From an uncultured Planctomycetia bacterium (GTDB taxonomy: Bacteria; 4484-113; JAGGVC01), in assembly GCA_964388445.1 (NCBI GenBank), contig CAYMAI010000004.1, forward strand, positions 80,127-144,126: a DNA stretch of 64,000 nt, read 5' to 3'. The notes under the pieces were generated by a model. The model saw nothing but the letters and a program-made list of their open reading frames with translations. It was not told the DNA's origin and did not search any database. A program made the position numbers and the translations under genes. Of this stretch, positions 1 to 64,000 are shown piece by piece; the first letter of the stretch is position 1; each line of letters begins with the position of its first letter.

Positions 1-35
1 GCCGGACGAAGACTTGACCAAAGGAGATACCGAAG

Positions 36-323
36 ATGACTGACGAAACAGCAAGCATTGACGAAATGCCGCAGATTACGCCCCCCGAATTGTTCGAGGA
101 AAAGGTGAAACGCGTGCTCGCGAAAGTGCGCCCGTTCCTGAATATGGACGGCGGCGACATAGAGCTTTTGAAAATAGACGGCAGGAAGGCGTTCGTGCGG
201 CTGCATGGCGCGTGTCACGGCTGTCCCGGCGCGAGCATCACGCTGAAAATGGGCGTCGAGCAAGCGCTGAAAGACGAAATCCCCGACTTCGAAGAACTCG
301 TGGCGGTTGACGAGAGCTTTTAG
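36..323 (+). CDS. NifU-like Fe-S cluster assembly domain protein (Nfu-type)
   Basis: 95 aa with the conserved LxGACxGCPxxxxTLKxGVE motif typical of NifU C-terminal/Nfu scaffold proteins. Clean ATG start. Confidence 0.75.
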   Translation: MTDETASIDEMPQITPPELFEEKVKRVLAKVRPFLNMDGGDIELLKIDGRKAFVRLHGACHGCPGASITLKMGVEQALKDEIPDFEELVAVDESF

Positions 324-376
324 TCTGTTGCTGTATGCAAATCGAATCGGATGCAGGTTGCCGAAGAGATTCAATC

Positions 377-1945
377 TTATTTCCGCTTGTATCCCCGGCG
401 TTCAAGTTCCTGAATGACTTCGCCCATCGAATAGACGCTGCCGCACACCAGAAACGTTTTGTTCGCGCCTGTCGCGCGCTCCGCGGCGGTTATCGCCGCT
501 TTCACGCTTTTCGCGGCCGACGCCTGAATTCCGGACTCGCGAAGCGTATCGGCGATTTCTTCGGCGGGCATCGGTTTAAGCACGGGCACCGAAATGGCAT
601 GCGCGCCGGACGCTATTGGCGCAATTTCGGCGAACAGCTTCGCCGGGTCTTTGCCTTGCTGACAGCTGAAAACGACCGGCACGCGTATTCTGGCGTCGTC
701 GAAATGCACGGCCGGGCCGAGGTACATCACGATGCTTTTGCGCAGATTTTTCAGCCCGTCGGCGTTGTGCGCGGCGTCGAGGATTACCCGCATATTGCCT
801 TTCCACATCACTTCGAAACGGCCGCGATATTTCGTATTGAACAGGCCGGTGCGGAAGCGATGGACGCCGGGGTCGAAACCGAGCGCCTTGAGGGCGAGCA
901 GCGCAAAAAACGAGCAGTCGAGGTTGGGGCATTGGTAGGTTCCAAGCTGGTCCGTCGAAAAAACCCGCTCGTTTTCCATCACCGGACGGCCGTAGAGCGC
1001 GGCCAGGTCGTTCATTATGATCGCGACTTTCTGGCGGTCGAACGCGTAATCGTAGCGGACATGCGCGAAGCTGCGCCGGACACGAACGAGCGCGCTGGAT
1101 TTTTCCGCCGCCGCTTTTTCGATGACCGCATCGGCGGCGCGCGCGACCTCGCCCGCTTGCGAATCGCCGCTCGCTTTTACCGCGACGCCGCCCCAGACGG
1201 TAATTCCGCCGGCCGGAATAATTCCCGCCTTTTCGAACGCCTGCTTTTCCGCCGTTTCGCCCAGATATTGTTCGTGGTCGGCGCCTACGTTCGTGATTAT
1301 CGAAAGGAACGGCTTGCAAACGTTGACCGCGTCGAACCTGCCGCCGAGACCGACCTCGAAAATGCCGATATCCGCGCCGACCGAGCGAAAGTGCAAAGCG
1401 GCGATTAGAAAGGTCAATTCGAAAAACGTCAGCTTCGTTTCGGTTTTTTCGCAAGCCTCGAACGCGGCCGACGCGGCGGCGGCGAAATCGTCCTCGGACA
1501 CCGGTTCGCCGTTCACGCGAACGCGCTCGCAAATTGAAACGAGGTGCGGTTTGATAAAACTGCCTATCTTTAGCGGCTCCCCGCCCTTCGAGGCGAAAAG
1601 CGATTTTGCCGCTTCGATTTCCGGGCTGTTTGCGGCGCGGCAGATTTTTTCGATTTCTCGGTGTTCTTTCGTGGCGACGTCTTCGACGTGAACGTCGCGC
1701 TCCATGCTCCCGCCCGCGAAGTCCGCGCCTTCCGCGGGGGCGTCGGGCGAGCTTAAAATGCTGGTCAGAAACGCCGCCACGCTGCCTTTGCCGTTGCTTC
1801 CGCCGACGAGGATTACCGGATAGGCAAGGTGCGGGCCGCCAAGATGCGCGCAGACGCGCGTCAGCCTTTCGAGCGACAAGTCCCACTTGCCGGGGTCGAT
1901 TGCAAGGAGTCGCGCCTCCGCCTCGCCGAATGTCATTTTCGTCAT
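377..1945 (-). CDS. folC: bifunctional folylpolyglutamate synthase / dihydrofolate synthase
   Basis: Mur-ligase P-loop VGGSNGKGS plus family-typical central and C-terminal regions. Start moved to an internal ATG (MTKMTFGEA); the ORF track begins at 1963. Confidence 0.8.
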   Translation of the reverse strand: MTKMTFGEAEARLLAIDPGKWDLSLERLTRVCAHLGGPHLAYPVILVGGSNGKGSVAAFLTSILSSPDAPAEGADFAGGSMERDVHVEDVATKEHREIEKICRAANSPEIEAAKSLFASKGGEPLKIGSFIKPHLVSICERVRVNGEPVSEDDFAAAASAAFEACEKTETKLTFFELTFLIAALHFRSVGADIGIFEVGLGGRFDAVNVCKPFLSIITNVGADHEQYLGETAEKQAFEKAGIIPAGGITVWGGVAVKASGDSQAGEVARAADAVIEKAAAEKSSALVRVRRSFAHVRYDYAFDRQKVAIIMNDLAALYGRPVMENERVFSTDQLGTYQCPNLDCSFFALLALKALGFDPGVHRFRTGLFNTKYRGRFEVMWKGNMRVILDAAHNADGLKNLRKSIVMYLGPAVHFDDARIRVPVVFSCQQGKDPAKLFAEIAPIASGAHAISVPVLKPMPAEEIADTLRESGIQASAAKSVKAAITAAERATGANKTFLVCGSVYSMGEVIQELERRGYKRK

Positions 1946-2010
1946 GCGATAGTAATATATCACCGGAGCTCATTCGTCCGCCCCAAGGGGCTCCCGAATG
2001 AGAGATTGAT

Positions 2011-2643
2011 ATGAAATCGGCTTTTTCAACCGTAAGGCTGCATAGACTGGAATCGCCCGTCACCGTCCTCGGGCCGCATTCCCGCGCTTGTATTTGGGTG
2101 CAGGGCTGTCCCTTCAGGTGTCCCGGCTGCATTACCGAAGAATCGCTACCGTTCGAAGGCGGGTTTGAAATGTCCGTCCCTGAACTGGTTGAATGGATTA
2201 CGTCTCAAGGCGGAATCGAAGGGATTACGATTTCGGGCGGCGAGCCTTTTTCGCAGGCGGAAGCTTTGTCGGAAATTATAGATTCGGTTCGAGAAAGGCG
2301 GGATACCGGAGTGATGGTTTATACCGGTCACGTTTATGAAAAGCTGGTTAAAATTGCGGACGGCGGACAGCTGAAACTTCTCGAAAGAATCGACTTGTTG
2401 ATTGACGGGCCGTATGTTATGAAAAGGCATGCGGATTTGCTTTGGCGCGGCAGCGAAAACCAGAGGCTGATATTTCTGACGGACAGGTACAAGGCGGAAG
2501 TGGAAAGAATAATAGGCGAACGCGGGGACACCGGCGCCGGTTTAACCGCGAACGTAAACGAAAAGGGCCGAATAGAATTTACCGGCGTGCCGCATACTCC
2601 GGGCTTCAGAATCGCCATCGAAAAGGGACTCAAGGGCGAATGA
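2011..2643 (+). CDS. radical SAM glycyl-radical/anaerobic RNR activating protein-like (NrdG/PflA family)
   Basis: N-terminal VLGPHSRACIWVQGCPFRCPGC (CX3CX2C cluster with preceding GP). ISGGEP motif. About 210 aa. Confidence 0.55.
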   Translation: MKSAFSTVRLHRLESPVTVLGPHSRACIWVQGCPFRCPGCITEESLPFEGGFEMSVPELVEWITSQGGIEGITISGGEPFSQAEALSEIIDSVRERRDTGVMVYTGHVYEKLVKIADGGQLKLLERIDLLIDGPYVMKRHADLLWRGSENQRLIFLTDRYKAEVERIIGERGDTGAGLTANVNEKGRIEFTGVPHTPGFRIAIEKGLKGE

Positions 2644-2659
2644 ATTCCGCCCGGTAATG

Positions 2660-3880
2660 CTAATTCGATTCGTAGCTGATTCTGTAAATCGCTCCCGCGT
2701 GGTCGTCCGAAACGAGCATGCTGCCGTCCGGCATTAGTTCGACGTCGACCGGCCTGCCCCATCTTTGGCCGTGCGCATCCTGCCAGCCTTCGGCGAAAAC
2801 GTGATAGCTTTTCGCTTCGCCGTCATCGCCGAGTTTGACGAGCGTTACGCGAGCGCCGAGCGGGACCGTGCGATTCCAGCTTCCGTGCTCAGCGATGAAA
2901 ATCTGATTGCGATATTCCGCGGGAAACATGTTTCCGGTGTAAAACCGCATTCCGAGCGACGCCACATGCGGGCCGAGTTCCATCGCGGCGGGCGTGTATG
3001 GGCCTGCCGGCGCGGAGTTCCCGAATTCGGGATCGGGGATGCCTTTGCCGTGAAAATACGGAAATCCGAAATGCATTCCAAGCCGGGGAGCGTGATTGAG
3101 TTCGTCCGGCGGAACATCGTCGCCCATCATGTCCCGGCCGTTATCCGTGAACCAAAGCTCTTTCGTGACGGGATGCCAGTCGAAACCGACCGTGTTTCTA
3201 ACTCCGCGCGCGACGATTTCGAAGCCGCTGCCGTCATGGTTGATGCGCGTGATGCCGGCGTACGGGTCTGGGCGTTCGCAGACGTTGCAGGGCGCGCCGA
3301 CGGGGACGTAGAGCTTGCCGTCCGGCCCGAACCGGATGAACTTCCAACCGTGATGGGTGTCGCCGGGATACGCGTCCGTCACGACTTCGTATGCGGGCGG
3401 ATTCGCAAGCCGGTTTTTGATGTCGCGAAATACGATGACGCGGTTTACTTCGGCGACGTATAAATCGCCGTCGCGAAAGGCAACGCCGTTAGGCATGAAG
3501 AGGTTTTCCGCGATGACAAAAACTTCGTCGGCGCGAAAATCGCCGTCCGTGTCCTTGAGCGCATATACGTTTCCGTTGTTCCGGCGGTTGCCGACGAAAA
3601 GCGTGCCGGAAGGCGACAGGCAAAGCGAACGTGCGTTGGTTATGCCATAGGCGAAAACGTCTATTTTAAAGCCGGCGGGCATTTTGATTTTCTCGACCGG
3701 CAGCTTGTGTTTTTCCCGCCACTCGGCGCCTGTAATTGAAGGCGGATTTGCGGCAGGCGCGGGAGGGTTTTCGATTTCCGCGGCGCCGCCGGAAGTATTC
3801 GAGCCTCCGCCTGCATCCAAACATGCGGCGAAAACGAAAACAGCGAAGGTCAAAACGAATAAGGAAATTCTATTGCCCAT
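2660..3880 (-). CDS. PQQ-dependent soluble sugar (aldose/sorbosone) dehydrogenase family lipoprotein
   Basis: Signal peptide with lipobox (FAAC). Beta-propeller sugar dehydrogenase motifs (PNGVAF, HHGW, FGPDGKLYV, HGSWNR). Start set at the internal ATG with AGGGGGGA RBS. Confidence 0.7.
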   Translation of the reverse strand: MGNRISLFVLTFAVFVFAACLDAGGGSNTSGGAAEIENPPAPAANPPSITGAEWREKHKLPVEKIKMPAGFKIDVFAYGITNARSLCLSPSGTLFVGNRRNNGNVYALKDTDGDFRADEVFVIAENLFMPNGVAFRDGDLYVAEVNRVIVFRDIKNRLANPPAYEVVTDAYPGDTHHGWKFIRFGPDGKLYVPVGAPCNVCERPDPYAGITRINHDGSGFEIVARGVRNTVGFDWHPVTKELWFTDNGRDMMGDDVPPDELNHAPRLGMHFGFPYFHGKGIPDPEFGNSAPAGPYTPAAMELGPHVASLGMRFYTGNMFPAEYRNQIFIAEHGSWNRTVPLGARVTLVKLGDDGEAKSYHVFAEGWQDAHGQRWGRPVDVELMPDGSMLVSDDHAGAIYRISYESN

Positions 3881-3952
3881 AGTCTTAAGTATCCCCCCTG
3901 GAAAAGATTTGTTCATATTGCTATCAAATTGCCGCCGAAATCGGTGAATCCG

Positions 3953-5005
3953 TCATAGCCCGATATCGGAAGCGCACCAGGCGGCGAGCAATTCGACGAG
4001 ATTTTCGAGGTCGCCGAAATGAATCCGCTCGGCCGCGGTGTGGCTGAATTCGACCGGCACGCCGAACCCGAATACGCGTGCGCCGCCCGCCTCGAACATC
4101 GACGCGTCGTTGCCGCCGGGCATATATCCGTATTGCAGCGAGACGCCGAGCGCGGCGGCTTTATCGAGAATCGCTTCGCGTACGGAATCAGGAACAATTG
4201 TCGTGGAATCGAGTGCGCGCAGCACCGCGCCGCCGCCCGGTTTTACCGCATCGAACTGGCGGTTGTCGCGCGGCCCTGTGCCGACCGTGAAGCTGTCTAT
4301 CGCAATCGCTTCCTCCGGCGAATACTTTGACGCAAGCGCGCGTGCGCCGCGCAGCCCGACTTCTTCCTGCACGGCCCACGCGAGAACCGTGGAAACTGGC
4401 GGCGGTTTTTCGGCAAGGCGCGCCGCGAGCATTACGAGGGCGGCGCATCCGAACCGGTCGTCCAAGCTTCGCGCCTCGACGAAACCGCCGGCGAGACGGC
4501 GAAAGCGCTTGGGAAAAGTAACGGAGTCGAGTAAGCGCACGCCGAGCGCGGTAACCTCTTCAAGCGACTTCGCCCCCATATCGAGCATCAGGTCTTCCAC
4601 CGAGATTCGCTTGTCTTTGAAAACGCCTGTGCGAAAAGTCACGTGGTGGCTGACGGGCGAAAAGACGGCGGGAATTGCGCCGGATTTCGAGTGAATTTCA
4701 ACCTGCGCTCCTTCGTAAAGCTGCGGGTCTATTCCGCCCGTCGCGATTACGCGGCAGACGCCGTCCGCACCGATCGAAGTAATTCGAAAGCCGATTTCGT
4801 CCATGTGCGCCACGAGAACGCGCCGGGGGGATTCGCCGCCGCCGAAGCGCACGAAACGGTTTCCGAGGCGGTCTTTTTCGATGCGCGAAACATCCAGGCC
4901 GGCCGTTTCGAGCAACGCTTCGATTTCACGCGCGACCGCGTCTTCCGCGCCCGAAACGCCGGGCGCGAAAACGAGCCTTGAAAGAACGTCAAATAGCGAT
5001 TCCAT
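3953..5005 (-). CDS. M42 family metallopeptidase (glutamyl aminopeptidase / FrvX-like)
   Basis: Motifs HMDEIGF, SLDDRxGC and AWAVQEEVGLRGA are typical of M42 peptidases. Start set at the internal ATG (MESLFDVL). Confidence 0.7.
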   Translation of the reverse strand: MESLFDVLSRLVFAPGVSGAEDAVAREIEALLETAGLDVSRIEKDRLGNRFVRFGGGESPRRVLVAHMDEIGFRITSIGADGVCRVIATGGIDPQLYEGAQVEIHSKSGAIPAVFSPVSHHVTFRTGVFKDKRISVEDLMLDMGAKSLEEVTALGVRLLDSVTFPKRFRRLAGGFVEARSLDDRFGCAALVMLAARLAEKPPPVSTVLAWAVQEEVGLRGARALASKYSPEEAIAIDSFTVGTGPRDNRQFDAVKPGGGAVLRALDSTTIVPDSVREAILDKAAALGVSLQYGYMPGGNDASMFEAGGARVFGFGVPVEFSHTAAERIHFGDLENLVELLAAWCASDIGL

Positions 5006-5169
5006 GAGGGTAGTATATAACGGCAGTCCGCGATTTTCGATGCGGGAAAACGGAATTGCGGCAGCGCGCGGGAAATTGCCAAATTTTGTATAGCTGTTGA
5101 GGCTTGACAAATTTTATGTTAGAATAGTGGTGCCGCTATGGCGAAATTTCAGTTTTCGGAGGGATTTTA

Positions 5170-5480
5170 TGCCTTTTCACACATTGACGCAGGGTGAGAT
5201 GGACGCTCTCGGAGATTACGTGTTCTCCAAGAACAACGTTTCGGGGAGCCAAACCATCGAAAGCACCGGCCACACTCCTGCCGAGTGGGTGCAGGAGTTT
5301 AACGACGCGCTTCAATGCAAATTGATGTCGGGATTCGGGATTCCATACGCGAATCGCCCGGTCAGTCCGCCGTACCCGCCGAAGAACATGAATGGGGAAT
5401 TACACCCTCCCGAAGAACCACCAACAGTCAAGTTGGAAAGGGTCCCCGAAAGGTTTGTTGGGATGGACATTGAGGTCTAG
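5170..5480 (+). CDS. hypothetical protein (AT-rich islet)
   Basis: ORF in a lower-GC segment. TTGACA...TAGAAT promoter-like hexamers lie upstream at 5103-5127. No recognizable domain. Confidence 0.35.
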
Positions 5481-5481
5481 T

Positions 5482-6069
5482 ATGCAATACTTCCCTTCGC
5501 TTCCTAAAGCCGACTTTACCAAATGGCGCAACCTAAAAACTGTCTCCCATTTTCAGGGGATGAAAGCTATTCACAATCAGGACGCGCCTCATCTCAGAAG
5601 GACTATTTCTTCTTGGGACGCGGAAGTCAAAATTCCAGAGCAGAAAATTTACTCATTGTATTTTAGAGCTTTTTTGTTCATGATTTGGCGCTCCGATCCC
5701 GCTTGGTATGGATTTTTGGAAAAAGCGGACGAGGTGATCGGCGAGGGAGGATTTGAGCGGTTTAAAATCGACAAGCTACGCACGGTTTTCGCAACCGCTA
5801 TGTGGGCATCTGCTCTGAGGGGATCTTCAGAAAAAACCGAAATCTATGCCGATTTGGCTAAGCAGTTTGGCGAGCCTGAAGAAACCATTTTGTGCGCCCG
5901 AGCACTGGCGGAAAGAAATTTGGCAAAGGCCTGCGATTTGTCTGAAGCAGCAATACAGGCTGTGAAATCCGTTGACCCCAACGGTTTCTACCACCATTTT
6001 CTTCGCAGCGTTTTCAGCGAGGAGCATCTTGCGATGCTCGACGTAGTTCCGGAGGAGGCGCTTGCTTAG
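5482..6069 (+). CDS. hypothetical protein (AT-rich islet), coupled to the upstream ORF
   Basis: ATG lies 1 nt after the upstream TAG stop. 195 aa with no recognized motifs. Lower GC than its flanks. Confidence 0.4.
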   Translation: MQYFPSLPKADFTKWRNLKTVSHFQGMKAIHNQDAPHLRRTISSWDAEVKIPEQKIYSLYFRAFLFMIWRSDPAWYGFLEKADEVIGEGGFERFKIDKLRTVFATAMWASALRGSSEKTEIYADLAKQFGEPEETILCARALAERNLAKACDLSEAAIQAVKSVDPNGFYHHFLRSVFSEEHLAMLDVVPEEALA

Positions 6070-6072
6070 CGC

Positions 6073-7158
6073 TTACAGCTTCGCCAAAAGCGCGGCAAGA
6101 ATATAGTCCTCGCTTACGTTTTGTTCGAGCCAAAGGCCGGCGCGATCCAGCGCTTGCGGCAGTTTGTCAAGCCGCTCGCAAGGGTCGCCGCCGGCCTTTT
6201 TTTCCTCGAGCGAACGTTTAATCAGTCCCTCGCGAAGCCAATCGAAAGCCGTTATCTGGGCCATTCGCTTCAGTTCGTTCGACCGCGTCGTGCCGACGCT
6301 CCATCGGTCGAGCGATTTTTTGTCCTTCACGTCGAGCACTTCTTTATCCGGCAGCGTCCAGGTGATGACTTCCGACTCGCGCCGAATCATGGCATCCGAA
6401 AGCTCATCGGCGGCGGCCATCAGCGACCCCATCAGTCCGTACTTGTTTCCGCCTCCCTTTAGAACCGATGCGAAATCGCGCATCAGCTTTTCCGCGCCGT
6501 CAAACAGCGGTTTTTCGCGCATCAGCGTTTCCGCGAGCACCCATTTGCCCTGCGAAAGCGATGCCGCGCGCCGGGCGGCCACTTCGTCGTATCCGCGAGA
6601 GGCAAGCTCCGAGGCGATGAAATCGACCGACTCGCCGGTGAAACGAATTTCTTCGCACCGGCTGCGGATGGTGGGAAGCACTTCGTAGGGCCTGTCGGTG
6701 ACGAGAATGAAAACCGTTTTGTCGGGCGCTTCTTCGAAAAGCTTGAGCATCATGTTGCCGGTTTGGTCGTTCAGAGCGTGCGCGCTGTCGATGAAAACGA
6801 TTCTGCGTGCGGAATGGGAAGGCAGCCGCAGCGCGCCGGAAAAATCGCCGTACTCGTCCTCTACGATTTGGACGGTTATTTGTTTCGTGCGCGGGAGCAC
6901 GAAAGTGAAATCGCCGTACGGACCCGACATCAGGGCGCGGCATGCGAAGCATTCGCCGCAGGCAAAAATGCCGTCCGCGGGCTCGCCGGTGCATAAAAGC
7001 GTGCGCGCGTAAATAAGAGCGAGCGTTGTTTTGCCCGTCATCGGCGGGCCGCTGAACAGAATCGAGGTAGGCGAATGACCCTTGCGCCTGAAGCCGGAGA
7101 GCCGGGCAATCGCCCTTTTCTGGCCTACGAATCTGCCTGGATTGAAATCGAATGTCAC
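6073..7158 (-). CDS. holB: DNA polymerase III subunit delta prime
   Basis: AAA+ clamp-loader motifs: Walker A GPPMTGKTT, zinc module CGECFACR, SRC motif TIRSRCEEIRF. Start uncertain; GTG at 7158 (VTFDF...) chosen, and the ORF track extends to 7284. Confidence 0.65.
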   Translation of the reverse strand: MTFDFNPGRFVGQKRAIARLSGFRRKGHSPTSILFSGPPMTGKTTLALIYARTLLCTGEPADGIFACGECFACRALMSGPYGDFTFVLPRTKQITVQIVEDEYGDFSGALRLPSHSARRIVFIDSAHALNDQTGNMMLKLFEEAPDKTVFILVTDRPYEVLPTIRSRCEEIRFTGESVDFIASELASRGYDEVAARRAASLSQGKWVLAETLMREKPLFDGAEKLMRDFASVLKGGGNKYGLMGSLMAAADELSDAMIRRESEVITWTLPDKEVLDVKDKKSLDRWSVGTTRSNELKRMAQITAFDWLREGLIKRSLEEKKAGGDPCERLDKLPQALDRAGLWLEQNVSEDYILAALLAKL

Positions 7159-7331
7159 GGCAAAAGTATAGCAAAGGAAATTTTTCGCCAATTCGCGCGA
7201 ACTTATATGCGAGTGGTATAATGAGTTGACCGGGAATTGCCATAAAGTGGCCGGTTCAATCGTTGAACGCGGCGGTTCGGACATATATTCGTGATTGCGT
7301 CATTGGGTTGTTGTGTCAGCGCATCGGCAGG

Positions 7332-8567
7332 ATGTGGAAGATGGTAATGGCTGTCTTCGGAAACGGCGGCGGAGGCGGGGAAAGCCTCGAATGGACCGAT
7401 ATTGAGGTTTCGCTCCTTACCGTGGGGCAAATACTCGCGTCCGATATTTATTCCGGCGAGCAGCGGCTGCTCGCGAAAGGCTCGATCGTCACCGAGGGCT
7501 TTATCGCCGCGCTGGGAAAACGCGGCATAACGAAGGTGCGGGTTTCCGTCGAAGCCGCCGCGGACATCGAAAAAAACGCCGTGCCGAAAGAGGAACATCC
7601 GTCGAAGCCGGCGCGGGACGAAGAAATCGCGAGCAAACTGCATAAGGACGAGCGCAAACTTTGGCAGGAGTCCGGCATCGAAACCGCGGTGGAAGAAGAA
7701 CTGCTGGTCGAAACTTCCGCGTGCGTCGAGGAAGTGTTCAGCAGGCTGCGGGAAGGCGCGCCGGCCGCGGAGGAAATGGAGGAGGTCAAAAAGCTCGCCC
7801 GCCAGATTATCGAACAAACTTTGGCGAAACCTTTCGCCGCGATTAAGCTTTTGGACGTGGCGCATTACGACCAGTACACGTTCCGCCATTCGGTCAACAC
7901 CGGTCTTTTGTTTTTGACGCTCGCGAAGGGTCAAATTCCCGACGAAAAAGTCGAAGGCGCGACGGTCGGCGTTTTGCTGCACGACGTGGGGAAAACGAAA
8001 CTGCCGCTCGAAATCATTACGAAACAAGGAAAACTTACTGACGAGGAATATGACCTTATAAAAACCCATCCGGTTCTCGGCGAAGAGATATTGCGGGAGC
8101 ATGGCGGATTTACGGACGAGGCGCTGGATATTACGCGGCATCATCATGAAAGATGGGACGGCAGCGGCTATCCCGACGGGCTTGCGGGCGAAGAAATTTC
8201 GCCGGAATCGCAGCTTACAGCGGTAGCCGACGTGTACGACGCGCTGACGACCACGCGGAGCTATAAGGAAAAAATGGATTTCCACAGCGCAATTAACATA
8301 ATCGTGCAAAGCAGCGGCAAGCACTTTTCGGAACGCGGAGTGAGAAGGCTGTTTTCGTCGCTGGGACTATATCCTATCGGCACGTTCGTAAGGCTGACCA
8401 CCGGTGAAATCGGCGTAGTGCGCAAGGTCAATCCGGCTGCGGTAGTGCGTCCCGAAGTGTCGGTTTTGTTCGACCAGAATTTCAAACGGCTCGAAGTTCC
8501 GAGAATACTCGACCTGTCGAAAACGCCGGACGTTGCGGTTGAAAAACCGCTAAAAATGAAGTATTGA
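7332..8567 (+). CDS. HD-GYP domain c-di-GMP phosphodiesterase
   Basis: Motifs LLHDVGK, HHERWDGSGYPDGL and YDALTTTRSYK define an HD-GYP domain. Start among clustered ATGs at 7332/7341. Confidence 0.75.
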   Translation: MWKMVMAVFGNGGGGGESLEWTDIEVSLLTVGQILASDIYSGEQRLLAKGSIVTEGFIAALGKRGITKVRVSVEAAADIEKNAVPKEEHPSKPARDEEIASKLHKDERKLWQESGIETAVEEELLVETSACVEEVFSRLREGAPAAEEMEEVKKLARQIIEQTLAKPFAAIKLLDVAHYDQYTFRHSVNTGLLFLTLAKGQIPDEKVEGATVGVLLHDVGKTKLPLEIITKQGKLTDEEYDLIKTHPVLGEEILREHGGFTDEALDITRHHHERWDGSGYPDGLAGEEISPESQLTAVADVYDALTTTRSYKEKMDFHSAINIIVQSSGKHFSERGVRRLFSSLGLYPIGTFVRLTTGEIGVVRKVNPAAVVRPEVSVLFDQNFKRLEVPRILDLSKTPDVAVEKPLKMKY

Positions 8568-8693
8568 CATTTTTTTAAATAAGCGCGCCTGAAAAGGAGT
8601 ATTATACTGTCGGCTCGCCTCGCGCGAATTCCGGGAATCGCTCCGGAAGCCGCGGCCGCGCCGTCTTGATTTAAATTCGAATACGGATATAGG

Positions 8694-9890
8694 TTGGAAG
8701 CCAACTACGTTTCAGTGGACGTCGCCGTTTTGCCGCCCGGGCAAACGCTGGCGTCGGATATTTACGACGGGGAAAACCTGCTGCTCCGGCAAGGGTATGA
8801 AATCTCCGAGGCGTTCATCGCGACGCTAAAAGAGCGCGGCATTTCGCGCGTCAACGTATCGCGAGCGGTGGCGGACGAGCTTATCGAGGAATCCGTACTG
8901 GGATATTCGCCCGGCGCCGGCGCCGTGGACATAGACCTTTCGCTGGAAGAAATTCGGGAAGCCGAAACCGGCATTTTCGAGAAAGCGAACATCGAAAGCG
9001 CGGTAGAGCCGAAAATCTTGAGCGAAGTCACGGAATGCGTGACGGACGTCTTCACGCGCATCGCCGAAGGCGGCAAGCTCGATATCACGGACCTTAAGCG
9101 GCCGCTTACCGAAATGATTCAACAGGCGATAAAGAGGCCGAACGCGGCGGTGAAGCTGTTGGACGTGGCGCATTACGACGAATATACATTCAGACATTCA
9201 GTGAACGTCGCGCTGCTATTTCTCGCGCTCGCGCGCGACGTCTATCCGATGCACAGGCTTATGAACCTTGTTATCGGCGCGGTGCTGCACGATATCGGCA
9301 AGACGCGGATTCCGATGAGCATTTTGAACAAACCGGGCAAGCTTACGACCGCGGAATTCGAACTCGTAAAATCGCACGCGAGCATGGGCGCCGAGATATT
9401 GAAACAGCACGGCGGATTCGTGAAAGAAGTAATCGAAATCGCCCACTTTCACCACGAAAGATGGGACGGCACGGGGTATCCGAAAGGTCTTAAAGGCGAG
9501 CAGATTGAAAAGCACGTGCAAATCGCGGCGGTATGCGACGTGTACGACGCGCTGACCACGAGCCGCAGCTATAAAACGAAAATGGACTTTTATTCGGCGA
9601 TGAACATTATCGCAAGCAATTCCGGCACGCATTTTTCGCGCGAAGCCGTGGCGCTGATGGTTCGCAAAATCGGGCTTTATCCGGTCGGAAGTTTCGTTCT
9701 TTTGTCGAACGACCAAATAGCGGTCGTCAAGCAAACCGACGAAATAAAAATCATCCGCCCGATAGTTTGCACGCTTTTCGAAGCGGACGGAAAGCCGGTA
9801 TCGCCGCCTCGCGAAATCGACCTCGGACGCGTGGACGACGTCGCGATTGTGCGCGGACTGCCGGTGCAGGAAGTGGTGGCGAGAAGATAG
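8694..9890 (+). CDS. HD-GYP domain c-di-GMP phosphodiesterase (tandem paralog)
   Basis: Motifs HHERWDGTGYPKGL, VLHDIGKTRIP and YDALTTSRSYK. Collinear with the upstream paralog. TTG start in the ORF track. Confidence 0.75.
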   Translation: MEANYVSVDVAVLPPGQTLASDIYDGENLLLRQGYEISEAFIATLKERGISRVNVSRAVADELIEESVLGYSPGAGAVDIDLSLEEIREAETGIFEKANIESAVEPKILSEVTECVTDVFTRIAEGGKLDITDLKRPLTEMIQQAIKRPNAAVKLLDVAHYDEYTFRHSVNVALLFLALARDVYPMHRLMNLVIGAVLHDIGKTRIPMSILNKPGKLTTAEFELVKSHASMGAEILKQHGGFVKEVIEIAHFHHERWDGTGYPKGLKGEQIEKHVQIAAVCDVYDALTTSRSYKTKMDFYSAMNIIASNSGTHFSREAVALMVRKIGLYPVGSFVLLSNDQIAVVKQTDEIKIIRPIVCTLFEADGKPVSPPREIDLGRVDDVAIVRGLPVQEVVARR

Positions 9891-9891
9891 C

Positions 9892-10698
9892 TCAGGCGGT
9901 ATCGCCGGAGCCTTCCTTTTCGCCTTCGCCCGCGGGTTTGCCCGAAATGTCCCTGTCGAATTCGTCCGGCCTGTCGTAGCCGAACTGCATATAGCCTTTG
10001 CGCGCATCGGGAGAAAGCAGAAAGTCCGCCAGCTTTTGAGCGCCGCTCTTTGCGCCGGGAAGCAAGACAAGCGGGTATGCGTACGGAGTGTGGCTTTCGG
10101 GCGGCAAGTAATCGACGATTGTCAGATAGTCTTCGCCGTGAATTTCGCTTGCGAAAACAATTGCGCAATCCGCTTCGGCTTTTTCGAGAAAGAGGCGCAT
10201 CGAGCTTAGCGCGGGGAGAACGAGCACTTCGGATTCGCCCTTGCCCGCGCCGTAAAACTCGAGCGATTCGTTCGCGAGCAGCCCGGAGCGCGAAGCGGTG
10301 GGCGAGAGCACGGCTATTTTCCGGGCGTGCCTGACGAATTCGACGGCGTTTTGGCCTTCGAGCGACGGCGGCGCGCCTTCGGCGCGGAAAATGACGACCG
10401 CCAGCCTTTCGAGAAAAAGGAATTTGACGTTTTCCTCGCCGGCAAGCTCCCTTTGGGCGAGGAAGTCTATCGCGCCGGGCGCGTCGGGAATGAAAACGTC
10501 GCACTCCGCGCCGCCGCCAATCGTGCGGGAAAGCTCGCCCGAATCGCCGGTGATGAGCGTGTAGTCGATTCCGGTTTCGGCTTTGAAAATTTCAAGCGAA
10601 TTCACGACCGGAGCGGAAAGCCCGATGCCGGCGAAAACGACGGCGGGCTCGTTCGGCGGCGCCTTTTCGCGCGGACACGCAGTAAAGAGAATCGCCAT
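9892..10698 (-). CDS. ModA/TupA-like periplasmic substrate-binding lipoprotein (molybdate/tungstate family)
   Basis: Lipobox (FTAC). VFAGIGL...DSGELSRTIGGGAECDVFI pattern resembles ModA-type binding proteins. No ABC partner genes adjacent. Start set at the internal ATG. Confidence 0.5.
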   Translation of the reverse strand: MAILFTACPREKAPPNEPAVVFAGIGLSAPVVNSLEIFKAETGIDYTLITGDSGELSRTIGGGAECDVFIPDAPGAIDFLAQRELAGEENVKFLFLERLAVVIFRAEGAPPSLEGQNAVEFVRHARKIAVLSPTASRSGLLANESLEFYGAGKGESEVLVLPALSSMRLFLEKAEADCAIVFASEIHGEDYLTIVDYLPPESHTPYAYPLVLLPGAKSGAQKLADFLLSPDARKGYMQFGYDRPDEFDRDISGKPAGEGEKEGSGDTA

Positions 10699-10755
10699 TG
10701 CGGCAGCGGCGGCGAAAATGCACGCTTTGCGCGGCCGGAAAATTATGAACATCGG

Positions 10756-11463
10756 TTAGACCACCGTGTTGATTCGCGACGCGGCGCTGCTTACGCTTCC
10801 CGCTCGCGCCGATGCGGAGGATTGGGCGTCGAGGTTGGCCTTCGCCACTTCGTAAGCCGCCGCTTTCGATTCGGCCATTTTTTCGCGCTCGATGCCCGCT
10901 ATTTGCCTGTCCAGCGCCGCCACCTCGCGTTCCAGACTTTTTCTTTCGCGGACCTGCTGTTTTCTATCGAAATCCGCGACTACCGAATCGGCCTTTTTCC
11001 GCGACTCGGACGCGAGCCTGAGCCGGAGTTCCGCTATTTTGCGCTCGACAACCGAGCGCTCGACGCCGAGGGATTCGCGCCGGCGTGCCGTGAACGAATC
11101 TCCCTGTTCTCCGCGTGAACCGGTGTCCGGATTGGCGCGGTTCGAGGCGCTTCGAACGGCGTCGCGTGCGCCTTCTCGCGGCGGAAGTTTAGCGGATTCG
11201 CCGCGCTCGTACGCGGCGCGCGCCGCGACTTCGGGCGGCACCGAATATGCCTGCCTTTCGGCGGAGCGGATTTTGAGAGTGCGCCCCGAAATTTCCGCTT
11301 TGAAATCCGGACTGGGCGCTGCGGGCGCGTCGGCGCGAACGTTCGTTGCCGGTTTTGCGCCGGACTGTGCGCCGGGCGCGCGGGTATCCGGCCTATCCTC
11401 CGGGACATGCGTACCGGTTTTCGCCCTAATCACCGAGCCGATCAAGTCTTCGGGTATTTTCAT
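10756..11463 (-). CDS. hypothetical coiled-coil protein
   Basis: ATG preceded by GGAGG. Arg/Glu-rich C-terminal half (ELRLRLASESRKK...EREVAALDRQIAGIEREK) suggests coiled coil. No family call. Confidence 0.45.
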   Translation of the reverse strand: MKIPEDLIGSVIRAKTGTHVPEDRPDTRAPGAQSGAKPATNVRADAPAAPSPDFKAEISGRTLKIRSAERQAYSVPPEVAARAAYERGESAKLPPREGARDAVRSASNRANPDTGSRGEQGDSFTARRRESLGVERSVVERKIAELRLRLASESRKKADSVVADFDRKQQVRERKSLEREVAALDRQIAGIEREKMAESKAAAYEVAKANLDAQSSASARAGSVSSAASRINTVV

Positions 11464-11671
11464 CGCTGCCTCCGGGCGGCACAAAATTATACCCCGCGAA
11501 GCCGGATTATCGGGATAAAATCCGCGTCTTTGGCGCAAATCCGTTCGAAGCGGGCGGCGCGATGGCTTGCGGAACTCGATTTTTTTCGAAATAGCGAAGA
11601 AACCGTGCGGATTGTGGTAGAATAAACTGGCTTTATAAGCGGCGTTTTGCCGCATTATTAGGAGTATCGAG

Positions 11672-13483
11672 ATGAGGAATTGGCTTGTTTGTGCGGGAGT
11701 ATTGCTGTCATTTATCATACTAGCGGCGCTTCAGGCCTGCACCGGCTCATCGCTGTCGCACGAGCCGTCATCGAACGATCCCGCGCCGAAAGGATACTCG
11801 GCGCCGAAAGACGGCGAGCGCGTTCAAACCGGCGGCGGGTTTTCGATTCACCCCACGGACGAACGCGGCAATCCGCGCCCCGACCTTGCCGCGAATTTTT
11901 CGCTGAAAGTCATCGAAGCGAAAGACGCGACCATCGTGGAGGTGTACGCGGTGAACTTCGAGGACGCTGACTGGGCGTTTTTCAAACTCAACTACAACTG
12001 GAACATGTATAAGCCCAAGAGCGTGGACTTCACGGAATTCATGGGCGGTCCGGGCGAAGTGATTTCGCTTGCGATAACCGGATATTGGAAATACGTGGAC
12101 GTCGGAATCGTGCGCACGTACTTCGACAAGCGTCCCGGCGTGGACGGCAGTGGAATGCTATGCCGTGCGTACTTCGACAACTCGCCTTTCGGCGAAAAGC
12201 GCTATGTGGCGAGAGACCCGCAGAATCCGGCCAACGACGCGCCGACGAGCGACGTCAACCGCGTGACGATTACGGTGGCGCTCGTTGACGGCAAGCCCCA
12301 GCTTACATGGCGCGAGCGCAACATCGGCGACGGCGACAACAGCGGCGAAGTGGGAATTCCCGATATCACGCCTATCGCGCTGAACTATCTCGATACGCTT
12401 CCGAACCCGTCGAAGCCGTGGCTGGAAATCGTGGATTACGACGCTAACGGCGAAATCGGCGTTCCGGACATTACGCCCATAGCAATCAGGTATCTTACGA
12501 ATCTAGTCGGCTATCAGGTGCTTACGAGCACGAACGGCGTGAATTTCACGCCGCTTACGAGCGGCGCGACCGTGACCCGCAGTTCGATGAACCCCGCGCC
12601 GAAAACGTCGGACGGCCGGATTCAATACACATGGAGCGCGGCGACGCTGCCGGACGTGGACACTTTCTATCGCGTGGCGCCGGTTGCGGCGAACGGCAAC
12701 ATCGGCCAAATGTCGAACACGGCGCAGTTCCAAACCTCCCAGCCGCTTCAAAACGTCAGGATTATCAACCCGGTGACGGGCGATCCGATTCTCGGCATCG
12801 ACCCAGACCCGAACGCGCTGCCGCTAATCGTTACCGAAACGAGCAGGATTTCGCCGAGCGCGGCGGAAGGATTCGCTCGCCCGCAGGTGCAGCTTCGCGC
12901 GTACGGCCTTCCGGTCGGCGCGGCGCAGGAAATCGAAGTGACCGACCAAGTGCTTTGGGACATCGAACTTCACGACCAAGTGGCGATGGTTGGCAATTCG
13001 AGCGAGGACAAGGGTCTCGTGACGGGCCTAAACCGCGGCTTCGCCGTAGTGCGGGCGATGAGCCCGTTCGATTTCCAGGTGAAGGCGACGTTCACGATTT
13101 CTTGCGCGACGATTCAATCGCTCGACATGACGACGGGCGGCTCGACGAACCCGATTAACATAGCGGCCGGAACCGATGTGCCGTTCCAGGTGCTCGCCAC
13201 GTTTTCGGACGGCTACGACCCCGACCCCGGCACGCCGCAGGACGAAACGCCCGATATAACCGGAATCAACATCACGCCGTACGTGGGCTGGTTGCACGTG
13301 CAGAACACAGTTAACCCCGTGAACTTCATTTTCCGCACGGACGGCACGCTGATTACCACGAATCCCGGAATTCAAACCGGCGATTGGGTGCGCGTGTTCT
13401 GTCAGTATCCCGCGGAGGAAAACCCGGTAATCGCGTTCGGCTTCGTCGCGACGAGCAACCCGATTCAGGTGAATTTCAATTAG
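11672..13483 (+). CDS. surface lipoprotein with duplicated dockerin-like Ca-binding repeat
   Basis: Lipobox (LQAC). Twin segments DGDNSGEVGIPDITPIALNYL and DYDANGEIGVPDITPIAIRYL at nt ~12330-12490. Paralogous to the genes at 47866 and 52803. Confidence 0.7.
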   Translation: MRNWLVCAGVLLSFIILAALQACTGSSLSHEPSSNDPAPKGYSAPKDGERVQTGGGFSIHPTDERGNPRPDLAANFSLKVIEAKDATIVEVYAVNFEDADWAFFKLNYNWNMYKPKSVDFTEFMGGPGEVISLAITGYWKYVDVGIVRTYFDKRPGVDGSGMLCRAYFDNSPFGEKRYVARDPQNPANDAPTSDVNRVTITVALVDGKPQLTWRERNIGDGDNSGEVGIPDITPIALNYLDTLPNPSKPWLEIVDYDANGEIGVPDITPIAIRYLTNLVGYQVLTSTNGVNFTPLTSGATVTRSSMNPAPKTSDGRIQYTWSAATLPDVDTFYRVAPVAANGNIGQMSNTAQFQTSQPLQNVRIINPVTGDPILGIDPDPNALPLIVTETSRISPSAAEGFARPQVQLRAYGLPVGAAQEIEVTDQVLWDIELHDQVAMVGNSSEDKGLVTGLNRGFAVVRAMSPFDFQVKATFTISCATIQSLDMTTGGSTNPINIAAGTDVPFQVLATFSDGYDPDPGTPQDETPDITGINITPYVGWLHVQNTVNPVNFIFRTDGTLITTNPGIQTGDWVRVFCQYPAEENPVIAFGFVATSNPIQVNFN

Positions 13484-14269
13484 GCGGCGGACAGCTTTGA
13501 CCGATGGATCTTGACGAGCCGATTGGCTCTTTAAGTCTATATTTCGCTTAAGCAGGGCCGAATCCTTACGGGAGTTTGGTTAATCAAACGATTCGAAGTA
13601 ACGCGGCTCTCGATAAAATAATCGGCTTTCCCGGCAGGTAAGCACTTTTGGCAATTTGGTCATTGATGAAGCTTTGCCATTACGTTTTTCGATGAGACAT
13701 AAATCTATAAATTTTGCGCTGACGATTGCGAGAGTAGCCTATTTAATGGTCTTTTTGACCATGATTACTCCGCCAGGTTCGCACATTAAACTTTGTTTTT
13801 CGGGAAAAGTACCGCCGAAATTAATACTCTCCGATTGCACCGCGGATTCTTCAAAGGTCGGTGGCAATTGCCAAAGCGGCTTCGTATGCTCGGAGCATAG
13901 CGTCGAATGCAAGGATATCGTAATCGTATGCGGAATATCCCAAGACAAAATCCGCAATCCGCGGTTTGCGGACAAAATGGATACGGGTTTCGATTTGCAA
14001 ATTCGGAAATGTTCGAATTTGCTTTTAGTCATGCCTAGAGCCATATTTCATTCGCCGGATAGTCGCACAATTGTTTTCGGCAACTACTTAATTCATCAAT
14101 TTCGGCAATTGAACGCGCTTAAAGCGGTCGTTTTACGCATATAAAAACAGCCCGCCGGCAATAGCCGGAATTTTATCGCGCTCGGGCGATTGGCCTTGAT
14201 GGCCGGTTAGCAATCATCGCTTCTGCGCACATTATCCTAGCGAAACTACTTTTCACGGGTGAAAGCCAA

Positions 14270-15676
14270 ATGAAACGCCTGCATTCGATTTACTTTTTGT
14301 TCGCATTCGCCTTGTTTCCGGTTTATGCCGCAAGCACACCGTTTTCATCTGCTGTCGCGCGGGGCGAACCGTATTCGTCCAACGTAATTCAGGTCGGAAA
14401 AAACGGACGTCCGGCTGCGGAGCGGATTCAAACTTCTCAATCGGATGACCATCGGCATGCGATAAACCTTCAAGCCGCTCTTCTTCTTGCGCTGAAAAAC
14501 AGCCCCGCGCTCGCGGCGGCGATCGAAGAAATAAAGGCCAAAAACGCGGCGGCATATCAAGAAGGACTTCGTCCGAATCCCGAGCTTGGGCTGGAATTGG
14601 AAAACTTCGCGGGGCAGGACGAACTAACGGGATTCCGAAGCCTCGAAACCACGATTTCGTATTCCCGGCTGGTCGAAGTAAAAAACAAAAGAAAGCTGCG
14701 CCGCCAAGCCGCTTTTTACGAATCCGCGATTAAAGAATGGGATTATCGCGCGAAGGCGCTTGACATAATCGCGCTTGCGGCATCCGCGTATTTCGATGTG
14801 TCTTTCGCGCAAAAGCAAGTTGAACTCGATTACGAACTGCTCGACATCGCGGAGAAAACCGCCGCCGCGGTAAGCCTGAAAGTGGAAGCCGGCAAAGTCG
14901 CGCCGATGGAAAAATCGCGTTCCGAAATAGAGCTCGCCTTCGCGAGAACAAGCGCGAACAAATCGGAAAGCGAGTTATCGGCGGCCAAGGATCGCTTGGC
15001 GAAAATGATTGGATTGGAGGTTGAGGACATTTCGGTAATTGCTTCCGAGACCGAAAACTTGTCAATGCCGGATTGGGAAGCCGGGCTTGCCGACGGGATA
15101 ATGAACAATCCGGATTATGCCAGATGGGAGACCGAAATCGGTTTGAGTCAATCGAATTACTTATTGGCCGTCGCAGACTCTCACTCGGATTTAACCTTGA
15201 GCGCGGGCATACGAAATTTTCGGGATGCCGATGCATTCGCGTTTCTTTTGGGCATTTCCATACCTTTGGCCGTGACCAACAAAAACCAAGGCAAAATTGA
15301 AGAAACCATCGCGCTCATAGAAAACGCGAAGGCGAGTCGCGATGCCGCCGAAATCGCTCTGCGCACCGAGGTTTCGGAGGCTCTACAAAACTTGTCAACG
15401 GCATATATCGAAGCGGTCGCGCTTCGGGACGAAATCTTGCCGAAAGCGGGCGAGCTTTACGAAGCGAATTTGCTCGGCTATCGCGAAGGAAAATTCGACC
15501 TTTTGCAAATGCTCGACGCGCAAAGAACTCTGTTCGACATGAAAAGGCAATATTTGAATTCGCTAAAGGAATATCAATCGGCAAAAATCCGTTTAAACCG
15601 GTTGATTGGAGAAATACCGGAAGGCGCCGAAACCGTGCTTACTTTAGGGCAAGGCATTTTGGAGGTTGAAAAATGA
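14270..15676 (+). CDS. czcC: outer membrane efflux protein, heavy-metal RND system (CzcC/TolC family)
   Basis: Signal peptide. OEP-family repeats. First gene of a C-B-A operon. Confidence 0.75.
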   Translation: MKRLHSIYFLFAFALFPVYAASTPFSSAVARGEPYSSNVIQVGKNGRPAAERIQTSQSDDHRHAINLQAALLLALKNSPALAAAIEEIKAKNAAAYQEGLRPNPELGLELENFAGQDELTGFRSLETTISYSRLVEVKNKRKLRRQAAFYESAIKEWDYRAKALDIIALAASAYFDVSFAQKQVELDYELLDIAEKTAAAVSLKVEAGKVAPMEKSRSEIELAFARTSANKSESELSAAKDRLAKMIGLEVEDISVIASETENLSMPDWEAGLADGIMNNPDYARWETEIGLSQSNYLLAVADSHSDLTLSAGIRNFRDADAFAFLLGISIPLAVTNKNQGKIEETIALIENAKASRDAAEIALRTEVSEALQNLSTAYIEAVALRDEILPKAGELYEANLLGYREGKFDLLQMLDAQRTLFDMKRQYLNSLKEYQSAKIRLNRLIGEIPEGAETVLTLGQGILEVEK

Positions 15677-16998
15677 AAAGAGGAATTGCGATAGTTCTTG
15701 GCATCGCGGTTATCTTGTTTTTGATTCTCGGCATGTACTACTTGGTTATCGCCAAACTCGGACCGTTAACCGCCGGAAACGGGCAAGGCGGAATGGAAAA
15801 TGTGGATGAAGACCCCCACTCAATTCATGGCTCGCACTCCGATCACGATCACGAGGACGGGCATGACGGCGCACACGACGACGGCGAATCGAGCGAAGAT
15901 GAGGACGATCATGCGCACGGCGGCGAAGCTCACGAAGATGACGTGGTCAATTTGACGGAATCCGAACTTGAAGAATTCGGCATAGAGGTTTTAACTGCGA
16001 AACCCGGAAAAATCGTGAAGTTTGTCGAACTACCCGGCGAAATCGTGCTAAACGCAGACCGATTGGCGCATGTCGTTCCGCGGCTGTCGGGCATCGTTCG
16101 CGAAGTGAAAGTCAAAGTGGGCGACTCCGTAAGGGCCGGAAACGTCCTCGCGGTGATTGACAGCCAAGAACTCGCGGAAGCTAAAAGCGCGTTTCTCGCC
16201 GCAACCGAGCGGGAAAAATTGGCGGCGGCAAATTTCCAGCGGGAGGAAAAGTTATGGGAGAAAAAGATAACGAGCGAGCTTGAATATCTCGAAGCCAAAC
16301 AAACCCTTGCGGAAGCGCGCATTACAAGAAACGCCGCAACGCAGCAGCTATTGGCGCTCGGAATTCCGGAGAGCAGTCTCGAAAAGATTTTGCTCGATTC
16401 GGACCCGGTTGTAACGAGATTCGTAATTCGCGCGCCGTTCGGCGGAACTATCATAGAAAAGCATATCGCTTTGGGAGAAAGGGTTGGCGCCGAAACCGAT
16501 ATTTTCACGGTCGCCGACCTTTCGACCGTGTGGGTGAATGTCAGCATATACCAGAAAGATTTGGCCGCGATTCGAAAAGGGCAAACAGTGGCGATTGACA
16601 TCGGCCACGATATTCCCGAAGCGAAAGGAACCATAGCCTGGATTAGCCCGCATGTGGACGAAGCGACAAGAACGGCCTTGGCGCGCGTCGTGTTACCGAA
16701 TCCGGACGGGCTGTATCGTCCCGGCTTGTTTCTGACGGCGAAAATCGCGACTTCGGAAGAAACGGCGAGCGTCGTTGTTCCGAAGGGCGCGCTTCAGACA
16801 TTCGAAGGAAGAACCGTCGTGTTCGTTCAAACAAACAGGGGATTTGAACCTGTGCCGGTGGAAGTGGGGCAAGAAAACACGGACACGGTCGAAATCGCGT
16901 CTGGGCTGGCGGAAGGGCAGCACTATGTCAGCAAGGGCGCATTCACATTGAAAGCGACGCTCGAAAAGGGCGCGTTCGGAGACGGCCACAACCATTGA
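15673..16998 (+). CDS. czcB: RND efflux membrane fusion protein (CzcB/CusB family) with His-rich metal-binding N-terminus
   Basis: ATGA start/stop overlap with czcC. N-terminal TM helix followed by an HSIHGSHSDHDHEDGHDGAHDDG...DHAHGGEAHED tract. HlyD-like beta-barrel/lipoyl motifs. Confidence 0.8.
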   Translation: MKRGIAIVLGIAVILFLILGMYYLVIAKLGPLTAGNGQGGMENVDEDPHSIHGSHSDHDHEDGHDGAHDDGESSEDEDDHAHGGEAHEDDVVNLTESELEEFGIEVLTAKPGKIVKFVELPGEIVLNADRLAHVVPRLSGIVREVKVKVGDSVRAGNVLAVIDSQELAEAKSAFLAATEREKLAAANFQREEKLWEKKITSELEYLEAKQTLAEARITRNAATQQLLALGIPESSLEKILLDSDPVVTRFVIRAPFGGTIIEKHIALGERVGAETDIFTVADLSTVWVNVSIYQKDLAAIRKGQTVAIDIGHDIPEAKGTIAWISPHVDEATRTALARVVLPNPDGLYRPGLFLTAKIATSEETASVVVPKGALQTFEGRTVVFVQTNRGFEPVPVEVGQENTDTVEIASGLAEGQHYVSKGAFTLKATLEKGAFGDGHNH

Positions 16999-17014
16999 AA
17001 GCGAGGATTGAAAA

Positions 17015-20000
17015 ATGCTGATTCGATTCGTATTGCGCAACCGCCTGTTGATGGGTGTAATGGGTTTGCTCGTATTCGCCGCCGGCTGGTACAGCTATGA
17101 AGAACTTCCCGTGGACGCCTTTCCGGACGTGACGCCCGCTCTGGTGCAAGTATTTACCGAAACCGAAGGGCTGGCGCCGGAAGAAGTTGAAAAATTCGTC
17201 ACCTATCCCGTTGAATCCGCGATGAACGGACTCCCGAACCTTAAAGAAATTCGTTCGACATCCAACTTCGGGCTATCGGTTGTCAACATCTATTTCGAGG
17301 ACGACACCGATATTTATTTTGCCCGCCAGCTTGTGGGAGAACGGCTTCAACTTGCTCGCGAGGAAATATTCGAAGGTTTCGGCGTGCCGGAAATGGGGCC
17401 GATTGCGACCGGTTTGGGACAGATTCTGTTTTTCGTGGTCGAAGACGAGTCGAAAACCCGGACGCCGGAAGAGCTGAGGGAAATTCAAGACTGGCTAATA
17501 AAGTACAACCTGCAAATCGTACCCGGCGTCACCGAGGTTTTATCGCTCGGCGGAGAGGTTAAGCAATTTCATATACTTGTCAGTCCGGCGAATTTGCTTC
17601 GCTACGGCATTACGATAAGCGATCTCAAAGAAAAAGTGCAAGCAAACAATTCGAATGCCGGCGCGCAATTCCTCGTAATCAATTCCGACGAATACATTGT
17701 GCGATCCGTCGGGTTGGCGGAAAAAATCGCCGACCTTGAAAACATAGTTCTAAAGGTGGAGGACGGAACGCCGGTTTATCTAAGCCAAGTCGCAGAAATT
17801 CGGGTTGGCGGCGAAATCCGGCGCGGACTAGCGACGATGAACGGCGCGGGAGAAGTTGTCGTAGGAATGGTGCTGAAGCTTATCGGAACAAACACATCCC
17901 AAGTAATAACCGACGTCAAGGCGAAACTTAAGGAAATCAACGGCGTTCTCCCCGAAGGCGTAAGCGTTGTTCCATATTACGACCAAGCGACTTTGGTTTC
18001 GAAGTGCATTAAGACGGTTTCCGACGCGTTAATCGGCGGCATATTGCTCGTTGCGGGAATCTTGCTGATTTTTATGGGCGGTTTTCGCGCTAGTCTTGTC
18101 GTTGCGCTTTCGATTCCGTTTTCGGTCATGTTCGCGTTCATCATGATGAAGGCGTTCGGCATAAGCGCAAATTTGATGTCGCTAGGCGGACTCGCGATCG
18201 CCATCGGAATGATGGTGGACGCGACAATCGTAATCGTCGAAAACGTTGACAGAATGATAAGGGAGGCAGAGCCGGGCGATTCAAAAATGTCTATCGTGGC
18301 GAGGGCATGCGCGGAAGTTGAAAGACCGATATTTTTTGCCATAGCGATTATCGTTCTCGTGTTCCTGCCGCTTTTCACGCTTCAAGGAGTCGAAGGAAAA
18401 ACGTTCAGGCCGCTGGCGCATACGGTCGCGCTGGCGATGATAGGGTCGCTCATTTATGCGCTTTTTCTTGCTCCGGTTTTGTCCCAGCTGTTCATGAACC
18501 GGCCGAAAAAACCGGCAAGCGGCAAGCAATCGAAGGAAGTTTGGATTGTGCGGCGGATGTTGATTTTGTATGAGCCGCTTGTACGCGTTTTTGTGCGTCG
18601 CCGGTTTCTGGCTATCGCTCTTTCGGGGCTGCTTTTAGGAGCGGGAGCGCTTGTGGTTCCGCGACTTGGTTCCGAATTCGTCCCGAGACTCGACGAAGGC
18701 GATCTGCTTATTCGCGTGACGATGTCGCCTTCCATATCGCTTGAGGAAGCGCGCGAGACCGTATTGCGTTTTGAAAAACGGCTTATGGCGGCTTTCCCGG
18801 AAGTTGTGCAGATTGTGTCGCGTGTCGGGCGCGGCGAAGTCGGAGCGCATGCAGACCCGGTCAACAACGCGGAATCGTTCGTCTCCTTAAGGCCTAAAAG
18901 CGAATGGAAGAACGCTGAAAATTCCGGAGAGTTATATGAGCAGATAAGCGAAACTTTCGAAACTTTTCCCGGCGCGCAGATCAATGTCACCCAGCCAATC
19001 GCTGCCGCTGTTGACGAACTTCTGACCGGAACGAAAGCGGAACTCGCCATCAAAATCTTCGGCCCCGATATGGACGTTCTGCAAGAACTTGCTGCAAAAG
19101 TGGAAAGCGAAATTGGCGGGCTTCGCGGGGCCTTTGACGTTCAGAAAGACCAAGTTGCAGGTACTCCGCAGCTATTGATTCGAATAGACCGAAAAGCGAT
19201 TGCGCGCTATGGCATCAACGTAGATGACATTCAAAGCATCGTCAGGACGGCGGTGGGCGGCGAAACCGCCGGGAAAATATTCGAGGGCGTAAGGCGGTTC
19301 GACATCGTCGTCCGGCTTGCCGAAAGCGCACGAAACAACGTCGAGAAAATACGCCATATATTAATCGCCGCGCCGGACGGCGCGCTCGTTCCGCTCGACC
19401 AGCTGGCATACATCGAGACAATCGTCGGGCCGAGACAGATTACGAGGGAAAACAATCAGCGCTTCATCGCCGTTCAATGCAACGTTCGCGGCCGGGACAT
19501 CGGAAGCTTTGTCGCGGAAGGCCAAAAAGCAATAGGCGACAAAATACAAATGCCAGCCGGTTATTTTGTCAATTGGGGCGGTCAGTTCGAATTGCAGCAG
19601 GAAGCAAACCGGCGGCTCGCCCTAGTCGTGCCTTTCACGCTTTTGATTATCACGCTGCTTTTGTTTATGAATTTCAATTCGCTCAAAAACACGATACTCA
19701 TACTATTCAATATTCCATTGGCGCTTGTCGGCGGCGTCGTTGCGCTGTTGATCACCGGTCAAAATCTTTCCGTTCCCGCTTCGGTCGGTTTTATAGCCTT
19801 GTTCGGCATAGCGCTAGAAAACGGAATGGTTCTCGTCACCTACTTGAATCAGTTGCTTCTAAGGGGAATTAACGTCGATGAAGCGTCGATCACCGGCGCG
19901 TGCCTTAGACTTAGACCGGTTTTGATGACTGCGGTGACCACCGCTTTGGGACTTATTCCGCTGCTGCTCAGCACTGGAACGGGAAGCGAAGTCCAGCGTC

Positions 20001-20110
20001 CGCTCGCTACCGTGGTTCTCGGCGGCCTCGTGACTTCGACTATACTGACGCTGCTCGTCATTCCGGCGTTATATAAATGGTTTGCAATACAGGTTAACAA
20101 GGAGGCTTGA
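17015..20110 (+). CDS. czcA: heavy-metal RND efflux pump, HME family (CzcA/CusA)
   Basis: 1031 aa with 12-TM RND topology. Motifs are typical of AcrB/CzcA-family transporters. Confidence 0.9.
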   Translation: MLIRFVLRNRLLMGVMGLLVFAAGWYSYEELPVDAFPDVTPALVQVFTETEGLAPEEVEKFVTYPVESAMNGLPNLKEIRSTSNFGLSVVNIYFEDDTDIYFARQLVGERLQLAREEIFEGFGVPEMGPIATGLGQILFFVVEDESKTRTPEELREIQDWLIKYNLQIVPGVTEVLSLGGEVKQFHILVSPANLLRYGITISDLKEKVQANNSNAGAQFLVINSDEYIVRSVGLAEKIADLENIVLKVEDGTPVYLSQVAEIRVGGEIRRGLATMNGAGEVVVGMVLKLIGTNTSQVITDVKAKLKEINGVLPEGVSVVPYYDQATLVSKCIKTVSDALIGGILLVAGILLIFMGGFRASLVVALSIPFSVMFAFIMMKAFGISANLMSLGGLAIAIGMMVDATIVIVENVDRMIREAEPGDSKMSIVARACAEVERPIFFAIAIIVLVFLPLFTLQGVEGKTFRPLAHTVALAMIGSLIYALFLAPVLSQLFMNRPKKPASGKQSKEVWIVRRMLILYEPLVRVFVRRRFLAIALSGLLLGAGALVVPRLGSEFVPRLDEGDLLIRVTMSPSISLEEARETVLRFEKRLMAAFPEVVQIVSRVGRGEVGAHADPVNNAESFVSLRPKSEWKNAENSGELYEQISETFETFPGAQINVTQPIAAAVDELLTGTKAELAIKIFGPDMDVLQELAAKVESEIGGLRGAFDVQKDQVAGTPQLLIRIDRKAIARYGINVDDIQSIVRTAVGGETAGKIFEGVRRFDIVVRLAESARNNVEKIRHILIAAPDGALVPLDQLAYIETIVGPRQITRENNQRFIAVQCNVRGRDIGSFVAEGQKAIGDKIQMPAGYFVNWGGQFELQQEANRRLALVVPFTLLIITLLLFMNFNSLKNTILILFNIPLALVGGVVALLITGQNLSVPASVGFIALFGIALENGMVLVTYLNQLLLRGINVDEASITGACLRLRPVLMTAVTTALGLIPLLLSTGTGSEVQRPLATVVLGGLVTSTILTLLVIPALYKWFAIQVNKEA

Positions 20111-20111
20111 G

Positions 20112-20438
20112 GTGAAGGAAATCAAAGCATACGTGGCGAAACGAAAACTTGGCGCCATTACGAGGGCTCTGCACAAAGTGGAAGGCATCACGGGAATGAG
20201 CGTAATCGACCATTTGGGATACGGCCGGGGATTGGCAGTCGCCGCGGAGCCCGAACTGGACTTTCATCACGGGATAAAGATTGAAATAATTTGCAAAGAC
20301 GAATTGGTCGACACAATCGTCTCCGCCATCGAAAAAGTCGCGCGCACCGGCCTTAAAAGCGACGGGAAAATATACGTTTCGCCGATAGAGCAGGCGATTA
20401 GAATCAGCACCGGCGAGCGCGGGGATGGCGCGATATGA
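20112..20438 (+). CDS. P-II (GlnB-like) family small signal-transduction protein associated with RND operon
   Basis: About 108 aa with a GTG start after AGGAGG. Its size and a GlnB-like pattern (EIKAYV...GITGMSV, GKIYVSPIEQAIRISTGE) fit the P-II family. Confidence 0.55.
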   Translation: MKEIKAYVAKRKLGAITRALHKVEGITGMSVIDHLGYGRGLAVAAEPELDFHHGIKIEIICKDELVDTIVSAIEKVARTGLKSDGKIYVSPIEQAIRISTGERGDGAI

Positions 20439-20580
20439 TTGGTGCGAGGTTTCGCTCGCCGGAATTATTGCGTCATTAATCGCCTCACCGCCGATAATCC
20501 GAGCCAATCACGAAATGCGCTGGCTTAAATCGCCCGCGGATTCGATCGGGCCGAATTCGTCCGCCCGCCGGACGGGACAA

Positions 20581-22281
20581 TCATGGCCTGGATTGGCCGA
20601 ACAGATATCCGATTAGTGCGGCGTCGCGTTCGTCGATGACGCCGTCGCGGTTTCCGTCAAGCGTCGGGAAGAGCGAGGCGGAATTGTTAAAGGAAGGCAT
20701 TACTGTACCGAACCAGAATGCGTAAAGCGCGTCGAGATCCGCAAGGTCGATTTTGTCGTCACCGTTGTAATCGCCGTCGAATACGCGCGTATAAAACGGC
20801 TGGGGCTCGCTTTCGAAAGATTCGTCGCGCCGGTGTGCGCGCACGGTCAGAAACTGCACGTTGTTCGTGAAGTCGTCAGGATTCAGCGTGAACTTGAAGC
20901 CGTTCGCGGGCGTGTCATCCGAGCGGTACACCGCGCCGTTAATCAGGAATTCGACGGATTCCACGTTCGAATTCGTGACGATTTCGATTTCGTAAAGCGA
21001 GCCTTTTTCATACGCCGAGCCGGCAAAGCCTTCCGGGAAATTGAAAAAGACTTCGGTGTCGTTGATATAGGTAATCACATTCGAGGGGTTGACGGAAACT
21101 ATGAGAACGTCGCCTTCAATCCAATCTTCCGTTATGGTCGCTTTCACTTCCGAGGGCGACCACGAGTCGGTTGCAACTTCGAGCGCTGACACGAGAAGCT
21201 GGCCGGATGTGCCGAAGTGTTTGCCAGTTATCGTAATTTGGTTGCCCGTAGAAGCGCGAATCGCCGACGGCGCGGTTATAAGCGGGTCGATTGCAATCGT
21301 CAAAGTGTTAAGCGCATTTCCGCCGATTGTGACGGTTATGATTGACGAGCTTTGAACGGCGTTTATCGGTGGGACGTTTACGGAAATCTGGGTGTCGGAC
21401 CACAAAACTACCTGCGCAGGCGATTCCTCGCCGCCGAACGAAATCGTGCTTGCGCCTTGCGTCGACCCAAGTTTCGAGCCGCTGATGACGAGCGATTCGC
21501 CTTCCGCCGCGTTCGTTTTGTCCGCGCCGGTCAAAAACGGATTGCTGACTTCAAACTCACCGTCCGTCGCAGCGATTGTGCCGTCTATGATGACGAAAAT
21601 CTGGCCCGTAATCGCAAAGTCCGGAACCGCGACGCTTATTTGGGTATTCGTCCAATTGAGGATTTCGGCGGGGATAGTATCGGGGCTTCCGGCAAAATGA
21701 ACTTCGTCTGTCGATTCGTCGAATGTGCCGAAAAACGTACCGGTTATCGTCACGGTGTCGCCGTATTCGCCGGACGACGGCGTGAAGAACGTGACATCCT
21801 GCTCTTGCACGGTATAGGAAAATTCGTTACTGAAAAAGCTCTCTTCGCCGGCGGTATCCACGACGGTTACGCGATAAAAGTATGTCTCGCCGACAATCGG
21901 ATGGCCGCCGGTGAACATCATATCGTCGAAAGTTATCGGGTCGCCGGGCTGTTGCGGAATTGCGATGCCGTCGTTCACGCGAATCGTCACGTCACCCTCG
22001 CGGCCGTCCGCGATGGGGCTTGTATCGCGGTAAAGAAAATATCCCGCGGCGGTGGGCTCGGCAACGCGCGTCCACGTCAGCCGGATGCCGACCGGAAGGC
22101 CAGACGTCGTGCGCCCGAATGGCATAAGTGCAGACAAAATTTTGGGGGGCGAAAGCGCGGCATTGCCGCGTGCGCCTTGTTCAAGCGCGTTCCCGCTTCG
22201 TCCGCCGCATGCGGAAACCGAGAGAACCACCGCCGCCGCAAGCGCCGCAAAAATCGAAAAAGAATAAAACTTCTTTAGCAT
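20581..22281 (-). CDS. FN3/IPT-domain surface lipoprotein with C-terminal type-I dockerin
   Basis: Lipobox (VSAC). The N-terminus is shared with the 22294 gene (GIRLTW...ETYFYRVT). The C-terminus carries DGDYNGDDKIDLADLDALYAFWFG...DGNRDGVIDERDAALIGYLFG, a duplicated dockerin segment. Confidence 0.7.
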   Translation of the reverse strand: MLKKFYSFSIFAALAAAVVLSVSACGGRSGNALEQGARGNAALSPPKILSALMPFGRTTSGLPVGIRLTWTRVAEPTAAGYFLYRDTSPIADGREGDVTIRVNDGIAIPQQPGDPITFDDMMFTGGHPIVGETYFYRVTVVDTAGEESFFSNEFSYTVQEQDVTFFTPSSGEYGDTVTITGTFFGTFDESTDEVHFAGSPDTIPAEILNWTNTQISVAVPDFAITGQIFVIIDGTIAATDGEFEVSNPFLTGADKTNAAEGESLVISGSKLGSTQGASTISFGGEESPAQVVLWSDTQISVNVPPINAVQSSSIITVTIGGNALNTLTIAIDPLITAPSAIRASTGNQITITGKHFGTSGQLLVSALEVATDSWSPSEVKATITEDWIEGDVLIVSVNPSNVITYINDTEVFFNFPEGFAGSAYEKGSLYEIEIVTNSNVESVEFLINGAVYRSDDTPANGFKFTLNPDDFTNNVQFLTVRAHRRDESFESEPQPFYTRVFDGDYNGDDKIDLADLDALYAFWFGTVMPSFNNSASLFPTLDGNRDGVIDERDAALIGYLFGQSRP

Positions 22282-22293
22282 TTTCTACCGCCG

Positions 22294-23919
22294 TTAAATC
22301 TGTCCGCCGCCCGTCAGGTTTGGCGGTGGAAGAACAATCGTAATCGAAGAACCGCTGCTGTCCACGCTCGCCACGCGAACGTACACGCTGCCGGTCTTTG
22401 CCGTGTCGGGGATTTCGATGGTTATCGAGGTTTGACTCCACGATACGTAATCGCCTGCTTGCACCTCGACATCGTCGCCGGTGTCGCCCGGAGTGCCGTT
22501 ATCAAACCAGACCGTGCTGGTGCCGCGTGCCGCGCCGAAGCCGTTGCCCGAAATCACGAGTTGGTCGAGTTTGGTCTTGCGCGCCGAATCGAGGCCGGAA
22601 ATTGACGGCTTGACGTTGAAGTTGAGCGTATTGCTTTCGAGCGTTTCTTCTGCGCTGTCGCCGCTGACGTTCGCCTTGACCGTAACTTTCACCGCGACCT
22701 GTCCGCTGATGCCGCTGGGCACCGTGGCTTGTATTTGCGTGTTGTTCCAACTTGAGACAGTCGCGGCCGCCGCGCCGAATTGAACTGAACTGGTGCCCTG
22801 AGACGCGCCGAACGTGTGTCCGTTAATCGTCACAGACGAGCCGATTTCGCCTTCGCTTACTGAGAGCGAAGTAATCTTCGGCAGCACGTCGAAGCTGGCT
22901 GTATTGCTCGTGTTGTTTCCGGTCGAAACGGTAATTGCGCCGTCGGTAGCGGCGCCGACCGGAACGTTGACTTCGATTTGTGTATTGGTCCAGCTTACGT
23001 AATCGCCGGACGCGGCTTCCTGCGTGCCGAAAAACACTTTGCCGTCCCCCGCCGAGCGGTCGGCTTCGAAGTGGTTTCCGCTTATCGTAATCGTGTCGCC
23101 GACGCGTCCTTGATTGGGGTCAACCGTGGCTATGGACGGGGCTACGACGGTGAAGTCGCCCGTCGATTCAATGATTTGCGCCGCTTCGAGCGTGACCCTC
23201 ACATGACCCGTTACCGCTCCGGTGGGAACGACGACGGAAATGTTGGCATCCGTCCACGAATTGATGTCGGCTTCAATCCATGTGCCGCCGGGTCCGCTGA
23301 ATTCGACTTTGTCGCCCGAATCCTGAGTGCCGAAGCCTTCGCCGAGAACCTCAATGGTATCGAGAATGCTCGCCGATCCCGGATTGAAGCCCGTTATGGA
23401 AGAACCTATGGTTATGGACAACTCGTTGCTTACGTCGGATTCGTCGTCCGTATCGTTGATGTTCGTTACGCGGTAAAAATAGGTTTCTCCCCAAGCGGGA
23501 GGTCCTTCGGCGGGCGGCGAGCCGCCGCCAAAATAGATGTCGTCCCAATCGACTTCGTCGCCGGAGCCGGGATTGGCTATGGAGCTTGCATTTACCTTCT
23601 TGTCCGCGTCGGCAAGCCCGTCGTCCATCGTCTCGACGTCGCGATAAACGTTATAGCCGCCGTCGGCCTCTGCTTGGCGGTCCCAAGTGAGTCTGATACC
23701 TTCCGGCATACCGCTCGCTCCACGGATTATTTCCGCCCGCAGATTCCCGCCGGCGTTCGGATAGGTGGAGCCTGTCGGAAGAAAATCGCCCGGAACAGGC
23801 ATTACGCGCTGGGCGGGTGGCTTGAGATCCTGACTTGATGCGCCGCCGCCGCCGCCGCAAGCGGCGATTAGGATCGCCAGCAAGGAAGCCAAAATAATAA
23901 ATACAATTCCTCTTGTCAT
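22294..23919 (-). CDS. FN3/IPT(TIG)-repeat surface lipoprotein
   Basis: ATG with AAGGGGGA RBS. Lipobox (IAAC). Repeated IPT-like modules (SISGNHF, TINGHTFG, VISGNGFG). C-terminal tail VLPPPNLTGGGQI. Confidence 0.7.
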   Translation of the reverse strand: MTRGIVFIILASLLAILIAACGGGGGASSQDLKPPAQRVMPVPGDFLPTGSTYPNAGGNLRAEIIRGASGMPEGIRLTWDRQAEADGGYNVYRDVETMDDGLADADKKVNASSIANPGSGDEVDWDDIYFGGGSPPAEGPPAWGETYFYRVTNINDTDDESDVSNELSITIGSSITGFNPGSASILDTIEVLGEGFGTQDSGDKVEFSGPGGTWIEADINSWTDANISVVVPTGAVTGHVRVTLEAAQIIESTGDFTVVAPSIATVDPNQGRVGDTITISGNHFEADRSAGDGKVFFGTQEAASGDYVSWTNTQIEVNVPVGAATDGAITVSTGNNTSNTASFDVLPKITSLSVSEGEIGSSVTINGHTFGASQGTSSVQFGAAAATVSSWNNTQIQATVPSGISGQVAVKVTVKANVSGDSAEETLESNTLNFNVKPSISGLDSARKTKLDQLVISGNGFGAARGTSTVWFDNGTPGDTGDDVEVQAGDYVSWSQTSITIEIPDTAKTGSVYVRVASVDSSGSSITIVLPPPNLTGGGQI

Positions 23920-23954
23920 ATCCGTTATCCCCCTTGTAAGGATTAAACAGAACA

Positions 23955-26900
23955 TCAATCAATTTTCCCCGCGCCAGTAAGATTTGGCGGGGGAAGCACA
24001 ACAGTAAATGGACTTTTGTTCGATTCGGTAATCTTGAAAACCCATACGCCGTCCGAAGCATGGCTTTTCGCTCCCGCGGGCACGTCGCAAACGATTTCGT
24101 TGTTGGACCAAGAGGTGACGGTGGATTGCGTGACGTGACCACCCGATCCGTTGTTGAACCTTACTTCGCCCGACCCTTGAGAATCGCCGAAACCGCTGCC
24201 CGAAATGGTTATCGAAACGCCTACAATGCCGCGGTCCGGCGTTGCTCCCGACACGAACGGCCCTTCGTTTTCGACGCTGATATCGTCAATGAAAATTCCT
24301 ACGTCCGATCCCGATGAGCCTCTCGGGTAGAAAAGCACCCTGCCCGAGTGTCCGACGAAAGATGAAAGGGGATTTTCCGCGAGCGTCCAGTCGGCCTGGT
24401 CGATGTTCATCGTGTCGATTTTCGTGTAACCGAGCCAAGTAGTGTAAAAATAAACGTCGAAATAGCGGCTCGACGGGGTGCTCATTTTGTAGTAGTACCT
24501 GAGTATCGGCTCGATTATGTCCTCTCCGGACAAATCAATGGCGTGCCTTCCGCTTGCAGGCGCGATTCCGCGAAACCACGCGTAATCGTTCGGCGTACCT
24601 CCCCATGCGCCGGGCGCGATCCAGCCGAGACATTGCGTTCCGCTGCGCCCGTCGTCCGTAACCAGCTGCCATTGAGGTTGAATCCCGTCGTTTTCCAATA
24701 GCCACTGGTCGTCGATCCCGCTTTCGATGTCGTCGGAAGCGGGATAGTTGTTTTTGGAGTTTTTAAACGCTATCGTGATTTCGGCTTTTTCGCTGGCGAT
24801 GTCGTCGTCGTCGAGAGCGTAAGCCATAACCTTAATCGCAGGATGATTGTCGTCGTTCAGCGTATTGCGGGTATAGCGCCATGGCGCCGCGGTATCGGTG
24901 GAAACGAGCGAGCCGTTCACGTAGAAAAACACTTTTTGAACGCTGCCGTCGTCCGTCGCGTCGACGTCAAAATTCGTACTTCCCGAAACGTCCGCACCGT
25001 CCGCGGGATTCGTGAAAGTCACTTGAGGCGGGTCGCTCGGACATTCGCGGATAACGAAATCGTCGAGGTTCACGCTGGCTGCCGCATGTTCGTCTCCGCG
25101 AAATCTGCCGCCGTACTTAATGGCGAAATATACGCTTTCTCCTTGGAACGCATATGTGCCGCTAAACATTGCCCATGGAGTTGTACTGCCGGAAGTTGTG
25201 GACGGCAAGTATTCGAGCGTTTCCCAAGTGGCGCCCTCGTCCGTGGACGCAAGCAGCATAAGCGCATTCGGTATGCCTCTTTTGTCCCTCATACGATAGA
25301 AAAACTTTATCTGTACCGGCCTGGTAAAGCCCGTGGCGTCTATTCGCTGACTTCGGAGAATCTGATTCGCGGTGAAATTTTGGTTGGAAACCGGTGCCTT
25401 TACGTACGCTTCCTTGCCGCTGCCGAGCGGCGAGGGCGTGCCGGGACTCGTGCGGGTATCCCAAGAAGATTGCGAACCGGAGCCGAAATTTTCGACAAAG
25501 AATCGGATTTCATGGTTGTTGTCTATTTTGCGCCATTTGAAGAAACCACCGTCCTCCGCATCTTCGAAACCGTCAGTAACGGAAGCGGCTCCTGAATTAC
25601 TGACGGTTACGCTTACGACGTCCGTTCCCGCCTGACCTTCTTCGTCCCATGCGCGAGCGGCGATGTTCGAAGTCTTGTTGAAATCGACGAGCGAGTTCCA
25701 TGTGTATGTTTCCGTCGCGCCGGGCGTATCCCAACTCGCGACCATAACGCCGTCGATTAAAAGTTGCAGTTTCGTCACCGCGTTGTCGTCCGAGCAGTCA
25801 ATGCTGACCGTAACGCCGCCGCTCAACGTGCCTCCCGAAGGCTCGGTTATTTCCACCGACGGCGGATTGCTGGTGAACAAAATGAAGTCGGCGGTCATGG
25901 TATCGCCCGCCGCCGAAGTGTCCACGCAATTGATGCCCGGATTCGTGCCGTCGTAAAGGTTCGAATTCGGGGTCGAATCCGGCGTCAATTCGGCACCGTC
26001 CTTATAGAAATCGCCAGCATTCGCTTGCTGACCTTGCTCGATTTCTTCGAGGCCGTCGGCCTCCATCAAGCGAACCAGTTTGTGTTCCGTATAAGAATTG
26101 TCCCACACCAAATAGCCGTCGTTGTCCACTTCGGCGTCGATATGCCAAAGCAAAATGCCGCTTGTCGGATAAGTCGTATCGAGGCCTTGCTTTCGCCTGT
26201 TTTGAGCGATGAAGAACTCCTGCCATGGATTTACCGGGTCGAAACCAGGCATAAAAATCACTGCGTCGCCGTAATCGTTAGATTTTCGCAGCTCATGGTC
26301 TTCTAGATTAGTAAACGCTATTGTCGGCTCCAGCCAGCCGAGGACGAATTTATGAAAGCAATTATGGTCGCCCCAGTTTCCGTGCATCATATCTAGTCCG
26401 CCGACGCCGCCTCGCGGGCCGACGCTGTCGTTGTAATCGTATAGGTCGGGCAAGCCGACGCCGTGACCGGTTTCGTGAATAGTTACGAGCGGGTCCCATC
26501 GCGCGAGTGCGGGCGGAGATTGCGCGAAGCCGTAATATCTCTCCCACTGCCACGAATACGTTTGGAAAGTCACTCCGTCAACTTGCTTCGCTGCTAGTTG
26601 GCTGATTTGCGTCAAATATCCCCACCAAAAAGATGACCATGCGCCTACCGGGCCGGCCCAAATGACCAAGAAATAGTCCACGATGCCGTCGCCGTCGTTG
26701 TCGTATTGCGAAAAGTCTTCGCCGGCCGCGTCCGCCGCTTCTATCGCCTCGAATATCAGAAGTTCACGGCGCAAAGTATCGGATGGATAGCTGCTATTGT
26801 CGTTAGGATGATAATAGGCCCGCGGATTTCGCGCGGTGTACCATCCGTAAACCTGCCCTTCTATCTCCAGCTGTTGATATGACGCCTGCTTGTAATACCA

Positions 26901-27431
26901 AGAAAGACCTCGGTAATAATATGCGGTATCGCCTTCGCCGAAAATGTTCTTTTCGAACTCATCTTTGGCGAAATATGCCGGATAATCCGGAAAATCGATT
27001 ATAAGCGCGAAAGTTTTGCTTGAACCGATCGACGACATCGCCGCAGTATTTCTCGGAGACGGAAAGCCGAGAGAAAGAATGTCCCGTTCATCCACAACCC
27101 TGTCGTGATTGCGGTCGAAGTTCAGCCACGCGAATTCGCGGGATGGGGTCTTGCCTATCGAACTCGGACTCCTGTCCGCGAGCGAGCGTCCGTAGTGTTG
27201 CATTACGCCGTCAGCGAGAGCGTGCGGATTCGAATCACCGCCGCCGCCGCCGCGATTCGCTGCCTGCATTTTGTGGTTGCCGAGTTCTTCCGCTCTTTTC
27301 AAAGCTTCTTCGTAAGTGCCATCGGCTATCATCTCTTCGATCATACCCGGCGGTGGCGGCTGAAGCGCGTGCGCCGGAAGCGCGGTCATGGCGAAAAAAA
27401 TGGCGGCGAAAATGAAAATCGTACTTTTCAT
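23955..27431 (-). CDS. M6 family (immune inhibitor A-like) secreted zinc metalloprotease with C-terminal IPT domain
   Basis: Signal peptide. HETGHGVGLPDLYD zinc-binding motif as in InhA/M6 peptidases. C-terminus ends TVVLPPPNLTGAGKID. Confidence 0.8.
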   Translation of the reverse strand: MKSTIFIFAAIFFAMTALPAHALQPPPPGMIEEMIADGTYEEALKRAEELGNHKMQAANRGGGGGDSNPHALADGVMQHYGRSLADRSPSSIGKTPSREFAWLNFDRNHDRVVDERDILSLGFPSPRNTAAMSSIGSSKTFALIIDFPDYPAYFAKDEFEKNIFGEGDTAYYYRGLSWYYKQASYQQLEIEGQVYGWYTARNPRAYYHPNDNSSYPSDTLRRELLIFEAIEAADAAGEDFSQYDNDGDGIVDYFLVIWAGPVGAWSSFWWGYLTQISQLAAKQVDGVTFQTYSWQWERYYGFAQSPPALARWDPLVTIHETGHGVGLPDLYDYNDSVGPRGGVGGLDMMHGNWGDHNCFHKFVLGWLEPTIAFTNLEDHELRKSNDYGDAVIFMPGFDPVNPWQEFFIAQNRRKQGLDTTYPTSGILLWHIDAEVDNDGYLVWDNSYTEHKLVRLMEADGLEEIEQGQQANAGDFYKDGAELTPDSTPNSNLYDGTNPGINCVDTSAAGDTMTADFILFTSNPPSVEITEPSGGTLSGGVTVSIDCSDDNAVTKLQLLIDGVMVASWDTPGATETYTWNSLVDFNKTSNIAARAWDEEGQAGTDVVSVTVSNSGAASVTDGFEDAEDGGFFKWRKIDNNHEIRFFVENFGSGSQSSWDTRTSPGTPSPLGSGKEAYVKAPVSNQNFTANQILRSQRIDATGFTRPVQIKFFYRMRDKRGIPNALMLLASTDEGATWETLEYLPSTTSGSTTPWAMFSGTYAFQGESVYFAIKYGGRFRGDEHAAASVNLDDFVIRECPSDPPQVTFTNPADGADVSGSTNFDVDATDDGSVQKVFFYVNGSLVSTDTAAPWRYTRNTLNDDNHPAIKVMAYALDDDDIASEKAEITIAFKNSKNNYPASDDIESGIDDQWLLENDGIQPQWQLVTDDGRSGTQCLGWIAPGAWGGTPNDYAWFRGIAPASGRHAIDLSGEDIIEPILRYYYKMSTPSSRYFDVYFYTTWLGYTKIDTMNIDQADWTLAENPLSSFVGHSGRVLFYPRGSSGSDVGIFIDDISVENEGPFVSGATPDRGIVGVSITISGSGFGDSQGSGEVRFNNGSGGHVTQSTVTSWSNNEIVCDVPAGAKSHASDGVWVFKITESNKSPFTVVLPPPNLTGAGKID

Positions 27432-28006
27432 TGCGCCACCGTCCTGTGTTCGAGATCGAAAGAGAGCCGCTCGCGCTTGCCGTTTCGAAGGTGCAAAAAT
27501 TGGGCGTCGTTCAAAAGCCGAACGCGTGGAGCGCCAGCCGGGTCCGCGATAATCCTGAACATGACGCTGAGAATTTCGCCCTTTCCGGCGGGTATGCCGC
27601 GTCCGCCGTTCGTTTGGGTGAATGCGAACGGAACGAATTCCGGGTGGTCCAGCTTGGCGAAAAACACGGCGGAATCGGGAACGGCGCCGCGGGATGCGCG
27701 AACCGGCTGGACGAACCGCCGGTCGTACACAAGCCTGCCGCTCATTTGGTAAAGCTCTTCGGCTAGTTCGAATTTCAGTTGCACGTCGAACTCGTCGCCG
27801 GCGGACATCGCCGCAATATCGGGGGAAACGACGGTAAGCGTATTTCTGTCGGGGGCGGAGGTATCAATCGGCGTTTCGGGTTTCGATGCGGCGGGTTTGC
27901 CCGAAGGACCGCCGTGAAATGCGGACGGCTTGTTGCCCCTTCCGCAGGATATGGCCGCGACAGCCAGCACGGCGGCCGCCAGCACTGCAAACAATGCAAG
28001 CCTCAT
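27428..28006 (-). CDS. small lipoprotein with cohesin-like beta-sandwich domain, translationally coupled to the M6 protease
   Basis: Lipobox (AISC). Its stop overlaps the protease ATG (ATGA). Residues 50-160 resemble the N-terminal domain of the dockerin-lipoprotein paralogs (GDEFDVQLKF...LVYDRRFVQPV...GEILSVMFRI). The cohesin assignment is inferred. Confidence 0.5.
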   Translation of the reverse strand: MRLALFAVLAAAVLAVAAISCGRGNKPSAFHGGPSGKPAASKPETPIDTSAPDRNTLTVVSPDIAAMSAGDEFDVQLKFELAEELYQMSGRLVYDRRFVQPVRASRGAVPDSAVFFAKLDHPEFVPFAFTQTNGGRGIPAGKGEILSVMFRIIADPAGAPRVRLLNDAQFLHLRNGKRERLSFDLEHRTVAQ

Positions 28007-28136
28007 AACTCCTCCGCAATTACCATAAATGGGAAGCGCCCTAAAGAGCGTTTCCCGATTTTAAAATCCCAAAATATTACCTCATAAGGCGTAATCCGCA
28101 ACATAATTGCCGCGTTTTTGCCGATTCGCGGCGCTT

Positions 28137-31100
28137 TCAGTTAATCGGATTCACGCCCTTCAAAACGGGCGGAACAAGCGCCACACCGAAGTAATACCCG
28201 TTGGAATCGTATCCTTGAACATTTACGACCACGTTTCCGCTTACGGCGTCCGCGGGAACGACTACCTCGATGGCGTTGTCGCCCCAGACGTTCACGGCCG
28301 GCGATGTGCGCCCGCCGCCCTCTTTCGCGAACGTAATCGTGCTGGTTTCTTGAAGCGGGCCGAAATAGTTGCCGTTCACGGTGACGGTCTTGCCGGGCGC
28401 GCCTGACGGGTCAACGATGGATGTAATGCGCGCGCCGGCGATGAAAACTTCGTAGTCGTCTATGAACCAGCCCTTCCCGGCGCTTCCGTCCGAATTTGCG
28501 TCGAACTTGAACAGGATTCGGAACTCTCCGCCTTCCGCGAAAGTAAGGTCGAAATACTGCTCCGTCCAATCCGCGATGTCGCTGCGGTATTCGCCGATTA
28601 TCACTTCGGATTCGTCCAGGCCGTCGTACCTGACGAGTACGATGCGCGCCACGTCGCCCGTGCCGAGGTCGAGCTTTTGCGAAAGCCGCAAGAACGGATG
28701 TTCCGCGTCGCCGGGGTCGTGAAACGGACCGTACAGCCTGCCGGACGCGCCGTTACCGTAATCGCTATCGTCTTCGGGACCGAATTTCGCCGAAAAGTCG
28801 CCGTCCGCCGCGGATTCGCCGGTCACGCGCCACATGTCCGCGCCGCCGCCCCAAACGTACCAGTCGCCGTCGAGCGCGCCGCCGGACATTCCGCCGAGCT
28901 CGGCTATATCTTCGAACGAATCGTTCCACCGCGGGTCGCGCGATTCGATGACGGCGTTAAGCGCGACGTACGCCACCTGCATTAGCCCGTCTTCCGCGTC
29001 GCTGTCGAACGCCATAATCGTCAAGAGCGCGCCGCCGGAATAAACATAGCGGGAATCCCAGTCGAAGCTGAATTCCGTGTCCGCCGCCTGCGTGTCGTAC
29101 GCGAGATAACCGCCGAAATCGGGGGGTTGAGCGTAAACTCTAATGCGCTCCACGTTTTCGATTTCAAGCTCGATAGGCACCGCGCCGCTTACGCTTGCGC
29201 CGTTAGCGGGCGAAACGATTTGGATGGACGGCGGCGTGCCTTCCGCGCCGGTGACTTCTACGTCGTCGATCCACATTCCGGGGCCGGAGCCGCTGCTGGC
29301 AATCAGCACCCAATACGCCCTGATTTCACGCCCCGCCCAAGGCGAAAGCGATATGCTGAAATTGTCCCAATCTTGCAGCGTCGTCGAGGTGAAATCCCAA
29401 ATTGCGAGGTTGCGGTCGTCCGTGGTTATGCAGAAATATATCGCTCCGTTCGAACCCATCCGGTAGCGCCGGTCGAACGAAAGCGTTGCGCTCGCCTGAT
29501 TCGTCAAATCTATAACGGGCATGTAAAGCCAGTCGTTGCTGCGCGCCACGTAGTTCGCAGCCGCGCCGCTCGAATGAAGCGATGGCGATTCCGCGCCGAA
29601 TTGCGACGTGTCCGCTCCCCATTTGGTCGAGCCCGTGCCTTTGTTTCCGTCGAAGTGATACCAATCCGTTGGGATTTCGTTATCCGCGACGCCGGTGAAA
29701 TCTTCCTGCAAGGGTATCGCAGCGCGGGCGTTTTCCGGCGTGACGTTTATCGTCGAGCGGGTAATCCTGCCCTCGTCCGTTATTACAATCGCCCGAAGCC
29801 GCATTTCTCTGTTGAATTCGAACGTAGTATCCCAATCGAATTTATAAAATCCTTCGTCGAGAACGTCCGTCGCGCCGAGAAATCGGGTAGGCGTTTCGAA
29901 CTCGACTTTGACGACGTTTCCCGTGCCTCCGCTTATCGAAATGCGGATTTCGGTGTCGCCGGTTACGGTCGCGCCGTCCGCCGGATTGTCCCATTCTATT
30001 TCGTACGCGATTCCCGCGCCGGATTCGTACAGCTCCAGCGCTGCGTTTACGTCAACGAAACGCACCGTGCCGTTGCTGTCGTTGTCCCGAAAGCCGCGAG
30101 GGTTCACGCCGTTGTTCAGCTTTTCCATCGGGCGCGCCGAGCCCTGCAAAAGCTCGCGCACTTGAAGCGCGGTCGGAGTTTCGAACTGCGAAATGTACGC
30201 CCACAGCAGCGCGGCGCAGCCCGCGGTGTATGGCGTGGCAAAGCTCGTGCCCGCCACCGAAGCGACGTATGCGTTATCCGCGGTAATGTGTGTGGTTCTA
30301 ACTTCCACGCCCGGCGCGGCGATGTCGACCCAGTCGCCGTAATTGCTGAAGCCGGCGCGCGCGTCGTAGCGCGTGTCGATAGGCAGAGCGTCGTCCACGA
30401 GCGAAAAGTCCTGGTTGTTCGAATCGTTGACCAGCGTGGTTGCGCCGACCGCGACGCATTCCGGATAGTAGCCGGGATACAGCGGCGCGTCCGTATAGGA
30501 ATTGCCGGCGGCGATTAGAATCAGTTTGCCGTCCTCGTAACACTGCTTAACCGCAAGCTGAATCGTGCGCTCCGGGAACGGGCCGCCGAGCGAGAGGTTT
30601 TGGATGTGCGCGCCGAGGTAGTTGGCAAGCAGCATCCCTTCGGCGACGCCGCTGTAGGTGCCGGAGCCGCCCGAATTTAGCACTTTAATCGGCAGAATCG
30701 TAACCGTGTGGTTGATTCCCGCAAGCCCGAGCCCGTTGTTTCCCACCGCGCCGATGCAGCCCGCAACCATCGTGCCGTGATAATGGTCGTCCATCGGGTC
30801 GTTGTCTTTGTTGACGACGTCGGTAAGCACGCCCGGTTCGTTGTACGGCGGCGTGTCCGCCGGGACTATCATGTTCGCCGCAAGGTCTTGGTGCGTGTAC
30901 CTTACGCCGGTGTCAATGTCCGCGACGATTACGCTTGCGCTGCCCGTTGTTTTATCCCAGGCTTTGCCGTCCACCGCGCCGACGCGCCAGTTTGCCCACG
31001 TGCCGCCCTGCGTGCCGTTTTTGTTGAGGTGCATCGGGTCGTCCGGCGGCGCGCTGACCGTGCGATTCACTTCCTGCGCCGATTCGGGCTTCAGGAAACC

Positions 31101-31796
31101 GGGCAGAAACTTATGACCGGCGGGGCTGTCGCCGGGCTGCGCGGGTTCGCCAGCCGTTTCGTAATAGACGTAGCCGCCGATTGGCGCGAAAACCGAAACG
31201 TAAAAATCGTAGCCGACTTCCGCGACGAGGCCGCGGTTTTCCGTCAGCACTTTCATCATTATCGCGTCGAGCTTGGCGGCGTCGTCGATGTCCTTCGCCT
31301 TGTACGTGACAAAGTTGACGCCGCGGAAAAACACTCTGCGGTCGATTTCGAGCCCGTATTTCGCGGCGAGATTGACGCTTACCATTTTGAAGTACGGGTG
31401 ACTTACGAGCGGGCGATTGTCCTTTTCGAAAGCGGCGTTCGCGCCTTCGCCTTCGGCGTCGCCGCTTAGATATTCTGCAAGCGCCTGAGCGGACGGGGAG
31501 TTTTCGAAAATTACGTTGAATCTGTCCGCCGGAAAGTCAATGCCGGCGCGCGCCGCGAATTTGGGCATCGGGAGAGATTCGCGCGGGCCTGCCAAGTTCG
31601 ACGCGCCTTCGGCGAGAGCCGGAATGCCGGGAATTTCGATTCGCTCTTCCGCCGGGGGGATTTGGAACTTCGCTTCCGCGGGAGCCGCAGGCCCGGAGCG
31701 GGGCTTTTTCCCTCCGCATCCCGCTGCAAAGCATAAAAGCGCCGCAAGCGCGGCAAGCGAAAGCGAAGCGATGAAAAGCGCCTTACTCATACCCAT
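28137..31796 (-). CDS. S8 family subtilisin-like serine protease, large multidomain, C-terminal IPT domain
   Basis: Lipobox (AAGC). Catalytic triad motifs VADIDTG (Asp), HGTMVAG (His) and GTSFATPYTAG (Ser). About 500 aa of C-terminal beta-rich domains. Confidence 0.85.
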   Translation of the reverse strand: MGMSKALFIASLSLAALAALLCFAAGCGGKKPRSGPAAPAEAKFQIPPAEERIEIPGIPALAEGASNLAGPRESLPMPKFAARAGIDFPADRFNVIFENSPSAQALAEYLSGDAEGEGANAAFEKDNRPLVSHPYFKMVSVNLAAKYGLEIDRRVFFRGVNFVTYKAKDIDDAAKLDAIMMKVLTENRGLVAEVGYDFYVSVFAPIGGYVYYETAGEPAQPGDSPAGHKFLPGFLKPESAQEVNRTVSAPPDDPMHLNKNGTQGGTWANWRVGAVDGKAWDKTTGSASVIVADIDTGVRYTHQDLAANMIVPADTPPYNEPGVLTDVVNKDNDPMDDHYHGTMVAGCIGAVGNNGLGLAGINHTVTILPIKVLNSGGSGTYSGVAEGMLLANYLGAHIQNLSLGGPFPERTIQLAVKQCYEDGKLILIAAGNSYTDAPLYPGYYPECVAVGATTLVNDSNNQDFSLVDDALPIDTRYDARAGFSNYGDWVDIAAPGVEVRTTHITADNAYVASVAGTSFATPYTAGCAALLWAYISQFETPTALQVRELLQGSARPMEKLNNGVNPRGFRDNDSNGTVRFVDVNAALELYESGAGIAYEIEWDNPADGATVTGDTEIRISISGGTGNVVKVEFETPTRFLGATDVLDEGFYKFDWDTTFEFNREMRLRAIVITDEGRITRSTINVTPENARAAIPLQEDFTGVADNEIPTDWYHFDGNKGTGSTKWGADTSQFGAESPSLHSSGAAANYVARSNDWLYMPVIDLTNQASATLSFDRRYRMGSNGAIYFCITTDDRNLAIWDFTSTTLQDWDNFSISLSPWAGREIRAYWVLIASSGSGPGMWIDDVEVTGAEGTPPSIQIVSPANGASVSGAVPIELEIENVERIRVYAQPPDFGGYLAYDTQAADTEFSFDWDSRYVYSGGALLTIMAFDSDAEDGLMQVAYVALNAVIESRDPRWNDSFEDIAELGGMSGGALDGDWYVWGGGADMWRVTGESAADGDFSAKFGPEDDSDYGNGASGRLYGPFHDPGDAEHPFLRLSQKLDLGTGDVARIVLVRYDGLDESEVIIGEYRSDIADWTEQYFDLTFAEGGEFRILFKFDANSDGSAGKGWFIDDYEVFIAGARITSIVDPSGAPGKTVTVNGNYFGPLQETSTITFAKEGGGRTSPAVNVWGDNAIEVVVPADAVSGNVVVNVQGYDSNGYYFGVALVPPVLKGVNPIN

Positions 31797-31977
31797 ACCC
31801 CGGCGGACGATTTGGCGGGCTTTCGCCGCGCCACGCCGGATTCATTTTACCCCATGTCTGTACATTTCTGTATAACCGGCGCGCTAACGAAGCCCGATTC
31901 CGTCGGACGTTCGATTTCGGCCATAACGGCGAAAACATTTCGCAAGATATAGACCGTCATATCAAGCGCGCTCTTCC

Positions 31978-32006
31978 TTGACGCAATCATCCCCGCGGCG
32001 TATGCT
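31978..32006 (+). promoter_or_regulatory. candidate sigma70-type promoter (TTGACG-17-TATGCT) upstream of the aminotransferase-pckA operon
   Basis: Hexamers with 17-nt spacing, about 110 nt upstream of the ATG at 32118. Confidence 0.3.
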
Positions 32007-32117
32007 TTAGTGACGCCAAGCCGCTTGGCGCAGCCGGTTGCGCCGCGTGAAAAGCCGGTAGAGCTTCAATTCCCGCGCCGTCTTTCGCGGGCGGATGCGG
32101 ACGGAGGGATACTGGTC

Positions 32118-33335
32118 ATGAGCATTAGTGCGATTGGTAGGAATATCGGCGAATCGGCCACGCTCAAGCTTAACGAAATCGCTTCGATTCTTAGGGCGAA
32201 GGGCGAGCCGGTCATTCACCTCGGCGGCGGCGAGCCGAAAAGCAAGCCGCCCGTGGACGCGCTCGTTGCGGCGGGCGGAATGCTGCAATCCGGCGAAATC
32301 CGCTATACCCCGCCGGACGGAATTCCGGCGCTTAAAAAGGCGATTATCAGATACACCGAGGATTTTTACGGCAGGCTTGCCGCGCCCGAAAACGTGATGG
32401 CGTCGGGCGGCGCGAAGCAGTCGCTTATGTGCATTCTGCAAGCGATTTTGAACCCGCAGGAAGAGTGCATTTTCCCCGCGCCGTACTGGGTGAGCTATCC
32501 CGACATGGTGCGGCTTTGCGGAGCGATTCCCGTGCCGGTACTTCCCGAAGACGGCACGTTTCATCCCCGGCTTCAGGACATCGAACGCGTGGTGACAAGC
32601 TATACGAAGGCGGTCATTATCAACAGCCCGAACAATCCGTCGGGAATCATGTATTCCGAGGAGTTCATCGCCGAAATCGTGGATTTCTGCGAGAAGCGCG
32701 GGCTTTATCTGATTATGGACGATATTTATCACCGGCTCGTGTTCGGCGATAAAAAGCCCATCAACTGCTGGAAGTTCGCGAAGCAGACCGGCGAGGACAG
32801 CAAGCTGATCATCATCAACGGCGTATCGAAGCAGTACGCGATGACGGGATTCAGAATCGGCTGGGCGGTGGCGAACAAAGAGCTGATTCACGTAGCGACG
32901 AACATACAGAGCCACCAGACGAGCGGCCCGTCCGCGCTTTTGCAGCACGCGGCCACGGCGGCGATTTCGGGCGTGCAGTGCGCGGTGGAGAGCCTGCGAG
33001 TCACTCTTGAAAACAACTGCCGGGTTATGGTACAGGAACTGCGCGGTTTCGACGGCGTGCATATAACACCTCCGGACGGCACTTTTTACAGTTTTCCGGA
33101 TTTCAGTTATTATGGAAAGGACTCCGTCGCGCTGTCCAAGTTTCTTTTGGACAAAGTGCGCGTGGTTGTAGTACCGGGCGCCGAGTTCGGTATGGAAGGA
33201 TACCTGCGGCTGTCCACCTGCGGAACCGTAAAGGACATTACCGAAGGTATCGAACGTATGAAGTGGGCGCTCGACCCGAATGCGCCGAACGAGCTTTACA
33301 TCGGGGAAAGAAAACTCGTGAGGGACTGGGCATGA
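32118..33335 (+). CDS. class I/II pyridoxal-phosphate aminotransferase (aspartate aminotransferase family)
   Basis: GGAGGGA RBS. PLP-lysine region SKQYAMTGFRIGWA. NSPNNPSG motif. Confidence 0.75.
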   Translation: MSISAIGRNIGESATLKLNEIASILRAKGEPVIHLGGGEPKSKPPVDALVAAGGMLQSGEIRYTPPDGIPALKKAIIRYTEDFYGRLAAPENVMASGGAKQSLMCILQAILNPQEECIFPAPYWVSYPDMVRLCGAIPVPVLPEDGTFHPRLQDIERVVTSYTKAVIINSPNNPSGIMYSEEFIAEIVDFCEKRGLYLIMDDIYHRLVFGDKKPINCWKFAKQTGEDSKLIIINGVSKQYAMTGFRIGWAVANKELIHVATNIQSHQTSGPSALLQHAATAAISGVQCAVESLRVTLENNCRVMVQELRGFDGVHITPPDGTFYSFPDFSYYGKDSVALSKFLLDKVRVVVVPGAEFGMEGYLRLSTCGTVKDITEGIERMKWALDPNAPNELYIGERKLVRDWA

Positions 33336-34981
33336 CCAAATATTTGGAATTCGATACGCCGGCGGTGAAGCAGGCAACCGAGTTCAAAAGCGATTTCGGG
33401 CTCGAAAACCACGGGCTCATGGAACTCGACCGCGTCTTTTGGAATTTGCCGACATCGGCGCTGTACGAAGAAGCGGTGTTCCGGGGCGAGGCTAACGTCG
33501 TCCACGGCGGCCCGCTTATCGTGAATACGGGCAAGTGGAGCGCGCGCGCCGCGCAGGACAAGTTCACCGTGAAAGAGCCTAGCAGCGACGACCGGATTTG
33601 GTGGGGCGCATACAACCGGCCCTACGACCCGGAAAAATTCGACGTCTTGTTCGCCCGCGTTCAGGCGTACCTGCAAGGCGAGGAGTTGTTCGTTCAAGAC
33701 TGCTATGCCGGCGCCGACCCGCAGTATCGTATGCCCATACGCATAATCACCGAAAAGGCCTGGCAAAGCCTGTTCGCCCGCAACGTTTTCATAACCGAGC
33801 GGAACAAGGACGCTCTGAAAAAACACGTGCCCGAATTCACCATCATCGCGGCCACCGGTTTCAGGCTCGACCCGCGAATCGACGGCACGCGCACGGACAC
33901 CGCGATAATCCTCAATTTCGCCGAGCGGCTGGCTCTGATTTGCAACACCAGTTACGGCGGCGAAATCAAGAAAACGATTTTCACCGTGATGAACTATCTT
34001 CTGCCGCTCGAAGGCGTGCTTTCGATGCACTGCAGCGCGAACGTAGGCGAACAAGGCGACGTGGCGCTGTTCTTCGGGCTTTCGGGCACGGGCAAGACCA
34101 CGCTGTCCGCCGACCCGTCGCGCAAGCTTATCGGCGACGACGAGCACGGATGGAGCGACCACGGCGTGTTCAACATCGAAGGCGGATGCTATGCGAAAGT
34201 CATCCGGCTTTCTAGCGAGCACGAGCCGCAGATTTACGAATGTACGCGCAAATTCGGCACTGTCCTCGAAAACGTGGTGTGGGACAGAGCGAGCAGGCGG
34301 CTCGACCTTGACGACGACAAAAACACCGAAAACACGCGGGCGGCATATCCCATCGAGTTCATTCCGAACGTCATCGAGGATGGCTACGTAAGCGAGCATC
34401 CGAAGAACATCATATTCCTTACTTGCGACGCGCAGGGCGTTTTGCCGCCTATCGCCAGGCTGACGCCCGAAGAGGCGATGTATCACTTCATCAGCGGATA
34501 CACCTCGAAAATAGCGGGCACCGAAATCGGCCTCGGCATCGAGCCGGTGATAACGTTCAGCGCGTGCTTCGGCGCGCCGTTCATGGTGCATCATCCCTAT
34601 GAGTACGCGAATATGCTGCGCGACAAGACGCTTCATCACGGCGCGCAATGCTGGCTCGTCAACACCGGTTGGGTGGGAGGCGGCTGGAACGTGGGCAAGC
34701 GAATTTCGATCAAGCACACGCGCAACCTTTTGAACGCCGCGCTCGAAGGCAAGCTCGAAGGCGTGAAATACAGAAACGACAAGCTGTTCGGGTTCCAAGT
34801 GCCGTTAAGTTGCCCGGACGTGCCGGAAGACGTTCTCGACCCGTCCGCGGCGTGGGCGAGCAAGGACGAATATTGGAAAAAGTACGACGCGCTTGCCGCA
34901 AGATACATCGAAAACTTCAAGCAATTCGCGGACGGATGCCCGCCGGAGGTGCTGAAAGCGGGGCCGAAGAGGTTGGGGTAG
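33332..34981 (+). CDS. pckA: phosphoenolpyruvate carboxykinase (ATP)
   Basis: Kinase-1a motif GLSGTGKTTLS. ATP-PEPCK family signatures. ATGA overlap with the upstream aminotransferase. Confidence 0.9.
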   Translation: MTKYLEFDTPAVKQATEFKSDFGLENHGLMELDRVFWNLPTSALYEEAVFRGEANVVHGGPLIVNTGKWSARAAQDKFTVKEPSSDDRIWWGAYNRPYDPEKFDVLFARVQAYLQGEELFVQDCYAGADPQYRMPIRIITEKAWQSLFARNVFITERNKDALKKHVPEFTIIAATGFRLDPRIDGTRTDTAIILNFAERLALICNTSYGGEIKKTIFTVMNYLLPLEGVLSMHCSANVGEQGDVALFFGLSGTGKTTLSADPSRKLIGDDEHGWSDHGVFNIEGGCYAKVIRLSSEHEPQIYECTRKFGTVLENVVWDRASRRLDLDDDKNTENTRAAYPIEFIPNVIEDGYVSEHPKNIIFLTCDAQGVLPPIARLTPEEAMYHFISGYTSKIAGTEIGLGIEPVITFSACFGAPFMVHHPYEYANMLRDKTLHHGAQCWLVNTGWVGGGWNVGKRISIKHTRNLLNAALEGKLEGVKYRNDKLFGFQVPLSCPDVPEDVLDPSAAWASKDEYWKKYDALAARYIENFKQFADGCPPEVLKAGPKRLG

Positions 34982-35290
34982 GAGGGGGAGCTTTTCCCCG
35001 AGGCACGAAGGCACAGAGAGGAGATACCCCTTGTTTAGGAGCACTTCTATTCTCGCTTGTTCATACTGGCGGGCTATAGGTTCGCAATGTTGGTTAATTT
35101 CGGAATGTAATAGAGTTTTACTTTGGCAAAATCAATATATCTTGTAAATGGCTTTGTTCTAGGTTCAAATGAACCAAAAGCGAGTAGTTCAACAAAAACT
35201 GCACGCAAACATTGCAGGCGTACGACCTTTTTTAAACACTCTTCCATTGGCAAGATTATTACAATTCCTGTTTCAGAATCGCACAAAAGA

Positions 35291-36085
35291 ATGAACACGA
35301 GATTTTTCGTCTCATGCTTCAGCGAAGACAAGGCGTATTTCCTCGGGAACGCATTTCTTGCTATTGCAGGCGTATTTCTCGGAAAATGGCCGGTAGATTC
35401 TCATTGGAAGCTCACTCGCTTGACATCCTTGCCCAACGCAGATTCGTCTTTTGATTCAATAATGGAGTTAGCGAATGACGACGATTTGACATCTCGCTCG
35501 CAGTTTAGCGGGTACACCCTATTAGACATTAATTATGCCAAATCTCTTAAAGCTCTGTTAAAGTGTATTATTGATAAACCAGATATTGTGGATGCAATCC
35601 GAAACTTGGAATCCAGCTATTATCTTATAAATGGCCAGATAATCAATGTCGAAATGGAAGAATATATTAGAATTCGGAAAAGTAATCCGCAAATGCATCG
35701 CAAATCATATCTAGAAAATAGGTTGCTATTTGAACTATCATTCCTTGCCGCATTTCGCGCAATTGAGGCACTCGTGCCCGCGCAAATGACAATTACTAAT
35801 AAACAGCGGAGGACAAGCATTAAAAACGCTGATACGGCACTTAAAAAAGTTGAAATTAATTACAAGGTTGAAATTCGGAATGAAAAATACCAATGTCTTT
35901 TTCGCGTTCCTGACAATGATTTATACAATTCAACCGATTGGCTTGATCATTTTAGAAAAAAACGGAACAGCCTTGCGGCACATTGGGGAATTTCATCCGA
36001 CGAACAATATGTCAGCGACACAGATGTACTTGAAATTCAGAACTATGCTTTATGGGTTGTATGTAAGTTAATAAACTCTCTTTAG
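35291..36085 (+). CDS. hypothetical protein in AT-rich island, possible HEPN (Rx4-6H) motif near C-terminus
   Basis: GC drops to roughly 40-45% over 35040-36300. 264-aa ORF with RNSLAAH about 25 aa from the C-terminus. No homolog recognized. Confidence 0.4.
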   Translation: MNTRFFVSCFSEDKAYFLGNAFLAIAGVFLGKWPVDSHWKLTRLTSLPNADSSFDSIMELANDDDLTSRSQFSGYTLLDINYAKSLKALLKCIIDKPDIVDAIRNLESSYYLINGQIINVEMEEYIRIRKSNPQMHRKSYLENRLLFELSFLAAFRAIEALVPAQMTITNKQRRTSIKNADTALKKVEINYKVEIRNEKYQCLFRVPDNDLYNSTDWLDHFRKKRNSLAAHWGISSDEQYVSDTDVLEIQNYALWVVCKLINSL

Positions 36086-36339
36086 AGGAAGCAATGGCAG
36101 CTCATTATCCCAATTCCGATTAAGGGGACGGTAGGTTTTGCTATCTAAAAGGCAAATGTTAACGGCGCATCAATTCGCAAATTGTCCTGGATTCCGCCTG
36201 ACAGCAGTTTGGAGCAATTTCTAATCAACATACGGGTTTTCGGCGAAAGGCACTTCGAGCGAATACGCAGCAAGGTTTTCAAAAGAAATGCACTTCCGTG
36301 CATTCGATAAAGAAGCCACTTCCGTGGCTTATTCCCAAG

Positions 36340-36500
36340 TATTAGGGGCTACGGGGAGCCGCCAAAGTCATTTCGCAATTTGCAGGCTTGAAGCCTGCGC
36401 TACGGCGGCGGACGCAATATGCAAGCCAGAATCGTGCAATGCGGCGGCGGACGCAATATGCAGGCTAGAAGCCTGCGCTACGGCGGAATATTCTGCAATT
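36340..36500. repeat. REP-like palindromic repeat units (BIME-like)
   Basis: Hairpins GCAGGCTTGAAGCCTGCGCTACGG and GCAGGCTAGAAGCCTGCGCTACGG. The unit CGGCGGCGGACGCAATATGCA occurs twice. Related to the repeats flanking the RAYT gene at 59 kb. Confidence 0.45.
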
Positions 36501-36601
36501 TTTTCACTTGCGCGCCCTGCGCCCCGGTTTCCCGCCGCGCTCTGTTATCATTTCCGGCGGGTTCGTTAACCGGACGATTTCATTCAAGAGGTGGCAATGT
36601 T

Positions 36602-37567
36602 TTGAGCGAGAACGTAAGTAGCGAAAACGGGAAAGTTTGGGACACGATTATCGTAGGCGCGGGGCCGGCGGGGCTTACCGCGGCGATTTACGCCGCGCGC
36701 GCAAACCTATCCACGCTCTGCTTCGAGCGGGCGATAACCGGCGGGCTTGTCAGCATGACGCACGAAATCGAAAACTATCCCGGCTTCGTCGAGGTGATGC
36801 ACGGGCCGGAGCTTATGCGCAGGTTCGAAGAGCAGGCGAAGAGGATGGGCGCCGCCTTCGAGGCCGCGGAAATCCTTAAAATCGAGGACGCGCCGGACGT
36901 TCATCCGGTGGCGAAAAAGCTGACCGATTGGACGGGCAAGGAGTATTTCGGCAAAACCGTGATTATCGCAACCGGCAGTTCGCCGAACAGGCTGCCCGCA
37001 AAGAACGCCGAAGAGCTTTTCGGGAGGGGCGTAAGTTATTGCGCCACGTGCGACGCGAACTTTTTCGTTGACCGGCACTGCATAGTCGTCGGCGGCGGGG
37101 ACGCGGCGCTCGAAGAAGGGCTGTATCTCACCGGCTTTTGCAGCAAAGTAACGCTCGTGCACAGGCGGCAGGGCTTTCGGGCGACGCCGCGAGCCGTCGA
37201 AAAGGCGAAAAACCACCCGAAAATGGAATTCGTGCTCGATACGGTGGTCGAAGAAGTTATCGCGGACGACTTCGTGAAGGGCGCGAGGTGCAGAAACGTC
37301 GAAACCGGCGAGGAGTTCGTAATCGACTGCGACGGCGTTTTCGTTTTCATCGGGCATACGCCGGCGACCGGGTGGGTCAAGGACTACATCACGCTTAACA
37401 GGCTTGGCGAAATCGCGGTGGACTACCGGATGCGCACGGAAAGGCCGGGCGTGTTCGCGGCGGGCGACGTCGTAGAAAACGCGGAAAAACAGGCTGTCGT
37501 GAGCGCTGGACAAGGCTGCATCGCGGCGATAAGCGCGCGGCATTTTATCGAAGAACACGGGGAGTAG
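36602..37567 (+). CDS. trxB: thioredoxin-disulfide reductase
   Basis: FAD site GAGPAG, redox-active CATCD and NADPH site GGGDAA. Start placed at TTG after AGAGGTGG. The longer upstream ORF runs through the REP repeats. Confidence 0.8.
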   Translation: MSENVSSENGKVWDTIIVGAGPAGLTAAIYAARANLSTLCFERAITGGLVSMTHEIENYPGFVEVMHGPELMRRFEEQAKRMGAAFEAAEILKIEDAPDVHPVAKKLTDWTGKEYFGKTVIIATGSSPNRLPAKNAEELFGRGVSYCATCDANFFVDRHCIVVGGGDAALEEGLYLTGFCSKVTLVHRRQGFRATPRAVEKAKNHPKMEFVLDTVVEEVIADDFVKGARCRNVETGEEFVIDCDGVFVFIGHTPATGWVKDYITLNRLGEIAVDYRMRTERPGVFAAGDVVENAEKQAVVSAGQGCIAAISARHFIEEHGE

Positions 37568-37592
37568 TCCCATAGGGATTTCCGGCGGTTAT

Positions 37593-37985
37593 ATGGGCGA
37601 AAAAACAGGACGGTTCGAAGTTTCCGGCGAGATTATTTTCAAAGCGTCGCATTATTTGCGCACGTATCGCGGAGGCGCGGAAGAGCCGCACGAGCATAAT
37701 TACAGGCTGAAGATCACGCTAGCGACGCGCGAACTGGACGAAGACGGCATTTCGCTGGATTTCGTTTTGTTCGATTCGATTTTGAACGAGCTAAAAACTC
37801 AGCTCGGCGGCGACCTAAACGGGCATGAATGGTTCGCGGACAAAAATCCTTCCGCCGAACATATTGCGATTGCCGCGGCTGAATTCGCAAACGGGAAGAT
37901 TCCGGAAGAAACAGGCGCGTTCGTGACGCGCGTCGAAGTGTGGGAACTCGGCCATATGTCCACTATTTACTATCCGCAGGATTAG
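37593..37985 (+). CDS. queD: 6-carboxy-5,6,7,8-tetrahydropterin synthase / 6-pyruvoyl-tetrahydropterin synthase family
   Basis: PHEHNY motif and the size typical of the PTPS/QueD family. Confidence 0.7.
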   Translation: MGEKTGRFEVSGEIIFKASHYLRTYRGGAEEPHEHNYRLKITLATRELDEDGISLDFVLFDSILNELKTQLGGDLNGHEWFADKNPSAEHIAIAAAEFANGKIPEETGAFVTRVEVWELGHMSTIYYPQD

Positions 37986-37994
37986 CCGGAAAAT

Positions 37995-40952
37995 CTACGC
38001 TCCCGCCTGGGCTTGAGCTTCCTGTAAAAGACTGTCGAAATAGGATTTGGCCTCGGCTTCGATGCCTTCGGGAAGCGGGAAAAACGAACGGAGCTCCGGC
38101 GACTTTTCGGCCACCGCGAACGCCTGCGGGTTCATCTGTTTCACTTTCCAAAGCATAATTTGGCCGAGTTTCCTCTCGTTCGTATAAATCGTGAGATAGG
38201 CGAAGTTGAGAGGGAAGATGTGGTCGGCCGGGAAATTGACGAGGCACGCGCGGAAGTTGTCCGCCGCCTGCCTGTATTCCTTCAAGGGAACGAGCGCGAG
38301 GACGCGGTTTTGCCACGCCAGCCTGTGCTTGGGCTCGATTTTGATTACTTCGTCGTAGCAGTCGATGGCCTTTGCGTATTGCTCGAGCTTTGCGAGAATC
38401 GTGCCTTTGTTGAGCCATGCCTTGAGGTGGTCGGCCTTGAGCTTGATCGTGCGCTCGTAAAACTCGATGGCTTTAAGGTAGTCTTCGAGATTGTCCAAAG
38501 AAAGCGCCCAGTTGAAATAGACTTCAGGATTTCTAAGCTCCGACTTGACGATGCGCTCGAAACAGTCGATGGCGTCGTGATAGCGGCCGAGGTTGTTATA
38601 GGCGATGCCGAGGTCGAGCCAAACTTCGAGAGAGAGCGGGTTTAATTCGAGGCTCTTGAGATACGCCTCGGACTCTTTTTGCCACATCGCTTTTTTATCT
38701 TCAAGGGCGGCTTTCTCGTCGCTGAGCGAGCGGTAGGCGTGGCCGAGTTCGTACCAAGCCTTGTAGTCCTCCGGATTTCGTTCGATGAACTTTTCGAGCG
38801 ATTGGATTTCCTCTTGGAAGCGTTTGAGCTCGTGAAGCAGCCGGCTTTTCATATAGAAGCCGAGGTCGTATTCTTCTTCAAGCTTGATGCAGGTGTTGAA
38901 GTCCGTAAGCGCTCTTTCGAGGTCGCCCAGCTTCCAGTGGACGCGGGCGCGGTTGTAATAGACTTTCGCTTCGTCGGGCTTGCCGCCGATAAACTTGTCG
39001 AACAGGTCGAGCGACTTCGGCATGTTGCCCACGAAGAAATGGGCGAGACCGAGGTTGTTCCACGCGTAAATGTCGTTCGGATAGTGTTCCAGATAGTAAT
39101 CGTAGTTTTCGATGGCCTCTTCCCAGTGGCGCGTGTTGACGAGCGCGCAGCCGCGGTTATAAAGGATGTCCACTTCGGGTTTGAGCTCGTAAGCTTTTTC
39201 GATGTATTCGAGCGCGCGATTGTTCTGGCCGACTTTGCCGAGGATGATGCCGCTGTTGTACCAGGCATAGCTGTGCTTGGCGCTCGATTCGTACGCATTC
39301 TGGAAACAGCTTAGTGCGTCCAAAATGAAACCTTCCTCGTAATACATGATTCCGAGGTTGTACCAGCTTTCCGCGTGCCGCTTGTATTTCGCGATGCAGT
39401 CTTTATAGCCTTCACGCTCTTTCTCGCGGTCGCCGAGATAGTGAAATGCGAGGGCGGCGTTGTAGAACATATAGTCTTCGGGGTTTTTGAATTCCGCCGC
39501 TTTCGTCCAGCATTCGATTTCCGCATCGTGTTTTCCGCCGCGGTTGTTGCTTAGCGCCAGAAGAAGCCACGTTGCACGGTTTTTGGGATTTAGCTCCAGC
39601 GCCTGCTTGAGCGCCTTGACGGATTCGTCGTATTTTTCGAGCTGGAAAAAGCCCCAGCCTTTGCCGAAAAACGCGTTTTCGCAGCGGGGGAAGCGCTTCA
39701 AGACTTCGTCGAGCTTGCCGAGCGCTGTTTCGGCGTTGCCGCGTTTAAGGTCGTTGAACGCGTTTATGAGCATCCGCTGTTCGAAATCTTTCTGCTCGCG
39801 CTCGCGGTCGGGTTTTTTCTTGAACAGGTCGCGAAAGCCCGATTTATTCATTTCGAGAATTTCGTTGAAATCGCTTATGAGGAAGCCTTCGTCGATAAGC
39901 TCGCGGTCCACGAAGTCCACGACTTTCGGCAAGACGAATCCCGAGCGCGGCTTGAGGTCGGTGTAGGGGCTGTGGTTGAAGAAGCTGAATGTGTATTTCA
40001 TCTCCTCTTCGATCAGCGGAAGGGAGAGCTTTTTGCCGAGCGCTTCGAAAAACGCGTCGGACGAAGATATTTCGAAAATCCTGAAATCCTTGCCGGCCGA
40101 GCGCGCCTTAACGAAAAGCTGCATCAATTGGACGGGCGGGCGTTTCACGCTGTCTTTGAACGCCCAGATAAGCCCCTTGTTCAAGACTTCCGGGTCTTCT
40201 TCGACGAGTTCCATTATCGTGTTCATCACACCGTACTCGAGGCCGCCGTAGCCGATGACGAGAAGCCCGGAGCCCCGCAGCGACTCGCGCAGCTTGGCTT
40301 TCATTTCGTCATGCAGCTTGCCCATTCCTTCGCGAAGATAGGTGACGTTGTAATTTTCGACCGAGCCGTGCACTTTCAAAACGTAATGCCGGTTGTCGTC
40401 TTTGATTTCGGGAAGATGCTCGACGTCCTTGATTGTGATGCAGGTTACGCCGCGAAGCAGATAGAAAGCGTCTTCGAGAAGCGTATCCCAGTTTGTCGTG
40501 TAAATAAGCGGATTAATTTTGCCGAACTTGACCGCGAGTGCGAGCAGGAAGTGGCCGGGGGACGGGTCCTTGCCTTTCAGAAGCTTCGAAAAGTATTCCT
40601 TGCGAAGCGTGTTGGCCGGATATTCCTTTTCCAGACAGGAAATATACGCATAGTCCTTGTTGAACCACTTTTCTTTGCCAAGCCAGTCCGCGATGTCTTC
40701 CGCCTTGACCATGCCGCGGCGGGCGGGGTGCATTTTCTCGTAAACGATAACGCTAATCTCGTCCACGATTTCCTGGCTTACCGGCATGCCCGCGCTCTGG
40801 CTTACGCCCGCGCCGACAAAGAACTGCCATTCCTTGCCGTTGGCCGCAATCCGCTCCAAAGCTTCTTCTTCGCTGATGAACGACTCCTCGAAGACCTGCT
40901 TCGGGTCAAGCTCCATCAGCTCTTTTTCCTTCTGGCGGCGAATCTCGATCAT
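37995..40952 (-). CDS. SIR2-domain (SIR2_2-like) / TPR-repeat fusion protein, DSR-like candidate antiphage NADase
   Basis: ATG with GGAGG RBS. N-terminal domain has FFVGAGVSQSAGMP, GHFLLALAV, IYTTNWDTLLEDAF and LKVHGSV, the SIR2 signature including catalytic N and H. It is followed by about 600 aa of canonical TPR repeats. The gene has lower GC than its flanks. Confidence 0.8.
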   Translation of the reverse strand: MIEIRRQKEKELMELDPKQVFEESFISEEEALERIAANGKEWQFFVGAGVSQSAGMPVSQEIVDEISVIVYEKMHPARRGMVKAEDIADWLGKEKWFNKDYAYISCLEKEYPANTLRKEYFSKLLKGKDPSPGHFLLALAVKFGKINPLIYTTNWDTLLEDAFYLLRGVTCITIKDVEHLPEIKDDNRHYVLKVHGSVENYNVTYLREGMGKLHDEMKAKLRESLRGSGLLVIGYGGLEYGVMNTIMELVEEDPEVLNKGLIWAFKDSVKRPPVQLMQLFVKARSAGKDFRIFEISSSDAFFEALGKKLSLPLIEEEMKYTFSFFNHSPYTDLKPRSGFVLPKVVDFVDRELIDEGFLISDFNEILEMNKSGFRDLFKKKPDREREQKDFEQRMLINAFNDLKRGNAETALGKLDEVLKRFPRCENAFFGKGWGFFQLEKYDESVKALKQALELNPKNRATWLLLALSNNRGGKHDAEIECWTKAAEFKNPEDYMFYNAALAFHYLGDREKEREGYKDCIAKYKRHAESWYNLGIMYYEEGFILDALSCFQNAYESSAKHSYAWYNSGIILGKVGQNNRALEYIEKAYELKPEVDILYNRGCALVNTRHWEEAIENYDYYLEHYPNDIYAWNNLGLAHFFVGNMPKSLDLFDKFIGGKPDEAKVYYNRARVHWKLGDLERALTDFNTCIKLEEEYDLGFYMKSRLLHELKRFQEEIQSLEKFIERNPEDYKAWYELGHAYRSLSDEKAALEDKKAMWQKESEAYLKSLELNPLSLEVWLDLGIAYNNLGRYHDAIDCFERIVKSELRNPEVYFNWALSLDNLEDYLKAIEFYERTIKLKADHLKAWLNKGTILAKLEQYAKAIDCYDEVIKIEPKHRLAWQNRVLALVPLKEYRQAADNFRACLVNFPADHIFPLNFAYLTIYTNERKLGQIMLWKVKQMNPQAFAVAEKSPELRSFFPLPEGIEAEAKSYFDSLLQEAQAQAGA

Positions 40953-41251
40953 CTGACCCTCCGAAAATATCTTTCCCCAACCACCTTGTCCGTAAGATAC
41001 GCCGAGACTATTCCTCACGAACACGCGGCTTTTCCGTCGAGGCCACTTTCCGCCAAGCAACGCGTGGCGGCGATACCCGAGCGGGGTAAAGCCGGATTAT
41101 AACACAGCGAAACCCTTCAAAATCAATCCCTTGCGCCAAAAAAAGCAAGAACGAGATTGCGCTTCGCGGCACTTAACCTTCGCGGACGGTTTTTGGCGAA
41201 ATCGGCGGCTTTTCGGGATATAATCCGCGCTTTCAATTTTCGGAGCTATTC

Positions 41252-42355
41252 ATGAAAATCCCTCTCGTTGACCTTTCCGCACAATACGCCGTTCTCGGCG
41301 CGGAAATCGACGCGGCGCTAAAGGGCGCGTGCGAGCGCTCGCAGTTCATTCTCGGCCCCGCGGTCGAAAGCTTCGAAGCGGGCTTCGCCGGATTCACGGG
41401 CACGAAATTTTGCGCAGCGGTCAATAGCGGCACGAGCGCGCTGCACCTTGCGCTAATCGCGGCGGGCGTCCGGCCCGGCGACGAGGTCGTGTGCCCGACG
41501 TGGACGTTTATCGCCACAATCGAAGCCGTGCTTTACGCCGGCGCGATACCCGTGTTGACCGACGTGGACGAGCGCACGTATTGCATGACGCCGGAGGCGT
41601 TTTCCGCGGCGATTACGCCCAAAACGAAAGCGGTCATTCCGGTCCATATTTACGGCTATCCCTGCCGGATGGACGAAATCATGCGAATTGCGAACGAGCG
41701 GGGAATCGCGGTCGTCGAAGACGCCGCGCAGGCGCACGGCGCGTCCTATGCGGGAAAACCGGCCGGATCGTTCGGAAAGGCTGGTTGCTTCAGCTTTTAT
41801 CCCTCGAAAAACCTGGGCGCGTTCGGCGAAGGCGGCGCCATCGTTTCGGACGACGCGGACTTCATCGCCAAGGTGAAGCGGCTTAGAAGCCATGGCGAAA
41901 GCGAGCGCTATATTCATGCGGAACTTGGATTCAACATGCGGATGTGCGGCTTTCAGGGCGCGATTTTGGGCGTGAAACTGCCGCATATCGCGGGCTGGAA
42001 CGATAAAAGGCGCGAAGCAGGGGCTATGTACCGGAAGGCTCTGGCGGACACTCCGCTGACGCTTCCGCCTGAGGACGGCGACAAGGAGCGCCAGGTGTAT
42101 CATTTGTTCGTGGTGCGCGCGCCGAAGCGCGACGAACTTAGGGAATTCCTTACGTCGAAGGGCGTTGGAACGGCGATACATTATCTGAAACCGTCGCACA
42201 AACAGCCGATGTGGACGGGATTGTTCGGCGAGCACCCGCCGCTTCCGGTAAGCGAAAAGCTTGCGGAAGAAATATTGTCGCTTCCGATGTATCCCGAACT
42301 CGGCGCGGAGCAAATCGAATATATCGCCGGTTGCGTTCGCGAATTCTATTCTTGA
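41252..42355 (+). CDS. DegT/DnrJ/EryC1/StrS family sugar aminotransferase
   Basis: N-terminal IPLVDLSAQY. PLP-dependent family pattern (FSFYPSKNLGAFGEGGA). Confidence 0.8.
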   Translation: MKIPLVDLSAQYAVLGAEIDAALKGACERSQFILGPAVESFEAGFAGFTGTKFCAAVNSGTSALHLALIAAGVRPGDEVVCPTWTFIATIEAVLYAGAIPVLTDVDERTYCMTPEAFSAAITPKTKAVIPVHIYGYPCRMDEIMRIANERGIAVVEDAAQAHGASYAGKPAGSFGKAGCFSFYPSKNLGAFGEGGAIVSDDADFIAKVKRLRSHGESERYIHAELGFNMRMCGFQGAILGVKLPHIAGWNDKRREAGAMYRKALADTPLTLPPEDGDKERQVYHLFVVRAPKRDELREFLTSKGVGTAIHYLKPSHKQPMWTGLFGEHPPLPVSEKLAEEILSLPMYPELGAEQIEYIAGCVREFYS

Positions 42356-43815
42356 GTTTCGTCCGCACCGTCCGAAGATTCGACAGGTTCGCCTGTTTCG
42401 CTTTCGCCGTTATTGGACATTTCGCCGCCGCCGGTTTCGTCCGCGGAAACTACGGTCGGTTCGGCTGCAGGTTCCGCTTCTTTCAGGCAAACAAGCCTGC
42501 CGTCGTTCATTGGAACGAGCAGGCGTTTATCGGCGGCTAAAACGAGCTGAGCGCCGCTGACGGCGGCATCGCCCGTAATCTGAAACGAAGCGACGATTTC
42601 TTTGCCCTTCACCGCGAGCACGCGATTGTCGAGCGCGATGTAAACCACGCCTGTCGCGTCCATCACCGGATGAGCGCCGAATTGAGGACCGGCAATGAAC
42701 GATTCCGCGAGCGCTTTGCGCATTTTGCGCGTGCCTTCCGCGTCCGCCCATGCACCCATGTAAATCGCTTCCTTCAGTTCGCCGGGCCGGTCCGAAAACA
42801 TCGCAACGAGCTCGAATTCGCCCGGCGCATCGCCTTCCGCTTCCGCCGTCCTAAGCAGCGGCGGCCAGTAAAGCCCGGAGATGTAATCTTCGTTCTCCTT
42901 CGCAAGCTCTTTTTCGCGGGCAGGCGCGTCGAATAGAAGCTCGATTCGCCACCTTTCCCGTCCGCGCATATCGGACGCGTAAACGTAGCCGTCCATGCAG
43001 GTTGCGAACAACCTGTCTTTGTAGAGCACGGGCGAAGCGAGAAACGCACCTTTTCCGTTGAGCGTCCAGTTGAGCCTGCCTTCGGGGCTTATCCGATACA
43101 CGTTTCTGTCGCTCGACGCAGAATACGCGTTGCCGTCTTCGTCGAACGAAGCCGGATTGGGCGACGTGCCTTTCGTTCTAACGCTCGTTATCGGCTGGCC
43201 GGTGCGGTCGAGCAGGAGAATCGAGCCGTCGGCGAGAGACGCCACGAGTCCGCCATTTGGCGAAATCGCAACGTTGAGAACGCCGCCTTGCGGCATGAAT
43301 CGAGATTCCATCCGCCAGATTTCCTTTCCGTCCATATCCAGGCAAACGATGCCTCCCGAAGTGGCGAGCCAGATTTGGCCGTCGCCGAGCGCCGCTTGCG
43401 AGCGAAGTTCGTCCGGCGTAACGCCGTTTTCGGACGCACCGCCGAACGTGAAAACCGGCGAGCCGCCCGGGTCGAGGCAAACAAGCGCTCCGCCGAGAAC
43501 GCCGGTGTAAATTTTCCCGCTCGAATCTACGACCGGCGAAAGTACCGAGCCTTCGCCGATTGCCGCTTCCCAGTCGATAGCGAGAGTGCGCGGACCTTCG
43601 AGCGCGCTTACCCCGTGATTATCCGCCGTGCCGCCGGCGCGCGGCCAAAAATGGCTTTCGGACGGGGCCGAAATCACTACGCTTGCCGGCGTGAACTTTT
43701 CAGGAAGACCGTCCTTGCCTTCGCCTTCGGGGCAACCGGCGAAAAACGCAACCGGAAGCGCCGCGGCGGCCGCGAGAACGGCGGACAAAAAGAGCTTGCG
43801 ATAATTAAGCGGCAT
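42346..43815 (-). CDS. PQQ-like beta-propeller repeat lipoprotein with acidic C-terminal tail
   Basis: Lipobox (FAGC). Repeated SPxV/ALDxxGxxxW propeller blades. Asp/Glu-rich C-terminus. Confidence 0.55.
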   Translation of the reverse strand: MPLNYRKLFLSAVLAAAAALPVAFFAGCPEGEGKDGLPEKFTPASVVISAPSESHFWPRAGGTADNHGVSALEGPRTLAIDWEAAIGEGSVLSPVVDSSGKIYTGVLGGALVCLDPGGSPVFTFGGASENGVTPDELRSQAALGDGQIWLATSGGIVCLDMDGKEIWRMESRFMPQGGVLNVAISPNGGLVASLADGSILLLDRTGQPITSVRTKGTSPNPASFDEDGNAYSASSDRNVYRISPEGRLNWTLNGKGAFLASPVLYKDRLFATCMDGYVYASDMRGRERWRIELLFDAPAREKELAKENEDYISGLYWPPLLRTAEAEGDAPGEFELVAMFSDRPGELKEAIYMGAWADAEGTRKMRKALAESFIAGPQFGAHPVMDATGVVYIALDNRVLAVKGKEIVASFQITGDAAVSGAQLVLAADKRLLVPMNDGRLVCLKEAEPAAEPTVVSADETGGGEMSNNGESETGEPVESSDGADETQE

Positions 43816-43954
43816 TTATGCACCTTCCGCGCCAATGCGCGACGGCATCGATTATAGCAATGCCAACCGGAATGCACGGAATCGAAACGTCAAGATACGA
43901 AATGAGTAAATCCCGTTTGACGGCGCGAGCGCGTAGTGATAAACTTTCGACGCC

Positions 43955-44506
43955 ATGGTAGAAACGCCCCTTGCCGAATCGTTTTTCGAGGCGCGAGCCA
44001 AGGAAATGCTTCTGTTCACGTACGACGTGTATATGGACGTCGTGCGGCTACACCGCTATATCCCCAGCGCGCGCGAACCACGGCTTTTGAGGCTGCCGAA
44101 TTACAAGCTTTGGTTTCCGAAGTTTTTCTATCCGGCGCAAAGCGGACTTCCGTCCGTCATCAGATCCGAAGGCGACGAAGTATGGGGAATCGGATGGCGG
44201 GCGAGCACGGCGGAATTGCCGAGGTTCAAAGGCAAACTCGTTATGCCTAACCGTTATCACATGATCGATGTGCGGCTGACAGATAGAGGAAGCGACAAAA
44301 TCGCAGGCGTCACGTACGAAATCACGCAACCGGACTTTCCCGAAAGCAAGCCGTCGAAAAGCAAGCTGGAATCCATAATCGCGCTCGGAACAAGCCTCGG
44401 GCTTCCCGATGGCTATCTCGAAAAGCTGGGCGCGCTCGAAACATTGCCCGACATAGATTGGGACGATGCGGAAGGCGCGGAAGGCAAGGAAACCGCGGAA
44501 AATTAA
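43955..44506 (+). CDS. hypothetical protein, possible gamma-glutamylcyclotransferase (AIG2-like) fold
   Basis: Weak N-terminal resemblance (LLFTYDVYMD) to the YFAYGSN motif. Low confidence. Confidence 0.35.
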   Translation: MVETPLAESFFEARAKEMLLFTYDVYMDVVRLHRYIPSAREPRLLRLPNYKLWFPKFFYPAQSGLPSVIRSEGDEVWGIGWRASTAELPRFKGKLVMPNRYHMIDVRLTDRGSDKIAGVTYEITQPDFPESKPSKSKLESIIALGTSLGLPDGYLEKLGALETLPDIDWDDAEGAEGKETAEN

Positions 44507-44527
44507 AACGTAAAATCTGCGGCTCCT

Positions 44528-45610
44528 TTAGCCGGTTTTCTCCGGCGATTTTATATGCGGCAATCTCGGGCGGTCGAGTTTGATTTCACCCGAAATAATT
44601 TCGTTTTTAAAGGTCTCGACCGCCGAAACGTAGGTGTCGTCAACCGTGCTGTAACGGCGGTATTCCGCGAAGCCCGTATTGCCTAGAAGCCCCGAATCTA
44701 GCCCGAACATTTTCAGTCCGGGTTTTTCCTCGCCGCTCGCGCTCGCGGCCGCATCGGATATCAATGCTTCCAGCGCCCCGCGATAGTCGCAAATGTAACT
44801 TGTCACGCAGTTGCCCGGAACGACCGAATCTATATTTCTGCCGAAGGCGAAAAGCCGCCGCTGCGTGCCCGCGATTGCGATGACCGGATAATCGCCGAAA
44901 TGAGCGGAATCGTAGAGCAGATATTCGCCGCCCGCAAGATAGAAAGCCTTGACTGCGGTTGCGATTTTATCGTGTTGAAGTTCCTTCGGGGCCGCCGTAT
45001 CTATGCTTGCCCCGCCGCGAGTCCATTTAGCGCCTTGCTGGATGCCCGACAAAAGCGATAGCCCCCTGTTTGTCGAATCGTCGAAAAACGCGGCGAGTTT
45101 TCCGGCCTTGGTCATTTGAGCGGCAAGCGCTCCGCCGAGAAAACCGAGCGCGGTGTAATCGAAAGTGACGGCCGTAACGCCGGAAGATGCCGGAAACTCC
45201 GCGTCGTAAAACGCATATACGTGCGCCTTTCCGTCCAGCGCCTTTGCGAATTCCAAAATCGAAGGAGGCGTGAAACCCGCGGAAACGATTACGATGCCGC
45301 CGGCGATGTCAAGCTCGCTCGCCGTATCCGCAGACAGATGTTCGACGGTAATCGCTTCGCCGCTTATTTTCTGTGCGGCGGAAAGCTCTTCGAATTTCGC
45401 CGAAAGCTCCGACGCGACAAAGGACTCAATCGAGGACGATGTTCTGGGAATGGGCGCAAGTTCGGGAACGATTAGAGTCGCGGCAACCTTCGCGTGCGCG
45501 CCGGAACCTCGCCGTCCGCCGCCGTTTTCATCTCCGCCGCCGCCAGGACATCCGGCGAGTGCGAAAACCGAAAGCGTCAACAAAACCATAACTGCAAGTT
45601 TTCTGTTCAC
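44528..45610 (-). CDS. BMP-family (Med/PnrA-like) substrate-binding lipoprotein
   Basis: Lipobox (LAGC). Periplasmic-binding-protein type I pattern. No transporter partners in the window. Confidence 0.45.
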   Translation of the reverse strand: MNRKLAVMVLLTLSVFALAGCPGGGGDENGGGRRGSGAHAKVAATLIVPELAPIPRTSSSIESFVASELSAKFEELSAAQKISGEAITVEHLSADTASELDIAGGIVIVSAGFTPPSILEFAKALDGKAHVYAFYDAEFPASSGVTAVTFDYTALGFLGGALAAQMTKAGKLAAFFDDSTNRGLSLLSGIQQGAKWTRGGASIDTAAPKELQHDKIATAVKAFYLAGGEYLLYDSAHFGDYPVIAIAGTQRRLFAFGRNIDSVVPGNCVTSYICDYRGALEALISDAAASASGEEKPGLKMFGLDSGLLGNTGFAEYRRYSTVDDTYVSAVETFKNEIISGEIKLDRPRLPHIKSPEKTG

Positions 45611-45676
45611 GAATCGAATTATAACCTTCGCGTGTTACCATGCGAACGCCGCAGCAATTTGCGGAGTCGTTCCAAT

Positions 45677-46633
45677 ATGCTCAAGTTATTCGCCCTGTCC
45701 GTTGCAGCAACGATTTTGGTTTTGTTTTTCGCTTTGGAAACCGGCGCAGGCGCCGCGGCAAACCCGCGCACTCTTTCCCTCAAGCTTTCGCCGGACGAAT
45801 CGCGGCAAATCGCGCTTGCGGGCTTTTCGGGCGAATTAAACTTCACTCGCTCGGCGGGCGAAAGCGCGGAAATAACCGTGACGATATTTCCCGCCGAAAA
45901 AGGGCTTGGAATACAGGCGAAAATCGCCGCATTCAGACTTGAGAAAATTCAGGGCGAAAACGGAACGTCGGTCACGCTCGTTCCCTTTCCGGGAATCGAG
46001 GACGGCGCTTACAAAATTTCCGCGAGCGCCGCATTGCCTGAAGGCGCGGGGCTTGCCGTCGAGATTCCGGAAGGCTCGGTCAAAATGCGCGGCGTTAAGT
46101 TGGGAAAGGCGGCGGTTCGGGTTTCGGGAGGAAGAATCGACATTTCTTCATGCGCGTTCGTCGCTCTGTCCGCGTACGCAAGCGCTGGAATATCCGCGCG
46201 TTCAAGCAAAGGCGCCCTTAACCTTTCGGCGGACGGCGGCGATATTTACCTGCAGAATCACGCCGGCGCCGTCAGCGCGAACACCGGCGAAGGCGCGATA
46301 AAAATCGAAGGGGGGCTTGGAAACCGCAGCGTGGCGAGCGATTCCGGAAGCGTCTTCATTTCCGCCGCAAGCCCGTCCACTCGCGAAGAGCGCGAGCAGC
46401 ATTTTTACGACGCAATTCAGGTGAACACTTTTTCCGGAAACGTTAAACTCGAACTTCCCGCGGGAGATTATTCGATTTCCGCAATCTCGAAAACCGGCAT
46501 CGTAAGATGGCGAATCGCGAAGGGACTCGGCGTGAAAAAAACCGGCAAGATGACGGTCGTCGGGGAGGGTCACATGGCGGTCGCGGTCGAAACGGAATCG
46601 GGCGGAGTGGATATCGCCGCCGGCTACTCGTAA
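45677..46633 (+). CDS. putative adhesin / DUF4097-like all-beta repeat protein
   Basis: Signal/TM N-terminus. Repeated beta-solenoid-like segments (GxVxLxxxxGxIxI). Confidence 0.45.
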   Translation: MLKLFALSVAATILVLFFALETGAGAAANPRTLSLKLSPDESRQIALAGFSGELNFTRSAGESAEITVTIFPAEKGLGIQAKIAAFRLEKIQGENGTSVTLVPFPGIEDGAYKISASAALPEGAGLAVEIPEGSVKMRGVKLGKAAVRVSGGRIDISSCAFVALSAYASAGISARSSKGALNLSADGGDIYLQNHAGAVSANTGEGAIKIEGGLGNRSVASDSGSVFISAASPSTREEREQHFYDAIQVNTFSGNVKLELPAGDYSISAISKTGIVRWRIAKGLGVKKTGKMTVVGEGHMAVAVETESGGVDIAAGYS

Positions 46634-47562
46634 CTGCGGATGCGCCAGTCGCTGTAATCCTGCGGCCCCGCGCCGGACACCGGACCCGGCTTCGACGAGT
46701 TCGCGAGCATTTCGCTCAAGGTCACGAAGTTATAGCCTTTTGCTTGAATGTCTTCGATAAGCTGCGGAAGAATCGCAATCGTCGCGTCCGAGCCGTCGTG
46801 AAGAAGAATGATGCTGCCCGGCTCGACGCTGTCCAAAATGCTTTTGTGAAGTTTTTTCGGGTCGGAAACGTCGAGATCTTTCGAATTGTACGTCCATAGA
46901 GCGACGGCGAGTTTATGCTCCGCGATGCGTTTCAAAACCGCCTGGTCGTATCTGCCGCCTGGCGGGCGCAAAAACCTTGGGCGCTGGCCGGTGATTTCGA
47001 CGATGGCGTCCACGCTCTGCTTTATTTGGTACACCACTTCGTCGTCCGGCAAACTCGTCAGCCGGAAATGGTCGTAGGTGTGCGTGCCTATTTCGTTTCC
47101 CAGCTGGGCGGTCATCTTGGCCCAGTGGGGATATTTGTTCATCATGAAGCCGACCATGAAAAACGTCGCCCGAATCCGGTAGTGCTGCAAAATCGAAAGG
47201 ATTTTCGACGTATAAACAGGGTGCGGGCCGTCGTCGAACGTGAACGCGACTTCGCGCCGGGCGACGCTGCCGCGAGCCAGCGTGATGACTATCGGATTGC
47301 CGAATTCGTCCAAATTGATTTTCGCCGCCTGCATTTCGTCGAGCAAAACGTCGTCGCGCGAATCAATCGGCGAGTCGTAGCGATACACATCGCCGTTGCC
47401 GCTCGGCGCATCGTCGCCGGAATGGCCTTCCCCGCTGTCGTTGTAAACGTAGTAAGTGTCGCCGGTTTTCTCGTCTTTTTCGAGATTGGCGTAAGCCGCG
47501 TGTAAAACGCCGGAAGCGAGCGTAAAAACAATTAAAAGCGTCAAAAAACGAACGGCGAGCAT
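46624..47562 (-). CDS. polysaccharide deacetylase (NodB homology domain, CE4)
   Basis: TFDDGP motif, RATFFMVG, and His motifs downstream. GGAGGA RBS before the chosen ATG. Confidence 0.75.
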   Translation of the reverse strand: MLAVRFLTLLIVFTLASGVLHAAYANLEKDEKTGDTYYVYNDSGEGHSGDDAPSGNGDVYRYDSPIDSRDDVLLDEMQAAKINLDEFGNPIVITLARGSVARREVAFTFDDGPHPVYTSKILSILQHYRIRATFFMVGFMMNKYPHWAKMTAQLGNEIGTHTYDHFRLTSLPDDEVVYQIKQSVDAIVEITGQRPRFLRPPGGRYDQAVLKRIAEHKLAVALWTYNSKDLDVSDPKKLHKSILDSVEPGSIILLHDGSDATIAILPQLIEDIQAKGYNFVTLSEMLANSSKPGPVSGAGPQDYSDWRIRSYE

Positions 47563-47751
47563 AACGATAAATCCTCCAAACGCGGCCCGAAGGCGCCGGA
47601 TTCTATCATCGCCCCGCCCATTGCGCAACCCTAACGGGCGGCTGGTGTTTGCGCCGGTTATGGCACAAAACCGCCATGCTTCGCCGCCTTTGAGACTAAA
47701 TAGCCTAAAAATCACATCGGAATAGTGTTTTATCGATTTTTCGCCGGGGGA

Positions 47752-47779
47752 TTGAAAAATCTACGCAGTAATGTATAAT
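47752..47779 (+). promoter_or_regulatory. near-consensus sigma70-type promoter TTGAAA-16-TATAAT
   Basis: Located about 90 nt upstream of the ATG at 47866. Confidence 0.35.
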
Positions 47780-47865
47780 GTAAGAGGCAGGGAGTACGCG
47801 CGCTTCGCGCGTCATGTTTGGAATCGTTTTAATTGATCTGTTCCATCTTGGAGAATTGGGAGTTG

Positions 47866-50262
47866 ATGAACGTGAGGAGAGGGCTTTGGCTCATTCTTGT
47901 CCCCCTCGTCATCGTCGCGTTCGCCTGTAGCAACGGCTCGATGCAATCGCCCAGCGTCAGCGGCGATCCGCCGTCCGGATTCAAACTGGACGGGGTTCGC
48001 GGCGCCGCCGCGCTTCCGCTCAGCCTTGCAGTCAGCGAAACGGCGCCGGGCTTCGAGGTAAGCGTCGAACTTGCATCCCCGGTCGCGACGGACGACGTGT
48101 ATTTCAAAATTTGTTACGACGCGAGCAAGGTGAATCCCGCCGGCGTAGAATTTCATGGCGCGCTCGGCGAAAGCATAGACCTTGCGATAACCACGATACC
48201 GGGCGAAGTCGCCGCCGGCACGAGCCGGATTCGCGAAATAGGCGATTCCCCGGCAATGATTTCGGGTCTTATCGCTACGCTGAAGTTCGAGAACCGTCCC
48301 TGCACTATCGAACGTTCGGCGAGCGGTTTAGCCCCGATAAATCAGGAAAACAAAGTTGACGACCTGACCGCGCTCGTGGCCGGCGGCCAAGCGACGCTGA
48401 CGTGGACCGAGAAAAACCTCGGAGATTACGACAACAGCGGCGAAGTCGGCATCCCGGACATCACGCCTATCGCGCTGAACTATCTGCGCACAGCCGGTAC
48501 GATTCTGGAGCTGGTTGACGGCGACAAGAGCGGCGAAATCGGCATTTCGGACATCACGCCAATCGCGCTGAATTACGGCAACTACGTGGAAGGTTATCGC
48601 GTGAACACGCGGCGCGGCGGCTCGTGGACGAAAATCGATTGCGAAGCCAATCCCGCATCGCCTTACACGGTTACCCGACCGGCCAATCCGCCGTCGGACA
48701 GGCGCTGTACATACGAGTTTATGTATACGCTGGGCGCGGAAGACGAAGAAAACTTCACGGTTCAGCCAACCGGCCCGGACGGCAGCGCGGGAATCATTTC
48801 GAACACGACCGGCGGTGGCGGGCTTGACATTCCGCCGCCTCCGAGAATCGAAGACCTTACGGCGCGCGGCGGCCCCGACCTCGGGGACGGCGTAATCGAG
48901 CTTACATGGACCGCGCCGGACGACCCGTATCTGGACAGATACAACGTCTGGTGGGAAAAAGGCGGCGACGGCACGAACCTCGTTCCTTACAATCCGAACC
49001 TCACGCCGACCGCGACGAGCCTGCTCGTAACCGGCTGCGAACCCGGAGCGACCTATCATTTCCGGATTTGGGGCACGAACTTCAACGAGTACGGCCAGCG
49101 TCAGGACGCTCCGGCGAGCAACCTTGCATCCGCAATGGCGTTTTCGCCCGCGGGAATCCCGGTGATAAGCGACCTTTCGATTCTTAGCGACGCTTCGACC
49201 GGCAACGGCAACATCAAGCTGATGTGGACGATTCCGAGCGACCCGTACCTGCACCATTTCGAAATTTTGTGGCAGCAGGGCGGAGACGGCGGCAGCCTGA
49301 CCACGCTCGACAACAACGTTTCGCCGACCGCGAACGAGTATATGGTCACGGGATGCGCGCAGGGGCCGAGATTTTTCTTCAAAATCAAGTGCGCCTACGA
49401 CGGATTCCTGGGCCAAGCGTCGAACATGGTTTCGAGCACGGCATATCCCACCCCGAACATCCCGCCGCTTTCGATAACGTCCGTCACGCGCAACCGCACG
49501 ACGTTTATGCCGGGCGACGCGATTAACCTCAGCGTTAACACGAACCTCGACGCGGAATACGCAAGCGACCTTCGCTATGAATGGACGGTCGCGAGCGGCC
49601 CGGGCAACATCACTGGCGGCGCCTCCGCGAAGAACGCCACCGGCGCGGTGACCGCGAAAGGCACGGTAACGTTCCAAGTTCGCGTGACCGTGAACGGAAC
49701 ACCGGGAGCGGACTACGACAAGACCGCGACAGTAATGGCGATTGGAACAACCTTAGCTCCTGCAATTCAGGTTGCCGGCGTAACGAATCCAAAATTCGTT
49801 TTTACCGGGTGGAATTACTTCGCCGGAAGAAACGAAAACATAGATGATTACTACACGCGAGAACATGTTGTAGGAATTTCGCTATGGGCTACTTGGTGAG
49901 GCGCGTGCGTCTCGGAGTTTCCGAGATTGCAAAACCTTTATGACAGATTGACTGCCGAAGGCGAAGATTACTACTACATAACTTTAGATTGCCAATACGG
50001 TTCTGACACGCAAGCGGTTCACGATGCTTTCCTCAATGTAAACGGTTATGACTACACTGCAGCCTTCTTTACCAATGAAAGCGGAGTTTCCGCGGCTTAC
50101 ATGGGAATCTGCGGCGATTTTGGTTTTTCACCGAACTACCTTCCAACAAATTTCATAATGGATCGCGACGGATGCATTCGCGCAGGGCAAAATACGGTTC
50201 CGGATCCGATTACCGCTTGGGAAAATAAGATTCGAGAGCTTTTGGGTGTTAATTTCGAATAA
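47866..50262 (+). CDS. candidate selenoprotein: cohesin/dockerin-like surface lipoprotein with C-terminal TlpA-type thioredoxin-fold domain (UxxC), UGA recoded at 49897-49899
   Basis: The ORF track splits this into 47833..49899 and 49927..50262, which are in the same frame. The in-frame TGA aligns with the first Cys of WCGPC in the paralog at 52803 (W-U-G-A-C versus W-C-G-P-C). Homology continues for about 110 aa after the TGA. A hairpin follows the TGA. Confidence 0.6.
49910..49926 (+). promoter_or_regulatory. candidate bacterial SECIS upper stem-loop (TCTCGGA-GTT-TCCGAGA)
   Basis: Perfect 7-bp stem with a GUU apical loop. 17 nt long, beginning 11 nt after the in-frame UGA. Confidence 0.4.
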
Positions 50263-50281
50263 ACAGCAATTTGAAAACAAG

Positions 50282-50310
50282 AGGCCGCGCCTTTCGGCGC
50301 GGCCTTTCTT
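50282..50310. terminator. bidirectional rho-independent terminator (GGCCGCGCC-TTTC-GGCGCGGCC + T-rich)
   Basis: GC-rich 10-bp stem. T-rich on both strands. Sits between convergent genes. Confidence 0.45.
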
Positions 50311-50315
50311 AAATT

Positions 50316-52454
50316 CTAAAACTGGCTATTGTGTGAATCCACAATCCATGAATACCAGCTTCCTTTTTGGCGTGGAACAATTCCGTACTTATTTGCTCTA
50401 ACTAGGTAATTGAGGCCGAATGACTCAAAGAGGTAATGGGAGCCGTATTTAGAATATGGGGAAACACTGAAGTTTGAACGATAATACAGAAATGCCATTG
50501 GCAAATCTTCGGGGTCCTTTGCGGGAATCGCCCAATAAGACTCCCAATGAAGTCGTCCCGCACCACGACCTGTACCGTCAAAAGAAGATATATCCAGCAA
50601 TTTGATTTGGCTTAAAGCAGAAGCTATGCGAGCAGTTTCCCTGTTTTCCGTCAGATAAAGCACTACCCCAGAGTCCTCACATTCGACATACCAACGCTCG
50701 TAGCCCATCCCAACCGGTGCTTGCCAATCATGCCGGTGGTTTACAACCTTCGAGCGCATTTCCATCAAATTCGTGCGCGTGTTCAAAATCCAGTAATTTA
50801 TGTCGAACAATGCAAAATCTGCTGTCTCCATTGTGCTAACGTACTTGTTTCGAGAAGATAATGTTGGATGAAGAAACTGCACCTCATATTCCAAGACAGG
50901 CGGCAACGGGGGATAGAAAACGGGCGAGTTTTCGACGACATCTAGTTCAAGCGGTTCCCCTATTTCCGGATTCCAAGCCCACACTACCGCCCCGGGATCA
51001 TCTCCATCTAATTGTTTCCATCTAAAAGCAAAGAAAACTCGACTTACCTTCCTGTCCGTAGGCTTAATGTTGTATCCCGGGTAATATGGGCCTTCTCCAA
51101 CAAAATAAGTGTTTTCAATCCAAGTGATTCCTAGGTTGGTTTCCCAGACATTGTCATCTCGCTCAATGAGCAAATCTGCTGTGCGCTCAAATTCGCAGTA
51201 CAGGCCTGTCCATTGTTCGTGTTCGTTGTTGACGGCGACAATTTCTGGACTGTCCCAGCTTCCGTTGGATTGCTGTAACACAACGCGCAGTGAATCAAGC
51301 CTATCATCTTGATTTATCGCGTCTCGTTCAATCCAGTGGAATGCAACCCCTCGCATATAATCACCCTCATCCGAAAAGTGCTCTACGTCTATACCATCCC
51401 CTATGATAGCGGGCAAGTAAAATGTATTGCTTGTCACGGGCCAAAATCTAGAATTTGTGGGGCTGTATGCTGAATCTCCCCACGTCTCCAAATACACTTC
51501 GCCTGTTTGGTCGTCCCAAGCAACTTCATATTGCCCACAAAAAATCCTTGGACCGCTTGCCATTTGGTAATTGTTTACCGAAGTCGCAAGACTGAATCTT
51601 GTGGTTTCTCCATCATAATCAGGTGTCAGTCCAATTTCAGGAGAAATGTTTAAAAGATATGTTTGCTCGGACGGCCAATCAGCTGCGCTTGCGGCCAATA
51701 CGCCAAAAACCTTAAACTCATAGTTTTCAACCTCAGGGTCTGGATTGAAATGCCCAATAGCAACACACAACACTGGATTAACGGGTCCATATTGAGGAAC
51801 CACCTGATTAAAGGCCTGTGCGCCGTAAAATGAAATGACAACTATCGGCCGCGTGTTTACGAATGGCTCCTCATTAATTTCATACTCATCATAAGTGGGT
51901 GCAACATAGGTAATTGCGATTGGGCCATGCGCACGGTATTCGTGAGCGGTTTCGGGGTAATGCCAACCCCCTGCAGAGCTTTTGTAGCTCAATGGTACAA
52001 AGTTGCCTTCAACCACCGCAGTCGATTTAGACCAAGTCATTTCATCAGGAAGCCATTCTTGAAAGAGAATTTTTGGCGTTTCAGGATACTCCCTGTAGTC
52101 AGCACCTTGTTCATCAACATCAAACGGTCCATCTTCCCAGAGAACCGCACTTCCGACCCTATTATCGCCTATTTCCTCATCATAATAGTGGTCTGCGACT
52201 GACATTACGATTTGAGCGTTGTCAATATCATCAATTTCGTGCTCGCTCAAATACTCACTTACGTAACCCGGCTCTGGCCAAACCTGGCCCGGCCAAGTGT
52301 TGTTAGGAATGATGTGCTGAGACTCCGAATCCTCAGACGCTCCCACAACTGGCACTTTCCCCACATCAACGGAACCCTTTTTCTTGCCGGAGCAAGAAAC
52401 GACAACTACAAAAAGCGCAAGTGCGCAAACGAAGAACAACAAAATTCTACCCAT
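50316..52454 (-). CDS. hypothetical surface lipoprotein encoded in AT-rich insertion
   Basis: GGAGGG RBS. Lipobox (VVSC). 712 aa. GC is about 45%, against about 62% in the flanks. No recognizable domain. Confidence 0.55.
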   Translation of the reverse strand: MGRILLFFVCALALFVVVVSCSGKKKGSVDVGKVPVVGASEDSESQHIIPNNTWPGQVWPEPGYVSEYLSEHEIDDIDNAQIVMSVADHYYDEEIGDNRVGSAVLWEDGPFDVDEQGADYREYPETPKILFQEWLPDEMTWSKSTAVVEGNFVPLSYKSSAGGWHYPETAHEYRAHGPIAITYVAPTYDEYEINEEPFVNTRPIVVISFYGAQAFNQVVPQYGPVNPVLCVAIGHFNPDPEVENYEFKVFGVLAASAADWPSEQTYLLNISPEIGLTPDYDGETTRFSLATSVNNYQMASGPRIFCGQYEVAWDDQTGEVYLETWGDSAYSPTNSRFWPVTSNTFYLPAIIGDGIDVEHFSDEGDYMRGVAFHWIERDAINQDDRLDSLRVVLQQSNGSWDSPEIVAVNNEHEQWTGLYCEFERTADLLIERDDNVWETNLGITWIENTYFVGEGPYYPGYNIKPTDRKVSRVFFAFRWKQLDGDDPGAVVWAWNPEIGEPLELDVVENSPVFYPPLPPVLEYEVQFLHPTLSSRNKYVSTMETADFALFDINYWILNTRTNLMEMRSKVVNHRHDWQAPVGMGYERWYVECEDSGVVLYLTENRETARIASALSQIKLLDISSFDGTGRGAGRLHWESYWAIPAKDPEDLPMAFLYYRSNFSVSPYSKYGSHYLFESFGLNYLVRANKYGIVPRQKGSWYSWIVDSHNSQF

Positions 52455-52517
52455 AACAACCCTCCGAACTTTTAGTAAAATGCGCCAAGGATTTTCAATG
52501 GCACACAGCGATTTTAC

Positions 52518-52532
52518 AAAAAAAAAAAAAAA
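52518..52532. repeat. homopolymeric A15/T15 tract in the promoter region of the 50316..52454 lipoprotein gene
   Basis: 15 consecutive A on the plus strand, about 65-80 nt upstream of the minus-strand ATG. Confidence 0.6.
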
Positions 52533-52802
52533 GGAAAATTCAAGCTTCCACACCTTGTTATAGAAATAACAAGCTTTCCGTGCTATGAATTCCAAACAAC
52601 AAAACACTTTGAAACAGCCATCCTGGCACCTTGCGCTTTACAAGTCGCCGTAACATTTGTTAAATATTGTAAAATCCGCCCGAAAAGCCTCTTTTTGCTT
52701 GCGTAACTATTCACATAATATCCTATCGATGTGATATAATATCGGCGCCGGGCAGGCCGCGCCGTTGCGCAGTCAATCCCAATTCATCCCGGCATTGGGG
52801 AG

Positions 52803-55205
52803 TTGATGAACGTGAAGAGAGGATTATTCGGATTTATTCTGCTTCTACTAATCTTCGCCGCAATCGCTTGCGGCAAGAACTCGGCGCCCACGCACGCTCC
52901 GCAGGCTGAAAAATCGTCCGGTTTCGAGCTGGACGGCGTGCGCGGAACGGCCTCGCTTCCGCTAAGCCTTGCGGTCGGCGACACCGCGCCGGGATATGAA
53001 ATAAGCGTCGAGCTTGCGGCTGAAACCGAGGCGAACGACGTTTTCTTCAAGGTCAAGTACGACCCGGCGGCGGTCAGCCCCGCGGGCGTGGATTTCCACG
53101 GCGCGCTGGGCGAAAGCATTGACCTTGCGATTACCTCGGTGCCCGGCGAAGTGGCGGTAGGCACAAGCCGCATTCGCGAAGCGGGCGACGGGCCGGTAAG
53201 GATTTCGGGCGTCATCGCGACCTTGAGGTTCGAAAACGGCGCGTTCGGCGTGGAGCGCCGGGTCAGCGGGCTTGCGCCGGTGAACTCCGACAACAAAGTG
53301 ACCGACCTTATCGCGACCACGGTTGGCGATCAGGTTACGCTTAATTGGACGGAGAAAAACCTCGGCGATTACGACAACAGCGGCGAGGTCGGCATTCCGG
53401 ACATCACGCCTATCGCGCTTAACTATCTCAAGACTACCGGCACGGTTCTCGAACTCGTGGACGGCGACAAGAGCGGCGAAATCGGCATATCCGATATAAC
53501 GCCCATCGCTCTGAATTACGGAAACGCGATTGCGGGCTACCGCATCAACAGCCGGCGCGACGGAAGCTGGGTCAAAATCGACAGTCCGTCGAACCCCGGC
53601 TCGGCGTACACCGTAAGCCGTCCGTCCGCGCCTCCGCAGGACAGCCTTGTTCGCTACGAGTTCGTTTACACGCTCGAAGCGGGCGACGAGGAGAACTTCC
53701 AGACGCAGCCGGTCGGCCCGGACAACAGCACGGGCATCGTATCGAACGCGACGGCGGGCGGCGGAATTTCGATTCCCGCGCCTCCGAGGATTGAAGACCT
53801 TACGGCTCGCGGCGGCCCCGATTTGGGCGACGGCGTAATCGAGCTTTCTTGGACGACGCCGGACGACCCGCACCTAGACCGCCAGAACGTATGGTGGGAG
53901 AAGGGCGGCGACGGCTCGAACCTCATTCCTTACAATCAGAACGTACCGCCTACCGCGAACAGCCTGCTCATTTCGGGCTGCGAGCCGGGCGAGACCTATC
54001 ACTTCCGGGTGTGGGGCACGAACTTCAACGAATACGGCCAGCGTCAGGACGCGCCGGCAAGCAACCTTGCATCGGCTTTGGCGTTCTCGCCGGCGGGCAT
54101 TCCCGTAATTAACGACCTGTCCGTACTTAGCGACGTCACGACCGGCAACGGAAACATCAAGCTTATGTGGACGGTTCCTAGCGACCCGTATCTGCACCAC
54201 TTCGAAATCCTCTGGCAGGAAGGCGGCGACGGCAGCAATATGACGGTGCTCGACGGAAACGTTTCGCCGACCGCTAGCGAATTCATGGTGACCGGATGCT
54301 CGGAAGGACCGAGGTATTTCTTCAAGATTAAGGCGGCTTACGACGGATTCGTGGGACAGCCCTCGAACATGGTTTCGAGCACGGCGTTCCCGACACCGAA
54401 CATTCCGCCGCTTTCGATTACTTCGGTGACGCGCAACCGCACGACGTTTTCGCCCGGCGACGCGATTAACCTTGGAGTGGCTACCAATCTCGATGCGGAG
54501 TTCGCAAGCGACCTCGTGTACGAATGGACCGTGGCGAGCGGACCCGGAAACATCACGGGCGGCGCGTCCAGCAAAAACGCGACCGCGGGCGTGACCGCGA
54601 AAGGCACCGTGACGTTCCAAGTTCGCGTGACCGTGAACGGCGCGCCGGGCGCGGAATATGACAAGACCGCGACAGTGAAAGTCATCGGCACGACGCTCGG
54701 CCCGGCGATTAAAGTCATCGACACGACAAGCCCGGCGTTTCTTTTTAACGGCTGGAACTTCTTCGCGCAGGCGAACGAAGACGTCAACGACTACTACAAT
54801 CAGCAGCATGTCGTAATGCTCAATATGTGGGCGACTTGGTGCGGCCCGTGCCTTGCCGAGTTCCCGCGTATTTACGATATGAACCAAAGGCTGACGGCGG
54901 AAGGCGAAGACTTCTTCCTCGTGACGCTCGACTTCCAGTTCGGCTCGGACACTAAGGTGGCGCATGACAACTGGCTGACGAACAGCGGTTATCAGTATGC
55001 GGCGGCGTTCTTCGAGAACAACAGTGCGGCGGCGAACGCGTATATGGGAATGTGCAGCAGCTACGGCTTCTCGCCTGGCTACATTCCGACCAACTTCCTT
55101 ATGGACCGCGACGGTTACGTAAGGGCCGGTCAGAACGCAGTTCCCGACCCGATTACAGGTTGGGAAAACAAGGTTCGCGAACTTCTGGGAGACGACTTCG
55201 AGTAA
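52803..55205 (+). CDS. cohesin/dockerin-like surface lipoprotein with C-terminal TlpA-like thioredoxin domain (WCGPC), Cys paralog of the 47866 gene
   Basis: Lipobox (IAAC). Twin dockerin-like segments DYDNSGEVGIPDITPIALNYL and DGDKSGEIGISDITPIALNYG. C-terminal WATWCGPC thioredoxin active site. Confidence 0.75.
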   Translation: MMNVKRGLFGFILLLLIFAAIACGKNSAPTHAPQAEKSSGFELDGVRGTASLPLSLAVGDTAPGYEISVELAAETEANDVFFKVKYDPAAVSPAGVDFHGALGESIDLAITSVPGEVAVGTSRIREAGDGPVRISGVIATLRFENGAFGVERRVSGLAPVNSDNKVTDLIATTVGDQVTLNWTEKNLGDYDNSGEVGIPDITPIALNYLKTTGTVLELVDGDKSGEIGISDITPIALNYGNAIAGYRINSRRDGSWVKIDSPSNPGSAYTVSRPSAPPQDSLVRYEFVYTLEAGDEENFQTQPVGPDNSTGIVSNATAGGGISIPAPPRIEDLTARGGPDLGDGVIELSWTTPDDPHLDRQNVWWEKGGDGSNLIPYNQNVPPTANSLLISGCEPGETYHFRVWGTNFNEYGQRQDAPASNLASALAFSPAGIPVINDLSVLSDVTTGNGNIKLMWTVPSDPYLHHFEILWQEGGDGSNMTVLDGNVSPTASEFMVTGCSEGPRYFFKIKAAYDGFVGQPSNMVSSTAFPTPNIPPLSITSVTRNRTTFSPGDAINLGVATNLDAEFASDLVYEWTVASGPGNITGGASSKNATAGVTAKGTVTFQVRVTVNGAPGAEYDKTATVKVIGTTLGPAIKVIDTTSPAFLFNGWNFFAQANEDVNDYYNQQHVVMLNMWATWCGPCLAEFPRIYDMNQRLTAEGEDFFLVTLDFQFGSDTKVAHDNWLTNSGYQYAAAFFENNSAAANAYMGMCSSYGFSPGYIPTNFLMDRDGYVRAGQNAVPDPITGWENKVRELLGDDFE

Positions 55206-55253
55206 ACCGGCGAAATCGATTTTTCGATATAACCGATGAAATGTGAAAAATTT

Positions 55254-55280
55254 GCCCCGCTCCGGCGGGGCATTTTTTTT
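55254..55280. terminator. rho-independent terminator GCCCCGC-TCCG-GCGGGGC followed by T8
   Basis: Canonical GC stem plus U-tract after the 52803 gene. Also serves the convergent gene. Confidence 0.55.
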
Positions 55281-55365
55281 GCAATTGAAGTAGGCAGCGG
55301 GTTTATCCCGTTCCGTTATCGAATTAGGAATGGGGGCTTATCCCATCAATACATCGCGATGGTAA

Positions 55366-57027
55366 TTACAGGTGGTCCGCGACTCGCTCGATAACCGTTG
55401 CGAGATAGGTATCCGAATAAATATTGCCGATTTTATCGCTCCAATCGGCGAATGCCGCGCCCGTGCCGGCGCCGAACCGCGGGGGCGAAACGTTTCCGTT
55501 TTCGCAAATTCCAAAGACCGCTCGTATGCCCTGCACCGCGCAGATAACTTCGATGGCGATTACGTTTTTCAGATTAGCGGTTATTCGCCGAAGCTGGCGC
55601 GTAGAAATCGAGCCCATGCTCACGTGGTCTTCCTGTCCCGCGCTCGTCGGGATGCTGTCCACGCTGCCGGGGTGCGCCAGCGTTTTGTTTTCGCTGACGA
55701 GCGCGGCGGCGGTGTATTGCAGAATCATCAGCCCGGTGTCCGCCGGCGTTTGCGCGAGGTCGGCGGGAAGCCCGTAGTTGTGAGCCGGGTCGAGAAGCGC
55801 GGCGATGCGGCGCTCGGCGAGCGAGGCGATTTCGGCGGCGGCGATTTTAAGATAGTCCGCCACGACCGCAAGCGGCTGGCCGTGGAAGTTAGCGCCGGAC
55901 AAAACTTCGATGCGTCCGCCCTCGTCCTCGCTTTCGAAAAATAGCGGATTGTCCGTGGCGCTTTCCATTTCGCGGGTGAAGACGGCGCGGGCGTGCTCCA
56001 TCGCGTCGTGGCATGCGCCGAGAACCTGCGGAATTGCGCGGAAGCTGTATGCGTCCTGAAGCCGGGGGATTTTCGGGTCGAGCTTGCGTGCCGGGCGGTC
56101 GGGGTATAGGCGCATCGCGGCTGAAGCGAATTCCTTGCGAAACTTCGGCGTGCAAAAGCCGGAGCCCGCAAGCATTTCGCGCATCAAGCGCGCGGTCTTT
56201 AGCGCGCCCGGATGCGCGCGCGCGGCGGCAATTCGCTCGTCGAAAGCGCGAGCCTCGGCGCGCAGCCCCTCGCACGACATCGCCGCGGCCTCGATTGCGC
56301 GCTCGAAAAGCGCTTCCATTTTCAATAGCGAAACGAGCCCTTCGGCGAGAATAAGCGTCGCGCCGTTCGAGAGCGCCAATGCTTCTTTTGCCGCAAGCTC
56401 GAACGATTCGCGCTCGCCCGCGAGATTCCACGCCTTGCCCGCATCCATAATTTCGCCGCCGAAAATTACTTGCGGCTGCTTTTCGAGCGGCATCAGCGAG
56501 CCGCCCGAATCACGGTGGAAAAGCACGCCCATCGCGCAAGCCGCGAGATGGGAAAGCGGAGCGAGATCGCCGGACGCGCCGACGCTGCCTTGCGCGGGAA
56601 TGACGGGAGTGATGCCGGCGTTCAGCATCGCCGCAAGCCGCATCGCAAGCTCCGGGCGGACGCCGGAGTGGTTTTTGGTGAACGACAAAAGCCGCAGATA
56701 GACCATTCCGCGTGCGACGTCCATGGGCAACGGCTCGCCGACGCCGGTGCAGTGCGCGGCGATGAAAATGCGCTGGAATTCCAGAATGTCCGCCATGTTC
56801 TCGACGGTTTCGCCCTTCTTGCTGCCGACGCCGGTGTTCACGCCGTATATCGGCTCGCCGACGGCGATGAGCGCGTCCAGTTTTTCGCGGACGGCGGCGA
56901 GCGACGCGAGTAGCGAGGCGGATAGCTCGACGCGCATGCCTTCATAGACGACGCGGCGAAAATCGCCGGGCGTCATTCCGGACGCGCCGTCGAGGACAAG
57001 AACGGCATATTCGGAATCGGGATTCAT
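55366..57027 (-). CDS. aromatic amino acid ammonia-lyase (HAL/PAL/TAL family, MIO cofactor)
   Basis: GSVGASGDLAPLSHLA contains the Ala-Ser-Gly MIO-forming triad. 553 aa. Confidence 0.8.
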   Translation of the reverse strand: MNPDSEYAVLVLDGASGMTPGDFRRVVYEGMRVELSASLLASLAAVREKLDALIAVGEPIYGVNTGVGSKKGETVENMADILEFQRIFIAAHCTGVGEPLPMDVARGMVYLRLLSFTKNHSGVRPELAMRLAAMLNAGITPVIPAQGSVGASGDLAPLSHLAACAMGVLFHRDSGGSLMPLEKQPQVIFGGEIMDAGKAWNLAGERESFELAAKEALALSNGATLILAEGLVSLLKMEALFERAIEAAAMSCEGLRAEARAFDERIAAARAHPGALKTARLMREMLAGSGFCTPKFRKEFASAAMRLYPDRPARKLDPKIPRLQDAYSFRAIPQVLGACHDAMEHARAVFTREMESATDNPLFFESEDEGGRIEVLSGANFHGQPLAVVADYLKIAAAEIASLAERRIAALLDPAHNYGLPADLAQTPADTGLMILQYTAAALVSENKTLAHPGSVDSIPTSAGQEDHVSMGSISTRQLRRITANLKNVIAIEVICAVQGIRAVFGICENGNVSPPRFGAGTGAAFADWSDKIGNIYSDTYLATVIERVADHL

Positions 57028-57131
57028 CGGCGTAATAATAGCAGTTTGGAAAACGCATTAAAATCGCGCCGCAAAGAAAGGGCTTTTCTTTTTTTAAACC
57101 AATAGCGGATGCCAATCCAGTCCGAACTCTG

Positions 57132-57512
57132 TTATGAACGGATTTCGTTTAGCTGCGCGATGGCGATTCTGTTTCCGTACGGGTCGAGGACTTCGCACAG
57201 CCAAAGCCCGCCGGATTCGATTACCTGCGAAACGAAGCGCGCGCCGTGGCGGTGGAGGTGGAAAACCGCCGAGTCCACGTCTTCGACGAGCAGCGTCAAC
57301 CTGAATGAGTTTGCCGGCGCGATTTCGGTTTTTAACAACGGGGGCGCGCCTTTTTCGTCAAGCGTAAGCGCGAGGCGCGAGTCGGGAATGTAAAACACGA
57401 TGCGCCCGGCGGATTCGGAAATCACCGGCAGTTGCAGCGCGCCGCCATAAAACTCGCGGCCGGGCGAAAGGTCGGTTACGAAAAATTCGGCGGATTCGGT
57501 TGCGGTGAACAC
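57132..57512 (-). CDS. VOC (glyoxalase/bleomycin-resistance) family protein
   Basis: 126 aa with a beta-alpha-beta-beta-beta pattern (LCEVLDPYGNRIAI). Confidence 0.55.
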   Translation of the reverse strand: MFTATESAEFFVTDLSPGREFYGGALQLPVISESAGRIVFYIPDSRLALTLDEKGAPPLLKTEIAPANSFRLTLLVEDVDSAVFHLHRHGARFVSQVIESGGLWLCEVLDPYGNRIAIAQLNEIRS

Positions 57513-57514
57513 GG

Positions 57515-58699
57515 CTAGTCCCTGTATCTCGGCGGCACGGTTTTGGGATCTATTTTGGTTTCGTCGCCGAATTTGCGGCCGGTGCGCCTAGCCGTCCACC
57601 AGTAGCCGCCTTCGATCGCGGCCGGCAGCGCGTCGCCGGCGCGAGCCGCGATGTATTGCGCACGGCGAAGCTCGAGCGATTCGAGCTTAATCAAATATTC
57701 CTCCGCTGCGAGCGACGAGGGCGTGGCGGCTTCGGCAAGCCCGCCGTCTTGGGCATAGAGATAATCCGCCATCTGGCGCAGCATTTCGCCGTACATAAAC
57801 GCGACGAGTTCGTGGCGGCGGGCGTTCGGCAAGCGGTTTTTACGGTCGGTTTCCGGGTCGCTGCCGCTGAAAATCAAATTTATCCAATCGGTCTTGACTT
57901 CGCCCGTACGCGTGAGCGCGGACGCCCACCGGTGCGCAAGAGCGCTTTTGAACCACGACGCCGCGCTTTCGGGCGTATGCTTTTCGGCGGATACAATAAT
58001 TTCGACTTCGAGCGGGATATCCATCGCGATTCCGCCGGAGCGGGTTTTCGCGACCAGCGAGCCGGTCATCGAAACTTCGCCGGGCGCGGCGGACGGGCCG
58101 ATGAGGAACAGCGCGGACGCCGTGACGAATTCCTTGCCGCCGGATTTCACGAGCGTCATATCGGCAAGCTCGGCGGAGACGCCGGGGACGGGCGGGCGAA
58201 GGACGAGAGACATCGACGCGGTTTCGGCGGGGAATTCCTTGGCGAAGTGCGCGTATATCAACCTGCCTTGCGGGACGGGGGTTTCCGTGCGCACGAGAAG
58301 CGCGCCGGTTTCGGAATCGGTTTCGCGCACGGCGATCGACAAAAACGAGCGAGTGGCGCCGGGCTTTTCGCCGGGGGTTTCGATGTTCGGCGTGTCAGAG
58401 AGCTTGACGAGTTCCTCGACGGATTTGTCGAGAACGCGAGTCCAGCGGGGGAGCGGCGCGAGCTCGAGAATTTGAATGAAGGCGTTCACGTCCTTCGCGG
58501 CGCGTGCGCCCTCGAACCGGGCGTCCCAGTCCACGCTCTCCGGGTCGCTCAGCGCGGACGCGGCGGGCGCGGGGCCTTGCGCGAACGCGGGCGCGGGAAT
58601 CGCCGCAACGAGCGCAAGCGCGAAAATCGCGGCGGAAATCAGGGCGCCGGCCGGCAGCGAAATCGCGGCGGAAATCGAAAGCGAAAATGAAGGTTTCAT
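57515..58699 (-). CDS. hypothetical secreted protein
   Basis: Hydrophobic N-terminus. No family call. Confidence 0.4.
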   Translation of the reverse strand: MKPSFSLSISAAISLPAGALISAAIFALALVAAIPAPAFAQGPAPAASALSDPESVDWDARFEGARAAKDVNAFIQILELAPLPRWTRVLDKSVEELVKLSDTPNIETPGEKPGATRSFLSIAVRETDSETGALLVRTETPVPQGRLIYAHFAKEFPAETASMSLVLRPPVPGVSAELADMTLVKSGGKEFVTASALFLIGPSAAPGEVSMTGSLVAKTRSGGIAMDIPLEVEIIVSAEKHTPESAASWFKSALAHRWASALTRTGEVKTDWINLIFSGSDPETDRKNRLPNARRHELVAFMYGEMLRQMADYLYAQDGGLAEAATPSSLAAEEYLIKLESLELRRAQYIAARAGDALPAAIEGGYWWTARRTGRKFGDETKIDPKTVPPRYRD

Positions 58700-58785
58700 A
58701 CCGGCATAATTATAGCCGCTATGGGATTAAGATAGGGTTAAGACGGAGGGCGGGGATTGATAAAACCCAAACCCGGACAATGAAT

Positions 58786-59030
58786 TATAACCGCTTTCCG
58801 CACGTAGCGCAGGCATCCTGCCTGCATGTGCAAATTGCCGACCGAATTCGACGGCGCGCTATTACGTGCTTAGCATAATGCAGCCTGGAAGGCTGCGCTA
58901 CGATTATAGCTTCAATTCGCGCGCAGCGCAGGCATCCTGCCTGCATGTGCAAATTGCCGACCGAATTCGACGGCGCATTTTTGCATATTTGACATAATGC
59001 GGCCTAGAAGTCCGCGCAAGGAATAGCGTT
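58786..59030. repeat. tandem ~119-bp REP/BIME-like repeats (left flank of RAYT)
   Basis: Unit contains hairpins GCAGCCTGGAAGGCTGC and GCAGGCATCCTGCCTGC. About two copies here. Confidence 0.7.
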
Positions 59031-59592
59031 ACTCTCGTTTCCACACCCAAGGCCATTTAGTCAAGCCAGCTTTAGCAGGGTTGTCCATGACGTAAGCAAT
59101 TGTTTTGTAAAACTCGTCTTCGTCGCGGATAATCCGGTCAAAGGTTTCCTTCTGCCAAAATGCTCCGGCTAATCCAAGTTCCGCATTGGCCTGATTCGCG
59201 GAATATGACTTCCACGAATGAAGTATCTTGGCCAGCGTGTGTGGTGGAAGCGGTCTAAAAACTGTATGAACGTGGTTTGGCATTATGCAATAAGCATAAA
59301 GATCGTATCTTTCATCTTTAAAATACAGCAGGGCTGTTTTTACGATTTTTGCGATTTCAGGATTGGACAAATGAGGGGTTCCGAAGCCGGAATCCAAAAG
59401 CCGGTCTATTTTCATAATTTCTTCAAATTCAATTTCCGATTCACAACCCCGGACGTTTTTCATTTCAGTCCGAAGCTGCTCCAAGGCTTCTTTGGGCAGC
59501 GAACCCGCCAGCCGGAATGTGACAAAGTAAGTGGCGCCGTCCAATTCCCAATGCGGCAGATAACCTCTACTTCGTTTTTTAATGATTGCCAT
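59029..59592 (-). CDS. REP-associated tyrosine transposase (RAYT, IS200/IS605-like Y1 transposase)
   Basis: Motifs GYLPHWE, YFVTFR and CIMPNHVHTVF (HuH and Y1). Flanked on both sides by REP hairpin repeats. Confidence 0.8.
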   Translation of the reverse strand: MAIIKKRSRGYLPHWELDGATYFVTFRLAGSLPKEALEQLRTEMKNVRGCESEIEFEEIMKIDRLLDSGFGTPHLSNPEIAKIVKTALLYFKDERYDLYAYCIMPNHVHTVFRPLPPHTLAKILHSWKSYSANQANAELGLAGAFWQKETFDRIIRDEDEFYKTIAYVMDNPAKAGLTKWPWVWKRE

Positions 59593-59762
59593 TTTGCGCT
59601 TGATGCAGCCTGGAAGGCTGCGCTACGATTATAGCTTCAATTCGCACGCAGCGCAGGCATCCTGCCTGCATGTGTAAATTGCCTACCGAATTCGGCGGCG
59701 CGCTATTACGTGCTTAGCATTATGCAGCCTGGAAGGCTGCGCTACGATTTCGGCTATAATCC
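59593..59762. repeat. tandem ~119-bp REP/BIME-like repeats (right flank of RAYT)
   Basis: The same unit as at 58786-59030, about 1.4 copies. Confidence 0.7.
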
Positions 59763-59804
59763 CCTTCGCTCTTAATCGGGCGGTTTTATTTTTGCGGTGA
59801 GAGT

Positions 59805-61349
59805 ATGGCGTACGTTGACGGCGTGATGGACAAGCTTGCGAGCCTGTGCAAGCGGCGCGGGTTCATCTTTCAATCGAGCGAGATTTACGGCGGGTTCGGC
59901 GGGTTCTGGAACTACGGCCCGCTCGGCTGCGAGCTGATGGCGAACGTGCGCGCATTTTGGTGGCGGCGGATGGTGCGCGAGCGCCGGGACGTCGCCGGCC
60001 TCGATTCGAGCATAATCAGCAACCCCGAAGTGTGGGTCGCGAGCGGCCACGTGGGCCATTTCAACGACATTCTCGTGGACGACAAGAATACGAAAGAACG
60101 GTTTCGAATCGACCAGCTCAAGTATAAGAACGACGAAGACGCGAAGAAAGCGGAAGAGCTGGCGAAGGAATTCGATGGTGAAAAAGGAATTTCGTATTGG
60201 GACGCTTTGAAAGAAGTTATCGGGTATTTTCCGCTTAATCCCAATACCGGAAAGGAGTCGAGGTTCACCGAGCCGTCGCAGTTCAACTTGATGCTGCAGA
60301 CGAACATCGGCGCGAAATCCGACAAGTCGAGCGTCGCGTACCTGCGCGCCGAAACTTGCCAGCCGATTTTCGTGGACTTCGAGCAAATTCGCATAAGCTC
60401 GCGCCAGAAGCCGCCGTTCGGCGTGGCGCAAGTGGGCAAAGCGTTCAGAAACGAAATAAATCCGCGCAACTTCACTTTCAGAAGCCGCGAGTTCAGCCAG
60501 ATGGAAATGGAGTTTTTCGTGCCGCCGGACGAAGTGGTCGAAAAGGCGCGCATCGAAGGCGACCGGACCGAAATGGAATGGTTCGAGTATTGGAAGGAAG
60601 AGCGGCGCAAATATTACGAGGCGCTGGGGCTTTGGGACGGCGTGCGGATGCGGCTGCGCGACCATGCGGCGGGCGAGCTTGCGCATTACGCAAAGGCGGC
60701 GTGCGACTTCGAGTTCGAGTTTCCGTTCGGGTGGGCGGAATTGGAGGGCGTGCATCATCGCGGCGACTTCGACCTGCGCCAGCATCAGGCGCACAGCAAA
60801 AAAAGCCTCGAATATCACGACCCGGACAGGGGCGGCGCGAAATATCTGCCGGCTTGCATCGAAACGTCGGTTGGGCTCGACCGCACGGTGCTGGCGCTTC
60901 TTTGCGCGGCGTACGGCGAGGACTTGCAGGCCACGAAGAAGGAAGGCGCGGACGAGGACGTGCGCGTGGTTTTAAGGTTGCCGCATTTTATCGCGCCGGT
61001 GCAGGTGGCGGTTTTGCCGCTGTCGAAAAAACTGAACGATTATGCCGACAAGCTTGAGCGCGATTTGTCGGGACATTTCGCGACAGAGTTCGACGTGACC
61101 GGAAGCATCGGGAAAAGGTATCGCCGGCAGGACGAAATCGGCACGCCGTTTTGCGTGACGGTGGATTTCGAGACGCTCGAAGGCGCGCGGGAAGTCGGCG
61201 AGAGCGCGGGCGCGGCGGTGCCCGTCGAAGGCGGACTTGCGGACATCAAAGACACGGTGACGGTGCGCGAGCGCGACACGCTTGCGCAAGTGCGGGTGCA
61301 CGTGGACCGGCTGGCGGAGTGGATTAGGGATAGGTTATCGAAGGAATGA
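59805..61349 (+). CDS. glyQS: glycine--tRNA ligase (alpha2 dimeric type)
   Basis: Class II aaRS motifs. FQSSEIYGG...WNYGPLG N-terminus is typical of GlyQS. Confidence 0.9.
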   Translation: MAYVDGVMDKLASLCKRRGFIFQSSEIYGGFGGFWNYGPLGCELMANVRAFWWRRMVRERRDVAGLDSSIISNPEVWVASGHVGHFNDILVDDKNTKERFRIDQLKYKNDEDAKKAEELAKEFDGEKGISYWDALKEVIGYFPLNPNTGKESRFTEPSQFNLMLQTNIGAKSDKSSVAYLRAETCQPIFVDFEQIRISSRQKPPFGVAQVGKAFRNEINPRNFTFRSREFSQMEMEFFVPPDEVVEKARIEGDRTEMEWFEYWKEERRKYYEALGLWDGVRMRLRDHAAGELAHYAKAACDFEFEFPFGWAELEGVHHRGDFDLRQHQAHSKKSLEYHDPDRGGAKYLPACIETSVGLDRTVLALLCAAYGEDLQATKKEGADEDVRVVLRLPHFIAPVQVAVLPLSKKLNDYADKLERDLSGHFATEFDVTGSIGKRYRRQDEIGTPFCVTVDFETLEGAREVGESAGAAVPVEGGLADIKDTVTVRERDTLAQVRVHVDRLAEWIRDRLSKE

Positions 61350-61383
61350 AAAGCCGCAAGGTATAATGTAGGCGGTGATTGAA

Positions 61384-61764
61384 ATGGCATCGGTTGTAAA
61401 AACGGAATCTGCGAAAAAAAGGCCGCCGGCGAAATCCGGCGGGAGCAAAAAGGTGCAAGGCGCAATCTCGAAAAAAATCGCATCCGAAAAGAAGCGCAGT
61501 CCGGGACGGGATCTGGACGCAAAACTCCTCGAACTCGAAACGAGAATCGAAAAGCTGGAGAAGGCAATCGCAAGATATTCTTTCGCAGTTTTGGGTCAAA
61601 ACGTCGTTTGCATGGATGGCGAAGAGCCGCTATTCGTACTACCAAAGGCGACGCGCGACGACGTGGCGTTTCTTTTCGTAATGGAACAGGAGGAAACGAA
61701 GGAAGCTCTCTTGGAAGTTCGGGAATGGAGGAAGCAGCGAAGCGATGCCGGTAATCGTGACTAA
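61384..61764 (+). CDS. hypothetical protein, candidate antitoxin of an overlapping TA pair
   Basis: Lys-rich N-terminus and coiled-coil. Its 3' end overlaps the downstream RelE/ParE-like ORF by 20 nt. TATAAT box 18 nt upstream. Confidence 0.35.
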   Translation: MASVVKTESAKKRPPAKSGGSKKVQGAISKKIASEKKRSPGRDLDAKLLELETRIEKLEKAIARYSFAVLGQNVVCMDGEEPLFVLPKATRDDVAFLFVMEQEETKEALLEVREWRKQRSDAGNRD

Positions 61765-62092
61765 GCGTGCGCAAAAGGACTGCAAAGGCCAATCCAAGAA
61801 TAAGAAATTAAGAGAAAAGCTCGCTGATAGTCTTGAGCGTTTTAAGGGGGCCGCACCGGTAACAACGTCGCCCGAGTTTGAGGCAAAAGGATTTTGTACG
61901 ATTCCGGAATTCAGGCATGAGCGCCTTTGGACGTTTTGCCCGCTGGGCAAGGGAAAACCCGAAAGAGTCGTGTTTGTTTGGAATGAACACGAGAGCGAGC
62001 AATTCGTACTTAGAATTTTTTCGAAGCACGATTATTACGACAGATTTCTAGATAACAATTCGAGAAGAGACCTTCCGCCGAAGCAGAGATAG
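61745..62092 (+). CDS. RelE/ParE-superfamily toxin-like protein
   Basis: 115 aa. C-terminal ERVVFVWNEHESEQFVLRIFSKHDYYD resembles the RelE/ParE core (VVYVLRIGHRKDIY-like). Confidence 0.45.
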   Translation: MPVIVTKRAQKDCKGQSKNKKLREKLADSLERFKGAAPVTTSPEFEAKGFCTIPEFRHERLWTFCPLGKGKPERVVFVWNEHESEQFVLRIFSKHDYYDRFLDNNSRRDLPPKQR

Positions 62093-62142
62093 CCGATGCC
62101 GAAAAGACCGGCTAAATCTTATTCGTTTTCGTTTGACAAAAA

Positions 62143-62676
62143 TTATTCCGATTCGATGTCCGCTTCCCAGTCCTCTCCGCCGTCCCCCTCCTCCTCATCC
62201 TCTTCCACCTTTTCGTAAAGCTCGGATGCGCGGTCGTTGATTAAGATGCCGTCCAGGTGGTCGTTTTCGTGCAGCACGACGCGCGCCGAAAAGCCCTCGA
62301 ATTCTTCTTCGAGCTGCTCGAAGTTTTCGTTTTGAAACCTAAGCTTCACCCGAAGCGGGCGCTCGACCATCCCCCAAAGCCCCGGAAACGAGAGGCAGCC
62401 TTCCTCGCCGAGGTCGAAACCTTCGGTTTCCAAAATAACCGGGTTTATGAAAACGCGGTCGCCGAATTCGCCGTCTTCGTTTTCGATTTTCGCGACGAAG
62501 AGCCGGATGGACTTGCCGATTTGCGGCGCGGCAAGCCCGACGCCGGGCGCGTCGTCCATCGTCTCTATCATGTCGCCGATTAGCTCCGGCAGATTTTCCA
62601 CGTCGCCGGGCTTAAGTTTCCTTGCGGGTTTTTTAAGCACCGGGTCGGGATATTCTCTGATTTCAAGCACGCTCAT
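62143..62676 (-). CDS. def: peptide deformylase
   Basis: Motifs GVGLAAPQIG, EGCLSFPG and HENDHLDG. Acidic C-terminal extension. Confidence 0.85.
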   Translation of the reverse strand: MSVLEIREYPDPVLKKPARKLKPGDVENLPELIGDMIETMDDAPGVGLAAPQIGKSIRLFVAKIENEDGEFGDRVFINPVILETEGFDLGEEGCLSFPGLWGMVERPLRVKLRFQNENFEQLEEEFEGFSARVVLHENDHLDGILINDRASELYEKVEEDEEEGDGGEDWEADIESE

Positions 62677-62794
62677 AACCTCTCACGTCCTTCGGGGGCG
62701 GAAATACTATACCCTTGCGCCGGCGAAATTCGGCTATTTCATGCCCCCGGCGTGCTAATATGAACGTCCCGGCGAGGCGCAATGCCCACCGGTT

Positions 62795-63475
62795 TTGTTT
62801 ATTATGGGTCTAATCGAAAATATTCTCGAACCCGTTGCCGAGTGGATTAAAAACTACATCGGCGAAGCGGGCTATATCGCCGTCGTAGTGACGATGGCAA
62901 TCGAAAGCGCGAACGTGCCGCTCCCGTCCGAGATAATCATGCCGGCGGCGGGCTACCTGGTTTACGAAGGGCGCTTTACGATGTGGGGGGCGACGCTTGC
63001 GGGCTCGCTCGGGAACTTAATCGGCAGCATCGCGAACTACGCGCTCGGATATTACGGCGGGCGGCCGTTCCTTGAAAAATACGGCAAGTATTTTTTCATC
63101 AAAAAACACGAGCTGGACGTTGCCGACAGGTTTTTCGAAAAATACGGGCAGGCGACGGTTTTTTTCACTCGCAACCTGCCAATCATTCGAACGTTTATAT
63201 CGCTTCCAGCGGGCATCAGCCGGATGAATTTTCTGTGGTTTTGCATCTTGACGTTTCTCGGCGCGATTCCATGGTGCTATTTCCTCACGTGGGCGGGACT
63301 GAAGTTCGGCGAAAACATGGAGGAGTTCAAGAAATACTGGCACATTTTCGACTATGCGGTCGTTATCGGAATTATGGCGCTTATTGTTTATTGGTGGTTC
63401 AAAATTCGTAAAACGAATGCAAAAAACCGGCGTGAAAGCGCAAGCGGCAAGCCGGCTGATACAATCGAACCGTGA
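62795..63475 (+). CDS. DedA/VTT-domain family membrane protein
   Basis: Multi-TM protein. DedA family pattern (GYIAVVVTMAIES...LPSEIIM; FFTRNLPIIRTF). Confidence 0.7.
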   Translation: MFIMGLIENILEPVAEWIKNYIGEAGYIAVVVTMAIESANVPLPSEIIMPAAGYLVYEGRFTMWGATLAGSLGNLIGSIANYALGYYGGRPFLEKYGKYFFIKKHELDVADRFFEKYGQATVFFTRNLPIIRTFISLPAGISRMNFLWFCILTFLGAIPWCYFLTWAGLKFGENMEEFKKYWHIFDYAVVIGIMALIVYWWFKIRKTNAKNRRESASGKPADTIEP

Positions 63476-64000
63476 CGGACGAACTAGAAAAAAGCGGCGC
63501 CGCAGAAGAAATCGAACCGGTATTTTCCGAAAGCGTTTCGGTGATACCGGAATTCAGGATTCCCGAAATTAAAAATCCTCATCCCGATCTCAAACCGGCC
63601 ACGTGGATTTCGCTTGCGGCGGCGGTAATTATCGGCTCGGCAGTTTATTACGGGTTTATTACGAATATGCTGACCGAAAAGGCGGAAAGCCCGGTCGCGG
63701 TAAACGGCGTAACGATTCCGGCGTCGCTTGCGGGATATCCGCTGGAATTTGGAAGCGACAGGCGGCACGACGCGCACCGCAAACTTGCCGCGTCTCCGCC
63801 GGAGAAAGGAACACTGAAGGGAGTGATTTACGGCAGTCCGGCGGCGGGAAAAGGCGTTATTCTATTTACAACGGGCGAAACCGAGGGAGAATCGATTGAG
63901 GAATATTCATTTCGAATACTAACTTTAATCGGCGCTACCGGAATCAAAGCGCATGGCGAAACTGAAGGAAAAATGATTTTCGCCGCGAATCGAGAAGGCG
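63472..64000 (+). CDS. hypothetical membrane-anchored protein (partial, runs off window end)
   Basis: GTG start overlapping the DedA stop (GTGA). Open frame of 176 codons to the window edge. One TM helix (WISLAAAVIIGSAVYYGFI). Not in the ORF track because it is incomplete. Confidence 0.3.
   Translation, partial: MTDELEKSGAAEEIEPVFSESVSVIPEFRIPEIKNPHPDLKPATWISLAAAVIIGSAVYYGFITNMLTEKAESPVAVNGVTIPASLAGYPLEFGSDRRHDAHRKLAASPPEKGTLKGVIYGSPAAGKGVILFTTGETEGESIEEYSFRILTLIGATGIKAHGETEGKMIFAANREG

What the first reader, a model, noticed from the sequence alone, without database searches (positions are those of the whole stretch)
37995..40952. Single-gene SIR2-TPR fusion in a lower-GC insertion: DSR-like candidate antiphage NAD+ depletion effector
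The N-terminal 300 aa have the GAGxS, TTN(W/Y)D and xLHGS hallmarks of the SIR2_2 family. These NADases are used by Thoeris ThsA, DSR1/DSR2 and SIR2-HerA. The remaining ~650 aa are canonical TPR repeats, plausibly a sensor or scaffold like the helical C-terminal domain of DSR2. The gene is compositionally distinct from its neighbours and lies tail-to-tail with queD. A second AT-rich islet 2 kb upstream encodes a possible HEPN protein. The architecture resembles a defence island. The TPR fusion may define an undescribed variant.
Basis: partly seen in the sequence, partly recalled or inferred. Interest (0 to 1): 0.8.

Follow-up and report, generated by a model that had tools for sequence, protein, structure and literature searches.

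The report
Conserved chromosomal SIR2–TPR NADase-like gene
The gene really does encode an immune-type SIR2 (NAD+-cleaving) domain fused to a long TPR superhelix, but it is a slowly evolving, vertically inherited gene among housekeeping genes of an uncultured bacterial lineage, not a foreign low-GC insertion in a defence island.

Summary
Observation confirmed. Window 40952..37995 (-) encodes a 985-aa protein: a SIR2_2 domain (aa 1-318; GAGVS47-51, TTNWD152-156, HG195-196, E239), a 60-aa flexible linker with an invariant motif, and about 15 canonical TPRs (aa 380-985).

Interpretation only partly supported.
- It is not a DSR1/DSR2 family member. There is no HMM or profile match. The SIR2 domain is closest to the pAgo-associated (SPARSA) SIR2 clade.
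- It is not a low-GC insertion. The lower GC comes from codon position 2 (0.31). GC3 (0.73) equals that of the neighbours, and the orthologues track host GC.
- No defence island was found. 16 neighbouring or compositionally odd window ORFs were scanned and none gave a specific PADLOC match.
- Orthologues sit in about 30 loci from four clades that are under 40% identical to each other. Wherever flanks are readable they lie in conserved housekeeping synteny, and they evolve as slowly as HisRS or TrxB.
- None was found in viral contigs.

Best reading: a TPR-gated NAD+-cleaving enzyme with a conserved ligand, probably a host protein. A lineage-fixed antiphage sensor remains possible. It is an uncharacterised variant of a known kind, of moderate interest.

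The parts
37995..40952 (-). SIR2-TPR coding sequence, 985 aa plus stop codon
   Evidence: ORF and translation. ATG with GGAGGG upstream. The identical protein was called on 15 public contigs. Full-length collinear orthologues exist.
40957..40962 (-). Shine-Dalgarno-like GGAGGG, 4 nt before the ATG
   Evidence: Read directly from the sequence.
39999..40952 (-). SIR2 (SIR2_2 / defence-type) domain, aa 1-318
40800..40814 (-). NAD-binding glycine motif G47-A48-G49-V50-S51
   Evidence: G47, A48, G49 and S51 are invariant in 12 family members. G47 and G49 are invariant, and A48 and S51 at least 90% conserved, in 79 wider SIR2 relatives.
40491..40493 (-). Catalytic Asn154 codon (TTNWD)
   Evidence: Aligns with GsSir2 N142, whose N142A mutant loses NADase activity (PMC10781750). 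Invariant in all family members and in 79 wider relatives.
40368..40370 (-). Catalytic His195 codon (HG motif)
   Evidence: Aligns with GsSir2 H186. Conserved in three of the four clades. The P0006 subclade has Tyr here.
39816..39998 (-). Flexible linker, aa 319-379
   Evidence: In the AF2 full-length model pLDDT is below 50 for aa 355-379. There is no STAND NTPase or other domain between the SIR2 domain and the TPRs.
39858..39905 (-). Invariant linker motif, aa 350-365 (R-E-L-I-D-E-G-F-L-I-S-D-F-N-E-I)
   Evidence: L352, D354, G356, F357, D361 and I365 are invariant across all four clades. The whole motif is identical in window-clade species that are only 73% identical overall.
37998..39815 (-). 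TPR superhelix, aa 380-985: 15 canonical 34-residue repeats starting at aa 425, plus flanking helices
   Evidence: Pfam TPR_1 at 7e-54 and related families. AF2 pLDDT is mostly above 90, with helix A starts spaced 33-35 residues apart apart from one 45-residue gap. Foldseek hits are OGT, SPY, Ski3 and Ctr9 TPRs. DNA direct repeats are spaced 102 nt apart.
36602..37985 (+). Context, not part of the gene: trxB (36602-37567) and the queD-like PTPS gene (37593-37985), convergent with the SIR2-TPR gene
   Evidence: NCBIfam TRX_reduct scores 348 bits against a cut-off of 343. PTPS/QueD matches. The same order is seen in L008, L033, L035 and L036.
41252..42355 (+). Context, not part of the gene: DegT-family aminotransferase, divergent from the SIR2-TPR gene
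   Evidence: Pfam DegT at 2.7e-117. Adjacency to the SIR2-TPR gene is kept in species with DegT identity down to 62%.

Best explanation
The gene encodes a cytoplasmic, single-chain SIR2-TPR protein. It is a long-resident, vertically inherited component of an uncultured bacterial lineage whose MAGs are labelled UBP7, Planctomycetales or Planctomycetia.

Most likely mechanism (inferred):
1. The C-terminal TPR superhelix (about 15 repeats, with a conserved Asn ladder on helix A) binds a conserved protein or peptide ligand.
2. Ligand binding relieves autoinhibition. The invariant acidic-hydrophobic linker motif (aa 350-365) may act as a pseudo-ligand or as an assembly element.
3. Ligand binding also drives oligomerisation of the N-terminal SIR2 domains, as in SPARSA, ThsA, KomC and Avs5.
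4. The Asn154/His195 site then cleaves NAD+ to ADP-ribose and nicotinamide.

The gene is syntenic with housekeeping genes, evolves as slowly as HisRS or TrxB and keeps a collinear TPR array in all four clades. The ligand is therefore more likely a conserved host factor (regulated NAD+ turnover, stress or dormancy control) than a fast-evolving phage protein.

Shown: the architecture, the fold, the catalytic residues, the native composition, the synteny and the slow evolution. Inferred: NADase chemistry, gating by the TPR, oligomerisation and the nature of the ligand.
For: Architecture and fold:
- The AF2 full-length model has pLDDT 91.5 and pTM 0.82, with SIR2 at aa 1-318, a linker, and TPRs at aa 380-985.
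- The catalytic dyad aligns to GsSir2 N142/H186, which were tested by mutation.
- Activation by multimerisation is common in this group (PMC12700824; PMC11452484).

Native gene:
- GC3 is 0.73, the same as the neighbours.
- In 10 orthologous loci with locus GC from about 46% to 70%, the gene's GC3 lies within or above the range of its neighbours.

Vertical inheritance:
- The window-clade block trxB-queD-X-DegT-PQQ is kept in L008, L033, L035 and L036. L033, L035 and L036 were reached without bias, through DegT homologues.
- The UBP7-type block MT-RsmD | X | unk272-CinA-RecX-CCA-HisRS is kept wherever flanks exist: in 15 loci with readable flanks, two of them showing only RsmD.
- A third and a fourth clade keep X next to UbiX and/or BshC.

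Evolutionary rate (% identity):
- L010 vs L015: X 69, RsmD 45, MT 42, CCA 46, RecX 38.
- L010 vs L012: X 91, HisRS 90, CCA 63.
- Window vs L035: X 73, TrxB 78, DegT 66, queD 44, PQQ 47.

Other:
- No relative was found in IMG/VR viral contigs.
- There is no tRNA in the window and there are no convincing flanking repeats.
Against: - No biochemical data exist for any member of this family.
- Every experimentally characterised protein with this type of SIR2 domain acts in immunity, so a host-directed role has no precedent.
- Most loci were retrieved with the SIR2 query itself. Genomes of the lineage that lack the gene would have been missed.
- One DegT relative (L037) has MetRS at the position of the SIR2-TPR gene. 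The site is therefore not universally occupied, or the region has been rearranged there.
- One subclade (P0006) has Tyr in place of the catalytic His.
- The linker motif is not confidently docked anywhere in the monomer model.
- Asn at TPR position 6 is part of the general TPR consensus, so the 'Asn ladder' is only suggestive.
Confidence: 0.5

Rival explanations
1. A single-gene abortive-infection system. The TPR array directly recognises a phage protein, as the DSR2 C-terminal domain recognises the tail tube protein and the Avs5 repeats recognise their phage activator. Recognition switches on SIR2 NAD+ depletion. Here the gene would have become fixed in the lineage instead of cycling through defence islands.
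For: - The SIR2 domain falls in the defence NADase group.
- The nearest non-orthologous relatives are pAgo-associated SIR2-APAZ proteins, SIR2-STAND and other SIR2-repeat fusions.
- The catalytic residues are intact.
- The layout of effector plus repeat sensor mirrors DSR2 (PMC11850899) and Avs5 (PMC12931631).
- The gene is monocistronic in every clade.
Against: - The housekeeping synteny is conserved in four clades.
- None of the 16 other window ORFs scanned gave a specific PADLOC match.
- The protein is as conserved as HisRS or TrxB, and the putative sensor region is collinear without gain or loss of repeats.
- Codon composition is native.
- It is absent from viral contigs.
- There is no DSR HMM match.
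Confidence: 0.3
2. A protein-modifying enzyme (NAD+-dependent deacylase or ADP-ribosyltransferase). The TPR superhelix would recruit protein substrates to the catalytic domain, following the logic of OGT and SPINDLY.
For: - The best structural matches of the TPR part include the OGT and SPY TPR superhelices, with TMt 0.70-0.75.
- Asn at TPR position 6 is invariant in five repeats.
- The strong purifying selection and housekeeping contexts fit a cellular enzyme.
Against: - The SIR2 domain has only two cysteines (C106, C171), so it cannot form the Cys4 zinc ribbon of canonical deacylases (read).
- No member of this SIR2 group is known to modify proteins.
Confidence: 0.12
3. A catalytically silent scaffold. 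The SIR2 domain would only bind NAD+ or a nucleotide as a sensor, and the TPR array would organise a protein complex.
For: - One subclade replaces the catalytic His with Tyr, yet keeps the whole protein.
- The TPR array is long and well conserved.
Against: - N154, the GAGxS motif and E239 (the equivalent of GsSir2 D230) are invariant in all clades, and His195 in three of the four.
- Avs5 homologues with NG in place of HG are active (PMC12931631), so loss of the His need not mean inactivity.
Confidence: 0.08

Closest known systems
SPARSA Sir2-APAZ (the Sir2 subunit of the short-pAgo system, e.g. Geobacter sulfurreducens GsSir2; PDB 8in8, 8jkz, 8y80)
   Same: It is the closest SIR2 domain by sequence profile (6.7e-22), by PADLOC model (4e-32) and by structure (TMq 0.71-0.74). 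The catalytic N142/H186 align with N154/H195.
   Different: There is no APAZ domain; only model positions 19-290 match, and TPRs follow instead. There is no adjacent pAgo gene. The genomic context is housekeeping.
DSR2 (defence-associated sirtuin 2, Bacillus subtilis)
   Same: Similar overall logic and size: an N-terminal SIR2 NADase plus a long C-terminal alpha-solenoid on one chain of about 1000 aa. The SIR2 fold is related (Foldseek E about 1e-9, TMq about 0.5).
   Different: No sequence-level membership. The C-terminal part here is made of canonical 34-residue TPRs, not the MID and CTD domains of DSR2. The gene is not in a defence context and is conserved vertically.
Avs5 (AVAST type 5: SIR2-STAND NTPase-TPR/Sel1/PPR)
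   Different: There is no STAND NTPase module. Only a 60-aa disordered linker lies between the SIR2 domain and the TPRs.
Thoeris ThsA and Kongming KomC
   Different: There is no SLOG domain or other ligand-sensing domain. No ThsB or KomA/KomB partner genes lie nearby. Sequence similarity is weak (PADLOC ThsA 7e-6 over about 50 residues).
O-GlcNAc transferase / SPINDLY (TPR superhelix plus catalytic domain)
   Same: A long TPR superhelix with an Asn ladder, fused to an enzyme domain. They are among the top Foldseek matches for the TPR part.
   Different: The catalytic domain is unrelated (glycosyltransferase against SIR2), and the domain order is reversed.

Membership tests
SIR2_2 (Pfam PF13289) superfamily | HMM match above the gathering score | tested here: met
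   40.4 bits against a cut-off of 24.5, aa 149-265.
SIR2_2 (Pfam PF13289) superfamily | Catalytic Asn and His, and the GAGxS NAD-binding loop | tested here: met
   N154, H195 and G47-S51 align to GsSir2 N142/H186.
DSR2 / DSR1 (defence-associated sirtuins) | Sequence membership (PADLOC Dsr models; profile match to solved DSR2) | tested here: not met
   No DSR model appears among the 16 PADLOC hits at E<=0.1. No DSR2 chain appears at E<=10 with the family profile.
DSR2 / DSR1 (defence-associated sirtuins) | SIR2 fold related to that of DSR2 | tested here: met
   Foldseek E about 1e-9 and TMq 0.48-0.56. It ranks below SPARSA Sir2 (TMq 0.71-0.74) and below the best ThsA chains by E-value.
DSR2 / DSR1 (defence-associated sirtuins) | Activation by a phage tail tube protein, and phage protection | not testable with these tools
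   Requires experiments.
DSR2 / DSR1 (defence-associated sirtuins) | Defence-island or mobile genomic context | tested here: not met
   The neighbours are housekeeping genes and the synteny is conserved.
SPARSA (Sir2-APAZ plus short pAgo) | APAZ domain C-terminal to the SIR2 domain | tested here: not met
   The PADLOC match covers only the SIR2 part (profile positions 19-290 of 1010). The C-terminal part is made of TPRs.
SPARSA (Sir2-APAZ plus short pAgo) | Adjacent short pAgo gene | tested here: not met
   The neighbours are queD, trxB and DegT. The only pAgo model hit is to the SIR2 part of the protein itself.
Avs5 / SIR2-STAND | Central STAND NTPase domain | tested here: not met
   No NTPase family appears among the best 25 Pfam hits. 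The AF2 model shows only a 60-aa linker.
Thoeris ThsA | C-terminal SLOG domain and a neighbouring ThsB (TIR) gene | tested here: not met
   The only ThsA hit is a 53-residue stretch of the SIR2 domain at 7e-6. No TIR gene lies nearby.
Canonical sirtuin deacylases | Cys4 zinc-ribbon small domain | tested here: not met
HEPN (claimed for the AT-rich ORF at 35123-36085) | HMM match to a HEPN family, and the Rx4-6H motif | tested here: inconclusive
   The motif RNSLAAH is present. There is no Pfam, NCBIfam or PADLOC hit and the ORF is essentially an ORFan.

The most novel reading that the evidence does not exclude
An immune-type SIR2 NADase of the SPARSA/ThsA structural group has been fixed as a core, slowly evolving cellular gene in a whole uncultured bacterial lineage. 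There its TPR superhelix senses an endogenous protein signal and controls NAD+ levels, for example for stress or dormancy control. It would be either a domesticated defence effector or a relic of the pre-immune ancestor of these NADases.
Probability: 0.35. Interest if true: 0.7.

Novelty: new variant of a known kind. Interest (0 to 1): 0.45.

Why it matters
All characterised bacterial SIR2_2-type proteins are mobile antiphage NAD+ depleters. Here a member of that group is fused directly to a TPR array. It behaves like a core gene: syntenic, native in codon composition and as conserved as a tRNA synthetase.

If it is a host-regulated NADase, NAD+-depletion modules would not be confined to immunity, and the family would offer a tractable case of domestication, or of the ancestry, of immune effectors. 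If it is a fixed immune sensor, it would be an unusual example of hard-wired, vertically inherited abortive infection.

The case also carries a practical caution. Domain content (SIR2 plus repeats) and a GC dip are not enough to call a defence gene or a defence island. Public records name these proteins only 'tetratricopeptide repeat protein'.

Tried and rejected
- **DSR membership:** rejected. There is no PADLOC DSR hit and no DSR2 hit with the family profile.
- **Foreign insertion:** rejected on GC3 and codon-position analysis. The window has no tRNA. The only flanking repeat is a weak 23-nt pair, 78% identical, one copy of which lies inside trxB. The site is occupied in relatives down to 62% DegT identity.
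- **Defence island:** PADLOC scans of 16 other window ORFs found only a generic subtilase match and a marginal desaturase-model match for TrxB.
- **HEPN for the AT-rich ORF:** not supported beyond a motif.
- **Phage or mobile carriage:** no relative in IMG/VR viral contigs.
- **RNA elements:** no Rfam hit in the window.
- **Promoter and terminator scan** around the gene: uninformative, with 0 promoter-like sites and terminator-like hits lying inside coding sequence.
- **Bacillithiol link:** trxB was checked as a possible YpdA-type reductase because BshC neighbours the gene in other clades. It is ordinary TrxB (348 bits against 64 for YpdA), so no thiol-pathway link is claimed.
- **First word-indexed homologue search:** it returned only three fragments. 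The family was recovered through the exhaustive HMM search and the genome and metagenome scans.
- **Literature:** searches for 'SIR2-TPR' and for PF13289 with TPR found no description of this architecture without a STAND module.
Full report
**1. What is there**

The finding's coordinates hold. A minus-strand ORF ends at 37995. Its likely start is the ATG at 40952, which is preceded by GGAGGG. Orthologues begin at the homologous MIEIRR/MSIRRR, which supports this start.

The 985-aa product matches Pfam SIR2_2 above threshold (40.4 bits against 24.5, aa 149-265). It also matches a large set of TPR families (TPR_1 at 7e-54) over aa ~430-900.

A full-length AlphaFold2 model is confident (pLDDT 91.5, pTM 0.82). 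It shows three parts:
- a SIR2 domain at aa 1-318;
- a low-confidence linker at aa ~320-379;
- an uninterrupted alpha-solenoid at aa 380-985, with helix A starts spaced 33-35 residues apart apart from one 45-residue gap, giving 15 canonical TPRs from aa 425 plus capping helices.

There is no STAND NTPase, APAZ, SLOG or other module.

**2. Which SIR2**

PADLOC gives its best hits to the pAgo-associated SIR2 models. Aga_SIR2-PNTD1-PNTD2 scores 4e-32, but only over the SIR2 part (profile positions 19-290 of 1010). There are weaker hits to PDC-S65 and a 53-residue hit to ThsA. No DSR model appears.

A profile of the family's SIR2 domain finds SPARSA Sir2-APAZ in the PDB at 6.7e-22, KomC at 7.7e-8 and ThsA at 0.0024. 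It finds no DSR2 chain even at E<=10.

A separate model of the SIR2 domain (pLDDT 91, pTM 0.89) was compared with solved structures:
- Foldseek: SPARSA Sir2 TMq 0.71-0.74, ThsA 0.56-0.58, DSR2 0.48-0.56.

The HMMER alignment to GsSir2 puts N154 on N142 and H195 on H186. Both are required for SPARSA NADase activity (PMC10781750). E239 sits at the position of GsSir2 D230.

The domain has only two cysteines, so it cannot form the zinc ribbon of canonical deacylases.

The SIR2 domain is therefore a bona fide defence-type, NADase-type SIR2, closest to the SPARSA clade. It is 'DSR-like' only in overall layout.

**3. The family**

An exhaustive HMM search of 1.84 billion cluster representatives found only four clusters that belong to this family. 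Their lengths are 985, 957, 1016 and 1005 aa, with scores of 622-362 bits. After that there is a gap down to 140 bits, where other SIR2 proteins begin.

Those next relatives have varied architectures:
- SIR2-nSTAND;
- SIR2-kinase-NUDIX;
- lengths of about 570-590 aa, typical of SIR2-APAZ proteins;
- other SIR2-TPR/HEAT fusions.

Scans of GTDB species genomes and JGI metagenomes added full-length, collinear orthologues. The four clades are 35-40% identical to one another over the whole length. Across 12 sequences, 127 positions are invariant.

Public annotation calls these proteins only 'tetratricopeptide repeat protein'.

**4. Not a foreign insertion**

The gene's GC (0.534) is lower than that of its flanks (~0.59). 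The deficit lies in codon position 2 (0.31) and reflects a protein rich in K, E, N, Y and L. GC3 is 0.73, against 0.71-0.77 for the neighbours and a window mean of 0.65.

In ten orthologous loci whose GC ranges from about 46% to about 70%, the gene follows its host. Its GC3 lies within or above the range of its neighbours.

By contrast, the islet at 35123-36085 is truly deviant (GC3 0.36).

There is no tRNA in the window. There are no convincing flanking repeats. No relative was found in IMG/VR.

**5. Context**

In the window the order is S8 protease, aminotransferase, PEPCK, the AT-rich ORFan, TrxB and a QueD-like PTPS. The SIR2-TPR gene follows, convergent with the PTPS gene. Beyond it lie DegT (divergent) and a PQQ-type beta-propeller protein.

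Sixteen neighbouring or compositionally odd window ORFs were scanned against PADLOC. The only matches were a generic subtilase match and a marginal desaturase-model match (E 0.0011) for TrxB.

The block trxB-queD-X-DegT-PQQ recurs in L008 (X 72-73% identical). Starting without bias from DegT homologues at 84, 66 and 62% identity, it also recurs in L033, L035 and L036. A fourth DegT relative, L037, has MetRS at that position instead.

In the UBP7-type clade, every locus with flanking sequence shows methyltransferase-RsmD | X | unknown 272-aa gene-CinA-like-RecX-CCA enzyme-HisRS. This holds for 15 loci with readable flanks: L001, L009-L016, L023, L025-L027, L029 and L030, the last two showing only RsmD. 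L031 keeps MT-RsmD just upstream of its truncated SIR2 match.

In the other two clades, X is followed by UbiX and/or BshC.

**6. Rate of evolution**

X is as conserved as the most conserved neighbours, or more so.

| Comparison | X (SIR2-TPR) | Neighbours (% identity) |
|---|---|---|
| L010 vs L012 | 91 | HisRS 90, MT 78, RecX 71, RsmD 69, CCA 63 |
| L010 vs L015 | 69 | CCA 46, RsmD 45, MT 42, RecX 38 |
| Window vs L033 | 90 | TrxB 96, DegT 84, queD 73, orf183 73, PQQ 65 |
| Window vs L035 | 73 | TrxB 78, DegT 66, orf183 59, PQQ 47, queD 44 |
| Window vs L036 | 73 | TrxB 77, DegT 62, orf183 59, PQQ 48, queD 46 |

The rank order of pairwise distances for X matches that of its neighbours, which fits co-divergence.

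The TPR part is nearly as conserved as the SIR2 part. In 50-residue blocks, per-site identity runs 0.41-0.53 up to aa 900 and falls to 0.2-0.3 in the last ~85 residues, against 0.47-0.67 for SIR2. No repeats have been gained or lost.

**7. Features that bear on mechanism**

- **Linker motif.** The motif [DE]-L-[IL]-D-E-G-F-L-x-x-D-[FY]-N-x-I (aa 350-365) is invariant or nearly so in all four clades. It is identical in window-clade species that are only 73% identical overall. Yet it lies in the one segment that AF2 cannot place. An acidic-hydrophobic short linear motif next to a TPR groove could be an intramolecular pseudo-ligand or an assembly element. This is inference.
- **Asn ladder.** Asn at TPR position 6 is the most often invariant repeat position. 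It is invariant in five repeats: N498, N532, N566, N633 and N667. This resembles the peptide-binding Asn ladder of OGT, and OGT and SPY TPRs are among the best structural matches. Asn6 is also part of the general TPR consensus, so the point is only suggestive.
- **His to Tyr in one clade.** The P0006 clade has YG instead of HG. NG variants of Avs5 are active (PMC12931631), so this does not prove inactivity.
- **Activation by assembly.** Activation by tetramer or filament assembly is the rule in SPARSA, ThsA, KomC, Avs5 and FAM118.

**8. Verdict**

The observation (SIR2-TPR fusion, intact catalytic residues) is correct. The framing (DSR family, low-GC insertion, defence island, HEPN neighbour) is not supported.

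| Reading | Estimate |
|---|---|
| TPR-gated NAD+-cleaving enzyme, stably vertically inherited, ligand conserved and probably host-derived | ~0.5 |
| Lineage-fixed single-gene antiphage sensor-effector | ~0.3 |
| TPR-targeted protein modifier | ~0.12 |
| Inactive scaffold | ~0.08 |

The family is uncharacterised and represents a new variant of a known kind: a SIR2 NADase plus a repeat sensor, without STAND or APAZ.

Main caveats:
- There is no experimental evidence.
- Most loci were retrieved with the gene itself, so absences in the lineage are under-sampled.
- One relative lacks the gene at the window-type site.

Noticed in passing
window 35123-36085 (+): This AT-rich ORF is truly deviant in composition (GC 0.385; GC3 0.36 against a window mean of 0.65). 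It lies between PEPCK and trxB. It is essentially an ORFan: no Pfam, NCBIfam or PADLOC match, and only one weak homologue (25% identity) among 5.8 billion proteins. It carries an RNSLAAH (Rx5H) string near the C-terminus, which is the only support for the 'HEPN' suggestion.
   Followed up: partly
window 50316-52607 (-): This 763-aa ORF has low GC3 (0.44) and no meaningful Pfam or PADLOC match. It is a second candidate for foreign DNA in the window.
   Followed up: partly
window 59029-59592 (-): An IS200-like Y1 transposase (PF01797, 3.7e-8) with low GC3 (0.46). A Y1 transposase also lies in the related locus L036, at 13594-14133.
   Followed up: no
window 14270-20110 (+): An RND efflux operon: outer-membrane factor, HlyD-type adaptor and an AcrB-family pump (ACR_tran, 1.6e-290). 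Its GC3 is slightly lower (0.56-0.60) than the window mean.
   Followed up: no
L010 13178-14410; L009, L011, L016, L023, L026, L027: In the UBP7-type clade a CinA-like gene (related to NMN deamidase, with a MoCF_biosynth domain) lies one or two genes downstream of the SIR2-TPR gene, next to RecX. This could be a functional link to NAD salvage. It could equally be the common cinA-recX neighbourhood.
   Followed up: partly
L018 13069-15371; L022, L024, L021, L028: In two other clades the SIR2-TPR gene is followed by UbiX on the same strand (gaps of about 20-100 nt) and/or by BshC (bacillithiol synthesis). The adjacency is conserved between proteins under 40% identical. They may be co-transcribed.
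   Followed up: partly
P0006 (L018 10001-13051), at the position of window aa 195: This subclade has Tyr-Gly instead of the catalytic His-Gly of SIR2 but keeps Asn154, GAGxS and the whole TPR array. It may be a variant active site, like the NG variants reported for Avs5.
   Followed up: partly
L037 (8087 nt), genes at 1307-1785: In the DegT relative that lacks the SIR2-TPR gene at this site, a small ParE-toxin gene with an upstream partner lies near MetRS. This shows that the region can take up toxin-antitoxin cargo in some genomes.
   Followed up: no
L001 7560-10428; L011 10001-13023: In these low-coverage assemblies the SIR2-TPR gene appears split into two or three ORFs. The P0003 fragment shows a garbled stretch where the other family members have the conserved GAGxSxSAGxP loop. 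These are most likely assembly frameshifts, not real split genes.
   Followed up: partly

What the first reader, a model, noticed from the sequence alone, without database searches (positions are those of the whole stretch)
49880..49930. In-frame UGA replaces the first Cys of a WCxxC thioredoxin motif and is followed by a SECIS-like hairpin: probable new multidomain selenoprotein
The lipoprotein gene at 47866..50262 has a TGA at 49897-49899. In the neighbouring paralog (52803..55205) the aligned codon is TGC, the first Cys of WATWCGPC. The reading frame stays open and homologous for about 110 more codons through the rest of the TlpA-like domain (RLTAEGEDYYYITLD...FIMDRDGCIRAG). Seventeen nucleotides, TCTCGGAGTTTCCGAGA, form a perfect 7-bp stem with a GUU loop starting 11 nt after the UGA. 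This matches the length and spacing rules for bacterial SECIS minimal upper stem-loops. A Sec/Cys paralog pair in one locus is the classic selenoprotein signature. A UxxC extracytoplasmic thiol-disulfide oxidoreductase fused to a ~690-aa cohesin/dockerin-like surface module has not, to my knowledge, been described.
Basis: partly seen in the sequence, partly recalled or inferred. Interest (0 to 1): 0.85.

Follow-up and report, generated by a model that had tools for sequence, protein, structure and literature searches.

The report
Selenocysteine in a surface thiol-disulfide oxidoreductase
A large lipoprotein gene in an uncultured bacterium almost certainly reads an in-frame UGA as selenocysteine at the active site of its TlpA/ResA-like redox domain; this is a convincing but fairly ordinary new member of a known class of selenoproteins, and gene callers have cut it short.

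Summary
The gene at 47866..50262 (+) has TGA at 49897-49899, in the column where its paralog (52806..55205) and all generic TlpA/ResA homologs carry the first Cys of WxxWCxxC. The frame stays open for 120 more codons and ends at a conserved ELLGxxFE terminus.

The pseudogene test fails. Five further lineages also carry TGA in this column: L008, L010, L011, L096 and L099, with redox domains 31-56% identical to the window's. Each has a conserved downstream frame with pN about 0.3-0.5 against saturated pS.

A stem-loop follows the UGA and meets all four criteria of the published bacterial SECIS model. It keeps its pairing through compensatory changes: 7 pairs and 16 cells, covariation 0.41 against 0.16 in shuffles. 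The Cys paralogs encode the same E-F-P residues but lack the structure.

TGA is an ordinary stop elsewhere in the window. No selA, selB, selC or selD gene could be found or excluded, because only about 71 kb of the genome was readable.

UxxC TlpA-like selenoproteins are already catalogued. What is new is the architecture: the domain sits at the C-terminus of an ~800-aa lipoprotein with a cohesin-like domain, FN3 and PKD domains. The lineage is also new. Verdict: new member of a known kind, of moderate interest.

The parts
47752..47779 (+). Sigma-70-like promoter candidate (TTGAAA-16-TATAAT), about 87 nt upstream of the start codon
   Evidence: Consensus scan, 11 of 12 matches. This is a consensus match only, with no evidence of function.
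47866..50262 (+). Full selenoprotein gene, 798 codons including the UGA. Public gene calls stop at 49899 and give a 677-aa product.
   Evidence: Translation. The truncated product P0001 maps to 47866-49896. The read-through frame is conserved in orthologs.
47866..47931 (+). Signal peptide with a lipobox-like end (MNVRRGLWLILVPLVIVAFA-C). Cys21 is at 47926-47928.
   Evidence: Read from the sequence. Cys21 is at least 90% conserved in the 15-sequence alignment A7. No signal-peptide predictor was available, so lipidation is inferred.
47983..48300 (+). Cohesin-like beta-sandwich domain (about aa 40-145)
   Evidence: AlphaFold model with pLDDT around 80-90 over this stretch. Foldseek top PDB matches are cohesins: 2w1n E=1e-6, and 6kgf, 2jh2 and 5nrm with probability 1.0 and target-normalised TM 0.45-0.54. 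No Pfam Cohesin hit.
48421..48576 (+). Two EF-hand/dockerin-like repeats (GDYDNSGEVGIPDITPIALNY and VDGDKSGEIGISDITPIALNY)
   Evidence: This is the most conserved part of the module, with invariant D/G/T/I/A columns in A5 and A7. In the model each repeat is a loop followed by a helix. The only Pfam hit is EF-hand_1 at E=0.15, and there is no Dockerin hit.
48853..49455 (+). Two fibronectin type III domains (about aa 330-530)
   Evidence: Pfam fn3 at E=3.9e-11 for this protein. The paralog has two stretches at E=4.7e-12. PDB fibronectin matches cover profile positions 337-551.
49558..49740 (+). PKD/Ig-like domain (about aa 565-625)
   Evidence: By homology to the paralog, which has a K319L-like_PKD hit at E=5.5e-4, below the Pfam cutoff. 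Weak evidence.
49837..50259 (+). C-terminal TlpA/ResA/CcmG-like thioredoxin-fold domain with the active site U678-G-A-C681
   Evidence: Pfam AhpC-TSA scores 29.9 bits against a cutoff of 26. PDB ResA 4nmu, TlpA 1jfu and DsbE/CcmG all match. In the residue-level alignment U falls on the first Cys of WATWCGPC in 2lja and WGTWCKPC in ResA.
49897..49899 (+). In-frame UGA, proposed to encode selenocysteine
   Evidence: It aligns with Cys in the paralogs and in 55 generic TlpA homologs. TGA sits in the same column in L008, L010, L011, L096 and L099.
49906..49908 (+). TGC codon for the resolving Cys of the UxxC motif
   Evidence: This column is invariant in all Sec and Cys forms.
49899..49939 (+). 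Bacterial SECIS-like stem-loop. The upper stem-loop is 49910-49926 with apical loop GUU. A lower helix extends the structure to 49899 and 49939.
   Evidence: RNAalifold predicts 15 pairs. Pair counts on six sequences give 85.6% paired, 7 pairs with compensatory change, and 0 of 500 shuffles reaching the observed covariation. A covariance model hits only the Sec genes and none of the Cys paralogs.
50260..50262 (+). True stop codon (TAA)
   Evidence: The C-terminus ELLGxxFE is conserved in all forms.
50282..50305 (.). 10-bp GC-rich hairpin between the convergent genes, probably a shared terminator
   Evidence: The terminator scan scored it on the minus strand. The plus-strand copy is followed by TTCTTAAATT. 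No terminator-like site lies near the UGA.
52806..55205 (+). Cys-containing paralog (799 aa, WATWCGPC; TGC at 54840-54842)
   Evidence: The site has no SECIS-like fold, z about 0, and no covariance-model hit.

Best explanation
The gene at 47866..50262 encodes a 798-residue exported selenoprotein, probably lipid-anchored.

Decoding. When the ribosome reaches UGA 49897-49899, the stem-loop just downstream (49899-49939, apical loop GUU) acts as a bacterial SECIS. It recruits SelB-GTP-Sec-tRNA(Sec), selenocysteine is inserted, and translation continues for 120 codons to TAA 50260. This step is inferred from sequence signatures and has not been shown.

Catalysis. Sec678 takes the place of the nucleophilic N-terminal Cys in the U-x-x-C-x-x-E-F-P active site of a TlpA/ResA/CcmG-type thioredoxin-fold domain. 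This much is shown by alignment. By analogy with that family, the selenolate attacks a substrate disulfide and Cys681 resolves the mixed selenylsulfide. The resulting Se-S bond is then re-reduced by a membrane electron shuttle that has not been identified.

Placement. The redox domain is the C-terminal cargo of a lineage-specific display module: signal peptide with conserved Cys, a cohesin-like domain, two EF-hand-like repeats, two FN3 domains and a PKD-like domain. It therefore probably works in the cell envelope or on the cell surface.

The neighbouring Cys paralog is a selenium-independent sister enzyme.
For: 1. UGA aligns with the catalytic Cys of the paralog and of 55 generic TlpA homologs, which all read W-A-T-W-C-x-P-C.

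2. TGA is kept in the same column in six lineages, with redox domains 31-79% identical to one another: the window, L008, L010, L011, L096 and L099.

3. Downstream of the UGA, Sec orthologs differ at pS 0.75-0.89 and pN 0.32-0.52. Upstream the figures are pS 0.51-0.75 and pN 0.11-0.38. The frame has no indels or stops and ends at a shared ELLGxxFE motif.

4. The stem-loop meets the published bSECIS model (PMC13188914, Fig 2A). The loop is 3 nt, starts with G and is followed by U. In the window and three orthologs the upper stem is 6-8 bp and 17 nt separate the UGA from the loop; L096 and L099 have weaker stems. MFE is -10.4 to -20.0 kcal/mol in the five orthologs folded; L099 was not folded on its own.

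5. Covariation: 85.6% of cells are paired, 7 pairs and 16 cells change on both sides, and the score is 0.413. Shuffles give 0.157 +/- 0.045 (0 of 500 reach the observed value) and slid controls give 0.11-0.19. L096 and L099 were not used to derive the structure.

6. The Cys paralogs encode the same E-F-P residues but use GCC-GAG-TTC-CCG/CCT, which breaks the stem at synonymous sites. They fold at z about 0 and get no covariance-model hit.

7. TGA ends 15 of 46 long ORFs in the window. These include AcrB and DegT, whose Pfam matches run to the C-terminus, so UGA is not globally reassigned.

8. The TGA appears on 20 independently assembled contigs.
Against: No selA, selB, selC (tRNA-Sec) or selD was seen in the 64-kb window or about 7 kb beyond it. 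That is only a small part of the genome, so this neither supports nor refutes the claim.

No direct evidence of selenium incorporation exists.

The hairpin core (GGAGUUUCC) overlaps the conserved E-F-P codons, so part of its conservation reflects protein constraint. The L096 and L011 versions are weaker: a 4-bp GC stem, or z = -1.1.

The covariation rests on only six sequences.

No CcdA/DsbD-type reductant partner was found nearby. No Rfam family matches the element.
Confidence: 0.88

Rival explanations
1. The UGA is read through without selenocysteine. A near-cognate or suppressor tRNA would insert Trp, Cys, Gly or Arg, and the downstream hairpin would act only as a read-through stimulator.
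For: The sequence alone shows that translation must continue past the UGA. It does not show which residue is inserted. No Sec machinery genes were seen.
Against: The UGA sits exactly on the catalytic nucleophile of a CxxC motif. Only Cys or Sec would give an active enzyme there, and a Cys codon is one mutation away, yet six lineages keep TGA. The hairpin meets the specific bSECIS rules: G then U in the loop, and 17-nt spacing. Cys paralogs exist alongside the Sec forms, which is the classic selenoprotein pattern.
Confidence: 0.06
2. The UGA is a genuine stop. The functional product would be the 677-aa surface module, as annotated, and the downstream 120 codons would be an untranslated remnant or a separately expressed fragment.
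For: This is how all public gene calls treat it (P0001, P0003, P0004, P0005). Some callers add a short downstream ORF, for example L011 7927-8187, L014 4083-4397 and P0088.
Against: An untranslated remnant would not stay open, in frame and under purifying selection in six lineages that have diverged to about 30% identity. The stop would split a thioredoxin fold inside its active-site motif. The nearest downstream start lies inside the hairpin. The terminator-like hairpin follows the TAA at 50262, not the UGA.
Confidence: 0.03
3. The organism uses a genetic code in which UGA is a sense codon (table 4 or table 25), or the TGA is a sequencing or assembly artefact.
For: None specific. The organism is an unclassified, uncultured lineage.
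Against: TGA terminates about a third of the long ORFs in the window, at positions that match full-length family profiles. No other gene in the window needs UGA read-through. The same TGA is found on 20 contigs from several runs and in five other lineages.
Confidence: 0.01

Closest known systems
Thiol-disulfide isomerase-like selenoprotein (TlpA-like family cd02966, UxxC) and Prx-like thiol:disulfide oxidoreductase selenoprotein (PF00578, UxxC). Both are predicted prokaryotic selenoprotein families (PMC1088965; PMC13188914 Table 1).
   Same: They share a thioredoxin-fold TlpA/AhpC-TSA-type domain in which Sec replaces the N-terminal Cys of CxxC. Cys homologs are widespread, and a bSECIS lies directly after the UGA.
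   Different: The catalogue lists these families by the redox-domain model alone and mentions no surface module. Here the domain is the last 140 residues of an ~800-aa lipoprotein carrying a cohesin-like domain, EF-hand repeats, FN3 and PKD domains. I could not fetch the catalogued example sequences, so direct orthology was not tested.
ResA / TlpA / CcmG (DsbE) extracytoplasmic thiol-disulfide reductases (PDB 4nmu, 1st9, 1jfu, 2b1k)
   Same: These are the best sequence matches. They share the W-x-x-W-C-x-x-C-x-x-E-F/M-P active-site signature, the cis-Pro segment (LPTNF against LPTSF) and the DRDG strand. They are membrane-tethered and exported.
   Different: Those proteins use Cys, are small (about 140-190 aa) and act in cytochrome c or copper-centre maturation with CcdA/DsbD. 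Here the nucleophile is Sec, all NCBIfam scores are far below the family cutoffs (30 bits against 230 for TlpA, 27 against 170 for ResA), and no cytochrome-maturation or CcdA context was found.
[quoted passage not shown]
   Same: It is a TlpA/ResA-like selenoprotein with Sec after a WAxx motif.
   Different: Its motif is U-G-C (UxC), not U-x-x-C. The model scores 15 bits against a cutoff of 300, so this protein is not a member.
E. coli fdhF-type bacterial SECIS
   Same: A stem-loop lies in the coding sequence directly after the UGA, with a G-U dinucleotide in the apical loop. The upper stem-loop is 17 nt and starts about 11 nt after the UGA. The fdhF figures are from my own knowledge of that system.
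   Different: The primary sequence is different. The loop is 3 nt (GUU) and there is no obvious bulged U on the 5' side. No Rfam model matches.

Membership tests
Bacterial selenoprotein gene (Sec-UGA with bSECIS) | The in-frame UGA aligns with Cys in homologs (a Sec/Cys pair) | tested here: met
   TGA at 49897 aligns with TGC at 54840 in the paralog. It also aligns with Cys in the L008 and L096 paralogs and in 55 generic TlpA homologs.
Bacterial selenoprotein gene (Sec-UGA with bSECIS) | TGA-containing homologs occur in other organisms, with coding sequence conserved downstream | tested here: met
   Five further lineages carry TGA in this column. Downstream pN is 0.32-0.52 against pS 0.75-0.89, and all frames stay open to a shared C-terminus.
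Bacterial selenoprotein gene (Sec-UGA with bSECIS) | A bSECIS that fits the consensus: loop of 3-9 nt, upper stem of 4-16 bp, G in the first two loop positions, 16-37 nt from UGA to loop, MFE <= -7.5 kcal/mol (PMC13188914) | tested here: met
   The loop is GUU, the stem 4-8 bp, the spacing 16-17 nt, and MFE -10.4 to -20.0 in the five orthologs folded; L099 was not folded on its own. Covariation supports the structure. It is absent from the Cys paralogs.
Bacterial selenoprotein gene (Sec-UGA with bSECIS) | The genome encodes selA, selB, selC (tRNA-Sec) and selD | not testable with these tools
   None were found in the window or in about 7 kb beyond it. The rest of the 305-kb contig and of the MAG could not be reached, and the genome is not in the species-representative collection.
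Bacterial selenoprotein gene (Sec-UGA with bSECIS) | Selenium is physically incorporated at the UGA position | not testable with these tools
   This needs 75Se labelling or mass spectrometry.
TlpA/ResA/CcmG-like thioredoxin-fold oxidoreductase (Pfam AhpC-TSA/Redoxin; cd02966) | The domain model matches above the curated threshold | tested here: met
   PF00578 scores 29.9 bits against a cutoff of 26 with U written as C. The paralog scores 38.1. PDB ResA matches at E=4e-12 with the family profile.
TlpA/ResA/CcmG-like thioredoxin-fold oxidoreductase (Pfam AhpC-TSA/Redoxin; cd02966) | A C-x-x-C active site with the following E-x-P, and a cis-Pro segment | tested here: met
   The site reads U-G-A-C-V-S-E-F-P, against C-K-P-C-E-K-E-M-P in ResA 4nmu and C-G-P-C-R-G-E-L-P in 2lja. 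P152 and D-R-D-G are invariant.
TlpA/ResA/CcmG-like thioredoxin-fold oxidoreductase (Pfam AhpC-TSA/Redoxin; cd02966) | Equivalog membership of TlpA, ResA, DsbE or StoA, implying a specific function | tested here: not met
   All NCBIfam scores are 16-30 bits against cutoffs of 123-359. The protein is a family-level relative only.
TlpA/ResA/CcmG-like thioredoxin-fold oxidoreductase (Pfam AhpC-TSA/Redoxin; cd02966) | Extracytoplasmic location and a CcdA/DsbD-type electron donor | tested here: inconclusive
   An N-terminal signal-like sequence with a conserved Cys21 is present, but no predictor was run. No DsbD/CcdA Pfam hit occurs in the window. A cytoplasmic thioredoxin reductase lies at 36419-37567.
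ResA-like WAxxUGC selenoprotein (NF041054) | The model scores above its cutoff and the UGC motif is present | tested here: not met
   The score is 15.2 bits against 300, and the motif is UGAC or UPYC rather than UGC.
Cohesin / dockerin modules | A cohesin fold or family match for residues 40-145 | tested here: inconclusive
   Foldseek's best PDB hits are cohesins, with probability 1.0, E from 1e-6 to 1e-2 and target-normalised TM 0.45-0.54. The model is of moderate quality, pLDDT 69 overall. There is no Pfam Cohesin hit.
Cohesin / dockerin modules | A dockerin family match for the duplicated Ca-binding-like repeats | tested here: not met
   Pfam gives no Dockerin_1 hit even at E up to 10, only EF-hand_1 at E=0.15. 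The resemblance is at motif level: D-x-D-x-S-G-E-V followed by a helix.

The most novel reading that the evidence does not exclude
The cohesin-like domain and the EF-hand/dockerin-like repeats could let these proteins self-assemble into a cell-surface scaffold. The same module heads dozens of PQQ-propeller, PKD and protease proteins in this lineage. If so, the Sec-TlpA domain would be a selenium-dependent redox enzyme displayed on the cell surface as part of a cellulosome-like complex. It would then act on external substrates, such as disulfide-rich polymers, prey envelopes, or metal or selenium species, rather than on periplasmic cytochrome maturation. That would be a new ecological role for selenocysteine.
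Probability: 0.1. Interest if true: 0.75.

Novelty: new member of a known kind. Interest (0 to 1): 0.45.

Why it matters
First, it corrects annotation. Every public gene call for this family is cut at the UGA and loses the catalytic domain.

Second, it shows selenocysteine use in an unclassified, uncultured bacterial lineage. The closest named relatives of its GlyRS are only 51-54% identical.

Third, it extends the known range of selenoprotein architectures to a large, multidomain, probably surface-anchored protein.

Fourth, three genomes carry natural Sec/Cys sister genes side by side, and two diverged redox-domain types both use Sec. This gives a clean system for asking what Sec offers over Cys in extracytoplasmic thiol-disulfide exchange.

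It does not change what is understood about Sec decoding.

Tried and rejected
Species-representative genomes. The scan for the paralog gave only a distant alphaproteobacterial TlpA, so the genome could not be retrieved to look for sel genes.

Metagenome scan with the redox-domain alignment. It failed at first because no conserved stretch was available. The repeat returned only generic TlpA homologs at 22-38% identity, all with Cys. They served only as a control for the motif.

Profile search with six full-length sequences. No new orthologs appeared. The family consists of six protein clusters in that database (four Sec, two Cys); the Sec genes at L096 and L099 came from other routes.

Walking along the 305-kb contig. 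Two look-ups were wasted on ORFs whose called start differs. One look-up gave about 7 kb beyond the window with no sel genes.

Cluster look-ups. None carried organism names.

Scan for other UGA read-through genes in the window, and a covariance-model search for further SECIS copies in 184 kb of related loci. Neither found anything beyond this family.

Rfam. No family matched in the window or at the hairpin.

Conserved neighbours. I considered that 57515-58699 or the gene between the paralogs (50316-52607) might be the CcdA-like partner. Their sequences are not polytopic membrane proteins. The latter is a low-GC insertion that is absent in L008.

An Omnitrophota preprint mentions both selenocysteine and dockerin. 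It proved irrelevant.
Full report
**Observation**

The ORF that starts at ATG 47866 reaches TGA at 49897-49899, within ...SLWATW-TGA-GGC-GCG-TGC..., which reads WATW-U-GAC. The same frame stays open for 120 more codons to TAA at 50260-50262. The paralog at 52806..55205 has TGC in the aligned column, giving WATWCGPC.

The 17-nt hairpin TCTCGGA-GTT-TCCGAGA occupies 49910-49926. Ten nucleotides separate it from the UGA. Taken alone, the 49 nt from the UGA fold at -17.7 kcal/mol (z = -2.6; 3 of 200 shuffles fold as well). That is only suggestive.

The TGA is not an assembly error. The truncated 677-aa product is recorded on 20 contigs from several sequencing runs.

**What the protein is**

With U written as C, Pfam finds fn3 and a C-terminal AhpC-TSA/Redoxin domain above threshold. 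NCBIfam and PDB sequence searches place that domain with TlpA, ResA and DsbE/CcmG. All of those scores are far below the equivalog cutoffs. In the residue-level alignments the U falls on the first, nucleophilic Cys of WATWCGPC in 2lja and WGTWCKPC in ResA 4nmu. The following E-F-P and the LPTNF...DRDG segments are conserved. Fifty-five generic TlpA homologs pulled from metagenomes all carry Cys in this column.

The N-terminus has a signal-peptide-like sequence that ends in a conserved Cys21. An AlphaFold model of residues 1-345 (pLDDT 69 overall, 80-90 in the first beta-domain) finds cohesins as its best PDB matches (2w1n, 6kgf, 2jh2, 5nrm).

The two repeats GDYDNSGEVGIPDITPIALNY and VDGDKSGEIGISDITPIALNY are the most conserved part of the module. 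They have no Dockerin family hit, only EF-hand_1 at E=0.15. This module heads many other proteins of the same lineage, including window ORF 11672-13480.

**The pseudogene test**

A homology search returned three more proteins that end in the same column: P0003 ends in ...FWSYW, P0005 in ...LWASW and P0004 in ...WSTG. Reading the DNA past each called stop gave the same result every time. The stop is TGA, the frame continues, U-x-x-C-V-x-E-F-P follows, and the protein ends at ELLGxxFE/Q.

Two further cases turned up later:
- A gene next to the Cys form P0006 in L096, with TGA at 9310.
- A groundwater contig, L099, with TGA at 124-126. It was found through a 106-aa C-terminal fragment in the representative library.

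That makes six lineages. Their redox domains fall into two types. Type A comprises the window, L010 and L011. Type B comprises L008, L096 and L099. The two types are only 29-35% identical to each other.

Among Sec orthologs the region after the UGA shows pS 0.75-0.89 and pN 0.32-0.52. Upstream of the UGA pS is 0.51-0.75 and pN 0.11-0.38. The downstream region is therefore translated and under purifying selection in all of them.

The loci are syntenic: polysaccharide deacetylase, the Sec gene, a Cys paralog, glyoxalase, GlyRS and deformylase. The Sec/Cys pair recurs in the window, L008 and L096.

**The RNA element**

RNAalifold on four Sec sequences predicted a 15-pair stem-loop running from the A of the UGA to +43. 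Six of those pairs show compensatory change.

The upper stem compares as follows:

| Locus | 5' arm | 3' arm | Change relative to the window |
|---|---|---|---|
| window | UCUCGGA | UCCGAGA | (reference) |
| L008 | UAGCGGA | UCCGCUA | two pairs changed on both sides |
| L010 | UUUCGGA | UCCGAGA | C-G becomes U-G |
| L011 | UUCGGA | UCCGAA | C-G becomes U-A |

I then added L096 and L099, which were not used to derive the structure:
- 85.6% of cells are paired.
- 7 pairs and 16 cells change on both sides.
- The covariation score is 0.413, against 0.157 +/- 0.045 in shuffles (0 of 500 reach it) and 0.11-0.19 when the 3' partners are slid.

The element meets each criterion of the published consensus bSECIS model (PMC13188914 Fig 2A, read). 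The apical loop is GUU, so it is 3 nt with G first and U next. The upper stem is 4-8 bp. Sixteen or 17 nt lie between the UGA and the loop. MFE is -10.4 to -20.0 kcal/mol in the five orthologs folded.

The Cys paralogs are the key control. They encode the same E-F-P residues but with GCC-GAG-TTC-CCG/CCT, which breaks the stem at synonymous positions. They fold no better than shuffles (z about 0). A covariance model built from the six Sec sites does not hit them, even at E up to 10.

One caveat is that part of the stem's conservation comes from the E-F-P codons. Another is that six sequences is a small sample.

**Alternatives**

- Global UGA reassignment is excluded. TGA ends 15 of 46 long ORFs, including AcrB and DegT, whose family matches run to the C-terminus. 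No other gene in the window needs read-through.
- A real stop is hard to reconcile with the downstream conservation and with a thioredoxin fold cut inside its active site. The strong GC hairpin lies after TAA 50262, not after the UGA.
- Non-Sec read-through cannot be excluded from sequence alone. It would, however, leave unexplained why six lineages keep TGA at a catalytic Cys position that is one mutation away from TGC/TGT, and why the hairpin obeys the SECIS rules.

**What could not be tested**

No tRNA, no Rfam family and no SelA, SelB or SelD domain is present in the window or in about 7 kb beyond it. The rest of the genome was out of reach. The organism is an unclassified bacterium. The nearest GlyRS sequences are labelled only '[bacterium]', and the closest named ones (Lentisphaerota/Victivallales) are 51-54% identical.

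**Mechanism, with shown and inferred steps**

Shown:
- UGA sits at the nucleophile position of a TlpA/ResA-type U-x-x-C-x-x-E-F-P site.
- The downstream frame is conserved.
- A SECIS-like element with covariation follows the UGA.
- A Cys sister gene exists alongside.

Inferred:
- SelB-dependent insertion of Sec.
- Sec-pathway export and lipidation at Cys21.
- Selenolate attack on substrate disulfides, resolved by Cys681.
- Re-reduction by an unidentified CcdA/DsbD-like shuttle.
- Display in the envelope or on the surface through the cohesin-like and EF-hand module.

**Comparison with what is known**

The 2026 catalogue of prokaryotic selenoproteins already lists four relevant families (PMC13188914 Table 1):
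- 'Prx-like thiol:disulfide oxidoreductase' (PF00578, UxxC)
[quoted passage not shown] This protein is not a member of that last family, which NCBIfam models as NF041054: it scores 15 bits against a cutoff of 300.

A Sec-for-Cys TlpA-like oxidoreductase is therefore a known kind. I found no description of one fused to a large surface module. The catalogue has no matching architecture, and a full-text search for selenocysteine with dockerin gave nothing relevant.

**Verdict**

This is a well-supported predicted selenoprotein: a new member of a known class, with an unusual multidomain architecture, in a poorly known lineage. Interest is moderate at 0.45. My confidence that UGA 49897 encodes Sec is about 0.88.

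Noticed in passing
window 11672-13480 (+): A 603-aa lipoprotein (P0016) has the same N-terminal module: a cohesin-like domain plus two GDxDNSGEVGIPDITPIALNY-type repeats. The same module heads dozens of PQQ-propeller, PKD and other proteins in related MAGs. It looks like a lineage-specific surface-display or assembly module.
   Followed up: partly
window 50316-52607 (-): A 763-aa ORF, probably a 712-aa lipoprotein starting at an internal Met, has no Pfam or NCBIfam hit. It sits between the Sec gene and its Cys paralog. Its GC is about 46% against 57-62% around it, and it is absent from the same position in L008. It is probably a recent insertion.
   Followed up: partly
L008 6001-8388 compared with window 47866-50262: The N-terminal module is 86% identical, but the C-terminal Sec redox domain is only 31% identical (type B in L008, type A in the window). 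This implies a swap of the redox domain between otherwise orthologous genes. Both types keep the UGA and the SECIS.
   Followed up: partly
P0089 (267 aa, representative library; no locus): A homolog of the type-B redox domain has lost both redox residues, reading ...LLNFGASWDGFSMLDLP.... It is presumably a redox-inactive derivative.
   Followed up: no
L010 7987-8001: This ortholog has WSTG-U-GGC instead of WxxW-U-xxC. The otherwise conserved Trp before the active site is replaced by Gly.
   Followed up: no
window 36419-37567 (+): A thioredoxin-disulfide reductase (TIGR01292, 347 bits against a cutoff of 343). The ORF appears to carry an N-terminal extension of about 70 aa, or its start is called too early. 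It is cytoplasmic, so at most an indirect electron source for the exported enzyme.
   Followed up: no
window 37995-41060 (-): A 1021-aa protein combines a SIR2_2 domain with a long TPR array. The same gene is conserved next to the DegT aminotransferase in L011. It may be a defence or NAD-consuming protein.
   Followed up: no
window 20581-31796 (-): A run of very large secreted proteins carries TIG/IPT and Big_7 domains. It includes an M6 (immune inhibitor A-like) peptidase of 1158 aa and an S8 subtilase of 1219 aa.
   Followed up: no
window 59029-59592 (-) and L011 8281-8820: IS200-like Y1 transposase genes lie near the locus in two lineages. In L011 one sits directly after the Sec gene, where other genomes carry the Cys paralog.
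   Followed up: no
window 59805-61346 (+): From its Pfam domains I first took this class II aminoacyl-tRNA synthetase for ProRS. It is GlyRS according to the names attached to its homologs. Its closest named relatives (Lentisphaerota) are only 51-54% identical, which shows how isolated the lineage is.
   Followed up: yes
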